64,000 bases of DNA from Gnetum montanum (lineage: Eukaryota > Plantae > Gnetophyta): positions 98,380 through 162,379 of the forward strand of contig MNCI01003132.1 of NCBI GenBank assembly GCA_015680685.1, given 5' to 3'. The position numbers were made by a program, and so were the translations under genes. This document shows, piece after piece, positions 1 through 64,000 of this stretch; positions within the stretch are counted from its first letter, which is position 1; each line of letters begins with the position of its first letter. The notes beneath the pieces were generated by a model that ran no database searches, had not been told where the DNA came from, and saw only the letters and a program-made list of their open reading frames with translations.

Positions 1-80
1 TATAACTTAGCATTGCTCACTAGAATTGAACCCATGACTTGGAGTTTTAAAATCAAAAATTTTTACCATTAAAATAACAC
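1..80 (-). repeat. tRNA-derived (SINE-like) repeat, copy 1
   Basis: Reverse complement has a degenerate A-box region (GTGTTATTTTAATGG), B box GGGTTCAATTCT and tail TAAGTTATA; homologous to 364-441 and 16171-16248. Confidence 0.55.
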
Positions 81-124
81 CCCATTGTTATGCAAGCTAT
101 TTAGAGTATTTCAATTTTAAATGC

Positions 125-245
125 AAAGAGACATGTGTCTTTCTACATATTTAAAGCATGTTCCTTTTCCTATATGCTTGGCACATGCCGTTACCTACAT
201 GTCAACATGCATGTGCTTCTTTTTACATACTTGACACATGTCCTC
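125..245. repeat. Degenerate ~26-27 bp tandem repeat (about 4 units)
   Basis: Recurrent ACATGTGTC/ACATGTCC...TACATACTTG-like units. Confidence 0.4.
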
Positions 246-363
246 ACAAATCTCACACAGAGCTAACTAAAAGAAAATATACAACAAATATTATAACTTT
301 AATTGTGGGTGCTTTAACCTAAAATAAGTGAATCATAACTACACCCCAAGATTTATAGAAGTT

Positions 364-441
364 TATAACTTAGTGCTACCTAGTAGTATTGAACCTATGA
401 CTTGGGGTTACTAGGGTAAGACTTGCACTACTAGGCTAACA
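364..441 (-). repeat. tRNA-derived (SINE-like) repeat, copy 2
   Basis: Reverse complement reads GTGTTAGCCTAGTAG (A box-like)...AGGTTCAATACT (B box)...TAAGTTATA. Confidence 0.55.
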
Positions 442-2883
442 CCTTATTGTTTATAACTCTAATTGTGAAAAACTAAGGGGCAAACCCTATATTTTTTGGC
501 ACCCTTGTCAAACTTTTAATATAACATCAACTTGAGGTATTTTCCTAAGAGATCACTTTCGAAGTACGTAGGACTAAGTAAAAAGACTTAAGACCCTAAT
601 TTAAAGTGAATGATTTTAAAGAATGTGGTTTGGGTAAGGATATGTTGTAAATGCCCCATAAATAGAGTTTTGTATCACCATTTGTGTATAATACCAAATA
701 ATATATGCATAATTAAATATTGATAAAGACATAATAACTAACAAAAAAACGTGGTAAATATACTATTAAATATATCAAAGATATATACCAAAGCCTCAAT
801 AGTAATCAAAAGCAAAAAAATACAAAACTTTAACAAAATACTTTAATAAGAAGATTGTATCCATTTACAACAAATAATCACACAATTCTATTATTTAATT
901 CATGGAATTAACAATAAGTTATTGAAATAAATTTGACATGTTTTAATTTAAATAAGTAAACTTATGCAAAAGTTTCAAGTTATGACAATGACCCAACCGA
1001 CTATTATTTATGAGTATCTGCCATGGAGTCCTCTTATAACAAATAAATATTGGAAACACATAAAAGAAATTTAGAAAACTTTTCCTTATTCCTTGAAGAA
1101 GAGACAGTACACGCTATAATATTATAGTTTTGAAATAAGGTATTAGTTAGATTTCAGCTCATACTCATAATCATGGTAAATTTTCATTTGAGATTATTTC
1201 ACTTAGTTTAATATACTGAATATTCAACTACATTTTCTTTATTTTGAATCTATGCATGTTTCCAAGATGGTAAAAAAACCCTTGTGCCAGAAAGGGAAAA
1301 ATGTCTGATTGAATAGTATTATAGAGACCTAAAGTCTTCTGATTTATTATTTTAGTTTTATTTTATCTTATTATTTTAGTTTTATTTTATCATATACTGA
1401 AGTGATTATTCTTTAATTATGCATGTTTGCATTAAAGTCTCTGTATACTGTTTTTTTTATTTGTCTGATGAATGTCGAGGGACATTATCGGCGACAGCTC
1501 TCTGTAGTCTCTCATTGGCGCTCAAGCAGACTTTCAATTGTGAACAGCGAATCTGATTTTCGAGCTTTCACAGCCTCCATAAATACGGAGATGAAGCCCG
1601 CAAAGCCCATGAATGAGCGGACCTGTATTCAGTGAGCGTCCTTAGAGCAAACGGCCTAAAGTTGCAGACACTGCAGTAAAATGCGACGTGTAGAGTTGCA
1701 GAACACATGAAAAATGTGCCATTTGCAGGGCTGGTTGCTTCTCATTTGTCGTAACGTTGATTTAAACACTAGTTGATGTTTATTGCTTACCAATCCCACG
1801 CTGGATTGACTGATGGAAATTTACGAACTTTTGACTTTGCAGAGCTCTGCCTCTTTGTAACAATGCGTTGATAATCGCCAATACAACAACACCGAACAAC
1901 ACCGCGTGCGGGTTTTGACAGGGTTCTACGGTATCAAACATATAATCCTCTGTTTTACCAAATCTATTTACTGTTGTACACGGTCTTACACGATTTCTTT
2001 TCCCAAGATATTCTCAGAGTTACCAGAGTCATGGTAAGGGTGATTGTTGCTTTTTTTCAGGTAACTACAGTGATGGTAAAAGATGCTTACTTTATGCAGG
2101 TTGATATATGCTGGTGGAGCTCCAAAATATATATATTAAAATAAAAATTTAGAGTAGAAAAGCATAAGAGTTATGAGAGGAGAAACTCCAAAAAAAAAAA
2201 AAACTTAACAATTTTGGGATATCTTTTCAAGTTTTCATCTTTACAATCAATTCTAAAACCTCTCTTCTTAAGTAGAAAATGTGATAGTCAACGAAAATAT
2301 TAAGGTTAGCGGAGGAGGAGAGAAGGATCCTACCTTATTAATAGAACCAACATTATCAAAAAATATTATATTTTATCGTGATAAATAGCTTCAAACAAAT
2401 TATTAGTAGTTAAAATATCTTGAACATGTTGTCCATTTTGAAGATTTGGCATGTAATAGCAAATAGATAAACTTACTAAATGTTTTTGGTTATAGAGAAC
2501 CATTTGGAAACCATCTTAATCAACAATAGGTTTCTATGAGTCCTTAAGGACAAATATTTGTTTCCCCTTGGTTATTAAAGAATTCTTTGAAATTGATTTG
2601 ATTAGAACCTTTTGCAAATGTACATGTTGTTGAACAATAGTAAAAGAAAATGGTAGTTTAACAAGTGAAACATTAGCAAACAAAATTATTGCAGGCTCCA
2701 TAGCATCTATACAAAAAACCTTAGTATAATCTACAACTTTTGTAGAAGAAATTAATAGTTTTTGTAGTACCTTAGTGCTTATGTGCTTGCATAGCTTTTT
2801 CTGCAACCTAAAAGAACATGAATCAAACATACTATCCTCTAGATGATAATAGTGACATAACTTTAAAGATTATAATAAACAAT

Positions 2884-3738
2884 TGATGAGTGGTGAGGTA
2901 CCCCTACACTCAATCATACAAATACGAGCATTCACGCATGATCTGGTTGAACTCTGCAGATAGACTAGTTGTGGTATCTAGATAGTTACACATTGATTGC
3001 AATTCGCTGTCTTCCCACCTAGAATAGTATTTGCTTGGTCATGTATGGTTTAGTCGAAAATGAGTTGAATGATGTGGTCCTAACTAGTGCTACTCCTAGG
3101 GATAATGGGAGATAAGCTTGATTAAACTAACAAGCAGTAGGAAATGAAGTCTAGGTTATCTTAAGTGCAATGAGCATCTGGCCTTAATCATCCATGCGCA
3201 TCTTGGACCTTGTGTACTACTCTTGGGATTACCAAGCACATATTACTTGAGCACTCCTAGGTATGCTACTGGGTTACCAAGTAGTTACACTTAAATGTTC
3301 ATGATTAAGTCATACTCATTCCGCATTTAATAACAGAAATAGTAAATGACGATAAAGAAATATTAACTAAGAAAGCAATAAATAAAAATAACAATTAAAC
3401 AATTAAAACCAAGTGAATGCTACAATGATGGAGTAATCTTGATCTTTATTGTTAGTCATGTGCATGTCCAAGTACGTCACACTCGAATAAAGGTTCCATA
3501 CAATTACAATCATCACACTGTGGGCATGCACTGGGAAAAAAATTGAAATGAATTAAAACTAACAAAAAGACTCTACTCTAACACAATCTGACTCCCTCTT
3601 CCTATGCACCCAAATGTGTATCTATAGGCTTACACAGGAATCACAATATCGTGTATCTGATATTGTTACCCAGGCCATGATATTGCATACTTGATATCAT
3701 GGATTTGATATTCGAGCCTGGAAAATCATGATTCATCA
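2884..3738 (-). repeat. 3' LTR of element A
   Basis: Starts TGATGAGTGGTGAGGTACCCC, ends GATTCATCA; colinear with 10910-11747; abutted internally by the PPT (minus strand ...CATGGGGGTA). Confidence 0.93.
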
Positions 3739-3919
3739 TACCCCCATGACTGAATGAAAACTCCTCCTTAAGTTAAACAAAATGAGAACAAGTTTAATTG
3801 ATTACATAGTGGATAAGTATGGAATTATTGACTAGCTAGGGATGTATTCATACCATAGTGGAGAATTGAACACAACAAAATTGGGACACAGACACAGAAT
3901 TACAAAATTTATTAGAACT

Positions 3920-6710
3920 CATGTGGTTCCTAGTGGCAGTGGTTCCTCCATGGATCTCTTCCCCTTGTCTTGTGCTCTAGGTTTTGGAAATTGATGTCTC
4001 TAAAGGAGTGCCTGGAGTTTTTCCTCTTCAATTTGGGGATCCTATGCTGTCCATGCTAATGCTCCAATGTTTGATGGAGTCGACACCTCCCATGGATAGG
4101 GCAGTTGTGGAAACATCTGGTTGGCCTTGACATACTAAGCCATAAACAACTGTTGTTCCTCTTCATAGGCTCTGGCTTTGTCCTTGTATTCTTGGTAATC
4201 TGTAAGCCATTGAGCCAAATCTGCTATGACATCCTTTTGTTCTTGGTAGCTAGTCTTGACCACCTCTAATTCAAAACTTGCCACTTCTAATTTTTGCAAC
4301 ATTTTCTTGTGTTCAGCAAACTCTGTTCCATACTTTGCATAGGTGGTAGTTACTTGCTTTTCTAATTCTATTCTTGAGCATCTTGCTGTCAACATGGCCA
4401 AGTTGTCATACCACAAGTTTGCCAGCTCCATGTATTCTGTAAGATCTTGTATTTGCAGGTCTCGACTTTTCAGTTTAGCTTTGTTGGCGAAGGCATAAGT
4501 ATCCAGTATGGCTTGCCAATCAGTGTTTTAAGCACTAAGAGTGTTGATATGGGCCTTGGCCATATGGATTTCTTATCCTATCACCTATTTGTACATCCCC
4601 ACTTAATCTCTAAAGTGTTCCTTGAGCTTCTCATGTCGCTTGGCCTCGTTCTACCATGCGCTTGTTTCAATTGCTATCTTTTGATGGATTGCATGTACCT
4701 CCTCCATTCAGAGGGTTCAATTTTCTTTGGCCAAGCGATTCATATCCTGGTTAACCTTGACTAATTATTCTTGTAATTGCTTAAAATTTTCTTTGAAAAC
4801 ATTCCTTTGTTTTTCTACGGTGGTCAACCAGAGATTGTCAGTGGCAAGTTGTTTATTCTTCTCTTGTAAGGCCTTGAGTGCTTTGACATGTGCATATGTT
4901 TGGGCTTATGCCTTGGAAGCATCCCAATTAGCCTTTTCTTTTTCCTCCACCACTCTTTTATTTTTTGCTAGAAATTTGTTCAATTTCTCTGTGCAAAAGG
5001 ACTCTAACTAGTCTGCAGGGATGAATTGGGATGAATCTTGCTATGCAGCTTATAGGGTGACGAGCTTTTCTTGGAGTCTTTCTAACTTTGCATCTGTATG
5101 CTCGACCCTAAGCTCTACTATGACCAACTTCCCTTTTGTGGAGATGAGGTCTGATTGAGTTGCTATAACATCTTGAGGGATGTCAAATAGGGAGATTATC
5201 ACTTGTCTTGTCTATAACAATCGATCTAGAACATCCTCATGTTTTGTAGAAGTTATCGAGGGATTGACTAAAGTTTGAGCATCGCATGCTCCTATAAAAT
5301 CTACCGATGGCACAATAGGGACATTGAATGATTCTTTTATGTGGTTTATGACCACTTCTATGTCTCCCGATGCATCTTGGTGCTACATGATCACTACTAT
5401 GGCACCTTCACCAGTTTATAATTGCACCTGAAAAGATGCAGCATTCCCAAAGATTTGTGGTGACCAGTGTGATTCCCCTCCTCTTGTTTGGATTGATAAG
5501 TTGTCCCATGTGTGATCAATTAAGACTGTGGGTCATACAACATTGTCTATGACCCTAAAGAGATTGGTCTCATCATGGCTTCCCCAATTGGCCATTTCAG
5601 TGATGGCCCTGAGATGGCTCATCGACGATCAATAGTCCTGCAACGGTGGTGGTGGTTGGTCTTGCTAGCTTGTGCTAGGCCCTGCTTCCTATTGTTGATT
5701 GGGCCTTGTGCTTAGAAGTTGGCTAGGCCCTGTAGTTTGAGGTGCAATGGGCCCCACCATCTATTCTTGTTCAAGCTCCAGTGTCTCACCAGTACTTTTT
5801 CTTGGGGCTAGTGGCTTCAGTGATTTAGCAAATGAAGTATTTTGGACCCTTTTGGGGATGGCATTGGTGTACCCTAAAATTCCAGCACACCAACATAACT
5901 TCCTGATGAAACAGGGAAAGGGTAATGCAATCTTCTCCATCTTGTGTTCTTTAAAGCACCCCAAATTTCTGTAAGATATAGATGGGGTAGGTTGGCATTA
6001 ATCGTGCCCATCAAGATAGCACTTCCTCTAGCCGCATATGTGGAGATTTTGTTTAATCCTTTTGTGGGGAATATGTGATATGTGTTAATTTTAAAGTAGA
6101 TTCTCTCTTCAAGTGTTAGCTCTCCATATGCTTTGCCTTCCTTGCTGTACGTCCTTTTCAACCATATATTCTGCACATTAGCATCAGAACGAGTGGACAA
6201 GTGAGCAACTTTTGGCCCTGTATGTGGAAGATTCAACACCTTTGAAATGGTTTTGGCAGAGAAATCTACAAAATTCCACCAATATTAATGGTTGTGCCTT
6301 CTTCTTTATTGTGCCAAAATTGGTACGTCTTTCCCAAGTACCAATCACCACTTTTAGAGAGAATAGACCATAGTGGGGACCCTTTAAGTTGGTCCCTAAC
6401 TACTTCAGAAGGAAACTCAGTGAAAGGTCCAAAGTTTAAGTTCCACAATTACGGCTACTAACGTGGACCTTTCACGAATTGCCTGAACACATTCCAGGGA
6501 CAATGTGAGATGTTGTTCCTGTTTAGGTGCTCCGCTGTCTCCTCCTTTAGCATGTTCCGATTGCACAGTAATAGGAGGTTCCTGATGGATGCTAAATGAT
6601 TATGCCTCATATTCTGTATGTTCCTCCAAAGACACCTGGCCTCTACCTCTCCTTGGTCATTTGGGTGCACCTTTAGAGGGTCCTCCTTGTTGTCCTCTTT
6701 TAGGGGCCAT
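3920..6710 (-). pseudogene. Accessory (env-position) ORF of element A, ~930 codons, decayed
   Basis: ATG at 6710 begins MAPKRGQQGGPSKGAPK. Fragments FGPFTEFPSEVVRDQLKGSPLWSILSKSGDWY, LPFPCFIRKLCWCAGI and coiled coil MELANLWYDNLAML each have counterparts in 31773-34596. The 3' end is approximate. Confidence 0.75.
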
Positions 6711-7204
6711 TTGTAATCACACGAGGCTAACTATCAGTAAGGTAACTTACAAAATTTAATTTATACCTTACTTCTTGCCTTTAATAAATTCATGTCTTGT
6801 TTAGTGTGATCTAGAGTTAGAGAATTTTATGAAAATGTCCCCTAAAATTTTTTATATTGGGACCAATTTGATTAGGTGGTGTCAAAAATTAATTCTCATG
6901 GTTTGGTTGAAGAGATAAAATTAATTTGGCAATGTGTTTAATATTTTTAAGGTAATTTACCCTTTATGATATCCTTTGGGCAACAATGAATTTTGAAAAA
7001 ATTATGTGCAACTTGGAGTGTACCCTTCCCCCAAGACTAAGTTAAACCCTCCAAGTTTAGATAGGTTTAATCAGAACGGGAATTGGAGCATTAATGATCA
7101 AGTTATGGATGTTTGAATGATAGGTGCGCAAGCTAGAAAATTCATGGAAGAAAATTTGAATAACTCCCCTCGCATGAATAGTGAAAAATGACATTGACGT
7201 ACAC

Positions 7205-7310
7205 AGGGGGGGTCCATATATATAGTTTTCATGGATGCGATATCACGTACCCAATAGCGTAGACCCGATATCATGTCACACTCGATATCGGGTACCCGAT
7301 ATTATGACCC
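7205..7310 (-). promoter_or_regulatory. Putative internal promoter of the accessory ORF (GATATC repeat array followed by TATA)
   Basis: On the minus strand, CGATATCG-type repeats are followed by CTATATATA; the same layout occurs in the LTR (11635-11725). Confidence 0.5.
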
Positions 7311-8719
7311 ATTGAAAATAGGGTACTTAGTAAGATTGATGAATTTTTGAATTTCCAAGGCCAAAAATGAAGGATTTGAGGTTAATTCAAAAGGTCCAGG
7401 GTAACATTGAAGATATCTAAATGCACCAAAAGTATAATGAAGTAGAATCTGGCAATGAAATTCATGAATAGGATGAGGGAAAAGGACATGTTATGGTGCA
7501 TAGGAACGTTGGAATTTAGAATGATGATAGAGGGAAAGATTATTATAGAAATGCAATGGTTGGAGGGTATAAAATGATGTGGTGATGTGCAAAAAGTGAA
7601 AATTACAAAAGTTACGTAAGTGGGTCCTCCCTAGAGTAGGTTCCTACCTATGATGCCCTTACGTAACCACACCTGAAAATGTCCATAGACACTAAAAGGG
7701 GTAAATGTAATCCACACTAGTTCCACAAAACACACACATGTAGATACCACCATGATGAGGTATGAACTCAATGCTACACAAGACACGGGTCACAAATACA
7801 TGAACAACGAGATGGGATGAATCGTAAAAGGGATTGTAGAGATTGGGACATGAGGTAACTGACCCAGGATATGATGAATCTTGAGTGTAGGGTGTGATTA
7901 ATATGTCATTAGCCTATCGCTTCAAAATCAAGACCAAGTCCATTCCTCCAATCAGTGACATTGCATTGTTTCATCCAATGATGGACAATCATAAGAGCAC
8001 CATGACAGCAAGGCATACGATCACTTGGCATTTTGTCTAAGGGATGAGTGATTTGGAATCTATAGCACACATACACATTTTTTTTCTTTTGATATTTTTG
8101 TGAGTTGTTCATCTTGTTTTCTCTTTTTTTTTCTTTCTGGCCACTTTGGCACTTTGTCCTTTCCAACAGTGAACTGGAGAAGCTTCCAACCTTCAGGCAT
8201 GGGTGCATGTATTTACAGTGGGACCCCCAGAATAGCATTGAGTTTCTTTAAGAAGTGCCTTTATTACTCTTACTTCCATTTTTCGTTAGATCTACAAGGA
8301 TCTTAGTATGACCAGGTTGCATGATAGCACCTACAAAAGTCACCAAAGAGAATTCATAAGTCCTGTTGATGCCACACCCTGGCCATTCCCTCTTAGTCCA
8401 TCATTTTTCACTCTGGGCATAATGAGCATAAAATTACATTTAAGTTTTCATGATGACAAGAATATCATTGTACCTAGAGTAGAACCTCTTATTAATAGAA
8501 TGGTGGGATGGATTTGATGAGCTCGATGTCCAAATAATGAGTTACCTAAGACTTGATAGCATAGAACAACACCTCAACCAACGAGTCACATGAGTACGTA
8601 ATTCATATATGAGATTACCTATAAAAAAATAAAATAATAAATAAAAAGATAAAACAACAAATTGAAAGATGAAAAAATGGAAAACAAAAAATTGTAAAAT
8701 TGAAGAAAAGGAAAAACAT

Positions 8720-10778
8720 TTATTAATTCAGCTTGTTAGAATGGATGATATCCTCCATAACTAAACTTTTGAGCATGGCTAGAATTAATAAATAGAAAAT
8801 GTGGATCCATGCATGTTGGAAGTATTGGAGTCTGGTCATATCCAAACTACTAGGTGTCTTTTGATGTGGTGGCTGGAATGTACCCAAATTAGGGTGCACA
8901 CACTTTATTAAAGTTGACATAGTGTGGCAGATTATAAGATGTAGTTGTGTGATAAGGAGTTGACCCACTATGACACCTGTGACCATGAATTGGTATGCAA
9001 GGATCAATATGTCTCCCTATGTGGTTATATTCATTAGGCTACATGGTACTTGGAGTATTGATTGGTGGCCTTGAGAAGGTAATAGAAGGCATTGTGTTTG
9101 AGGAAGTAGATGCATCACAACATTAGACTTATGCTAGGTTGGAGGATGCAATGGTTTTAGAAGCATGTTGTCTTTTCCTTTGGTTGTGCCTAAAGAAAGG
9201 TTGCGTTTGACATTGTGGAGGGCCTCCATTGCTATTGATTGTAGCAAAAAAAGTAATGTTCATGGGTTGGTGCTGTGGTGCAAAACATTTTGGCACAATC
9301 GGTGGCGATGTAGAAGGAGGTGAAGGGTGAGAATATTGGGGGTGAGGAGAAGTGCAAGGAACATGAGGTGGTGATCTTGTGGGAGAGGACATGGGTTGAT
9401 AGTATTTAGGAGAATGATAACAACGTGGTGAGATAGAGGATGTTGACCCAGTTGGGGAAACATGATGTTGAACCTAATAGGTGCTTGGGTTCAAATGGTA
9501 TGAAGGGTGTGACCATTTTGAGGGTGGTGCCCCCACGACTAGAATTTTTGCCACTATGATTGAACATGGTATTTTTGTATGAACTTTGGATTTAACATTC
9601 TTCCCTAATGCTCATGTAAATGTTACAAGATTTGGCATTGACCTTTGGGGTGATCATATAGGAAAATGTTACATTGATACGTATGATTAGCAGTTGAGTT
9701 CATATCCTTGTTCTTTTCAACCCTTCTTTTCGATTTTCTAAGGGTGTTTTTTCCTACTTCTTGGTTCGTTATGGTTCTACCTCTAATAGTGTTGGTGTAT
9801 TCTCCACATTTTTCATGCATCCATTTTGTCATCTTATTAATGTTTGCCTCAATTTCATCTAGTGATTGTAGTATTGGCAAAGATGATTCCACCTCCTTGA
9901 GATAAGTTGATTTCCCCTCTTCATGATCACGGACCTTTGCTAATTTGAGATTTTAGTCTTGTTGAGAGCTTTCAACATTCTCCCATTTAGCCATTTCTCC
10001 TTCTTATTTTGCTACCTACTTAATAAGCTCTTGGAAATGGTGGGTTCGTAGCTTGTAGAGTTGACCTCGGGCATACATCCCTAGGGTTTCCCTTGTTTAT
10101 TTATGGAGCCCATCTATGATGTGATATATTAGCCTTTCCGTAGAGAAACCATGGCCTAGGAAATTGTTTAACAATGAATAGTATCTTTCTAAGGCCATGT
10201 CCAAGGGTTTATGTTTCTCTTGTTCCCACTCTTGGATTTGTCTCCTCAAGGCTGACACTCTTGCATAAGTTTGATACCTTTCAGTGAAGAGTTTTACCAT
10301 TGTCGGTCAACATCAAATTGATTTAGGTCTTAAGGACCTATACCATACTTCTGCTTGACCAACGAGTGTTGTAGGAAAGAGCTTAAGTTTTTGCCACCCA
10401 TTATCAATATTGTTCCATACACAGGCATCATGAAAGGCTTGTAAATGATGTTGCAAATCTAAATCATAGCCTCTTGAAAACTTGGAAAATTTGTTTAAAT
10501 CAAGCTTGGGTAGACAACTTTCCTTGCGATGCTTGCGGGATATTCAAGCAGCCTCTTGTATATGCATTAGGCTCTTAGTGGCCAACAGGGGTTTATCGTC
10601 ACTAGGTAGGTTATGAATTTGTTAGTTGGGACGATGTTGTCTTTGTTTATGTACATAGGAGACCCTTGCATAAGATTGAGTACTCCAAACTTCGTCTTCA
10701 TCATCATATAATTCATTGGTTCATCAATGAATTACCTTACTAGTTGTTGCATTGTCATAGTCTTGTGAGAGAGACATT
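8720..10778 (-). pseudogene. gag: gag remnant of element A
   Basis: KLDLNKFSKFSRG; MVKLFTERYQTYARVSALRRQIQEWEQ...ERYYSLLNNFLGHG; degenerate knuckle CNIFLYDHPKGQC; Pro/Gln-rich tail. Boundaries approximate. Confidence 0.75.
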
Positions 10779-10889
10779 GTGATGAATTGTGTGTGGCTTA
10801 TTTGTAATTAGTTTATCTCTAAAAGATATATTGTTAATGCTTCTTTATAGCGATCTTGGATGATATAACTAATCTAGATAACTAGCACT

Positions 10890-10909
10890 GTCCCTAGCAA
10901 TGATGTCAA
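10890..10909 (-). other. Primer binding site (tRNA-Asp type), decayed
   Basis: GTCCCTAGCAATGATGTCAA equals GTCCCCGGCAACGGCGCCAA with only C>T/G>A changes, and abuts the LTR. Confidence 0.8.
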
Positions 10910-11747
10910 TGGTGAGCAGTAAGGTACCCCTACACTCAACCATCCGAATACGAGCATTCATACACGATTCGGTTGAACTCCACAGATAGACTAGTTGTGG
11001 TATCTACATAGTTACATGTTGATCAGAGTTCGTTGTCTTCCCACCTGAACTAGTATTTTCTTGGTCACATATGGTTTAGTCCAAAGTTAGGAAAATGATG
11101 TGGTCCTAACTAGTGCTACTTCTAGGGATAATGGAAGATAAGCTTGATTAAACTAATAAGCAGTAGGAAATGAAGTCTAAGCTAGCCTAAGTGCAATAAG
11201 CATCCGACCTTAATCAACCATGTGCATCTTGGACCTCGTGTACTACTCCTGGGATTACCAAGTGCATATTACTTGAGCACTCATAGATATGCTACTGGGT
11301 TACCAAGTAGTTAAACTTAGATGTTCATGATTAAGTTGTACTCATTCCACATTTAATAATAGGAATAGTAAATGATGGTAAATAAATATTAAATAAGAAA
11401 TAAATAAATAACAATAACGATTAAATGATTAAAACTAAGTGAATGCTGCAATGATGGAGTAATCTCGATCTTTATTGCTGGTCATGTGTGTGTCCAAGTA
11501 CGTCATACTCGAACAAAGGTTTCGTACAATTACAATCATCACACTGCGGGCATGCACTGGGGAAAGAATTGAAATTGGCAAAAAGACTCTACTCTAACAC
11601 TATCTGGCTCCTTCTTCCTATGCACCCAAATGTGTATTTATAGGCTTACATAGGAATCACGATATCGTGTATTTGATATCATCACCTAGACTGCGATATC
11701 ATGTACCTGATATCGCGGATCCGATACTGGCAAATCATGATTTATCA
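10910..11747 (-). repeat. 5' LTR of element A
   Basis: Homologous to 2884-3738; TATA (minus strand CCTATAAATA) near 11635-11645. Confidence 0.93.
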
Positions 11748-12583
11748 ACAATGTTCTACACATAATTAATTCCACTAGGATGTAGAAAATTTCTCACTTA
11801 TGCAAATTAAGATCCACTTGAATTATATATTGAATTCTACAAAAACTACTAGTTGTAGCTAGGGTTGCAAATGCTTTATTAGCCTAATTTAAGAAATAAT
11901 ATCTTTTTCAACTGTTTCAAAAATCAATGGAAGATTCAATAATTCAACAAAATAAGTAACCCTTCAAAATTCAAGTGATGTTGGATTAAAATAAGGAGTT
12001 CATTTTTGAGTAATTAATAAAGCATATCGATGATTAAAAACACCAATATCAATGGCCTTAAAAACCATCCTGAATTAACAAATTCTACCAACAAAAATGA
12101 GTTCGATAAATAACGTGCATAGATCGCACCTACTCCTATATCTTTATAAACTAGATTTAAATGACTCAATAAACTTTCACTCATCTATTACCTTCTACAA
12201 AGTAACATGAACATTATATTGTGACTCCTAATGATAATCTTTACTTTTAACAAATGAACTTTAAATTTATGCCTTAGATGCAATAGATTCTCCAAGTCTT
12301 TATACTAAATAAAGCTTTAATGTGACAATGATCTGTAAAGTTTTAGTGTGGTGGATGAAAATATTTTAAGAGTAAAATAGAAGATCAATGGAACAAATGC
12401 ATCTTAAATTCCAGCCATTGGTCCATTCTCCATCGTACTATTATAAATTAATTAACCATGTATGAAAGTTAAGGAAAAGGGTAGGTCTCCATTTTAAACA
12501 CACAATGATTTATAAATTTACGTGTGGTGAGTGAAACGTAATATCCTTTCTTTGTACTGTTATAAATTAACAACCAAAATAAT

Positions 12584-12645
12584 GGATCTGAGTTTGACCA
12601 TACAATGGGATAAGGATCTGAGTTTGACGATACAATGAGATAAGG
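12584..12645. repeat. 30 bp tandem duplication
   Basis: GGATCTGAGTTTGACCATACAATGGGATAA followed by GGATCTGAGTTTGACGATACAATGAGATAA (2 mismatches). Confidence 0.9.
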
Positions 12646-13649
12646 CTTTATTCGAAGCATAGCGCTATTTGGTAACTGGGTTTGGTTACTTTTAACGACC
12701 CAAATGTCTTAATGTAAACGTTATTGAACAGCTGTTTCGTGTTCCACCCCATATCTTAAAAGGAAAGTTCCTTTCTGCATCGTAGTATTATAAATTAATA
12801 ATCACGTGCCAAGTAGGAATGGCCGTAAGTATGATCGCAGACATTAGCAGTCCCCGAATGGGATAAATTCCTTAATAAAATAGAAAATCAAGGTGAAGGT
12901 AAGGAAAAGGATAAATATTAAAAATAGCGTTTGTTTAAAAAAGAACAAATATTAAAATCAGTGTTGGTGTGCGTTTGTGCGTTCTAAACAATTAGGCATA
13001 GCGGAGGGTTTCATAGTTCAAAAGGATTCGGCAGCTGTTCCAACTTCAAAGCATTATGATTTGCGTAATCCAGTTTGAGTGGCTCTACTTAGGTTAGAAT
13101 TCAGGCATTAAGATTTGAGAAATAAACATCTTAGCACTCCTTCAACTAAATACTAAAGTGTGATATAATAAATGTAAAACAAAGAAAAAAAAATTTGCTA
13201 TGCTTCAACAGAATTGCCATTCCTCTGGTGCTCCCACAAATTTCACTACTAATACAGATTTACACTTATTTCATTTCTTAGAGCTTAGAATAGAAGTATC
13301 TCTATATTTTGGACACATAAAACCAATGATGTAAGCTTGTATTTTCATTAATTTTAGTTTTAAAATTTATATTTCATATTTTAAGAGTAAGATTTCTTTA
13401 AGAATCTAAAATTAGTGTTATTTAACACCATTCCTAAAAATTTTTACAGCTACTCTCACCATTATAAGTCTTATGGAATCATGATCCTTACCATGAATCA
13501 CATCGAAAGGAAAATGGACACAGAACCAAGAAAATGGACGGTGAACTCAAACCAAAAATCAATAGATAATAAATAAATGACTAAGAGAACACGATGACGG
13601 CAGCAAGCAAGCAAGCAGGATTCAAAGACATAACAGCAGTACAGAACAG

Positions 13650-14135
13650 CCGGACGAAAGGAGGAGGATCGAACCGAGAACAAAAAGATAGCTTAGCGTC
13701 AGTCGAAAGCAGCAGAGTCAAGCCATTTCTTACAATCCAAGTCCGTCGGTAGAACGCATTCACGTCCCTGATTCGCCGCATCCAAATCGCTCCGCAGGTG
13801 GTGTTGCAGAAGCCCGCATTTCTTCAAGATCTGGACGTCCTCGGCGGTATCAACTATAACATTGACGAAATCCACGAAGCGAGTGAACTCCATGGACCAC
13901 GGATGCCTCTTACGCAATCAGGTTTCGAAGAACAACCTCCGTGTGTGCACCGATGAGCATTCCTGACAAGTAAAGCGTTCGCCGCAACCACGAACCGGAC
14001 GCCTGCCTTTTGCACCTGCGTCACAGATGGAACCGCGAGCTCGTCCTCTTCACCTGAGCCGCTGAATAGCAGGGCGAGAGGGCGCTTTACTGCTCTTAAA
14101 ATTCGCAGCTTCCCAAGTGATCCCGCAAGTTTTAG
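13650..14135 (-). pseudogene. DUF247 / UPF0481 family pseudogene fragment (At3g02645-like C-terminal half)
   Basis: EEDELAVPSVTQVQKAGVRF; HTEVVLRNLIA*EAS; MEFTRFVDFVNVIVDTAEDVQILKKCGLLQHHLRSDLDAAN; DVNAFYRRTW. Contains an in-frame stop, frameshifts and deletions. Confidence 0.85.
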
Positions 14136-16170
14136 CGGTACCTGCCAGCACCAGCAGCAAGATGGAATTCCATTTCATTCAAAGGTAAGACCTAAACGGG
14201 AAAGAGCCTGATTAGGCATAAACGATAACCGTAAAAGTCGGAGAACTCTAATTTCGAATTAGGTGTTACAGTAGTAAGAGTCTTCAAATGTAGATAACTA
14301 GATATTGAATTTGGGGAGAAGCTGAGTTCATGAATTTATAAATCTGAAAAGATTAAGTAAACTGGGTGTGAACGGGGATTGTTGAACCTACGTACACCTT
14401 CAAGGTATAACAGGAATTGAAAACTCATAAAGGTAAAACTTTACGTAACCACTACAAAACACAGTTAAAAATGCACTCAGAAAATCAGACAACTAAACAC
14501 CCTCTCATAATTTTGATTCTAGCGTTGTGTTAAAAAAACAGAAAGTCCATAAAAGAGATTGAACCACTGTTCCAGGTAAAAGCTAAAAAGGTTTCAATTG
14601 GATTATCATACGTCATGTCATGGTTGATACTTCTCAGCACGTCTCTGGAAACTGTGACTTAGGAATCCCAGGTTTCAAATTCTGGCATGGTTGCCCACTA
14701 TGCTTATGATATTATAAATCACGTGCAAAGTAAAAAGAAAGTAAAGAGAGCTGGGTTGGGTATGAGACACCAGCGCCTGTGCTAGGGTAGAATAAAGTAG
14801 CTGGCCCTGGCCGCATTATTGATGCCCTTACATGGTGATGGATAAATGTATTGTTAATTGTAAAGCAAAGTTCTGCTATCTTTTCTTGATGTTAAAAGGT
14901 TCCGGTGGTCGGCGCTACGTGGGTCCTATAAATAATATTTCATTATGAACGGTGTCCTGATTCTTCATCATGATTTCTGCATCACGTTAAAAACATTTTG
15001 GTATAGTTCCAAAGTCATCGTTCAACTTTGTTAACAAGCTTTTCTTTATGGATTCACAATTTGGCATAATGTAATTGGCTGCAACATCCCACCCAATGAC
15101 ATTTTTAAACTAAGATAGAAGCCAATGAACCCACACAGATATAGAGACCGATTACCATATTTAAATTTCTATCACCAACCCTGATGGCCATAGAAAAACA
15201 AAAACCACTTGGAGAGAAGAGACATCGTTGACACTCATCATAAAAGAATAAAATACTAAGCTTGAAGCCAAAAGCACATGCTCTCATCCACCAGCTTATT
15301 CATTCCTTTTGAGTTACAAATTTGTAATTTGAAAATTTTTTTATAAACAACCTTAAACTTTAATGTTAACTTCAACTTTTTTGTTTTCTAAATTTTTTTC
15401 CCACAAGGAAACTTAGGGCAATCCCTACCCATGTAGCAACATAAACATGGCATCTTTCAATTAAAAAATAAAATTATATTATGCTTATAGTTTATACATC
15501 TTGGAGAAATTTGAAGGCATTTTCCACTTCCTCTAAACTTAAAAATATGAAACTAAACCAATTTTTATCCTCCTAGATCTTAGTTTTGCTTGACCAATTC
15601 AAATTTAACCTTACAAAATGTTTGTATATTTAAGTTTAATAAGTTAGACGCCATAAATCACATATAAAAGTACAAAAGGATGCTAAACTTTCCTTGCATT
15701 ATCTCAAAGCTTTGATGCAATTATCAATATCTTTGAAATATCCCAACATTTCCTAACACTCCCTACTAAACTAAATATTATTCACTATCCTTGCTAATCA
15801 AACAAATGTAAAAAACATTGAAGAAAAGATACCAAATGTAAATGAGACACATGAAGAAACTATAAAAGATAGGTAAACAAGTAGACAAGGATGACCGAAA
15901 AACCTAATAAAAAAGATAATGCCAACTATAGATGATACCATCTCCTACATTGCATCCTCCATTTCAAACTCATACTATCTATTGAAAACTTTTTAATGGT
16001 AAACTAGAAGTTCTAAAATTATCCTTAAATGAACAAGTTTTACCCTAGATTACAAGTTTAAAATACATACACACATACATACATACATAATCTAGTAAAT
16101 ATCTTGGTCTAGAATGCTAGTCTTATAATTAGAAATGGGATCAATGCATTGCTCAATGAATTACAATGAT

Positions 16171-16248
16171 GTATTAGCTTAGTAGTAAGACTTATGATTT
16201 AGAAGCTCTTAATTATGGGTTCAATTCTAGTGCATATCATTAAGTTAC
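16171..16248 (+). repeat. tRNA-derived (SINE-like) repeat, copy 3
   Basis: GTATTAGCTTAGTAG...GGGTTCAATTCTAG...TAAGTTACA; same family as 1-80 and 364-441. Confidence 0.55.
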
Positions 16249-16799
16249 AAAGTTCAAATTTGTTATATGAAAGTTCATGTTGGCTATATGTTTAGGGTAC
16301 ATATACTCATTTAGTTTTATTTTTGAAAACCCTACAAGTCAAATGAAAGCCTTATTTATCTTTACAAGAGAATGTAAAAAGAAATGTATTCTAACTTGGA
16401 ATATTTGAATACAACTTTATCATGTTATTATTCAATTAATTATTCTTTATGGATGTGTTATATGGGATTCAATTTTAGTAAGTAAATATTAAACATATAT
16501 AAAAGGAACTCATAAATATTTTTATTGGATGAATTCAAAGTGAAAAGATAGAGGAGTCTTGGGAGCGATGGGCGTGAATGTGGGTAATGGAACCATGGGC
16601 AATGGAAGTGACAACGATGATGGTGACATGACTGAGGCTGTTGGCACATCAAAGGATGGAGTGATGTAAGGGTGGTAGGAGGGTCTTTCTAGTGGGTTGG
16701 TCGAGCCTCTCAGGATTGACAATGATGTGGCCAGGAAGTTGTTGGATCAGTCAGGAGGGTCTATTGGGCAAGAAAGTGGGGAGCTGGGTTTTGAGGCAT

Positions 16800-18000
16800 G
16801 TTCATGTGAATTAGGGATGATGTGCTTAAATGTGGGGGAGTCACCGGAAGAGGCGGTCCAGGCACTGAAGCTATGCCTATTGGGAAAATTCATGTCGGAG
16901 GGCATGTGCCCCAGAATGGAGCTTATCTGATGATGGGCCAAGGTGGCCTAGGGTTTAGAGGAGGTGAAAGTGCACAGCCTCATGGATGACAGGCTACTCT
17001 TTGCATTTAAGATAGAGGTGGATAGAGAATGCATGCTAATAGGGGAGCCTTGGTTTTACAGGGCCTGGGGTTTGGCACTTGCACCATGGCAATCATGTGC
17101 TCACCATGATGCAAACCTTTTTGATTGGGCATCGATCTAGGTTAAGATCTTGAATCTACCCCTGGAGTTCTAGACACCTAGGTTTATAAAGTTGTTGGCT
17201 AAGTTATTTGGTGAATTTATCAAGGTCGACATTTTCACTACATTGATGGATAGGATGGGGTATGTGTATTTCTGTGTGTGGCACTCACTCGGATTAGAAG
17301 ATCACATTAGTGAAGTGATCCTGGACATGGATAATGGAGAGGAGCGAGTAAGAGTACAATTTAAGAATCTACCACTCCAGAATCGAGAGTAGAAGGCTAT
17401 GGCCGAGGTGACATGCTCAACCTACAGAAAGGGATATCCAACGAAGGATTACCAGGTCAAAATGAAAGAGCTTCTACCTAAGTCATAGAGTGGATGAAAC
17501 CTACTTGAAAAAAAGGAAGGGTTGTAAAAATGGTGGCATAGGATGAGCAAATGGAGATAGGATCTAAAGGATCCACATTGAATGAGGGCTTCATGGAGCT
17601 ACCCAAATACCCTCAAGAGGGACTGCAAGGTTCGAGATCTTGCGGAAGGGATGATGAAACAGTTGCTAGGAGTAGAGATCCTAGTTCATGAGGTGACTGG
17701 GGAGGAGGCAAGGTTGGGTGTGGAGGTGGAAGCAATCTAGTCCCCTCCCTTTGGGGACACCCTAAAGCACACACTAGATAGGTAGCATTTGGAATAGCCC
17801 CTTGGGGAATTGGATCATGCTTGATAGGGGGTTCTCTAAGCCAAAATTGCAGATCTGGCTATGACCTAGTCAAGGCCAAAAGGTGATGTGGAATACTCAT
17901 GGGAAAATAAGGTGGGCCGACCAAATGCATCGGCAATAAGGAAATGGCTGACATAATTGGAGATTGATCTCAAGGTGCAAAAGACTCTAAAGGAGGTCTA
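16800..18000 (+). pseudogene. LINE ORF1 (DUF4283-type)
   Basis: CLLGKFM; LLFAFKIEVDRECMLIGEPWFY; I*VKILNLPLEF*; LAKLFGEFIKVD...RMGYVYFCV. Confidence 0.8.
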
Positions 18001-18024
18001 TCATAGATGTATGTCTATTTCTCC

Positions 18025-21000
18025 ATGAAGATCCTATCCTAGAATTGTAGGGGATAGAATACCCCATACAAGCATAATACCTTGAAAATGATTGTTTGGA
18101 ATGAGGGATGTAACATTGTTTGCCTACAGGAAATGAAGCTGCAGGTAGCTAAAGAGAACCTATTGCGATGGAAGGGCTAGAATCCAATGAGTGTCCCATG
18201 TAGGGGATGCATTGTGGGCTTGCCATTTTGTTAAAATTCCCAATTAGCTAGGTGGAAAAATCACAATGAACCTAGATTGTTTACTTGCCCTAGGAATGAA
18301 TCTAGTTAACCAACATCTATGGGGTGCAATGCTGGGAAGTGAAAATGCAAGAGTTAAAGAGGCTGGTGTAGGTGGTCCCAGATGTAGACAGATGGCTGTT
18401 GGTGGGGGACTTCAACCAACACCTATACCCATGGGAAAAAATGGGAACAAACAACATAGACCTACCTAGTAACGTGGAGTTGACTAAATTTCTTCAGGAA
18501 CACAACCTAGCAGATTTAGACATTGAAGGTTGCAGATTTACCTAGAATAACAAAAGATGGGGGCCTAGTTAGGTTCAATCTTGGATTGACAAGGTCTGGG
18601 TGGATATGCGGCTATTGTTGGAGCTAGATATATGGGTGATGGGGTAGGAGCGATAGGCATTTAATCATAGGTCAATTTTGTATTGGCTTGGTGGGGAATA
18701 GAACCTGACGCCTTGGCCTTTTTGTTTTGAGTGAACCTAGTTGAGCAAGCCTTGGCTATGCCTATTGGTGTAGGGAATATGGTAGGATTATTTTGAGGCT
18801 TAAGAACTAAGAGAATTTCTTAAAAAGGGGATTATTGAAACAAAAAATCAAGGCCAGGACCTCAAAGGAGAAATATGGATTTAGGATGTATCGGTAGCAA
18901 CTATAGGCCAACCTACAGGATGTGTAGGAGTGTCAAGAAACAAGGGTCGACTTGATGGATGAAGAGCGAGAACTACTCCAAAAATTATAGGAGTTGGACA
19001 AGGATTAAGAAGCATATTGGTAGCAGAGGGCTTCGGTTTCATGACTATAGGATGGAGGACCAGAATACCTACTTTTTCTACACTATGGTAAAAAGCAAGG
19101 GGATTATTAAACATAAAATCCATACGTTGGTGATTGGTAATGCTAAAATTGGGTAGGAGGCTATTGATATCTTGTAGACATACTGGGGCAATGTTTGGTG
19201 CAAGAGGAAGACAGGATGAATCTTGTTGCCGATGCAACAAGTGGTAACAAGAGAGTACAATCAACACATTCTTCAATCTTTCACTTGGCTTGAGCTGGAC
19301 TTGGCATTGTGGTCATTGTGGATGAATAATGCCCTAGGGCCCAATGGATGCCTAGTCAAATTTTCTAGGGAATTTAATGATATCTTGGGGGAGAACATGT
19401 TGGATGCATTTAATAAGATTCTTAGTTGGTAGCAAGTGTGTAGGGAAATCAATTGCTTATAAATTAAGTTATTGTTAAATGCACTAGTCCCATTAGAGCT
19501 ATCACACTTTAGGCCCATTGGTGTATGTAACACACTACTATGCCTTTTCTCTAAAATATTTATCACGTGACTAGCCCCATTAATGATGAAAATTGTAGGA
19601 GCACACCAGGTAGGTTTCATTAGGGATCACTTCCTGTAGGATCAGATCCTATTATTATAGGAGATCCTATATTGGCTATGAAGATCATGGTACCTAGGCA
19701 TGTGTATTAAATTAGATATCACTAAGGCCTATGACATGGTAAGCTGGGAGGCCTTACAACAAATCATGCTCCTCAAAGGATTTAGTCTTGTATTCATTAG
19801 GCTCTGTATCCAGATACAAAGCTCAAGTAGATATTTGCTGGATATTGATGGTCGGCTGTGGGGGTTCCAAGCCCCAAGTAGGGGGTTAAGGTAGGGGGAT
19901 TTACTTTCTTCCTGCTCTTCCCCTTGGTCATGGACTTACTACAAACATACTGTACCATCGAGGGGATGCAAGAACTAACTATCGCTAGAGAACAATGCCT
20001 AGTTTTCCATTATGTTGATGATACAATTTTATTCTCTAGGGATGTGATGTCATAAGCAGAAGCATCAATGAGGGATCTTCATAGGATGGAGTCAGAACTA
20101 CGCCTTGTGGTTAACAAGGGAAAATCTACTTTGCATTTCACCAACACCATGGGGTCAATGAGTGTAAAAGTTATGTAAGTGTTGGGCATCCCACCTAGGA
20201 AACAACATGATTCTTACTTAGGGATGCCAATTTTTAATTGGCACTAGATGAAGGCATGGGTGGGATTACTAGAGAGGTTGCACTCTAAGACAATACACTA
20301 GAGTAATTAGTTTCTATCTTAGAAGGGTAAGATGTTGTTGGCCTCAACGGTGCTGATGGCCATAGCCTGATACACCACTTCTATGACTATCCAGCCAATC
20401 AGAGTCCTCTAGAAAGTTGACCAAATGATTACGTACTTCATCTAGTTTGGGGGAAAAATGGAAAAAAAGCTCCACTTGATCTATTGAAAATTGATAGTGT
20501 AGCCATGGGTGGTTGGAGGAATTGAGATGCTAACTTTTCTAGATGAGGTCATGATCAATATGTAATGCTTGGTGAATAGAATGTTGATATAGCTTGAGCA
20601 ATAGACTCCATGGATGAGGATTCTGCAATAGAAGTACTGTAGATGGGAGGTTGACATTAGGAGTTCACACTTATGGAAGAATAACTATGAATGTGTGAGA
20701 ATAATGGAGGCCAAAAGACTACTAGCAAAATCCCTATTTAAGCTAATCAAGTATCTCCACTCGATAGAGGTAGGTTGGAAAGAGTTATGGAGAAGAAGAC
20801 TATGGAACAAGGTGAAGGCATTTGGTTGGCTCATTAGACATAATGCCTTACCAGTACAGGTGACCTTAAGGATGCAAGGAATCATTACTAATATTACTTG
20901 TCTTCTTTGTAATGAAGCAACTAAAACATTAGTACATTTTATTAACCAATGTCTATTCATGTGGGAGGTCTGGAGAATGGCTTGGATTGACCCCTGATAT

Positions 21001-21500
21001 CCCCTTGTGATTACTCCCAAGCATTAACTATATTATGGTTTGCTTGGAAATGTAAGAATCATTATCCCTTCAAAGGAAAATGGTTTCCAATGCCCTCAAT
21101 GATTGTTAGGATTGGGGTTTTCTTGTGGATGGAATTGACACATGCCATGGGATGGGTGCCAACTCAAAAGCCAATAGTCATTGAATTCATGGGAGGTGCA
21201 CAACTTTGGTTACTGATTATAAGAATGGGATGGGAGAGCATGCTCTAGCCCATGGGAGGGGAGCCAGGGTTATTGATAGATAATTTCTTTATGAACTAGG
21301 AGGGAAATTAAACCTAGTTTAGGGACAAAAAGATAACACTCATAGAGATGGCATTGGAGATGATTTTGGTGATGATGATGGAAGGGAAAGTTATTGCTCC
21401 AACAATACACTCCACATGTTAATTGAAATTTTTTTTGAGGCATCATCTTTTAGATTGCTAGTGGCCACATATGTAAAGAAAAAATAACAAGGGTTTGGAA
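18025..21500 (+). pseudogene. LINE ORF2 (APE endonuclease, RT, zf-RVT)
   Basis: MKILS*NCRG, IVCLQE, GGDFN, FRPIGVCN, CIKLDITKAYDMVSW, RGLR*GD, HYVDDTILF, KVKAFGWLIRHNALP...CLLC...H...QC. Confidence 0.9.
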
Positions 21501-23731
21501 AAATGCAACAGTTCTTATTAACTAGTCTTTCATTTAATTGGGGTCATCACATAGACTTGTGGGGGTTCACTTTGCATTCCTTCGGTGCATGAGGCATGGT
21601 ATTTGAGTTAACATCTCTCATTTTTTCCTTGAATCCCTTAGGTGAAAATGACCTAGAAGACATTATGAGGTTATCTTGACTCTTTGGAGGGCAAGGGAAA
21701 TAGAAATTCCAATGCAAGTAAGGATAGTGCCAGCTTGATATATTAGTGGAGGCATTAGTAATAGGAGTAGGGGACTTGGATGCTAGAGGTGCAAGGGGGA
21801 CTAATAGAGGTAGGGTAATCACCCTGTAGAAACATGTGGGCTGCAGAGCTTGACATTTTAGATGGGGGTGGGTCATGCTAGCTAACTACTCACTGGATAA
21901 ATTTGTTATGACATGTCAATCTGTAGCTAAGCAGGAACAAAGTGAAGAAAGAGTAGCTTGGTAGTCCCATTAGAAGGTAATGCAAATGGAGATTTAGAGG
22001 GAGGCAGATGCACAAAGGATGAAGGATCTAAGGCTCATGGAGGATCTGTTCAAGCACCACATGGCTAAGTATGCTTAGATGGTTGAAAAACACATGTAGT
22101 GGTGGGAGAGTTTTGATCTTCAAGGGCTTCCAAGGGTGAAAAGGAGGGCATAGTGGGTTACAACCAGGACTACTACCCAAGATGAGATGCTAGAGCAAAC
22201 ATGAATAGAGTAGGCAGTGGCCTTGGACGTGTCACAAGTTGTAACATCGGGCATCAAAGAAGGATTGATGGAAATATTCTTGGCAAAGGAGGTGAAAGGT
22301 TAATTTCTGTTTGGGGTCGAGTTAGTTTGGAAAATTGGGGTGGGTGTTGGAGCTATGTTGGCAATGGCTATATGGGTTTTTGCTTGCCATTTAGTAGGGT
22401 CTTTGTGTTGGGTTGTGGGCTTTGGGTTGCAGGCTACGACAAGGGGCTTTTACACTTTCTTGGCAGTGTTTGGCATGCACTAATATCATTGTAAATTATT
22501 TCTATCTTTTAATTAAATCTTGAAATTTTCTCAAAAAAAAAGAAGGAAAACGATACATATACTATGGTATTATGCTTCTTAAAGCAAAGATAATGCCCTT
22601 AGAAGCTTAAGTTATTTGTTAGTTTTTAACTTGCACTCATAATCTCTTTGAAATTCTACTAGATAATTACTCCAAAAACATATTTTTGGTAACCCAAAAT
22701 AAATGATAGTTTCATGATGGATATTTATAGCTCAATAAATAGAATATTCAAAAGCATATTCAAATCATAAGTAAATTTGCAACATAGTAAAATAAGTAGT
22801 ATTTCAAAAACTTTTGGAAAATATGAAAGGAAAAAATTATTTCATTTGAATACTATTAGAAATTTTTTTTACTCAAAGATAAATTATTTCATTGCTATGA
22901 TTTCTCATAATTTATGATTCATAATTAACAAAGCATGAATGAGATCTTATCAACTAAGAGTTGAAACTAGTAGATAACTCAAAATTTCTTGTGAAGAATA
23001 AATATGTTCATTGTGCAAGAAAAGGTAATACCCTATTTTCCTACAATGTTTTGCATTTGAGTAGGTTATACATAAGTGAGATATTACAATTGCAAATTTA
23101 TTTAATTTATTTTAAATATTACTAAGAATAGGTAATTTTTAATGATGTTTTTCAAATTGCAATGTACATTTCTATAGTCTAATAGATCTAAAAGATTTAT
23201 AAATGTAATAAAATATTATTTTTAATTTCAATTTTAATAAAATTTTCTTTAAAAATTCTCAATTTGTCATCCTCCATTTCTTAGCTATTTATATCATCAA
23301 CATTTATTTTAAGTAATTCATAATATCAAATTAAATCATGATGATACTAAATTGTGATGGTATAGGAGATGAACATAGTGAAGTAGGGAAAAAGTTTTCC
23401 ATTGTAACAAACAACAAAAACACTACACTAAAACACAAAGAGTGACATTTTAGTATTAATTTATTAGGTTGACTATTTGATAGCTACATAACATATTACC
23501 TATTTATGATAATAAAATATGTTGAAATTCTATATTATTCAATTAAGTGCTATCTAAATGTGAAATCCTTAAAAGAGGAAACAAAATAAAGGATCTTAGT
23601 AATTAGAGTGATATGTTATTTGGTTTGAACTACAAGAAGCCAAAAATTGTTAAGCAAATTGAGGAACTTTCTTAAAGCTTGACTTTGAAAAAAAATTACA
23701 TTTTAGTTCCTTTTGAACATGTAATGATTAC

Positions 23732-24604
23732 TGATGAATCATAGATTGGTTGCATCAACTAGGCCCCATCGACTAGGCCTTGTTGATGCATGATTTGATG
23801 CATTGTCATGGCCTTATCAACGTAGTGTTTATCTTTGCCTATAAATACGTGATTACCCACCATGTTTATGGAATGTCTTATCATAGCTATAGTGGAGCTC
23901 TTGTAGTTTTTTTATTTGGAAGTTGGAATATTTTTCTAAGTTCCCACACTAAGAGTCAAGAGTGTACAAATCTTTATTCAAGCACTGTTGTACCTAACCA
24001 CAACAGTGTGTGCGGCAATAAAGACAAGCTTTTTGATAACCTTGTAGCACTTGGAAATAGATTAATTATTTATTCATGTATTTAATGTTTTGTGAAATTT
24101 TCCTTAATGATTTAAGTAATTAGGTAATTAATTAGGCTAAACTAAGCTAGATTAAGTAGCAATTAATTGAGCACATAAGTATGACCACTTCGAGCATACA
24201 CTTGGTACTTTGTAATCCTAGTAATGTTTAATGTTTGATAACCTAGTAGTGCTAAATGTGTTTAGGATGTGTACGACAAGTGGGAATGGATGCTTATGTT
24301 AGGTATAGTTAGTTAGATTAAATTAGCAATTAAATTACTTCATTCCTTACATCCTTTATTTTAAGCATTCAAAACATAAAACATAAAAATAATAAAAATC
24401 ATATGCCTTGATTACACTTAACCATACCTTTGCATATCATACATATCACAAGTGTAATTGGAAGCTAATGAATTACTGTTAGGGCAAGTTCACTTCCTAG
24501 AGGCCAGTGTACTGGAAGACATAGAATCCACAGAATTTGACTGGATCATGCATGAATGCTTACTGATTTGTATGGTTGGATGTAGGGATACATGTTACTC
24601 ATCA
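23732..24604 (+). repeat. 5' LTR of element B
   Basis: TGATGAATCATAG...ACTCATCA, internal CCTATAAATA, followed directly by the PBS. Confidence 0.9.
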
Positions 24605-24758
24605 TTGGTGCTATTTCTAGGGATTCGTTTTGTTTAGAATGTGCACTATATACCTATAGTAAAAATCATTAACATCATTGGATGAACCCTAAGGTGAAAA
24701 TCATTCTCAAAATAAATATAATAATTGAAGTACATTGATATTTTATTGTAATTGCAAA

Positions 24759-27700
24759 ATGTCTTCTTATCATAGGCATGATGATACTAAAATTCTAGTG
24801 CCTCAAGAATGCAAATTGGTATATATTATCTAGATGACTATGTGCTTGATTTCACCTTTATTCTGCATCAAGATGAACAACTGTGATGGTGAGATATGGA
24901 GGGCAACATTGTAATGCCTCTTGGTTGATATGTGCTTAGGATGCTGCTCCAAACTCTTAGGAGATTGGGCATCTATGATTTTCAAGAAGAGTATGTTGTG
25001 CATGACTATGACTACCAAGGCTATTATCCCATTGAAACACAATGTAGGAGAGATCAACACCAGGAGAAGCACCATGAGGCTATGAAGGAAAAATAATTAA
25101 CCAATCCCTTATTCCTACTCAACCAAAATGACAATGAGGATCCTCCCTATGGGGGTTCTCAACATGAAGATTCTCCACCCCTTGATATTGGTGATGGGGG
25201 CTTAAACCTGAAGCTGCAATCCACCATCAACAATCTAGGTTTAGGCAAAAGTGGGAGTCCAAGTAGGGGCTTGAGTAAGCATCAAGATGACAAGAAAGCT
25301 AATGCATGTTGCCGTGACAAGTGTAGAGGAGATAGCAAACACCACAGTAGTGGTAGTCCTCCTTCCTATTCGTGCTCTTCATTTGCATCTTCTTCTTTCT
25401 TTGTTGGTTTTGATAGATGCCATTGAAAGAACAATTGTGATGAAGGTGAACAGTGGGACAATAATGATCACCAGGCCCACTATGAATGAAGGGGTAGTAG
25501 AGGAAATCATAAATTTCATTGAAATAATGATGATGATGAGCCTTTTTTGGCAACCCAGAGCATGCTATACATTGCATAGGTAGTGAAAATTCCAACCAAG
25601 CATGTGAAAGATAGTCAGATCAAGCAACTTGACATGAAAAATATCCCTAGATTTAAAGGGGGGGGGGATATAACTCTTATTTGCAAACATATCTTCAAGT
25701 ATTTCATGATGTTGGTGCCTTACAAAATATTGAAAATGATTGTTAGAAATTAAAGCTATTTACTAGAATACTCATTAAGGAAGTTGAAAGCTAGTATTGT
25801 TCCTTGGAGCCAGAATTCATCTTTAGGTGGAGTACAATTCTAGAGGTATTCAATGATAAATATCAAACATACTTCTGAGTGTCTAATCTGAGAAGGAAAA
25901 TCCAAGGATGGAAGCAAGGAGCACATAAAACCTTGGATCTTTCCATGAGTAGATACTATTCTCTCATATGTTAATGCCTTGGCCATGGTTATTCTCAATA
26001 GCAACAACTTTGACACATCATAAATGGACTTAGATTAGAAATAAGAATAACTCTTGGCGTTTATGACCAAGGAAGACTATCAAAACTTAGAGCTGATCAG
26101 ATCCAAAGGATGATTGAGTAGGTAGTAATAGAAGAAGGATAGTTGATGAAACAGGAAAGTGTTGAGGAATATAATAAGAATCTTTCCATTAGAAAATGAG
26201 AGGTTTGATTTTGCGACAACAAGGAGGAATCATAACTTGATGAGGTGGTGAATAGAAAGATCTTATTGATCCAAAAATCTATGTTTGAAATTTCAATCAA
26301 GGTAGGTACAATGTAGCATTCATTGAATGAAAAATTCCAAACTACTCTAAATATCACAGAAGAATCAAAAGAGTATAGTAGTAACTACAACTATAGGAGG
26401 CGAAAAGAAGTTGAACAACATGCCTACCAAAGGGGTAAGGGCAAAGATGCTACAGTAGAAAAATTTGTGAAGATAGAATCAAATAATGACAGTGGATGTA
26501 ACATTTTCCTATATGAACATCCTAAAGGATGTTGCACTATCATTTCACACATGCAAGAGTTTGGGATGTATGCACCAAATCCTAAACTAGCAAGAAGGCA
26601 GTCACCTAGAAGATTGCCTTATCCTCAAGGCAACCCAATGTAGTTCCACAAGCAACAACAAGCTTATTATTCAAGTGGTAACACCCATAGTTGTGGGGGA
26701 TGACACCACCAAGGCATTAGTACCCTTATAGATAGCTAGATCCATATAGATACTATGTTTAGCAACCAATGTCTTTGCATGACTCTTCTAGTCATGCATC
26801 TTTTCAACATCACTAGTACCCTCCAAAGTATCAAAAAACACATTCTCCATATACTAGAGGGGAAACCTCATATTCCTATCATCCTTCTCATCCTTTATCA
26901 CATGCTCATCCACTTTTCATCCAATTACCTCCTACTCCATCTATGCAGGATGAAATTCCACCTGAGCCATAACATTGTAATGGTATTATGATTGTCAACT
27001 TATAGTTGGCTTTCTAGCCAAATAGTTTAGAACCCACATCCCAAAAACAACCATTCCTCTGATCCAATAGTTCTCCAAATTCCTCATAGACTAATGCAAC
27101 TAGTTGCCCTATCTCTCTATCATCCTCTACATCAAATCCTTTTAAGAGCTCTTCAACCCAAATGCCTCCTAAGATTCGAATTGTTGTGTTAACCCACACT
27201 ATATCTTATTAGATTAAGGTTGAAAACCTTCCCAAGAAAATATCTAATCCTAGAAGTTCTCTCATCTACTTGTAGATTGTTGAACATTAGCCATGCAAAG
27301 CTCTTCTTGATTCAAGTTCTATCGTCAATCTTATTCCCATGACATGTACAAAGCATGAAACTTGCTACCTCTTAAGAAAAGAAATATCTATCTAGAATTG
27401 GTAGAACAATAAATCACTATTCCTTTAGGACTTATGGAGGACATTGTGGCCACTATTTGTGGGTGGTCTTATCCTACTGATTTTCTGGTGATCAAGGTTG
27501 ACAATTGCAAGGAAGACTTCCCAATTATTATTGGAAGGGCATATTTGAGCATTGTTGATGCATGAATGGGCATTAGAGATCTTTCTTTGAAATTTTTTAA
27601 GGAGAATGAATTTGGAAAGATCAAGAAGAAGAAAATTCCATGCATCATGTACAATGATACTAGGTGCAACTATGTGTAGAAAATTTGGTATGTCAAGAGC

Positions 27701-30215
27701 ACATTCATCAAAGCATGAAGATAGTGTGTAGATGAATTTGAAGTTCAAAGGTGCTTGTACTCAGTAGCGACAAAATAAGAGGGTACCTAGTGGTTGAAAA
27801 CTGATCTTGGAAGAAACACACTTTACATGGAACTTTTTGAGAGTTTCACATGTGCCTATATTGAAAGCATAGATGAATTACAACAAGTTCATCACCAACT
27901 TCTAATGATGCAAATGATGATACTAATTGGCAAGAGTTGGAAATTCATAAAAATTTTAAACAAGAACCCTTAGAGGTGAAAACTCTACATACATGCATGG
28001 AGTATGAACTTTTGACAAATAGCTAGTAATAATTATTGCCAATCTTGTTGTTCAATAGAAACAGAAATATCCAGTAGCCTTTGCTTGATCATATCTTGAA
28101 CTTATAGGGATTGATCTTAGGATATGATAGCATTGTATTTACATTGATATAGCCATGAAGCCAAAGACATAGTCATAGTGACTATTAAACCCCAAATTGA
28201 AGTAGATCGTCAAAGAGGAAATTGAACAACTCCTCAAGGTAGGGTTTATATAGCCCATTGTAGATAGTGAGTGGGTTAGTCCACTCATGATTGTGCAATA
28301 AGTAGTGGATCTATATCAACTTTTGGTTTTTGAATATGGCAACATTCAAAGATCACTTTCCATTGCTATTTGTGGATCAAGTGTTAGACACTATATTTGG
28401 GAATTTCTATTCCAGTTTTCTAGATGGTTATAGTGGCTATAATCAAATTTAGATCATGCTAGAGGATTAGGCCAAAAAAACATTCACAAGTCTCTAGGGG
28501 ACTTTTGCATATCAAAAGATTCCTTTTGGTCCATGCAATGTTCCTACAACATCTCAATGCTTATCCTAACCATTTTTCAGTAAAAAATTGGTTGCGAGGT
28601 GGAAGTTTTCATGGATGACTTCTCTACCTATTGTGTTACATTTAAGTAAGCCTTGGATCACCTTGAGCAAGTTCTTAAAAGATGTGTGGAGATAAATCTT
28701 CAACTTAATTGGTAGAAGATCCATCTAATGGTCTAAGAGGGAATTGTACTAAGGCATAGAATTTCGTAGGTAGGGATTAAGATGGATGCTAAAAAGATAA
28801 GGATCATCAAAGGAATAACTCACCAACTAGAAACTATTAAAGATGTTTGATCATTTCTTGGACAGATTGGTTACTATTAACAATTCATAGAGAATTTCTC
28901 TAAGATCACAAAACCATTATTCAAGCTAACAAAGAAATATGCTTCATTCATCTAGACCAAGGAATGTGAAAATGCATTTTAGAGCCTCAAGTAGAAGATT
29001 GTAGAGACTCCAATTATACAAGCACCTAACTAGCCTAGATCATTTTATATCATGAAAAATTCATCAAATGACACCTTAGGAGCCATGCTTACGAAGTTGG
29101 ATGATAAGAAACATCCATATTATATTTAGTACATAAGTCAAAGAATTATGGGTGCATAATTGAATTACACCACAATGGAGAAATAACTAATGGTGGTGGT
29201 GTATGCTCTAGAGAAGTTCAGGCACTATGTGCTTAAATACAAAGTATTTGTGCACACTGACCACAATGCCATTCTCTTACACACAAACAAAAAATGGTGA
29301 GCCCTTGTGTCATATGGTGGTTAGTGATCTTGTAAGAGTTTGATCTCAAAATGGTAGATTAAAAGGGAATTGAGAATGTGGTTGTTGATCACTTATCTTA
29401 GTTATGATGGGATAACAAAAAGAGGAGATCCTGCTCTGTGACCAATTTCCTAATGAACTCTTCTTTACTAGTGTAATAAATGAACAAGTACCCACAAAAT
29501 CAAAATGGTATGATGAAATCGTTACTTATCTTCTTACTCAAGAGATGCCACAAGATTTTGACTATAGAAAGAAACAATAGTTTCTTCATTAGGCCAAATG
29601 CTTCATGGAAATCAATGAACACCTTTACAAAGTGTGCATCAATGACCTGGTTCATTGGTGTGTACCTAATCCTAATCAACTATGTGTTCTCCAACATGCT
29701 CATGATGGTCCTTGTGGGGGCCACTATGCTGGGAGATGCACAATCATTAACATCCTAATGGAAGGGTATTATTGGCCAACCATCTTCAGCGATGCCCACC
29801 AATTTGTCCACTCTTGTAAATGATGTCAATGAGATTGTGGGATGACTACATGAATGAAAAATAGTGGATTTAACCACTATAATCCTTTAACATATGGGGA
29901 ATCAACTTCATGTATCTCATCACACCCATGTCAAATCAAAGGGCATATATAATTATCTTATTTGATTATTGCACAAAATGGGTAGAACTGCTAAATGGGT
30001 TGTACAATAAAATGTTGTGAATAGGTTTGGGATACCATGTGTACTAATTTTTGGCAACAAAACCCATTTTACAGGTTCTACTTTTCACAAGCTTATGCCA
30101 CACTTGAGGGTTGAACAAAAATTGACAACACTCTACTAACCCTAAGCCAATGGTCAATTAGAAGTTACCAATAGGAAGATCATGAAGATCCTAATGAGAA
30201 TTGTTCAATTAGAAT
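24759..30215 (+). pseudogene. gag-pol: gag-pol remnant of element B
   Basis: PR KALLDSSS (27309); DSEWVSP; KDHFPLLFVDQVL; FLDGYSGYNQI; VFMDDF (28611); RH YALEKFRHY...HTDH; INT HAHDGPCGGHYAG...GYYWPTIFSDAHQFVHSCK and P*ANGQLEVTNRKI. Truncated within INT. Confidence 0.92.
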
Positions 30216-31224
30216 GGTCAATTAGCATATGGCTTCAAGGGGATTGAATACCCTTTGTGCCTCTCCACTTACTTGAGTTCAAGGATGTTTTTCATGGATA
30301 TCCTACCATTTTATGTTGACCAATAACAAGTTGAATAAGTCATTGCATGGTGTGGTTTTTATCCAAAAAGAAAATAAACAAAATAATAAATAATAAATAA
30401 ATAAATGAAAAAAATGATGAAAATTCAAAGCGCATTCCTTAGAAAAAATAAACAAGCTACAAGGACTAGTTATGGGACTAGAAAGACATGTTACCAATGT
30501 TTGAAGGTCTCCTCTAACTAAGGCCCTTTCTTACTTCCTGCTTCTCTTTTCTTCTTCAATAAGGAATGGGGGTTGTTTATGGAATCATTCTTCTATTTTG
30601 AGGGGGTGGGCTAGTCTTAGAGTGATAATGCAAAGTCATTTAAAGTGGTTAGTTTTGGTATGGACTAAGGTTGGACTTTATCAAGTGATTTAACCACAAA
30701 ACTCACAAGGGACTTCATGTGACCATGATTGGGACATCCATTCCATTCTCTATCTCATGCATATGTGTTCTCCATAACTTACCTCATTGTTGATTTTCAT
30801 GCTTTTGTTTCATTTCTTACTTTGATGTGTTAAAATTCTTAGGTAGATTCCTTAGGTTTGATCCTTAACTTTTCATACTTATTAATCAACTATGGGTTCC
30901 CCGAACTCCTTAGTTATAGTTATGCAAGGGAAAAAAGGGCATGTGCCTCTATGTGGAGGATCCACTTACATATCTCGTGGTTTGGTCAATTAAGTTCCTT
31001 ACCCTTAGGCATTGCCGCAATCGAAATCTTTCATGTGCTAGATCATGCATCCAACTATGTGCTCCTTAAGGCATTCTTCTTCATAAAATCTTGTTCTTAA
31101 ATCATTTCTTAATTTTCAAATCCTCTTATAATATTTTTATCATGTTCTTGGCTTTTTGGGCTTTCATTTAAACCAGATTTCATTTAAAAACTCCTTGTTT
31201 TTCATTACTTTTGACAAAGTCAAT

Positions 31225-31330
31225 GGTGGTCAACAGCAGCATCGAGTAAGCTTAGTTAACGTGGTTGATGACATTAACTCAACCTCATCGACTAGGCCCC
31301 ATTGATGCAACCCAAAATTTCTATAAATAC
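31225..31330 (+). promoter_or_regulatory. Putative internal promoter of element B accessory ORF
   Basis: CATCGACTAGGCCCCAT repeat as in the LTR (23750-23790), followed by CTATAAATA at 31321. Confidence 0.55.
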
Positions 31331-31772
31331 TACCTAACACTTTGAAATTTTTTGTCATTTTCTTCAAAATAAGAGGGAATTTTTTGCAATTTTTTAGAGC
31401 CAAAAACCTTCCAAAGCCCATAAGTTTTACACTATTTTTCCAAATCACTCCATTCCTCGATCCTATAGCTACCTAAGGTAAGCTCTTAGTTGTGGGGGCC
31501 ACAAACCTTAAAGTTTCTAACAAATATTTTTCAAACTTACCTAAAGGGTTAATGAATAAAATAATATTAAACCATCAATTTTTAAAAGTTTAACCCTTCC
31601 AACAATCTCTAGTAAAACTAAAATTATTTATTAATATTAAAATAATAATAAAATAATCAATTAGGTCATGATCACAACTTAGCCAAAGTGTAACTACCCT
31701 AAGAGATAAGGTATTCCCAATGTTTCAAAGTTATACATTAAGTGCTAATCCTTGGTCATGTTGTCATTATGG

Positions 31773-34596
31773 ATGACACCTAGACCAAAACACCTGCAAG
31801 AAGGAGGACCATCACAACCAAAGGACAAATAGCCTAGACCTGGAAGAGGCTAGGAAGAACAAGCCCAGGAGCAAGCAGAAAAAATTCATGCAACAAGACC
31901 TCTTTGGGAGGAGCTTGAAGTGGAATTTTTTGGTAGATTCCCGAAGAAGAGGCTACAATTGAACAATCCCAAAGAAGTGAAGCACCAAGGCCAATACCAA
32001 GACTTGAGGTCACATTGATATCAGCCTACTTAGATACAATTAAGCCTCATGATGTCCAATGCTCAGTTCTCTAAGAATTGTAATTTGGACCATTCTTGGA
32101 ATATGATCCACCAAAAGTTAAGACACAACTACAAATCTCTTCCATGTGGCCAATTCTTACTACTAGTGGTAGGTGGTACATGGTAGAGATGTATCTCTTC
32201 TGGAATAGTAGAAAGGTAGTAGCCACTATGAAAATCAAGGACACTTAGGTTTCGTACTTAGTAGAAGCAATTACGTAGGCTCTTGGCCTACCTAATTTTG
32301 ACACCCATTTGATAGAAATATCAATGTATTTAGACCCTAAGGCAAAAAGGGAATGGACCTAGTGGAATTATGGGGTTAACTATAAGGATGTTGGATGCTC
32401 ACATTGATGGAGCATATATGCTTTAAGATAGTAGCCTATCACCTCATTCCAATGATGAGGCCTAGCAAGGTGATAATCTTCTTCACATATGTGTATGCCA
32501 TACTAAGTAGAAATTTCCTTATTAACCTTCCATAGTTGATCTATTTGGAGATAGGGAAGTGCTTCAAGGAGAATGAATGTGGAAGGAAAACCCTATCATT
32601 TTCATGCCTCATAAGAAATCTTTGTAAAAGGGTAGGAATAGTTCGCTACACTAATGATATGATTAGGAATACTCCCATTACCTCTTGGTCTAAAATGATG
32701 AAGGATAAGACCCCTACCATATCAAAAGAAGAGGAGCAGCCATCACCACATCCACCACACACTCAAGAAAAAATGTCAGAGGCTCGCATAGCCATTGAGC
32801 ACCTACATGAAATCTAAGAGTAGCTCTTGCATGAGCAAGAGTAGCAAGTAAGAACAAGTGATGGAGATCTATGTGTGTACTAACTTGTAATGAGTCACCT
32901 CAATGAAGTGGCTTGAATGATCAGCCAAATGGAGGGATGTGGGCCAATGTTCTTAGCCCAACAAATGTAGCTACCTACGATGCTGAATCCTAGTGCCCGA
33001 GAGGTGGTGATGTCTCTCTTGCAATAATAGTAATTCGAAGAAATCTCTAGGAATGTTTCTACCATTTTAGTGCACTTGGAGGAGGATAAAGGGGAAACTA
33101 TATTGGTGATACAACACCAAGGGCAAGAGATAGCAGTAGAAGTGCTAGCTAATAGAATTGCTAAAGCATTAAGTGCATCTACGACATCTTGTACTAGACG
33201 TTTCTGCATTCAAATATGTGTAGACATCTACAGGAACTATCAATAGAAGATTTAATGTAGCCCAGCATGAAGAATTGTTGGAGCAAATAGTGGGAATAGG
33301 ACAATTGATTCTAGATATATTTGATTTTTTGGATAATATCACAGCAACCCGATCAGAGATGCTTAAAGCAAAGGACAATTGTATCATTCTAGAAAGGCAA
33401 CTTGAAATAGCTTAAGTAGAAAACTAATGCTTGGTTGTAGAGTTTGCAAAATTAAGAGCTTGTCTTGCTGATCCTATGCTCCTTAACCCTACACTGACAA
33501 GGAATGAAGCTTTTCAGTAGCTTTAGGACAAACTCAAGTAGGTTGAGGTAGGGATGGTAATAATCATCTTTAGTCAGTCCTCTACTAAGGCCAAAATATA
33601 TTTAGTTTAGAAGGACTTGGTTTATATGTGCTAGGAGAATGAGATGTCAACCATAGAAAATCATTGCATGTGGAATGTTGATGTGCAGAAATAACAATTG
33701 CAAGAATTCATCTATCAATAGTAGGAGTAGCTAGCTAGAGTGAACATTGAGCTTAAGAGATTAGTAGCAGAGAATAGAAATTTGTTTATTGAGAAAGTTT
33801 GTGCCTTACTCCAAAAATTTGTAATCAAGATTATTTCCTGGAAGAATGAGGCTCTCAAATTTAAGAGAGTCAAGAACCACTACAAAGATCAGGTTGGCCT
33901 ATAGAAAGAAGTTAACAAAAGACACATCTAGATGGCTACGGCAAAAGCCAATGATACCCTCCAATAACTCTAGTAGGGAAAAGAAGTATGAAAACCTATC
34001 ATTGATGGAATAGATGCATATAACAAAGTAGAGATTCACATGAAGGAGTTTCAAATAGAAGAAATAACTAAATAGATGGAGCTTGCCAACCTTAGATATG
34101 CAAACCTGGCAATGTTGATTGTAGGATGATTGTGATTAAAGTTAGAAAAATATATGGCTAGCTTGTATTTTTTGTACAAGGCAAGGTTCAAGCATCATAA
34201 AGAGACCAAGAAAAAGCTTGAGACAGCAAACGCTAAACTTGAAGTTCTCAGGGCAAGATTCATTGATCAAAGATTAACCATTGAAAACCTAGCCAAAAGA
34301 ATAAACAATTATTAGGAGCTACATAATGCAATCATGGAATTTGACATTGAATGCAAACAATTTGTTGCTTCGTTCTTTAATATCAACGAGGTGTTTCCAA
34401 CAATGCCTTGTCCTTGGGATGTGCCCATTCTAGCCCCATTGGCAAAGCTGTGTGGATCATGCATGATCCTAGAAATGAGAAGGAGAAGATGAAAGAATTG
34501 TTGGATGCTTTCTATATTCCACTAGAAATTGTAGTTGTAGTAGGATAGCCACAACATCCTCATCCACTACATGCACCTAAAATAGGAGAAGGTCCT
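31773..34596 (+). pseudogene. Accessory (env-position) ORF of element B, decayed and interrupted near its end
   Basis: MTPRPK start; FGPFLEY...SMWPILTTSGRWY; LSFSCLIRNLCKRVGI; MELANLRYANLAML coiled coil. Confidence 0.75.
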
Positions 34597-37435
34597 TGTT
34601 GGCGATCGTTTGGGATGTGACCCCTAATGAGTGTCTCAAATAGCATTTAGATGCTTGCTGGTCTCTAACAACACCAAGGGCCTAGATATCTCCAAATAGA
34701 CACAGTAGTTAAACATGAGTATGTGTTTGCTGTTGTAAATGTTGAAATAGTTTGGTTGCATATAAAACTAAGCTATCATAAAAGAGATTCAACCAACTTT
34801 GTACTATACTGTGAGTTTTTGGAGATCCTATTTTGTTTAATTACTTAGTCTATATGGTTCTTATAATACCTACTTGTAACAAATAAAATTTTACAAAAAA
34901 CATTTAAGCACAAATCTGTCAATCTACTCCTAATTTCTCCTAGAAAGAAAGAGATGTCCATATGAAAACTAGAAATAGACCAAGATTCGATGGAAAGAGA
35001 AAGAAAAGAAAGTAGATTTGTGTAAAAATCTCAAATATTTAAGCAAGGTAAATTAATAGGAGAAAACTTCACAATAAAGTTATCCCTAATTCAATATCTA
35101 TGAATTGTTCAAACTTTCTAGACTCAAATAAGCAATTTCTTAAAGATAATTCTACTATACTACCAAAAATTGTTGCGTAAACTACCATATATGAGTCTCT
35201 ATTTTGGCTAAATAATAGTTGTCAGTGATTGCATATAACAAAGATTTCAAAGATTTTAAAATTTATAATTGAAATACTAAGGGGATATACCTTAATAATC
35301 AAAAATCTATTTTAGTCCTATCAAAATACCAAATATTTTTTAAACCCTCTAAACCATTGAATTGCTCAACTGGCTTGTTTATAGCAAATGCTCTCTTACA
35401 ACAATCCTAATAGAAACCTTAAAAATTATATAATAATAAACTTCTTTATTAAATTGCTCTTGAGGCTTTCCAACATGAGCTTGTCTATGGCAAATCTTAA
35501 TAGGAGTTCACTATCATGAAAAAAAAAACTAGTAAAGTAATCTAAAAATCCCAAATTTAAATGCCAAGCATGATACTATCTAAACCACTAGCTAAGTAGT
35601 TAAAACAAAATAGAAAATAATGAACTCATAGGATTAAAACAAAGTGGCCAAAATGATGTCTTTAGCAAGCCATCTTACAAGAAATCTTCAAATTTCTTCT
35701 TTTCAAAAAGCTTCCCCTTTCCTTTGATTCTACCTTTGAAGCATTTTTATAGTGCTTCAAGGTAGTTACATTCATCATAACAATTTAAGGTGGGTTACAA
35801 ATAACTAAGGCATTTACTCATAGCTCCTTGGGAAGTTATAACTTACATAACAAGTTATGAGAAAATTAAGCTAAAATTGGCATGTGTCTCCTTGGTGATG
35901 GAAAAAAGTAAAATAAACTACAAATATCTTGAAGTGTTGGTTAAACCAACATAGGAAGTTACAACTTCCCTAAAAGGCAGAATAGCCAAATGTCATAAAT
36001 TTTTCTCCTCCATTGTGTGTTCTTTTTTAAAATGACACTTTCCCCTTTCATCAAATTTAAATTATCTAAGCTCATACTATAACCTTATGTTCATGTTATT
36101 TCTTTCTCTTCAGCATCAGGAAATAAAATTGCATCTCTGTTTTTCCTTTAAACTCATTCACGATTAATATAACAGAGGTTTAATTCTTTGCCACATGGCC
36201 CTGATCTTTCACCTTTAACGCCATTGATTTTGCTAGAATTTTGAAGCAGTCGTTTCAAATAGAGCTTGATCGATGCAGTAGCTCTACCTATGGAAGATTT
36301 GTCCTATAGCAAAGCTTAAATCTTGATGCGCCAATCATAGAGGTCATGATTATGAGAGTAAATTGTACATGTGGTCTTCTAATGGCTACTATCCTCAACT
36401 TTGCTGAAATCCTTGACACATTGCAATGCCTTCGAGCCCTAATGTTCAAGACATTTTCGTGCCCATGCTGCCTGTGCCTTTGCCTAAGTAGCTACTGCAC
36501 TCATCATTCTATCCTACTAATACAATTTTTTGTTCTTTGTCTTCTACATATGCTTCTACATGATTTTAGGAAAAATGCCCCAAAAGTTTCTAAGGTGGAA
36601 AAGGATGTTTTCTTAAATGGATCAAAGCCTATGCAAGATCAGTGGCTTTTTCAAACAAACCAAGAAATGGAATGTTACAGCAAAACCATCTGTAGGTGCT
36701 GGTGATTGAAAATGATGTGAGGGGCAACCAAGCCAATTGGAGAAAACACAATACATTCATCATGTGGGATGTTGGTTTACATGTTTTTCTTTCTTTATAT
36801 GTGTTGGTAAATGGGTTTATCATTGATATTGACTATAGTGTTTCTACCATTTTTCATGAAATTGCCATTATGTTGTTTCGTCTTTCATATTCTTTCTTGC
36901 ATCACAAATAATTTTAATTATTTCTTGTGGATATTTTTATACAATATGCCTTTGCCTTCAAAAAATGTAGAGAAAACTACTATTTTAATGTAAACTGTCA
37001 ATCATGCATGGTAATATGTCTTGACATTTTGCCAAGACCCTCCTCTTAGTTTCACTTGCTCTTGGTTTGAAGATGTAGGTTCTGCATAGCAATTAGCAAA
37101 CTATCTTGTTGTACCCTTGCGTAATATAAAACTGAGGATTTTTGAATCTCTTATCTACTTATTTTGTTGACATTATGTAGTTCTAAAACTTTCTAGTTAT
37201 TTTCCTTAAACAACAAATTTGCAAGCACTAGGTTCTCATCCTATTGCTACTTGATAATTTTCAAATTCCTTCATAATAATCCCAATATGTGATGTTTCAT
37301 GCTCATACTTTTAACAGAATATATTTTTTGGTTGGTTTTCCTTTGCTTATTATATATATAGATATAATAAAATTTGTAAATTAAGTGTCAAATCAACCAA
37401 CATTGCTTCATAAAATCGCAAGAAATGTATCAACA
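34597..37435 (-). repeat. 3' LTR of element C
   Basis: TGTTGGCG...TATCAACA; colinear with 45935-48780; PPT (minus strand GGAAAGGAGGGTG) just inside. Confidence 0.93.
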
Positions 37436-37600
37436 TTTCTTAACACCCTCCTTTCCATAATAATCTTATTAAAAACATATTTACATAGAAAAGAAGAAAT
37501 CTTTTTTGAGGAAAACTTTCATTAAACTTAAGGTTTAATGAAATAAAAACCTTACCCCTAATAAAAATTCAAAGAACTGTACATCAAGACTTTATACAAA

Positions 37601-38245
37601 CTATTCAATGGATGGGAAATCGATAGTTAAAATAACTTTCTTGGGAATCCTCTTGTCTTGAATCCTTTCATACACTATTTTAGTTATAACTAATGCATTA
37701 TCTTCATCCTTATTTTCTTCAATTTTTCTTATTTCCTTTGTATCCATTTGCTTTGCATCTACCTCTTTTGTTAATTCTTGAGGCCTATCCAAATTAGATG
37801 CTTCTATATCTTGAGATATAAATGCCTCTCCCCAAGAATCATTTTGGTTAGAATTTTCTTGATTTTCTACTTGATTTTCAAATTCATGAAAGCTACCCCA
37901 AATATTGGCCTCTATAGAAAGTCCACTGGTAAGAAACATGAACTCATTAAAAAGCCAAAGTAAAAATGGACTTTCTCTTGATGCTCCATGGGCTTTTGCT
38001 TTGCAATAAGCTCTTAGAACATATTCTAGGTAGCATCCCATTACATATGGCATAAATGGTTTTCTCATTGCTCTCTCACCAAGAACCATCTTTTCTCAAA
38101 CCTACACTCTTTGCTAGCTTTCTTTACTCACACTTTGAATTGGAAAATTATGTAATCTTAAGCAATCCATGTTTCTTCTTACAATAGTAAATAAATTTGA
38201 AATTCCCACTAAATCTTACTAACCAACCTTGCCACTTTTGTCCAT
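37601..38245 (-). pseudogene. Extra ORF between INT and 3' LTR of element C, unknown function
   Basis: 162 codons are still open (37601-38089). An in-frame upstream ATG at 38245 (MDKSGKVG) is separated from them only by stops explicable as deamination. Confidence 0.5.
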
Positions 38246-38789
38246 ATTAATTTCTTTCTAATCAATATATGTATGCCAATTTGAATTTTATTATTTAGTT
38301 GTTGAAATTACTTCCCACTAAATAATTAATTAACCACCACTTTCACTTCACTCATCTCAAGTAAGGATAACTTAGGATAATATAAATTTAATATTTCAAC
38401 TAATATTTTTAATTAAATATCATTAAACTATACTTAACATGAACATATGTTAGTTTTTATTTTATTTTATTTTAAAATATTAAATAAACTTACCTAACCA
38501 TACGGATAGAACATATATGTCATGGTTAAACATGACATTAATCTAATACATGTTACCACGAATTGCATAAATAATAATTCCTATATACAAAATTTTATTA
38601 TTTATTACTATCTATATTCAACAACATTATAATTACATACTTATGTATATTATTATACTATGTACATATATTAATTTGTATAGAGATATTTAAGTCATGG
38701 GTAGCTATCCAAAATAATGTTTTATATGTAAAAAATTATATAGAAATTGTAATTCCATTCCATATAATGTTGATAATTTATAAGTATCC

Positions 38790-39574
38790 TTAGATAATTG
38801 TTTCGTAATCTGAAATGAACCAATCTATGTTGATTTAAACTTATTTGGTTTCTTCAAATTCCACAAGAAGACAAGGTCTTCTATTCAGAAAGTTCTTTTC
38901 AAATCCTTTTTATCGAACCATCTTTTGACTTGAGACGTACTTTTTAACAAATTATCCTTTTCTCTATCTATCTCAGCTTCTCTCTTAATGAGCAAGGTTA
39001 TAAAACTTCTATCTTTATCAGTTTTTTCACTATACCTTTGTACAAAATTTGAAGCTGAACTTATAATCTTGTTTGTAATTCTTGCAGGCAAACCATAGAC
39101 TAAGTTATAAGGTGATGTTATAATAGCCTTCTTAAACCTAATATGATCTGTCCATAATGCCAATTGTAGATAATAAATCCAATTTTCTAAATTTCCATCC
39201 ATCGATTTCTTAATGTAGAAAATAAGCTTTTTATTTGTAGATTTAGCTAAGCCATGTTGAAGATGACCAACATGATCTTGCTTTGTTTTTGAGAATATGG
39301 TAATATCATCTAAATAAATCATTACAAATTTACCTATTAAACCTTTAAAGGATAATAAATGTTATCTTATATCTATCATTTTTATCTACCATGATCTGAT
39401 TATAGCCTAAAAAACCATCTAAGAAAGAATATACTTGATAATATAATACTTTGATCAACATCTCATCACCTCTAGGAAGTGGATACTTATCCTTCTCCAA
39501 AGCTTCATTAAAATTCCTAAAGTCTACACAAAGCCTAATGTTACCATTTTTCTTTCTTACTAGAACATGGTTAG
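38790..39574 (-). pseudogene. pol: RT / integrase remnant of element C with internal deletions
   Basis: KKNGNIRLCVDFRNFNEALEKDKYPLP, FLDGFLGYNQI, IYLDDI, then directly INT C-terminal GLAKSTNK...ALWTDH...SPYNLVYG. Confidence 0.9.
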
Positions 39575-42257
39575 TGTAACACCCTGCCCTAGCTAGGGTA
39601 GGGTGATGCCTAGGATTAAGTAATCTTAGCATGGAAGCATGATAACTAGAACCAATAATGTGCAGAATACATGATAATAAGAAAGGTGAAATGGTACAAA
39701 ACTTTCCTACCATACCAAAACTAAACATACATCTCATGTCATAAAAATGCATGTCTCTACATCAAGAAAACTATACACTTCTCTGCTAAAGACAAAAACA
39801 CATAAACCTCACCATCGTATATAGAAGAATATAGAGAGTTTCATACAAGGATATCTAGTCCACACTACTATACATGAAAATATACATTAACTGAGCACTG
39901 AATATTTTTTCCTTCTCTACCCTTCCTCTTCATGCTCACCTAGGCTCCTACTCCTTTTACTTATAATTAAATGAAGTTAGTACATAATTGAGTGGGAAGC
40001 CTTTACACTTCCTCTGCTAGATGATCGACAAGTGCTGCACTAGAATAGAGGAGTGGGGTACAAGGCAACCTGCAATAATCATTAGTCTTATGCATGCTCA
40101 AAACAACACACACCATATCACCCATAATGCTAACATACTATCATACAATCACAAATAAAGCCATGGTTTGATATCATCTATCTTGTCCATGTTATCATAT
40201 CCATGATATACAGTTAAAAAATTCATGATCCATACAATCATACCTCAACTAGAACACATATAATCCATGATATGACTCATAGAGCTATACTACCACATAC
40301 ATAGCCCATGTGGTGGCTAGCATCTTCACACTTAGTGTAGCATGTGAAACGTTGCCATAAGTACTTATAACAGCTATTGCCTCTAGGTCTTTTATTAGTA
40401 TTTTATTTATCTAACTAGTGCTAGGGTCCATCAACCTATGAATTGCAACCACTAGACTTCTAGAGGATTGGCAATAGGATAAACACACCTATGCCATGAA
40501 CCAGTTGTAGGGACAAACACACCTACACTCTGCCACTCTAAGGATGAGGCCTAAGAGAGGAGCCTCACTGATGCATCACAATGGGGGTTAATCCATACTA
40601 CCTCTAGGGTGCCTCATCACCAACTAGTCTACACCCTCATGCTAACACCACCTACTAAACATATACACAGTCTGGCTAGCTTAAGCCAATGTATGTCATA
40701 GGCACAACACACCCAAAAAAACATAACAACAAATATTCACCCCTAATAGTTATAGTCATTCCATGAAAATAATACCATGATGCAACAGAAAAATATGAAG
40801 ACCTTAATATGACAAAACAATACTATATTTCTCAAAAGACACTTACTTCCATACAAATGACCACTATAATAACCTTCAAAATGAGATATGCCCAAAGAGA
40901 AAAATAATTTCATGATTATAAAGTACTTTCCAAAATGATCCCAATGAAACTAATTTTACCTAAATTAGACTTCTGGAAGCAAAGTTATGCATGTTCAAAG
41001 TTTGATTAATAAAATAATATTTAATTACCACAAAAAAGGATAGGAACGCACAAAAATACGTATGTCCTAATAGACTCCACAAATAGCATATTCCAATCAT
41101 ATGAGTTTCATCAACACCACATATCCTATGCTACAAGTCCACATCATCCCATATATTACATATATATTAATCCACAATCTGTAACCAAAATCAGATAATT
41201 TTGGAAAAATAGACAAAATAACATGTCCAAGCTCAATCCTTGAGCTATCCATTCCACATGCCCACGTCGCATAATCATATACACTAATTTAGCACAAAAA
41301 TATAGGGAAAAGGTAAAGACAACCCACCAATTACAATTATTGGGTAGAAAGGCCAAAATAAGTAGAATATCCTTAAAAATTTGACAAGACTTCGTTTTAA
41401 TTCCAACAAGTTCTACACCCACATAGATATGACCATAGCAATCCCAAATCTAGGTTTAGAGCAAGTAAAAATCGTCCACAAGGCTCAAAACCAAGAAAAA
41501 AGAAAAGAGTAGAAAGAAAAACAAAAAAAAATAGACTCCTGTGTATTTCTATTTCTATGAACAGAAAAAAAGGAGAACCCAAAATCCAATTTCTCTCACA
41601 AGTGGTGGTGAGGCGGTGGCATGTAAAAGACATAAAAAAACATATCTAATAAAAATATGCATAAAGCATGTACTTTATGTTAACTAACATAACGATGCCC
41701 TTTTCTCACATGATGTGAGGTTACTTTTTGTTTTTTCTCATTTGCATTATTTATATTTCTATTTTTTATGAACGAATGATTTTCATAAGTTATTTTTATT
41801 TTTCATCTTTTCAATTAATACCGTAAACTTTAATCATGTGTAACAGACACATTGAGACTCCAAATCAAAATCCATTTCAACCTATGAGATCCTTATCATT
41901 TGCTCTACACATTCACATGCCAAAACCACACCCAAACATCACACAACATAGTTCTATAGTACAAATGCCAAAATACTAAAATTTCACATAAAACATAAAA
42001 ACATACTAGATAGATGTTATTGTACCCCAATCCAACACCCCTGCCAGCAACATCACCTATCTAACACATCACATAGTGCTAGTGTACACAATCACGTTAG
42101 TGAGGCATGTAAAGACATCATAATCATAACATAAAGACAAAGCCTCATAACATATAAAATACATTAACTCATCCCCAAAAATCCATTGAGACTCCACATA
42201 TAATGTATAAATCATTAGTAGATGACCATACCTACTGTCTATGGATGGGATGTAACA
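39575..42257. mobile_element. Solo LTR (chromovirus/Tekay-like termini) inserted in the RT of element C
   Basis: Termini TGTAACACCC...GGGATGTAACA; TSD GTTAG/ATTAG; removing it restores RT YSTWLANHVLVRKKNG; no coding domains inside. Confidence 0.85.
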
Positions 42258-45200
42258 ATTAGCAAGCCATGTTGAATATCAAACTAGATATATAATTCAG
42301 GCTTGTAATAACTTCTTGATCTCAGCTTCCATAGCTAGTTCAAATGATGGATTGAATTTCCTATATTTTTTCTTAATGGTTTTACAACCTTTTATTAAGG
42401 GAATTTTATGTATCATCACATCTAGTCTAAAAGCTTTAAGATCATCATAAGACTAAGCAAAATTGTCCAAATCATTTTCTAGTAGTAATAACAAGTTTTT
42501 CTTGAAAACTGAATTCTTTTCATTTGTAATATTTAACATCTTTGGCACCTTATTAGATCCAAGATTTACTTCTTCGAAAGCTTGATCATTGGAATTTACT
42601 TCATGTTCATAATGAATTATCCTTTTAGGAATGAAATTCACCTTAGATTTCAACATTGCCTTAGGTACAAATTGACCTTCAAATTCTTGTTTGTTTCTCA
42701 TAAACCTAAGTATTTGATTATCATCTTCAAATACTTACAAATGTTTATGTTATCTGATACTAATGGTTGATGTTCTTCTTCAATCATTACACATCCATAT
42801 CCTTCTATCTTTTACATGTCCAATGTCGAAGCTGCTTTTGCTAAGTCATCTACTATATAATTATCTTCTCTAACTATATGTTCTATCTAGTAGTGTTGAA
42901 ACTATTCTAACATTTTATAGACAAGTTGTTTATAAGGTTGTAAAAATGAGATTTTCACTATGCAATTACCTTTAACTTGTTTACAAACTAATATTGAATC
43001 TTCTTTTATAGTGATTACCTTAATTCCTTTTTCAAAAGATAATCTAATACCAATACACAAAGCTTCATATTCAGCCTTGTTGTTAGTACAATGGAAAGAT
43101 AGATGAATCGCCTTTAGAATTTCTAGTGAATCATTTCTTACTATAACTATCCTAGCTCCTACACCTTTAGAATTACATGAGCCATCAAAGTACAATTCCA
43201 ATTTGTTCTTCTCTTTGGATTCTTCATTTTTGGAACTATAAGTTTGTTGGAGTGTACAAATTTTGTTTCAAAAGTCTTTGTTTCAATAATTTTACCTATT
43301 CCATTTGAAGTAATATTATCAATCATCAAAGGTTCACTATACACATATATTTCGTTTTGTTCTCCTCTCCAAGGTAGCCACATGTGCAAATAATCTGTTG
43401 ATATGTAACCTAAGAAATTATTACTCCAACTACTACTCAATAAAAGACTATGTGAGTATGGTATATCTACCACTTGAATAGTTACTCTACTTTTGACACA
43501 GGGTTTAAAAGCGATTTCTAATAGAACATTTGGTAATTGACCCACAATCTTTACTCGTGTCCACTTGAATAATCTTTTTATTTGATTATTCAGGAATCAA
43601 ACCAAGTTTCTTGCATCTAAACAATGGCATTATAGTAGATGTGGCTTCAGAATCAACCAAACAATTGTGCAGATATTTATCCTTTAACTTCAATGTTAAA
43701 AGAAAAGGAGGAGTTTCTTTATAAGGAATANTGTTTCAAAAGTCTTTGTTTCAACAATTTTACCTATTCCATTTGAAGTAATATTATCAATCATCAAAGG
43801 TTCACTATACACATATATTTCGTTTTGTTCTCCTCTCCAAGGTAGCCACATGTGCAAATAATCTGTTGATATGTAACCTAAGAAATTATTACTCCAACTA
43901 CTACTCAATAAAAGACTATGTGAGTATGGTATATCTACCACTTGAATAGTTACTCTACTTTTGACACAGGGTTTAAAAGCGATTTCTAATAGAACATTTG
44001 GTAATTGACCCACAATCTTTACTCGTGTCCACTTGAATAATCTTTTTATTTGATTATTCAGGAATCAAACCAAGTTTCTTGCATATAAACAATGGCATTA
44101 TAGTAGATGTGGCTTCAGAATCAACCAAACAATTGTGCAGATATTTATCCTTTAACTTCAATGTTAAAAGAAAAGGAGGAGTTTCTTTATAAGGAATACA
44201 ATCATAAGTAGCCTTTAATCTCATTGTTATTAGACACATAACTTAACTCTAATTCTCTAACCCTTCTTTTGCCTTTAATAAACTCTAAAGTCTTTCTTTG
44301 TTGATCTCCTATTTGTAGTAATTGATATATGTTAATATTGGCCCTGGCATGTTTAATATCTTCAATAAAATCATATTCTCCATCTCTAATAAAGCTTGGT
44401 TTCTTTATCCATTTATTGAAAGATTGATTTGAAGTACTTTGTTCTACTTGATCCTCTTTACTCTTATTTTTCTATCTTCTACTTGGCTCAAAAGCCTTTC
44501 TCTAATGAGATGGATCAGTAATGACATTTGGAGGTCTAGAAGTAGTTAGTCTTTCTTTTGATCTCAGATTATATCCATTTTCCTCATTGTTATTACACTC
44601 CTCATATGAGGATATATCTTCTTTAGAACTTGATAGAGAAGAAGTCTCATTAGACCTAGAATTGGATTGGCTTGCATAATGAACACTAGATAGCTCATTA
44701 TCAAATTCAATATTAAGGAATTTGGACATAATAAGATCACTATCCTCCTCATCTTATACTAACTTAGTGTCATGATATTTATGTATTCTATTTTTCTTTT
44801 CCTCCTTGATATTAACTCTTGCCAAAGCTTTTTCTAGTTTCACTATTTTGTTGGACATATCTTGCATTAATTGTCCCTTTTCAAATTCTCTTCTTTTAGG
44901 TTGTTTCTCAATCTTAACATGAGATGGCCCTAGTAAATTTTTAAATTTAGCAAAATCTTGCATAGGAATCATAACGTTTTCTTCTTTCTTTTGAGTTGTA
45001 ACAATCTCTTCATGATTCAAGTTCAACTATTTTTCTAACTGTATAGCTTTACTAAAGTAGTCATTTAGTGTAGTTAAGTTTATAGTTCTTGTTAACCAAA
45101 TTGAAATGTTGGGGTTGATAGCCTTAAGATAAGTTTCTCAAAGCATTTCGTTTGATGGTCTATACTGTCTTTGAAAGAGACCACAAATTAATTGAAATTT

Positions 45201-45809
45201 GATGTTAAAATATCTAATTGATTCTTTGAGTCCTTGCTTAGTTTGTATTATCCCACAATATAGTTTTTGTTGATCTAATTGATCACCAAATTGGGCTAAT
45301 AAAAGACTTTTCATATCATCCCAACTTGTGATATTGTTGCTTAGCAAGTTTGAATACCAAATCTGAGCCATGTCCTTTAGATTTGTTATAAATAATCTAT
45401 AGGCTTGATCTTGGTGTTGAATATTTGCATGAGCTAAAGTTAACTCAAACATGTGAATATACTCTTTAGTTAAGTAAGCTTTTCCAGGAATAAAAGGCTC
45501 AAGTAAATATTTATAAACTATCTTAGAAATATCATTGTAGTTTTGAAATTCTAATGGTGTGACTCTTTGCCAAGGATTTACCATCTTATTCCTTTGGATT
45601 GTTGGACTCTTATACTTCTTAGATCTCCTCTTATAAACTAACAAAACAGATAGAAAAGGTGATCCTCTCAACCTTCTATTCTTTAATCCACTACTTGTTC
45701 CAAACTTAGAAACCTTCTTTTGTCCTTTTTTTGATGAACAATCAGTCTTATAATCAAGAATTTTCTTTGAACCTTTGAAACTTTTTAAACTATCAATCTT
45801 GTTACTCAT
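42258..45809 (-). pseudogene. gag-pol: gag-PR-aRH-RT(N-terminal) remnant of element C
   Basis: gag LFITNLKDMAQIWYSNL...ITSWDDMK...KQGLKESIRYF; PR NCLVDSEAT; aRH LYFDGS...TNNKAEYEAL...EDSILV...VDDLAK (42830-43201); RT start EEVNLG. Confidence 0.9.
43264..44198. other. 467 bp direct duplication straddling an N (probable assembly artefact)
   Basis: 43264-43730 and 43732-44198 differ at only two positions I could find and are separated by a single N. Confidence 0.85.
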
Positions 45810-45910
45810 GAATTGAAAATAGAATTTAATTTCTTAAGCCTTTATAGTAACAAATAATTGTAGATATGCTAGGACTATCAGGCTTATGAACTTAGAAGAT
45901 AAATTTTTAG

Positions 45911-45927
45911 CCCTTCTTCTAGTGCCA
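45911..45927 (-). other. Primer binding site (tRNA-Asn type) of element C
   Basis: CCCTTCTTCTAGTGCCA versus plant tRNA-Asn 3' end CCCTCCTTCTAGCGCCA (two C>T). Confidence 0.75.
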
Positions 45928-45934
45928 AAAGAGC

Positions 45935-48780
45935 TATTAGCAACCATTTGGGATGCAACCACCAATGAGTGCCTTGAACAGGGTTTAGGTGCTCATTGGT
46001 ATTTGGAAACATGAAGGCCCAAATACCTCTAAATAGACTTAGTAGTTAAACATGAGTATGTGTTTTCTATTTTGAATGTTGAAATAGTTGTGTTGCATAT
46101 AAAACTATAATCGACTATCATAAAAGCGATTTGGACAACTTTGTACAATACTGTGAGTTGTTAGAGATTCCTATTTTGTTCAATCACTTAGTCTATATGG
46201 TCATTATCATACCTACTTGTAACAAATAAAATTTTACAAAAACCATTTGAGTAGGATTCTGCTAATCTACTTCTAATTTTCCCAAGAGAGAGAAAGTTCC
46301 ATAAGAAAAGTATAAATAGAGCAAGATTCAATGGAAAGAAAAATAAAAGAAAGAAGATTTGTGTAAAAATCTCAAATATTTAAGCAAGGTAAATTAATAT
46401 GATGAAACAATTTACAATAAATTTGTCCCTAATTCAATATCTATGAATTTTTCAAACATTCTAGGGTCAAACAAGCAATCTCTTAAAGACAATTCTACTA
46501 TACTATCAAAAATTGCTACATAAACTACCACGTATGAGTCTCTATTTTAGCTAGATAATAGTTGTTAACAATTGCATTCAACATAGCTTTCAAAGATTTG
46601 AAAATTTCTTATTGAAATACCAAGGGGATATACTTTAAAAATCAAGAAGCTATTTTAGTCCTATCAAAATACCAAAGATTCTTTTGAATCCTCTAGACTA
46701 TTGAATTGCTCAATTGGCTTGTCTATAGTAGAGGCTCTCTTACAACAATCCTAATAGTAGCCTTAAACATTGCATAATAATAAAATTCTCTATTAAATTA
46801 CTCTTGAGGCTTTTCAACATGAGCTCTTCTATGGAAAATCTTAATAGGAGTTTACTATCACGCAATAAAGAACTATAAAAGTAATCTAAAAATTCCAAAT
46901 TTAAATGTTAAGCAGGATACTACCTAAACCATTAACTAAGAAATTAAAACAAAATAGGAAAGAATGAACTCACAGGATTAAGACAAATTAGTTAAAATGA
47001 TGTCTTTAGCAAGCCATCTTACAAGAAATCTTCAAATTTCTTCTTTTCAAAAATCTTCCCCTTTCCTTTGATTCTACCTTTGAAGCCTTTTTATAGTGCT
47101 TTAAGGTAGTTACATTCATCATAACAAGTTAAGGTGGGTTACAAATATCTAAGGAATTTACTCATAACTCCTTGGGAAGTTATAACTTCCATAACAAGTT
47201 ATGAGAAAATTAAGCTAAAATTGACATGTGTCTCCTTGGTGATGGAAAAAAGTAAAATAAACTACAAATATCTTGAAGTGTGGGTTAAACCAACATAGGA
47301 AGTTATAACTTTTCTAAAAGGAATAATGCCCAAATGTCATAAATTTCTCTCCTTCATTGTGATTTTTTTAAATGAAACTTTTCCTTTATATTAAATTTAA
47401 ATTATCTAAGCTTATACTATAACCTTATGTTCATGTTATTTCTTTCCCTTGAGCATTGGGAAATAAAACTACTTCTTTCTTTTTCCTTTAAATTCATTCA
47501 TGATTAATATAACAAAGGTTTAATGCTTTGCTGAATGGCCCTCATCTTTTTCCTTTGACGCCATTGATTTTGGTGGAATTTATGAAGTAGCAGTTTCAAA
47601 TGAAGCTTGATTGATGCAGTAGCTATACCTATGTAAGATTTGCCTCATAGTAAAGCTCAAATCTTAACATGTTAATCATCAAGGCTGTGATTAGGGAGTA
47701 AAGTGTACATGTGGTATTCCAATGGCTACCATCCTCAACTCTACTAAAACCCTCAACACATTGCAATGATTCTACACCCATGCTACCTGCACCTCTACCT
47801 AAGCCTAAGCCTAAGTGGTCACTGTGCTCATCATCTTGTCTTGCTAATGCATTTTTTTATTCTTTTTCTTTTGCATATGCTTCTACATGATTTTAGGAAA
47901 AATGCCCCAAAAGTTTCTAAGGCGGCAAAAGGCATTTTCTTAGACAAATAAAAGCCTATGCAAGATCAATGGCTTTGTTAAACAAACCAAGAAATGGAAT
48001 GTTAAATCAAAACCATTTATAGGTGTTGGTAATCAAAAATGATGTGAGGGGCAACTAAGCCAATTGGAGAAAACACAATACATTCATCATATGGGGTGTT
48101 AATTTACATGTTTTTATTTGTTTATATGTGTTGGTAAATGGGTTTATCACTAATATTGACTACACTATTCCTACCATTTTTCATAAAACCTCCATCATGT
48201 TGTTTCATCTTTCATCTTCTTTCTTGCATCATGAACAATTTTTATTATTTCCTAGGAATCTTTTCATGCAATCTAACTTTGCCTTGAAAAAAATGCTGAG
48301 GAAACCACTATTTTAATGGTAAACCATCAATCATGTGTGGTAATATATCTTTGAATTTTTCCAAGACCCTCCTCTTAGTTTCACATGCTTTTGGTTTGAA
48401 GATGTAGGTTTTGCACAACAATTAGTAAACTATCTTGGTAAACCCCTGCATAATCTAAAACTGAGGATTTTTGAATCCCTTATCTACTGATTTTGCTGAC
48501 ATTATGTAGTTCTAAGAATTTCTAGTTATTTTCCTTAAACAAAAAATCAACAAGCACTGGGTTCTCATCCTGCTGCCACTTGATAATTTTTAAATTCCTT
48601 CACAATAATCCCAATATGTAACGTTTCATGCTCATACTTTTAACAAAGTATATTTTTGGGTTGGCTTTCCTTTGCTTATTATTTTTATTATATATATGTA
48701 TATATTTTAAAATTTGTAAACTAAATTAAGTATCAAATCAACCAACACTACTCCATAAAATTGCAAAAAATGCATCAATA
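45935..48780 (-). repeat. 5' LTR of element C
   Basis: TATTAGCA...CATCAATA (termini decayed from TG...CA). Confidence 0.93.
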
Positions 48781-48972
48781 GTCCCTTAGAACCTTGGGAG
48801 CCTCCATCGCCTAGGATTGTTTAAACTTCTCCATCGTCTTCACACCATCAAAGGAGAATGTGTTTATCAAATTTTATTCTAGTATTCAATTTTGTAGTCC
48901 TAAACACTAGAAAATTTTGTAATGATTGTATATCTATACACTTAGGCACTTAGTGTTTGTTTTTGTTTGTTT

Positions 48973-51900
48973 ATTTCAACACTCAAGATCAGAAAATGGA
49001 AGCAAACAAACATTTATTGCACACAAACTTATTATAGAGCCTTAGGGATGCTTAGACAAGAACGCTTAGAAGACACACTATGTTGCTCTTCTGGTTTCTC
49101 TATCTAATACCTCTAAGGTATGTACATACTACCCTTTTATAGGAGAAGAGGTACCTCTCAAGACTTCAAGGAATAAGAAGGAACAAATTCTTTCTTATCT
49201 GATATAGTAGAGCAATCATTCAAAAAAGTAAAAGACTGACTCTTCAAGAAAGGAGATGGTAAAGTAACTACAGGACTGACTCTTCAAAAAAGTAAAAGGC
49301 AAAGGGGGCCTCCCGATGGAGGCATTAAGGAGTGTTAGCCAAGTCATCATTATTACCAGGAGTCTCTCCACTTTTTGAACTGGTGAAAAAATCTAGATAC
49401 CATTCTTGATCTACTTGCCAACCTACTAGATGGACAAGATGATCATACCCACCATTTTGTCAAAATCTAGCAACTCTGGAATCCAAGTTGGATATTTCTA
49501 AGGTTTGATTTATAAGCCCATTTTGACAATAATTCTCTTGAATATCATAGGGAATACTAGTGTAAACATTCTAGTAAAAAGCGTATCCCCATGGAGCTTC
49601 CCAAAAAAGCCTTTTTGAAATACAAGTACTTAAATAATAAAAAGCGAGACGACCTTGGTTGATGAAATGCTAGCCATGGGATTGTTGATTTTTGTAGTAA
49701 AGAAAATCATCTCTATGACTAGATAATTGATGGTAAAGGCTTCTTAGATAGTTTAGAGGTGTATACCTAGGAGAATGACTGTATCTGACCCACCATGGCC
49801 AAAATGCATGGTTTTTTGGGTCTGGTGTAGCTATGGGATTTATTTCAATAGTGTATATATGACAAGGACTTGGTTGTCTTAATGGCCAATCCATAGATAG
49901 AGGGTTAAATAGTTCTTCAAATTCCATAAGTTGAATTTCTACAAAGGTTGAAAGGTGGAGGTAAGGGGGTAAGTCAACATTATTTAAAGACAACAATAAT
50001 TATGGATGTCTTCTTTCATCAAAAGTTATTAAAATGGTCTGTGCAACCATATGATAGGGGTTGAAGGCTTTGGAGGTTTCTATGAAATTTAGCCAGTTTG
50101 TGGAATGCTAGAGTCAGACTTGGTGTTGTTCAAGAATAGGCATGTATGTTTCATTGGTTTGAAAACTTCTAATCCTCCTAGAATACTGAAGAGTACAACC
50201 TTCTACTTCAAACAAACCTATAAACATATTTAGAAAATCAAACAAAGATTAGTACTTAGGAGAGATGAAACACTTTTGTTAGGAAATCTGCTAAACTATT
50301 ATTCTTATCACTAATATATTGTATTTTAAAACTAAAATTAGCAAGAAATAAAGACCATATTATTAAATGGGTGTGCACAACCTTATTAAGATTTTTAACT
50401 TGAAAATGTTTTTCAAAGTGCTTAAAGTGACTTCTTATAATGAATTCTTTTTCTTGTAAGAAGAGTCTAAAGCTTTCAATTCCTTTGATAATAGCTAGCA
50501 ATTCTTCATGCATACTATGATAGTTCTTTTGATTTGGTGAGAACTTACCGAAACCATACCTACAAATATAAATTATCCCATCTTTATCCTCTTTTAAGAC
50601 TGCTCCCTAATATTCATCAGATGCATTAGTTTCTACTATTAGAGTTCCATCTATTGGTAGTCGTAGCTGAGGTAGGGTTTTACAATGTGCTTTAATTCTT
50701 CTTACTATGTTTGTGTGTTGGGTAGTCTATGTTACAATGTTGTTACTAATTTGTTCATTTAGTCACTTACAATCTTTAGCTAAATCTTTGTAAAATCCAG
50801 ACACATAATTAACATAGCCTAAGAAGTGTTGTAATTTAGAAATTACTTCAAGGACATGAGATTAGAGTGTAACTTTTCCATGGATAATTTCTAACCCAAG
50901 GAATTAAATCTTTTTTTGTGCTATTTTCATTTTTATTGGTGAGAGTACTAATCCATTCTTGTCTACCAATTGGAAAAACTATTCAAGATGCTCTAGATGT
51001 TGAGTGGCATCTTTACTCATTATTAAAATATCATCACTATATAATATAATAAAGGAAAAATAGGAGAACATTTTATCCATTATTTGTTTGAAAATGGAAG
51101 GAGATTTTTTAATTCCAAAAGGCAAAATAGTCCATTCATATGGCCCACTTGGAATAGTGAAAGTAGTTTTCCATCGATCCTCTGAGTACACATGGATTTA
51201 CCAAATATCATATTTTAAATCAAATTCGGAGTAGATGTGTGTGTTTGGTAGATTTTGAAATAAATCATCCTTGCTAGGGATTGGATGCTACATGAATTTA
51301 ATTAATTCATTTCAAGGTTTATAATTAACAGCTAATGTCTTTTAACCATTAATTTTCTTTGTCCTTTTATTTACATAAAAGGAAACACAAGAGAACATGT
51401 TTGTGCTAGGTTGCATTAATCATTTTTGCAAAAGTTGATTTATTTCTATGTCACATTCGTTTTTCAACTCAAGTGAAATTCCTATGTGGTGCGCTTTTGC
51501 TTTAATTTTAATTTTTTCTTTTAAATCAATATGACACCACTGCTATTTTTTTCATCGAAAAGTTGTTGGATCATTGGATGCTACTACTAGCAGTTCTTCT
51601 TTTATTTTCATAAATTACTCCACTTTCTTACTTACTTGGTTAACTATCCATTGGGTACTACCTATTTTTTGAGGTACTATAGTTTCAAACCTTATTTTAT
51701 TCTATGATAAATCCAGATGTTGGAAGTTTTTTAAAATTATGGTAGTATTAGTTATGGTATAGGGCTCAAACTGACTAAAATTATCTATACCTATCAAAAG
51801 ATCATAAGAAGGGAGATCTAATTAAAATATTTTAAAGAAAATTATGGAATTATCTAGAGCTAAGATAAGAAGGCCTTCTTCAAATTCTATGATACATTTT

Positions 51901-52975
51901 TACATGTTAAAGGCAACATGCAATGTTCTTCTAGGCTTCCATAAAAATGAAGGTAAAATGCCAGGTATTCCTAATGATATTTTTGCTCAGTTGTGTAGTA
52001 AAGAATCTACTAGATATGCATTAAATGAAGGTAACTTAATCAAGAATGTACACATGAAAATAGTGGCTTTTTTGTATTTTATTTTCATTGATTATATTTA
52101 TAGGTAAGGTTGTTTTACTAGTTTCCTCTTAATACTGAAGTGTTTGTTTACTATCCTCTTCTAAGGTTAACTTTTGAATTTATTTAGATGTCCATTCCAT
52201 AAAGATTTTTAACCATTGGATCCTATATTTTCTCCACATGGATCTTGTTAACTCAGGTTGGATTTTTCTAGGTTCTTTTCATAAAGAATGTTTAGAAGGA
52301 ATATCTTCTTTTTCTTCTAAAAGCTTTTCTAATTCTTCGATGTCTTCATTAGTCGAAGCATATGGTTGAGTGTCTAAAAAAACCTGTCTTTCTTTCTTTA
52401 AGTGTCTTTTGTGTAACTTTAGTTCTTTTTTCATTTCTTGTAGTTGTTTTTCTACAACCATATACTTAGAGATGTTTTCTATAGGTGTTCGTTTTAATTT
52501 ACTTTTTAAGAAACTAACCTAATTTTCTATTTCCATCTAGGTTGGGTCTTCTTCACGCTAGAGGGATATTTTTAAAAGATTTTTATATTTTTGATGGTGA
52601 CTATGGGATGAAGATGAAGAAGGACGTCTATTCATGTTATTAAAATAACAAACATCAAAATTCGATGAATGAGAAGAATTAGGAAATTCATCTGCCTCTC
52701 CCCTATAGGAAAAACAAGCTGGTGACTCATTAGAATATTCATTGGAGGTTTTAGGAAGAATTTCCCCATGTTGAAATGGAAAATGTTCATTAGAGATATA
52801 GTTAACATATTGCTTTGAGGCATTGTATTTCTAAAGGAAATTTACCTTTTTTGGATGTTGATTCTTTTGAGGACATTAGTTTGAGAAGTGGGGTCCATTG
52901 CACAGAAAGCATTTAACATATTTCCATGGTAATTTCTTAGAATGATGTTTAAATAGTTCTCAAAAAGTTTTAAAG
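48973..52975 (-). mobile_element. Endogenous caulimovirid, partial inverted copy (Zn knuckle-AP-RT-RH-ORF2-promoter-R)
   Basis: DRWKTTFTIPSGPYEWTILPFGIK...LYSDDILI; ELLAIIKGIESFRLFL; reverse complement of 53212-56951 and 59655-59914. Confidence 0.92.
49325..50227 (-). pseudogene. Viral ORF2 (300 codons, no frameshift), unknown function
   Basis: ATG 50227 to TAA 49325 in one frame with a few TAG/TGA/TAA stops; homologous to 55726-56599. Confidence 0.75.
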
Positions 52976-53213
52976 GGTCACCCTACTATATCAGATAAGA
53001 AAGAATTTTTTCCTTCTTATCCCTTGATGTCTTGAAAGGTGCCTCCTCTCCTATAAAAGGGTATTATGTACATACCTTAAAGGTATTAGAAACAGAAACT
53101 AGAGGAGCATCATAGTATGCTTCGAAGCATTCCTATCTAAGCATCCCTAAGGCTCTATAATAAGTTTCTATGCAATAAAATTTTTCTTGCTTCCATTTTC
53201 TGATCTTGAGTGC
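52971..53213 (+). promoter_or_regulatory. Extra copy of viral promoter/terminal-redundancy (R) region
   Basis: TATAAAAG at 53052 and AATAAA at 53174; direct repeat of 56702-56946. Confidence 0.85.
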
Positions 53214-53849
53214 TTGTTTTTCTGAAGGGGGAGAGGCGTCTAAATTGCCTAATTCTTCTCATTCGTTTGATTTTGATGTTTGTTATTTTAATAACATGAA
53301 TAGTTGTCCTTCTTCATCTTCATCTCATAGTCATTGTCAGAAAGAAAAAAATCCTTTAAAAATATTTCTTCAGCCCAAAAAAGACCCAACCGACATTGAA
53401 ATAGAAAATTAGGTTATTTTCTTAAAAAGTAAATTAAAAAGAACACCTATAAAAAACATCTCTAAGTATATGGTTGTAAAAAAACAACTAAAAGAAAACA
53501 CAAAAGAACTAAAGTTACACTAAAGACACTTAAAAGAAAGACAAGTTTTTCTAAATGCTCAACCATAAGCTTCAATAGATAAAGACATTGAAGAATTAGA
53601 AAAAATTTTAGAAAAGGAAGATACCCCTTTTGAACATTCTTTAGAAAAAGAACCTAGATAGCTCCAACCTGAGTTAACAAGATCCATGTGGAGAAAACAT
53701 AGGATCCAACAATTAAAAATCTTTATGGAATTAGCATCTAAAGAAATTCAAGAGATAACCTTAGAAGAGGATAGTGAACAAATACTTCAGTATGAAGAGG
53801 AAACTAGTAAAATAGCCTTACCTATAAATATATTAAATGAAAATAAAAT

Positions 53850-55697
53850 ACAAAAAGCCATTGTTCTGATGTTTTGATTCTTAATTAAGTTACCTTTTTT
53901 TAAAGCATATCTAGTATATGTTTTACTACACAATAAAGCAGAAATATCATTAGGAAGACCTGATATTTTACCTTCATTTTTATGGAAGCTTAGAAGAACA
54001 TTACATGTTTCCTTTAACACGTAAAAACATTCCATAGAATTTGAAGGAGACCTTCTTATATTAGCTCTAGATAATTCCATAATATTATTTAAAATATTTC
54101 AATTAGATCTTTCTTCTTATGATCTTTTGATAGGTATAAATAATCTTAGTCTCTTTGAGCATTATACCATAACTAGTACTACTATAATTTTAAAAACCTT
54201 CCAATATTCATGTTTATCACAAAATAAAATAAGGTTTGAAACTATAGTACCTCCAAAAATAGGTAGTACCAAATGGATAGTTAACCAAGTAAGTAAGAAA
54301 GATGAGAAATTTATGAAAATAAAAGAAAAACTCCCAGAAGTAGCATCCAATGATCCATCGGCTTTCTGACGAAAAAAAATAGCAATGGTGTCATATTGAT
54401 TTAAAAGACAATATTAAAATTAAAGAAAAAGTGCACCACATAGAAATGTCACTTGAGTTGAAAAAAGAATGTGACATAGAAATAAATTAACTTTTGCAGA
54501 AAGGATTAATTTAGCCTAGCACAAGCATGTTCTCTTATGCCAACTTTTATGTAAATAAAAGGATAGAGCAAATTAAAGGTAAAAAGAAATTAGTTATTAA
54601 CTATAGACCTATAAACAACTTAATTAAATGCAAGCAACATCCAATCCCTAGGAAGGAAAATTTATTTCAAAAATTACCAAACACACACATCTACTCCAAA
54701 TTCAATTTAAAATCTAGTTTTTGGTAAATTCAGGTGTACCCATAGGATTAGTGGAAAATCACTTTCACTATTCTAGGCGACTTGTATGAATGCATTGTCT
54801 TGCCTTTTTGCATTAAAACAACTCCTTCCATTTTTTAACAAACAATGGATAAAATTTTCTCCTGTTTTTCATTTATTATAGTATATATTGATGATATTTT
54901 AATAATGAGTAAAGATGTTACTCAACATCTAGAGCATCTTGAATAGTTTTTCCAATTGGTAGACAAGAATGGATTAGTACTCTTATTGACAAAAATGAAA
55001 ATAGTGCAAGAAAAGACTGAATTCCTTGAGTTAGAAATTATCCATGGAAAAGTTATGCTTTAATCTCATGTCCCTGAAGAAATTTCTAAGTTCCTTGATG
55101 AATTAATAGAAAAAAAAATTACAACGCTTCTTAGGTAGTGTTAATTATGTGCCCAGATTTTACAAAGATTTAGCCAGAGATTGTAAGTTACTAAATGAAC
55201 AACTTAGTAACAACGTTGTAACAAGGACTATCCAACACATAGACATAGTAAGAAGAATTAAAGCACATTGTAAAACCCTACCTTAGCTATGACTACAAAT
55301 AGATGAAGCTCTAATAATAGAAATTAACGCATTTGATGAATATTGGGGAGCAGTGTTAAAAGAGGATAAAAATGGAATAATTTACATTTGCAGGTATGGT
55401 TCTAGTAAGTTATCACAAAATCAAAAGAACTATCATACTATACATAAAGAGCTACTAGCTATCGTCAAAGGAATTAAAACCTTTAGAATTTTCTTACAAG
55501 AAAAAGAATTCATTATAAGAAGTGAATTAAAGCACTTTGACAAATATTTGCAAGTTTCGAATTTTAATAAGGTTGCACACACTTGTTTAATAAGATGGTC
55601 TTCATTTTTTGCTAATTTTAGTTTTAAAATACAATATATTAGTAGTGAGAATAATAATTTAGTAGATTTCCTAACAAGAGAGTTTCATCTCTTTTGA
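53850..55697 (+). pseudogene. Viral AP-RT-RNase H
   Basis: YDLLIG; EQIKGKKKLVINYRPIN; IYSKFNLKSSFW; VYIDDIL (54884); ICRYGSSKL...NYHTIHKELLAIVKGIKTFRIFL...NNLVDFLTRE. Confidence 0.92.
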
Positions 55698-55725
55698 GTA
55701 CTAATCTTTGTTTGAGTTTGTAAAT

Positions 55726-56599
55726 ATGTTTATAGGTTTGTTTAAACTAAAGGGTTGGACTTTTCGATATTCCATGAGAATTAGCAGTTTCCAAACCAAT
55801 GAAACATACATGCCAATTCTTGAGCAACACCAAGTCCAACTCTAGCATTCCAAAAAGTGGCTAAATTTCATAGAAACCTCCAGAGCTTTTAGCCCTTATT
55901 ATACAATTGCATAAACCATTTTAACAGCTTTTGATGAAAGAAGACACCCACAAGAATGGTTGTCTTTAACTAATGATGACTTACCCCCTTACCTTCACCT
56001 TTCAACCTTTGTAAAAATTCAACTTATGGATTTTGAAGAACTATTTGACGATAGATCCTTGCCATATACACACTATTGAAATAAATCCCATAGCTACACT
56101 AGACTCTCAAAACCATGCATTCTGGTCATGGTGGTCCAGATATGGTCATTCTCCTAGGTATGCAATTCCAAACTATCCAAGAAGCCTTTACCATCAATTA
56201 TCCAATCATCGAGGTGATTTTCTTTACTACAAAAATTAGAAATCCTGTGGCTAGAATTTCATCAACCAAGTTCATACACCTCTCTATTGTTTGAGTACCT
56301 GTATCTCAAGAAGGCTTGATCAAGAAGCTCTATGGGGATACACTTTTTACCAAAATGTTTACACTAGTAATCCCTATGACATTCAATACCATTATTGTCA
56401 AAATGGGATTATAACTCAAACCTTAGAACTATTCAACTTGGATTCCAAAGTTGCCAAATTTTGATAAAATGGTGGGTATGAGCATCTTGTCCATCTAGTA
56501 GGCTGGTAAGAAAATTAGGAATTATATCCAGATTCTTCCGATAGTTCAAAGAGTGGAGAATCTCCTAGTCATAATGATGACCCAGCTAATACTCCTTAA
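55726..56599 (+). pseudogene. Viral ORF2, plus-strand copy
   Basis: MFIGLF...LPPYLHLSTFV...HAFWSWWSRYGHSPRY...PANTP*; small frameshifting deletion near 56050. Confidence 0.7.
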
Positions 56600-56619
56600 T
56601 GTCTCCCTATAAAGGCCCC

Positions 56620-56911
56620 CTCTATCTTTTACTTTTTTGAAGAGTCAGTCTTGTAGTTACTTTACCTTCTCATTTCTTAAAGAGTCAGTCTTTTACTTTT
56701 TTGAAGGGTCACTCTACTATATTAGATAAGAAAGAATCTGTTCCTTCTTATCCCTCAAAGTCTCGAGACATGCCTCCTCTCTTATAAAAGGGTATTATGT
56801 ACATACCTTAGAGGTATCAGACAAAGAAACAAGAAGAGCAGCATAGTGCACCTTCTAAGCATTCTTGTCTAAGCATCCCTAAGGATTTGTAATAAGTTTG
56901 TGTGCAATAAA
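56620..56911 (+). promoter_or_regulatory. Viral pregenomic promoter and polyadenylation signal
   Basis: Repeated AAGAGTCAGTC modules, TATAAAAG at 56783-56790, AATAAA at 56906-56911. Confidence 0.75.
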
Positions 56912-56966
56912 AATTTGCTTGCTTTCATTTTCTAATCTTGAGTGCTGAAATTCTCACATAGAAAAA

Positions 56967-56979
56967 TGGTATTGGAGCC
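56967..56979 (+). other. Viral minus-strand primer binding site (tRNA-iMet)
   Basis: TGGTATTGGAGCC versus canonical TGGTATCAGAGCC, located between the polyA signal and MP. Confidence 0.85.
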
Positions 56980-57179
56980 AATGTGTTGAACATTTTGTTA
57001 TGCTTTGAATATCATTGTATGAGGTTCTGAGTGAATAGAGGAAGTGATTATACACCATCATCTTGAAGTTCTACTTGCTTAGATTACCAAATAGCATCAG
57101 TCACGTAGCAAGGCCCGATAGACAATGGCGAAGTAGGTCATGCAAAAAGAGGTAATTCTAATATCATCCTTCAACATCA

Positions 57180-57929
57180 ATGGAAAACACCCATACTCTT
57201 TCAGGTTCCTCTTGCTCTAACTCTTATATTAAGCATTTAGTGTTGTTTTGTCAACATTCGAATTTCTCCACTTCATTACCTATTCCAAAATGCTCTAAAA
57301 TTTATGATTTGAAAAGCTTTTCATTCTTTGAAACCTACAAGGAATTATATCTTTCTGAATGTGATCTTGAAATTTTGGGTACTAATTTTCACCCTATTTC
57401 CTTAACAATTTTTTCACTAGGGGAGGTTGCACAATGGATTCAAAAAAGTTACAAATACAACCACATAGCTAAACTTTCAATCCACATACAACCTCACTTT
57501 AACTATAGGCTGCAAAATCCCTAGTAGATTTCTCTTATTGACAAAAGGTTTAAGAATTGTAGAGATGCTATAATTACTCAAGCCAAAGGTAAATTAGCAA
57601 CTAATGCTCTTGTAATTGTTGTTATGAGTTTCACCTTATCCCTCCATGATGCAAACTTATATAAAAGCTTAATGCTTATAGCCTATATTCTAGTAAACAT
57701 GGAAGAAAAAAGTAGTTATGCAACTATAGGAAATTACTTATGTTTTAAGCTATTTGATTCAACAAGTATTAGACCTTTATTGCCCTTAGGAGAACAAGAT
57801 TTACAAGTTGGTTCTACAAACATTGAATATGGGGTAAGTATTAAGATAGAAGAACTCCCAATTCACACCCAGTATCCTAACTTAATAGATCTCCAAGATA
57901 AATATTATGAATACCTTAAACCTTCTTGA
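57180..57929 (+). pseudogene. Viral 30K-superfamily movement protein domain
   Basis: KYNHIAKLSIHIQPHF; D-motif SLIDKRFKNCRDAII; FTLSLHDANLYKSLML. Confidence 0.8.
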
Positions 57930-58859
57930 ACTCATTTAAAAAGAAGGTACCAAGTCTAGTTAAATCCTCTAAGATTTACAGATTAGGATCCCTTTCAAGT
58001 CTATTCATCCTCCTATTCAATCTTACCACCTTTACTTGGTGTTAATTCACAACCTCATGAAGACCTATCCTGATTAGATATTATTGAAAAATAAAATACA
58101 GTAGCAAATCTAGTAAAAATATTTCATGAATTAGGCATCAAAATACTAGTAGAAACAATTTTAGGAGAGATTCCCACTTTACCTAAATAAAGAGGGAAAG
58201 CCAAAATAGAAGAATGTAGTTCTTCAAAAAATGATTCTAATTTTGAGGAAGCATCTTCAACTGATCCTTCTTACAAACATCTACAAGTACAAAAAATATA
58301 TTATTAGTATCACTATAAGGAGTGTGACACTTTCCTTAAAATAAACACCAACAAAGTAGATGAAGAAGTAGAAAAACTGATTAAACAACTAGAACACAAA
58401 CCACTAATAAAAGAAATAGAAAGAACTAGAGAATATATTGATAAAAGAAAGCTTATCAAAGAACAAAAAGAACTAGCAGATATTATTAAACTAGAAAATT
58501 GGGCTAATATACATATGGACCAATTAGTAGGAGAAAGTCAAAAACATACATCTAGTTTAGCTTTTCTAGAAAATGAGGTAAAACAAATAAGAGAAGTTTG
58601 GGTTCCTAAAGGAACAAGATCAAATTCTTCTTGGCTTAAATGAACTGATTATATTCCTTTTACTAGATCTTCGCCACACATAGGTACATCCCATAGAACA
58701 ATATGTAGAAGAACACAAAAGGAATTAGCTAAGAAAAAAGGAAAATGTTTAGCCATTAATGCTAATACAACTATATATGTATATTCTAACTCCTCTTTAA
58801 CTGTCCAAGAGTCTAAATCCTCTTATGACACAAAAGAAGAGTTGCTAATAAAGAAAACT

Positions 58860-59790
58860 ATGATAGGATACCAAGAAGACCCCATAGATTTTTTAGGAAT
58901 TCAAATTAGAAAATTTGGTGATAAACATCCAAAATTTAATATGGATTAGAAATATTTAAAAGGTCATCAAGATACCATAGATGCTATTCAAGGATATCTA
59001 GATGTTCAAATTTACCTAGAAAAGAAAGAATCAAAATTAGCTATCTTTAATGCCACATATAACTTTAGAGGCATTCTACGAAGATGGTGGAATCATGTTC
59101 CTTCAAGTATTAAAAGAAAATTAACTTCTGCTCCTACGATTATATTTTTAAATGCAATGATTAAATAATTCTTTGGAAATAAGGCCAATCTTTATCATGT
59201 TTATTGCAATTGATTCTTTAAATCTAGGCTATCTAGAATTCAAGATTTACATATGTTTCTTGATGAAATGGAACAATTGTACTACTTTGGTAAATTCATA
59301 CATGAAATAGATGCTAAAGAAAACTTATTAGGATGTTTACCATAGGCTTTCTACAATAAATATCATGCAAAATTAAAAAGAAAAAATTTAAATTTAGGAG
59401 AAATGAGTTTCGGTGCTATACGACAATTTCTAACAGATGTAAATAGAGAACTCTATTACAATCAGGAGGTCCAAAACTTAGTTAGAGATCTAAGTCATAA
59501 ATTAGGAAAAAGCCTTTATTTAAAACTCTATTTGGAAGAAAAAATTAAAAACTCAGAAAAAGATTGTGCTTCCTGTTCTTGTAAAAATAGGTCTACTAAA
59601 CCTAGATAAGCATATAAACCATGAAATCAGCAATGGAAAAGAAGGTATAACCCGCAACCCTCAAAAAATTTTTGAGGACTGTTTAAACGTCATTTTAAGA
59701 AATTACCATAGAAAGGTGTTAAATGCTTTATGTGCAATGGACCCCACTTCTCAAACCAATGTCTTCAAAAGAATCAACATCCGAAAAAGG
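58860..59790 (+). pseudogene. Viral coat protein domain with zinc knuckle
   Basis: NFRGILRRWW motif; basic region; KCFMCNGPHFSNQC at 59721-59762. Confidence 0.75.
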
Positions 59791-59992
59791 TGAATTTCCT
59801 TTAGAAATACAATGTCTTAGAGTAATATTTTGACCATATCTCCAATGAACATGTTCCATTTACACATGGAGACATTATTCTTGAAACCTTCGATGAATAT
59901 TCTGATGAGTCACCTATCATCAATCAATAATCCCATAGCTTCCCAAATTTGTAAAGAACTTGATAACAAGTTTTCATTCAATCATGAGGGTA

Positions 59993-60484
59993 TGATGAAT
60001 CATAGATTGGCTATGTTGACTGGGCATCATCAACTAGGCCCCATCGATGTAGTGTTCATTTTTGCCTATAAATACATGCTCTCCTACCATGTTTATGGCA
60101 TGTCTTGTCATAATTGTAGCAAAGCTCTTGTAGTTTTGTTATTTAGAAATTAGAATAGTTTTCTAAGTGCCCAAAGTAGGAGTCAAGAGTGTACAAATCT
60201 TTATTCAAGCACTGTAGTACCTGAGCATAGTAGTGTGTGCAAAAATAAATACAAGCTTTTTAATAACCTTGTAGCACTTAGAAATAGATTAATTATTTAT
60301 TCACACATTTAATGTTTTATGCAATTTCCCTTAATTCTTTAAGTAATTAGGTAATTAATTAGGCTAAACTAAGCTAGATTAAGTTGTGATTAATTGAGCA
60401 CATACATATGACCACTTCGAGCATATGCTTGGTGCTTGGTAATCCTAGTAACACTTAACATTTGGTAACCTAGTAGTGCTAAAT
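59993..60484 (+). repeat. 3' LTR of element B (truncated by N gap at 60485)
   Basis: TGATGAATCATAGATTGG start preceded by the PPT; colinear with 23732-24258. Confidence 0.9.
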
Positions 60485-60486
60485 NT

Positions 60487-63400
60487 TGATGAAGTCAAAT
60501 TTTGATGAGTAATGATATTGCAACAATGATATTGTGTATATGATATCATAGCACATGCTATGTCATCATAGATATAATATATCGGGATGTTTACAACCTT
60601 ATAAATACAATACTTAGATGCACAGTTTGCATAACTTTTTAGTCCATAGTAACTAGACTCTATTAATTTGATTTCGTAACTTAGTGATAGAAGTGTATGC
60701 TCGTAGTTTGGTGTTAGACAGTGAATGGTGTCTTTATTTGAACAGATTATACTTGGATGTAATTTATGCATGACAATAAAGATTGAGCTAAATCAATGTA
60801 GCATCACTTAGTTTACTCTTTGTTTACTTAGAATAATTTTCCATGTTTTCTTAGTTAGCACTTTACCTTTTTGAAGTACTTACTTTACACATGCACTTAG
60901 TACATCAACATGGGTACAACTAGTTCTTTACATTAAGTATGGTTGTTTGGTAATCCTAGTAGTGATGCTATTTGATTCACTCAATGATAACTTCACTTGG
61001 TAACGCAGTGGCAATTGCATAAGTTCAAGACATGATTGGAGAACCAGGAATGGATACCTACTACTTAGGATAAAATAGATATACTAAATTGCTATTCATT
61101 AGACTTAGAAATTATTTTCACTTCATCATGTTCGCTAGGAGTAATAATGGCCAAATAATATTAGATATCATATACCTCATGGTGAGCTAAATCATACACA
61201 TAGACTTTACTAGCTCCACATGGGAAGATAAAAGTCTCAAACTTAAACCAATTACTAGCATATTAACATTATCTCATTCACAGATTACAATTAGGTTGCA
61301 CGTGAACACCCATAACTTGTATGGTTGGGTGTTGGATTGTTGCACCACTCATCATTGGCATCATTGTTAGGAATGTGTCAATGTATGTTGAATAATTGAT
61401 TTTATAAAGTTTGTTGTATTAGGAAACCTTAATAATTCTAAACACTGTAGAAAACTTAACCAAATGTCTAAAAATCATAAGATGGCTTCAATCAAATATA
61501 AATCACCACCTACCAAAGAATCAAACAAAGAAAATGATAGAATTAGTGAAGAAGAAGAATGGAGTATGCTAATGAGAGCAAGGGTTTCATATGCTCATCA
61601 TGCTCCTTACTATCCCAATTTTTCTTTCATCTTTGAACAATACAAGAAACTAAGGTGGAGAGATCTTCAAGGTAACATTATTCTACCTTTAGAGTGCTCA
61701 ACATCCATCATGATTCAAATAGCACTAAGGGACATGAATCTAAGTAATGCACTTGACAGGTATTATGTGATCAAACACATGACAAGGCCCTATCAACCCA
61801 CTGAGGAGCATGTGAAAAGAGATGTTACCATGGAGATTAAACATGTTCTTAATAAGGAAAAGAAAATCAAATCTCCTATTATATTAGAAGAGCTTAATGG
61901 TGATGTATTCATCACTGAAGAACTCCACCAGAATCATGAAGTGCATTCACAAACACCTATCATCCCATTGGAGGAACTTGTCAAAGTGCAATTACATTTT
62001 GCCTTAGTAGAGACACCCATAAGGGAGGCAACAGGCTCAAAGAAGGACTCAAGGATAAGAGTTTTTGTTAGATCCTACAAAGAAGAATAATAGAGTCATA
62101 GAAGAAGGACAAGCTAGCACCATTCTCCCATTACCTCATGTTCATCTTCATAATCATCAATGGACTCTGATAGGAGGAGATAGAGATATCGAGACCATGA
62201 TATGGAGGAAAGAAGGACTTGTGCTCACCATGACTATCACTTGAGGCACTCTAATGAAGAGGATGAAGACTATGAATAAAGAAGATGCATGGATAGGAGA
62301 GAAGATAGAGAAAGGCATGAGCACCAAAAGGGGTACCACTACAATAGAGCTCATGAACCAGATTATGATGATGAATCCCTATTGGCTACTCAAAGTATGA
62401 TTAACATCAAGGAAGGTGTTTATATCCCAACCAGGCATGTAAGGGATAGTCATATCAAGTGACTTGACATGAAAAATATGTCTAGATTACATGGAATGAT
62501 AATCAAAAAACTAAATCACTAAGGATGGTAAGTGAGAAACCTCAAGTTTACAATCTAGGGGAACTAGAGTATATCTTCCAAACACTTGCCCATAAGTTTA
62601 GTCATGGGAGAGATGCCTTACCATGATCTAGGAATTAATAAGGGTTTTTTAATTTTTTGTCTTACAATTCTTTTTTTTTTATCATTTCTTGTTATACTTT
62701 CCCATATTTCTTACTAATTTTCATATTCTTTGATATCTTCTCATTCTTTTATACTTTTTCATTTCTTAAATTTTTACTATTCTTGAAAATTTTTCCATTT
62801 TTTAATGATTTTTCATTCTTTTCATCTTTTCATTTTTACTATATTTTACAATCTTTCATACCTCATTTCCATTTTACTTGTACATATTTTTGTTCAATCA
62901 TTAATAAAACACCATGAATAACATAAGATATAGTCTCAAATAAGGTGATGATTTTTGCATGTTATTGAGTCATAAGGAATTGATTGTTTGTACAGTGAAA
63001 CCACAACATCCATCCATGCATTCCAATCATAAGAATCTCTTACAATGGACATAATGATATTCTTTCTCATCATAAAACTAAGAATAAACTTCTAATCAGT
63101 ATAGCTAGATAGAAAAGAAAAGAATGAAGTAGGAATGTCAAGGGTGTGGCATCAAGGGGATTTTTGGAATCACTTAGACCACTACTGTATGTTCTATCAT
63201 GTTTCCAAGGTTGTAATTATATTCTTGTAGATCTAATGAAAAATGGAAGTAAAATTTCAATAAGTGCTACCTTACCATGTCATTGGAAAGACATGTTACC
63301 CATGCATGAAGGTAGTCCTTTGGTAAGGATGACACATATAAAAATAAAACTCAGGGGTTCCACTAGAAAGACATGTTACTCATGCTTAAAGGTAGGTGAA

Positions 63401-64000
63401 TTCTTAAAAATTTCAAAGAAAATATAATAAAGTGAAACAAATAAGCTTCTCCCTTGGACAAAATGCCAAGTGATGATACTTCTTACAACTATGGTAATCT
63501 TATGGTTGTGAATTTGAGAGGTGAAGTAATGCAATGTCACTAGATAGTGGTTTGGACTTGGTTTGGAGCTTAGATAGAAAGGCCAAGGATTATTTTAACC
63601 ATTAATAAAAGACAAGAATTCATTATGCTTATGGTAAGACACTTCATGTCTCGATATCAACAATCTTAACTTATGGTTTTGTATAATATAGTGTAATTTT
63701 CCCAACTTGGTACTACTAACATATGTGTTTTGCTAGATAGGTATGGACTACATTCAACTCCTTAAGTGCCAAAGAACACTTTGAGGCATGGTTATGTAAG
63801 GGCACTAAGGGCTGAAGCTTGCAATCCCACATCATTTTGAGCCTTCCAAGAATAATAAATGTTAATACATACTTCCCTTAACATCCAATACCTTCATTTT
63901 AAGCCAATAATTCATTTCCTTTCTCATCCATCTTAAACACACTTACTATATTTTCATAGCCTGAGATTCCTTTATCATAGACTTTCAATGCTTGTTTTTT
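60487..64000 (+). mobile_element. Third Athila-like element (element D), 5' part, pol-less
   Basis: LTR 60487-61354 (TGATGAAG...ACTCATCA); PBS TTGGCATCATTGTTAGGAAT at 61355-61374; gag N-terminus up to ~62500; then non-coding sequence homologous to the post-gag UTR of element A (AGGGTGTGGCATCAA, ATGATATTCTT.TCATCAT). Confidence 0.8.
61464..62090 (+). CDS. Open N-terminal extension of Gag in element D (208 aa), probably pseudogenic
   Basis: Starts ~90 nt after the PBS. FSFI...LRWRDLQGNIILPL matches element B FTFI...L*W*DMEGNIVMPL. Leads to the gag motif LDMKN at ~62465. Confidence 0.6.
   Translation: MSKNHKMASIKYKSPPTKESNKENDRISEEEEWSMLMRARVSYAHHAPYYPNFSFIFEQYKKLRWRDLQGNIILPLECSTSIMIQIALRDMNLSNALDRYYVIKHMTRPYQPTEEHVKRDVTMEIKHVLNKEKKIKSPIILEELNGDVFITEELHQNHEVHSQTPIIPLEELVKVQLHFALVETPIREATGSKKDSRIRVFVRSYKEE

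What the first reader, a model, noticed from the sequence alone, without database searches (positions are those of the whole stretch)
53212..59914. Complete, circularisable genome of a probably undescribed endogenous pararetrovirus
Seen: exactly one genome length (~6.7 kb), whose ends are shown to be adjacent by the inverted copy. Circularised, it gives PBS(Met), a short leader, MP-CP-AP-RT-RH (~5.3 kb, probably one polyprotein), ORF2 and promoter. Known: this two-ORF layout resembles florendoviruses, which are typically larger. Inference: a compact florendo/gymnendovirus-like lineage. About 60% is present twice, so ancestral reconstruction is feasible.
Basis: partly seen in the sequence, partly recalled or inferred. 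Interest (0 to 1): 0.8.

Follow-up and report, generated by a model that had tools for sequence, protein, structure and literature searches.

The report
Fossil plant virus with internal clock
A heavily decayed copy of a plant reverse-transcribing DNA virus, one whole genome long plus an inverted partial copy, sits in a host repeat; it is likely an undescribed species of a known virus family, and the drift between its two arms likely dates the insertion.

Summary
53212-59914 is one circularly permuted genome length (6.7 kb) of an endogenous caulimovirid; the inverted copy at 48973-52978 bridges its two ends, and an unnamed 1768-aa relative (P0005) is colinear over the whole MP-CP-AP-RT-RH frame, junction included. 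It is a dead fossil: 39 stops and two frame breaks in ORF1. The real unit is larger than reported: sequencing contigs join 48970 to 59914-59917, so both arms form one 10.9-kb insert in a high-copy host repeat. The arms differ by 14%, evenly over codon positions, as neutral decay predicts, and as much as a neighbouring LTR-like pair. Related copies cover the whole genome in five DNA runs under four organism labels. The florendovirus reading is not supported: four trees place RT-RH outside the florendo-like clade, near a Taxus element and (3 of 4 trees, unstarred) petuviruses, which fits the published gymnosperm group B.2.2. The size lies within the published gymnosperm range (6.1-8.1 kb). ORF2 has no homologue found. 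Verdict: likely new species of a known kind; genus-level novelty untested. Interest 0.35.

The parts
48973..59914 (.). Whole viral insert, about 10.94 kb, one block inside a host repeat
   Evidence: Contigs join 48970 to 59914-59917, skipping the block, in 5 of 5 DNA runs laid; self-BLAST
53212..59914 (+). Unit A: one permuted genome length, opened just downstream of the coat-protein zinc knuckle
48973..52719 (-). Arm B: inverted copy of linker, AP, RT, RH, ORF2 and promoter region; decayed (11 stops in RT-RH, 6 in ORF2, a 28-nt gap)
52721..52978 (-). Inverted copy of the CP end with the zinc knuckle; runs on into arm B and so bridges the two ends of unit A
52968..53214 (+). Third copy of the promoter and poly(A) region (equals 56699-56946); 11-nt and 3-nt overlaps with its neighbours
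57180..59914 (+). ORF1, 5' part: likely start codon at 57180, movement protein (about 57363-57764), coat-protein region, zinc knuckle CX2CX3HX4C (59724-59762); 20 in-frame stops
   Evidence: Pfam MP E 5.9e-13; 38% to P0005 1-930
53212..54380 (+). ORF1, middle: coiled-coil-like linker and aspartic protease region; catalytic motif not recognisable in either copy; 7 stops; frame break near 54380
   Evidence: 32% to P0005 975-1328; 36% to its AP region; no Pfam hit
54383..55108 (+). ORF1: reverse transcriptase, 8 stops; frame break near 55110
   Evidence: RVT_1 E 7.2e-18
55110..55697 (+). ORF1: RNase H; the frame ends just after it, as in P0005
   Evidence: RT_RNaseH E 6.7e-20
55810..56599 (+). 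ORF2, about 270 codons, no homologue found; frame break in unit A, single frame in arm B
56600..57179 (+). Intergenic region: TATA-like box 56783, AATAAA 56906, PBS-like site 56967-56978, leader of about 200 nt to ORF1; no unusual fold
   Evidence: roles inferred from position
48779..48970 (.). Left host flank, part of the interrupted repeat
   Evidence: joints and depth
59915..60484 (.). Right host flank, very high-copy repeat
   Evidence: summed depth about 64,000-70,000 against 90-360 in the viral bins of run X1; 86% to 23810-24257

Best explanation
This is a decayed, rearranged copy of a caulimovirid genome (one 6.7-kb permuted unit plus an inverted 4-kb partial copy) inside a high-copy host repeat, likely captured in one DNA-repair event and likely drifting neutrally since. 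Shown: gene order, ends, copy structure, decay, a multicopy family. Inferred: the source virus had a circular genome of about 6.7 kb, primed reverse transcription with tRNA-Met, and made one MP-CP-AP-RT-RH polyprotein of about 1,740 aa plus a separate ORF2 protein of about 270 aa. Inferred: lacking an integrase, viral DNA was patched into a chromosome break as filler; microhomology-guided switches joined three pieces, two breakpoints lying 12-20 nt upstream of the primer site, where virion DNA has a strand break (recalled). The arms were near-identical then, so their distance (K2P 0.154) is a clock like an LTR pair's. The virus is likely a new species of caulimovirid clade B, probably the gymnosperm group B.2.2 beside petuviruses; the host is likely a gymnosperm.
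For: Colinearity with P0005 over the whole ORF1; Pfam MP, RT, RH; no integrase family in P0005 or the pieces. Joints across the block in 5 of 5 DNA runs laid, best sides 40-52 letters. Overlaps of 11 and 3 nt at the inner junctions. Differences between arms by codon position 154/138/144, p=0.64; 13-15% in every gene and in the intergenic part; K2P 0.154, equal to the LTR-like pair 34609-37433/45947-48778. All 30 of 30 bins covered in each DNA run, most laid contigs under 95% alike, up to 27 contigs differing at one place of the single-copy MP part. Window plus P0005 starred in 4 of 4 trees, outside the florendo-like clade in 4 of 4, grouped with petuviruses and the Taxus element in 3 of 4. Three RNA runs gave 0 reads at 99% or more and mean depth under 2 inside the insert.
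Against: One tree (quick) puts the group beside the florendo-like clade and its allies (SH-aLRT 96); the petuvirus link is never starred (87; 91/88; 90/92). No named florendovirus, gymnendovirus 1, 3 or 4, or B.2.2 reference was in the trees; 'florendo-like' is my label for unnamed angiosperm-type rows, and the make-up of B.2.2 is read from the order of an unlabelled sheet. The linker stretch alone shows fewer second-position changes (37/17/30). The joints come from other copies of the repeat or an empty allele, which I cannot tell apart, and some have short sides. ORF2 and the intergenic length are checked only against arm B. The host is not shown.
Confidence: 0.8

Rival explanations
1. The arms come from two already different virus variants or two insertions at a hotspot, so their distance is not an age.
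For: Tandem arrays, rearrangements and hotspots are common for these elements (PMC10377300 passage); the linker stretch shows 37/17/30 changes by codon position.
Against: Over all coding parts the changes are even (p=0.64); no host DNA lies between the arms; the flanks join across the whole block; all three copies of the promoter region are about equally distant (K2P 0.11-0.16).
Confidence: 0.1
2. It is a compact florendovirus or its close kin.
For: Same two-ORF layout (PMC10377300 passage); the highest RT-only identity of P0005 is to a florendo-like row (58%); sister to the florendo-like clade and allies in 1 of 4 trees.
Against: Never inside the florendo-like clade (100/100); RT identity under the 62% OTU cut; P0005 lacks the Pfam domains DUF7746, DUF7588 and the coat domain that the florendo-like row P0027 shows; Wollendovirus has the same layout, so it is not diagnostic.
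Confidence: 0.05
3. The unit is a shortened or defective genome of a larger virus; 6.7 kb is not the true size.
For: Below the 7.1-9.8 kbp of recognised members; ORF2 and the intergenic region have no independent relative to check; the arms differ by gaps up to 28 nt.
Against: ORF1 matches P0005 end to end without a large gap; family depth is of one order over all viral bins; 6,061-8,109 bp is published for gymnosperm elements.
Confidence: 0.08
4. Assembly artefact or an LTR retrotransposon that took up a movement protein.
For: The window is packed with LTR-element remains.
Against: Arms differ by 14%, unlike a mis-assembled duplicate; near-identical contigs exist (6 differences in 448 nt, 3 in 403); RT-RH is split from gypsy rows by a 100/100 branch; no integrase, no terminal repeats.
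Confidence: 0.02

Closest known systems
Group B.2.2 of endogenous caulimovirids (PMC13308828; likely OTUs 20, 4, 25, 11, 8, 17, 7, 12)
   Same: Described as the branch beside petuviruses, in gymnosperms; OTU 4 is from Taxus, and the nearest named row here is a Taxus chinensis protein (P0020).
   Different: P0005 is only 54% identical to P0020 over RT, under the 62% cut, so probably another OTU; no genome map of the group was in the text I read; direct comparison was not possible.
Florendovirus
   Same: Polyprotein with MP, CP, AP, RT, RH plus an ORF2 without homologues.
   Different: Separate RT-RH clade; zinc knuckle CX2CX3HX4C instead of CX2CX4HX4C in the florendo-like rows checked; reported as restricted to angiosperms.
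Petuvirus (PVCV, Citrus EPRV)
   Same: Clade B; domain order; nearest recognised genus in 3 of 4 trees.
   Different: PVCV carries about 380 aa after RNase H in one polyprotein, here ORF1 stops after RNase H; RT-RH 41% to P0005.
[quoted passage not shown]
   Same: Gymnosperm caulimovirids; WolV1 has the same two-ORF layout with a tRNA-Met site.
   Different: PnV1 is 42% over RT-RH and on its own branch; WMV1/2 are 7.9 and 7.6 kb with one ORF; WolV1 is 9,631 bp with a 568-aa ORF2. WMV and WolV1 sequences were not compared.
Unnamed record P0005 (1768 aa, contig of 6,010 nt)
   Same: Colinear polyprotein, same short knuckle, same stop just after RNase H; 57-59% to the decayed RT-RH; the only close match among 1.84 billion representatives.
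   Different: Uninterrupted frame; a different species; roughly 67% before decay by simple arithmetic, so probably the same genus-level group; no name, no context.

Membership tests
Caulimoviridae (endogenous) | 30K movement protein | tested here: met
   Pfam PF01107 E 5.9e-13, above cut-off
Caulimoviridae (endogenous) | Coat protein with CCHC zinc knuckle | tested here: met
   Knuckle CX2CX3HX4C at 59724-59762, region 50% to P0005 and 22% to P0023, which has a weak coat-domain hit; no Pfam coat hit in the window itself
Caulimoviridae (endogenous) | AP-RT-RNase H in order, no integrase, no LTRs | tested here: met
   AP by likeness to P0005 only
Caulimoviridae (endogenous) | RT-RH groups with caulimovirids, not Ty3/gypsy | tested here: met
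   100/100 branch
Caulimoviridae (endogenous) | tRNA-Met primer-binding site | tested here: inconclusive
   10 of 12 at 56967, chance-level alone, but in the expected place between poly(A) signal and ORF1
Caulimoviridae (endogenous) | Circular dsDNA episome and virions | not testable with these tools
   Circularity is inferred from the permutation only
Florendovirus | ORF1 polyprotein plus orphan ORF2 | tested here: met
Florendovirus | RT-RH inside the florendovirus clade | tested here: not met
   Outside in 4 of 4 trees; the clade's label is inferred, no named reference in the set
Florendovirus | RT identity of 62% or more to members | tested here: not met
   P0005 at most 58% to florendo-like rows; decayed copies at most 45%
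Petuvirus | Single ORF running on past RNase H | tested here: not met
   ORF1 stops after RNase H in both copies and P0005
Petuvirus | RT-RH inside the petuvirus clade | tested here: not met
   Outside the 100/100 clade
Group B.2.2 (PMC13308828) | Branch beside petuviruses with gymnosperm elements | tested here: inconclusive
   3 of 4 trees, unstarred; 9-row group with the Taxus protein starred only in the quick tree
Group B.2.2 (PMC13308828) | RT identity of 62% or more to one of its OTU references | not testable with these tools
   The three supplement files read hold names, no sequences
Gymnendovirus 2 group with Pinus nigra virus 1 | RT identity and clade | tested here: not met
   48% over RT for P0005; separate branch
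Gymnendovirus 1, 3, 4 | RT identity and clade | not tested
   Published genomes exist in a supplement of PMC5766536 (headers seen) but could not be brought into the comparison

The most novel reading that the evidence does not exclude
A genus-level caulimovirid lineage missing from the 71 published OTUs, with a 6.7-kb two-ORF genome, a shortened zinc knuckle and an ORF2 protein family of its own; the uninterrupted relative P0005 would mean the lineage was active far more recently than this fossil, and the inverted arms give a direct, LTR-like age for an element class that normally has no internal clock.
Probability: 0.3. Interest if true: 0.55.

Novelty: new member of a known kind. Interest (0 to 1): 0.35.

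Why it matters
Modestly. Fossil caulimovirids are common in plant genomes, and most deep gymnosperm groups are known from RT-RH trees rather than gene maps in the papers read. This locus gives the full gene map of one such lineage from a single place, with an orphan ORF2. Its inverted arms, if copied at insertion, date the infection in host substitutions (0.077 per site), something these LTR-less elements rarely allow; presence under four organism labels offers a second, independent minimum age. It is not a new kind of system and shows no sign of activity.

Tried and rejected
No genome is held for the window, so copies could not be counted in an assembly. IMG/VR scan with P0005: 30 pattern matches, 0 confirmed. 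No RNA holder listed, no evidence either way; small RNAs were not examined. Leader fold not stronger than shuffles (z 0.75). The sigma-70 scan is irrelevant to a plant promoter and chance-level. Rfam: 0 matches. No (TA)n run of 3 or more units within 100 nt of either edge. Clean LTR ends and a target-site duplication for the neighbouring LTR-like pair were not found, so that comparison is approximate. Earlier scan findings: 3 look-ups, nothing. Paper searches for the CX2CX3HX4C knuckle with caulimovir* and for junctions at the primer site found nothing on point. Tree rows: 56 of 129, 32, 64 (adding 38 of 148 new hits at 38% or more), 27; the rest were dropped as near-duplicates or retrotransposon-like. 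Rejected: summed depth as a copy number (the tool warns against it).
Full report
Observation. A self-BLAST of the window shows that 48973-52719 is the reverse complement of 53212-56951 (84.8%) and 52721-52978 of 59657-59914 (86.8%). Read on the minus strand these two pieces follow each other within about a base and in one frame, so the end of the 6,703-nt unit (59914) and its start (53212) were neighbours in the source molecule. 3,998 of 6,703 nt (60%) are present twice. A third piece, 52968-53214, repeats 56699-56946 on the plus strand (85.5%).

Genes. With X at stop codons, Pfam finds MP (E 5.9e-13), RVT_1 (7.2e-18) and RT_RNaseH (6.7e-20), and nothing for the protease region or ORF2. A search with the RT piece gave 8 hits among 572 candidates, the best an unnamed 1768-aa protein, P0005, at 54%. 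P0005 aligns in order from its first residue at 57180 to 59846, across the junction in the inverted copy, and on through 53251-55688; it ends 9 residues after the RNase H motif, as the window frame does. So ORF1 was one MP-CP-AP-RT-RH polyprotein of about 5.2 kb. The coat region is 50% identical to P0005 and ends in a CX2CX3HX4C knuckle; the protease region is 36% identical to that of P0005, which has a DSG motif, but the motif is not recognisable in either window copy. ORF2 (about 270 codons) lies in one frame in arm B. A TATA-like box (56783), AATAAA (56906) and a primer-site-like 12-mer (56967, 2 mismatches) follow in the expected order; the last is chance-level taken alone (5 seen, 4.4 expected). 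Unit A has 39 stops in its ORF1 frames (20, 7, 8, 4), frame breaks near 54380 and 55110 and one in ORF2; arm B has 11 stops in RT-RH and 6 in ORF2. Neither can code.

One insert. No genome is held, so I used public runs. Of 21 rows listed, 9 hold the stretch or part of it, from 3 studies; shares are 0.57-0.59 and 0.29 for organism A, 0.49 for B, 0.41 for C, 0.32 for D. Paralogues at 85% would leave under 1% of 31-letter words, so such shares imply the same locus or a near-identical duplicate in B, C and D (inferred; the labels may be varieties). In 5 of 5 DNA runs laid, contigs join 48970 to 59914-59917 and skip about 10.94 kb (depth 395 in X1, best sides 40-52 letters), and the right flank has summed depth near 64,000-70,000. 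So both arms are one block in one copy of a very common host repeat. The inner junctions carry overlaps of 11 and 3 nt, and two breakpoints fall 12-20 nt upstream of the primer-like site. PMC10377300 (passages) describes capture as filler DNA by end joining or microhomology, and frequent rearranged, inverted copies; the link to the strand break at the primer site is recalled, and my searches for it found nothing on point.

Family and age. All 30 of 30 bins are covered in each DNA run, most laid contigs are under 95% alike, and up to 27 contigs differ from the window at one place in the MP part that the window holds once: a multicopy family over the whole genome; I give no copy number. The arms are 86.3% identical, K2P 0.154, ts/tv 2.0, 13-15% different in every gene and in the intergenic part. 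By codon position the changes are 154, 138 and 144 (p=0.64), as neutral decay predicts and viral selection does not; the linker alone is uneven (37/17/30). The neighbouring LTR-like pair has the same K2P. Each arm has thus gathered about 0.077 changes per site: about 6 million years at the 1.3e-8 used in a conifer preprint, 35 million or more at the slower conifer rates I recall (about 2e-9 or less). Three RNA runs (2%, 26% and 26% read) gave 298, 178 and 105 laid reads, none at 99% or more, nearly all only partly fitting, depth under 2 in the insert: no sign that this locus is transcribed in those samples; small RNAs were not seen.

Kinship. With P0005's RT-RH as query, the best 120 of 746 hits are 34-50% identical apart from itself; named ones include a Taxus chinensis protein (50%), Pinus nigra virus 1 (42%) and PVCV (41%). 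Among 1.84 billion representatives P0005 is the only close match to arm B (59%; no other listed row above 45%). The two window copies are 70-73% identical as proteins, so the virus was roughly 67% identical to P0005 before decay (arithmetic): another species, probably the same genus-level group. In four trees the window rows and P0005 form a starred clade that is never inside the florendo-like or petuvirus clades. It groups with the Taxus protein, unnamed rows and petuviruses (87; 91/88; 90/92, unstarred) and beside the florendo-like clade and allies (quick, 96). 'Florendo-like' is my label for unnamed and angiosperm rows. PMC13308828 describes group B.2.2 as the gymnosperm branch beside petuviruses; the order in a supplement sheet puts OTUs 20, 4 (Taxus), 25, 11, 8, 17, 7 and 12 there (my reading). 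That is the best fit, and suggests a gymnosperm host, but neither is shown.

Novelty. The layout is shared with florendoviruses and Wollendovirus 1. The size is under the 7.1-9.8 kbp of recognised members but inside the 6,061-8,109 bp of gymnosperm consensus genomes. The 2026 survey holds 47,135 RT copies, 71 OTUs and 9,031 consensus sequences, so this family may already be in its data; I could not compare sequences. ORF2 has no homologue in the searches made. Verdict: new member of a known kind, interest 0.35; a lineage outside the 71 OTUs has probability about 0.3.

Papers seen. PMC13308828: abstract, Results, Discussion, supplement legends, supplement files 2 (part 1 of 2), 4 and 5; figures and sequence data not seen, and they bear directly on the novelty claim. 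PMC10377300: passages. 10.1101/170415: parts 1-2 of 4 (supplements closed; its consensus genomes not seen). 10.1101/2022.02.23.481439: parts 1-2 of 3. PMC5766536: passages and headers in supplement file 2. 10.64898/2026.07.23.736688: passages. Others: search listings only.

Noticed in passing
window 34609-37433 and 45947-48778: 2.8-kb direct repeat pair, 86% alike (K2P 0.154), around a minus-strand gag (45138-45833, Retrotrans_gag E 6.4e-10) and gypsy-type RT remains near 39200-39600: an old LTR retrotransposon ending about 190 nt from the viral insert.
   Followed up: partly
window 43264-44198: Tandem duplication of 468 nt, 99% alike, with an N at the join (43731): likely a scaffolding artefact.
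   Followed up: no
window 2884-3738 and 10910-11747: Direct repeat pair of 850 nt, 85% alike: probably the LTRs of a second old element.
   Followed up: no
window 28315-29398: Decayed gypsy-type RT-RH on the plus strand.
   Followed up: no
window 61392-62090: Open frame of 232 codons with no Pfam family, downstream of the high-copy repeat; possibly the start of a gag-like or accessory frame.
   Followed up: partly
window 51255-51287 and 54872-54904: About 33 nt of the RT region is shared with an unrelated sequence seen as loose ends in DNA runs and in two RNA runs: a short viral piece in another host context, or chance.
   Followed up: no
P0005, P0023, P0072 and window 59724-59762: Zinc knuckle one residue shorter (CX2CX3HX4C) than in PVCV, PnV1 and the florendo-like rows; P0072 lies in another clade, so it is not unique to this group.
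   Followed up: partly
whole window: CpG observed/expected 0.23 (0.18-0.19 in the viral copies): long-standing methylation and deamination.
   Followed up: no
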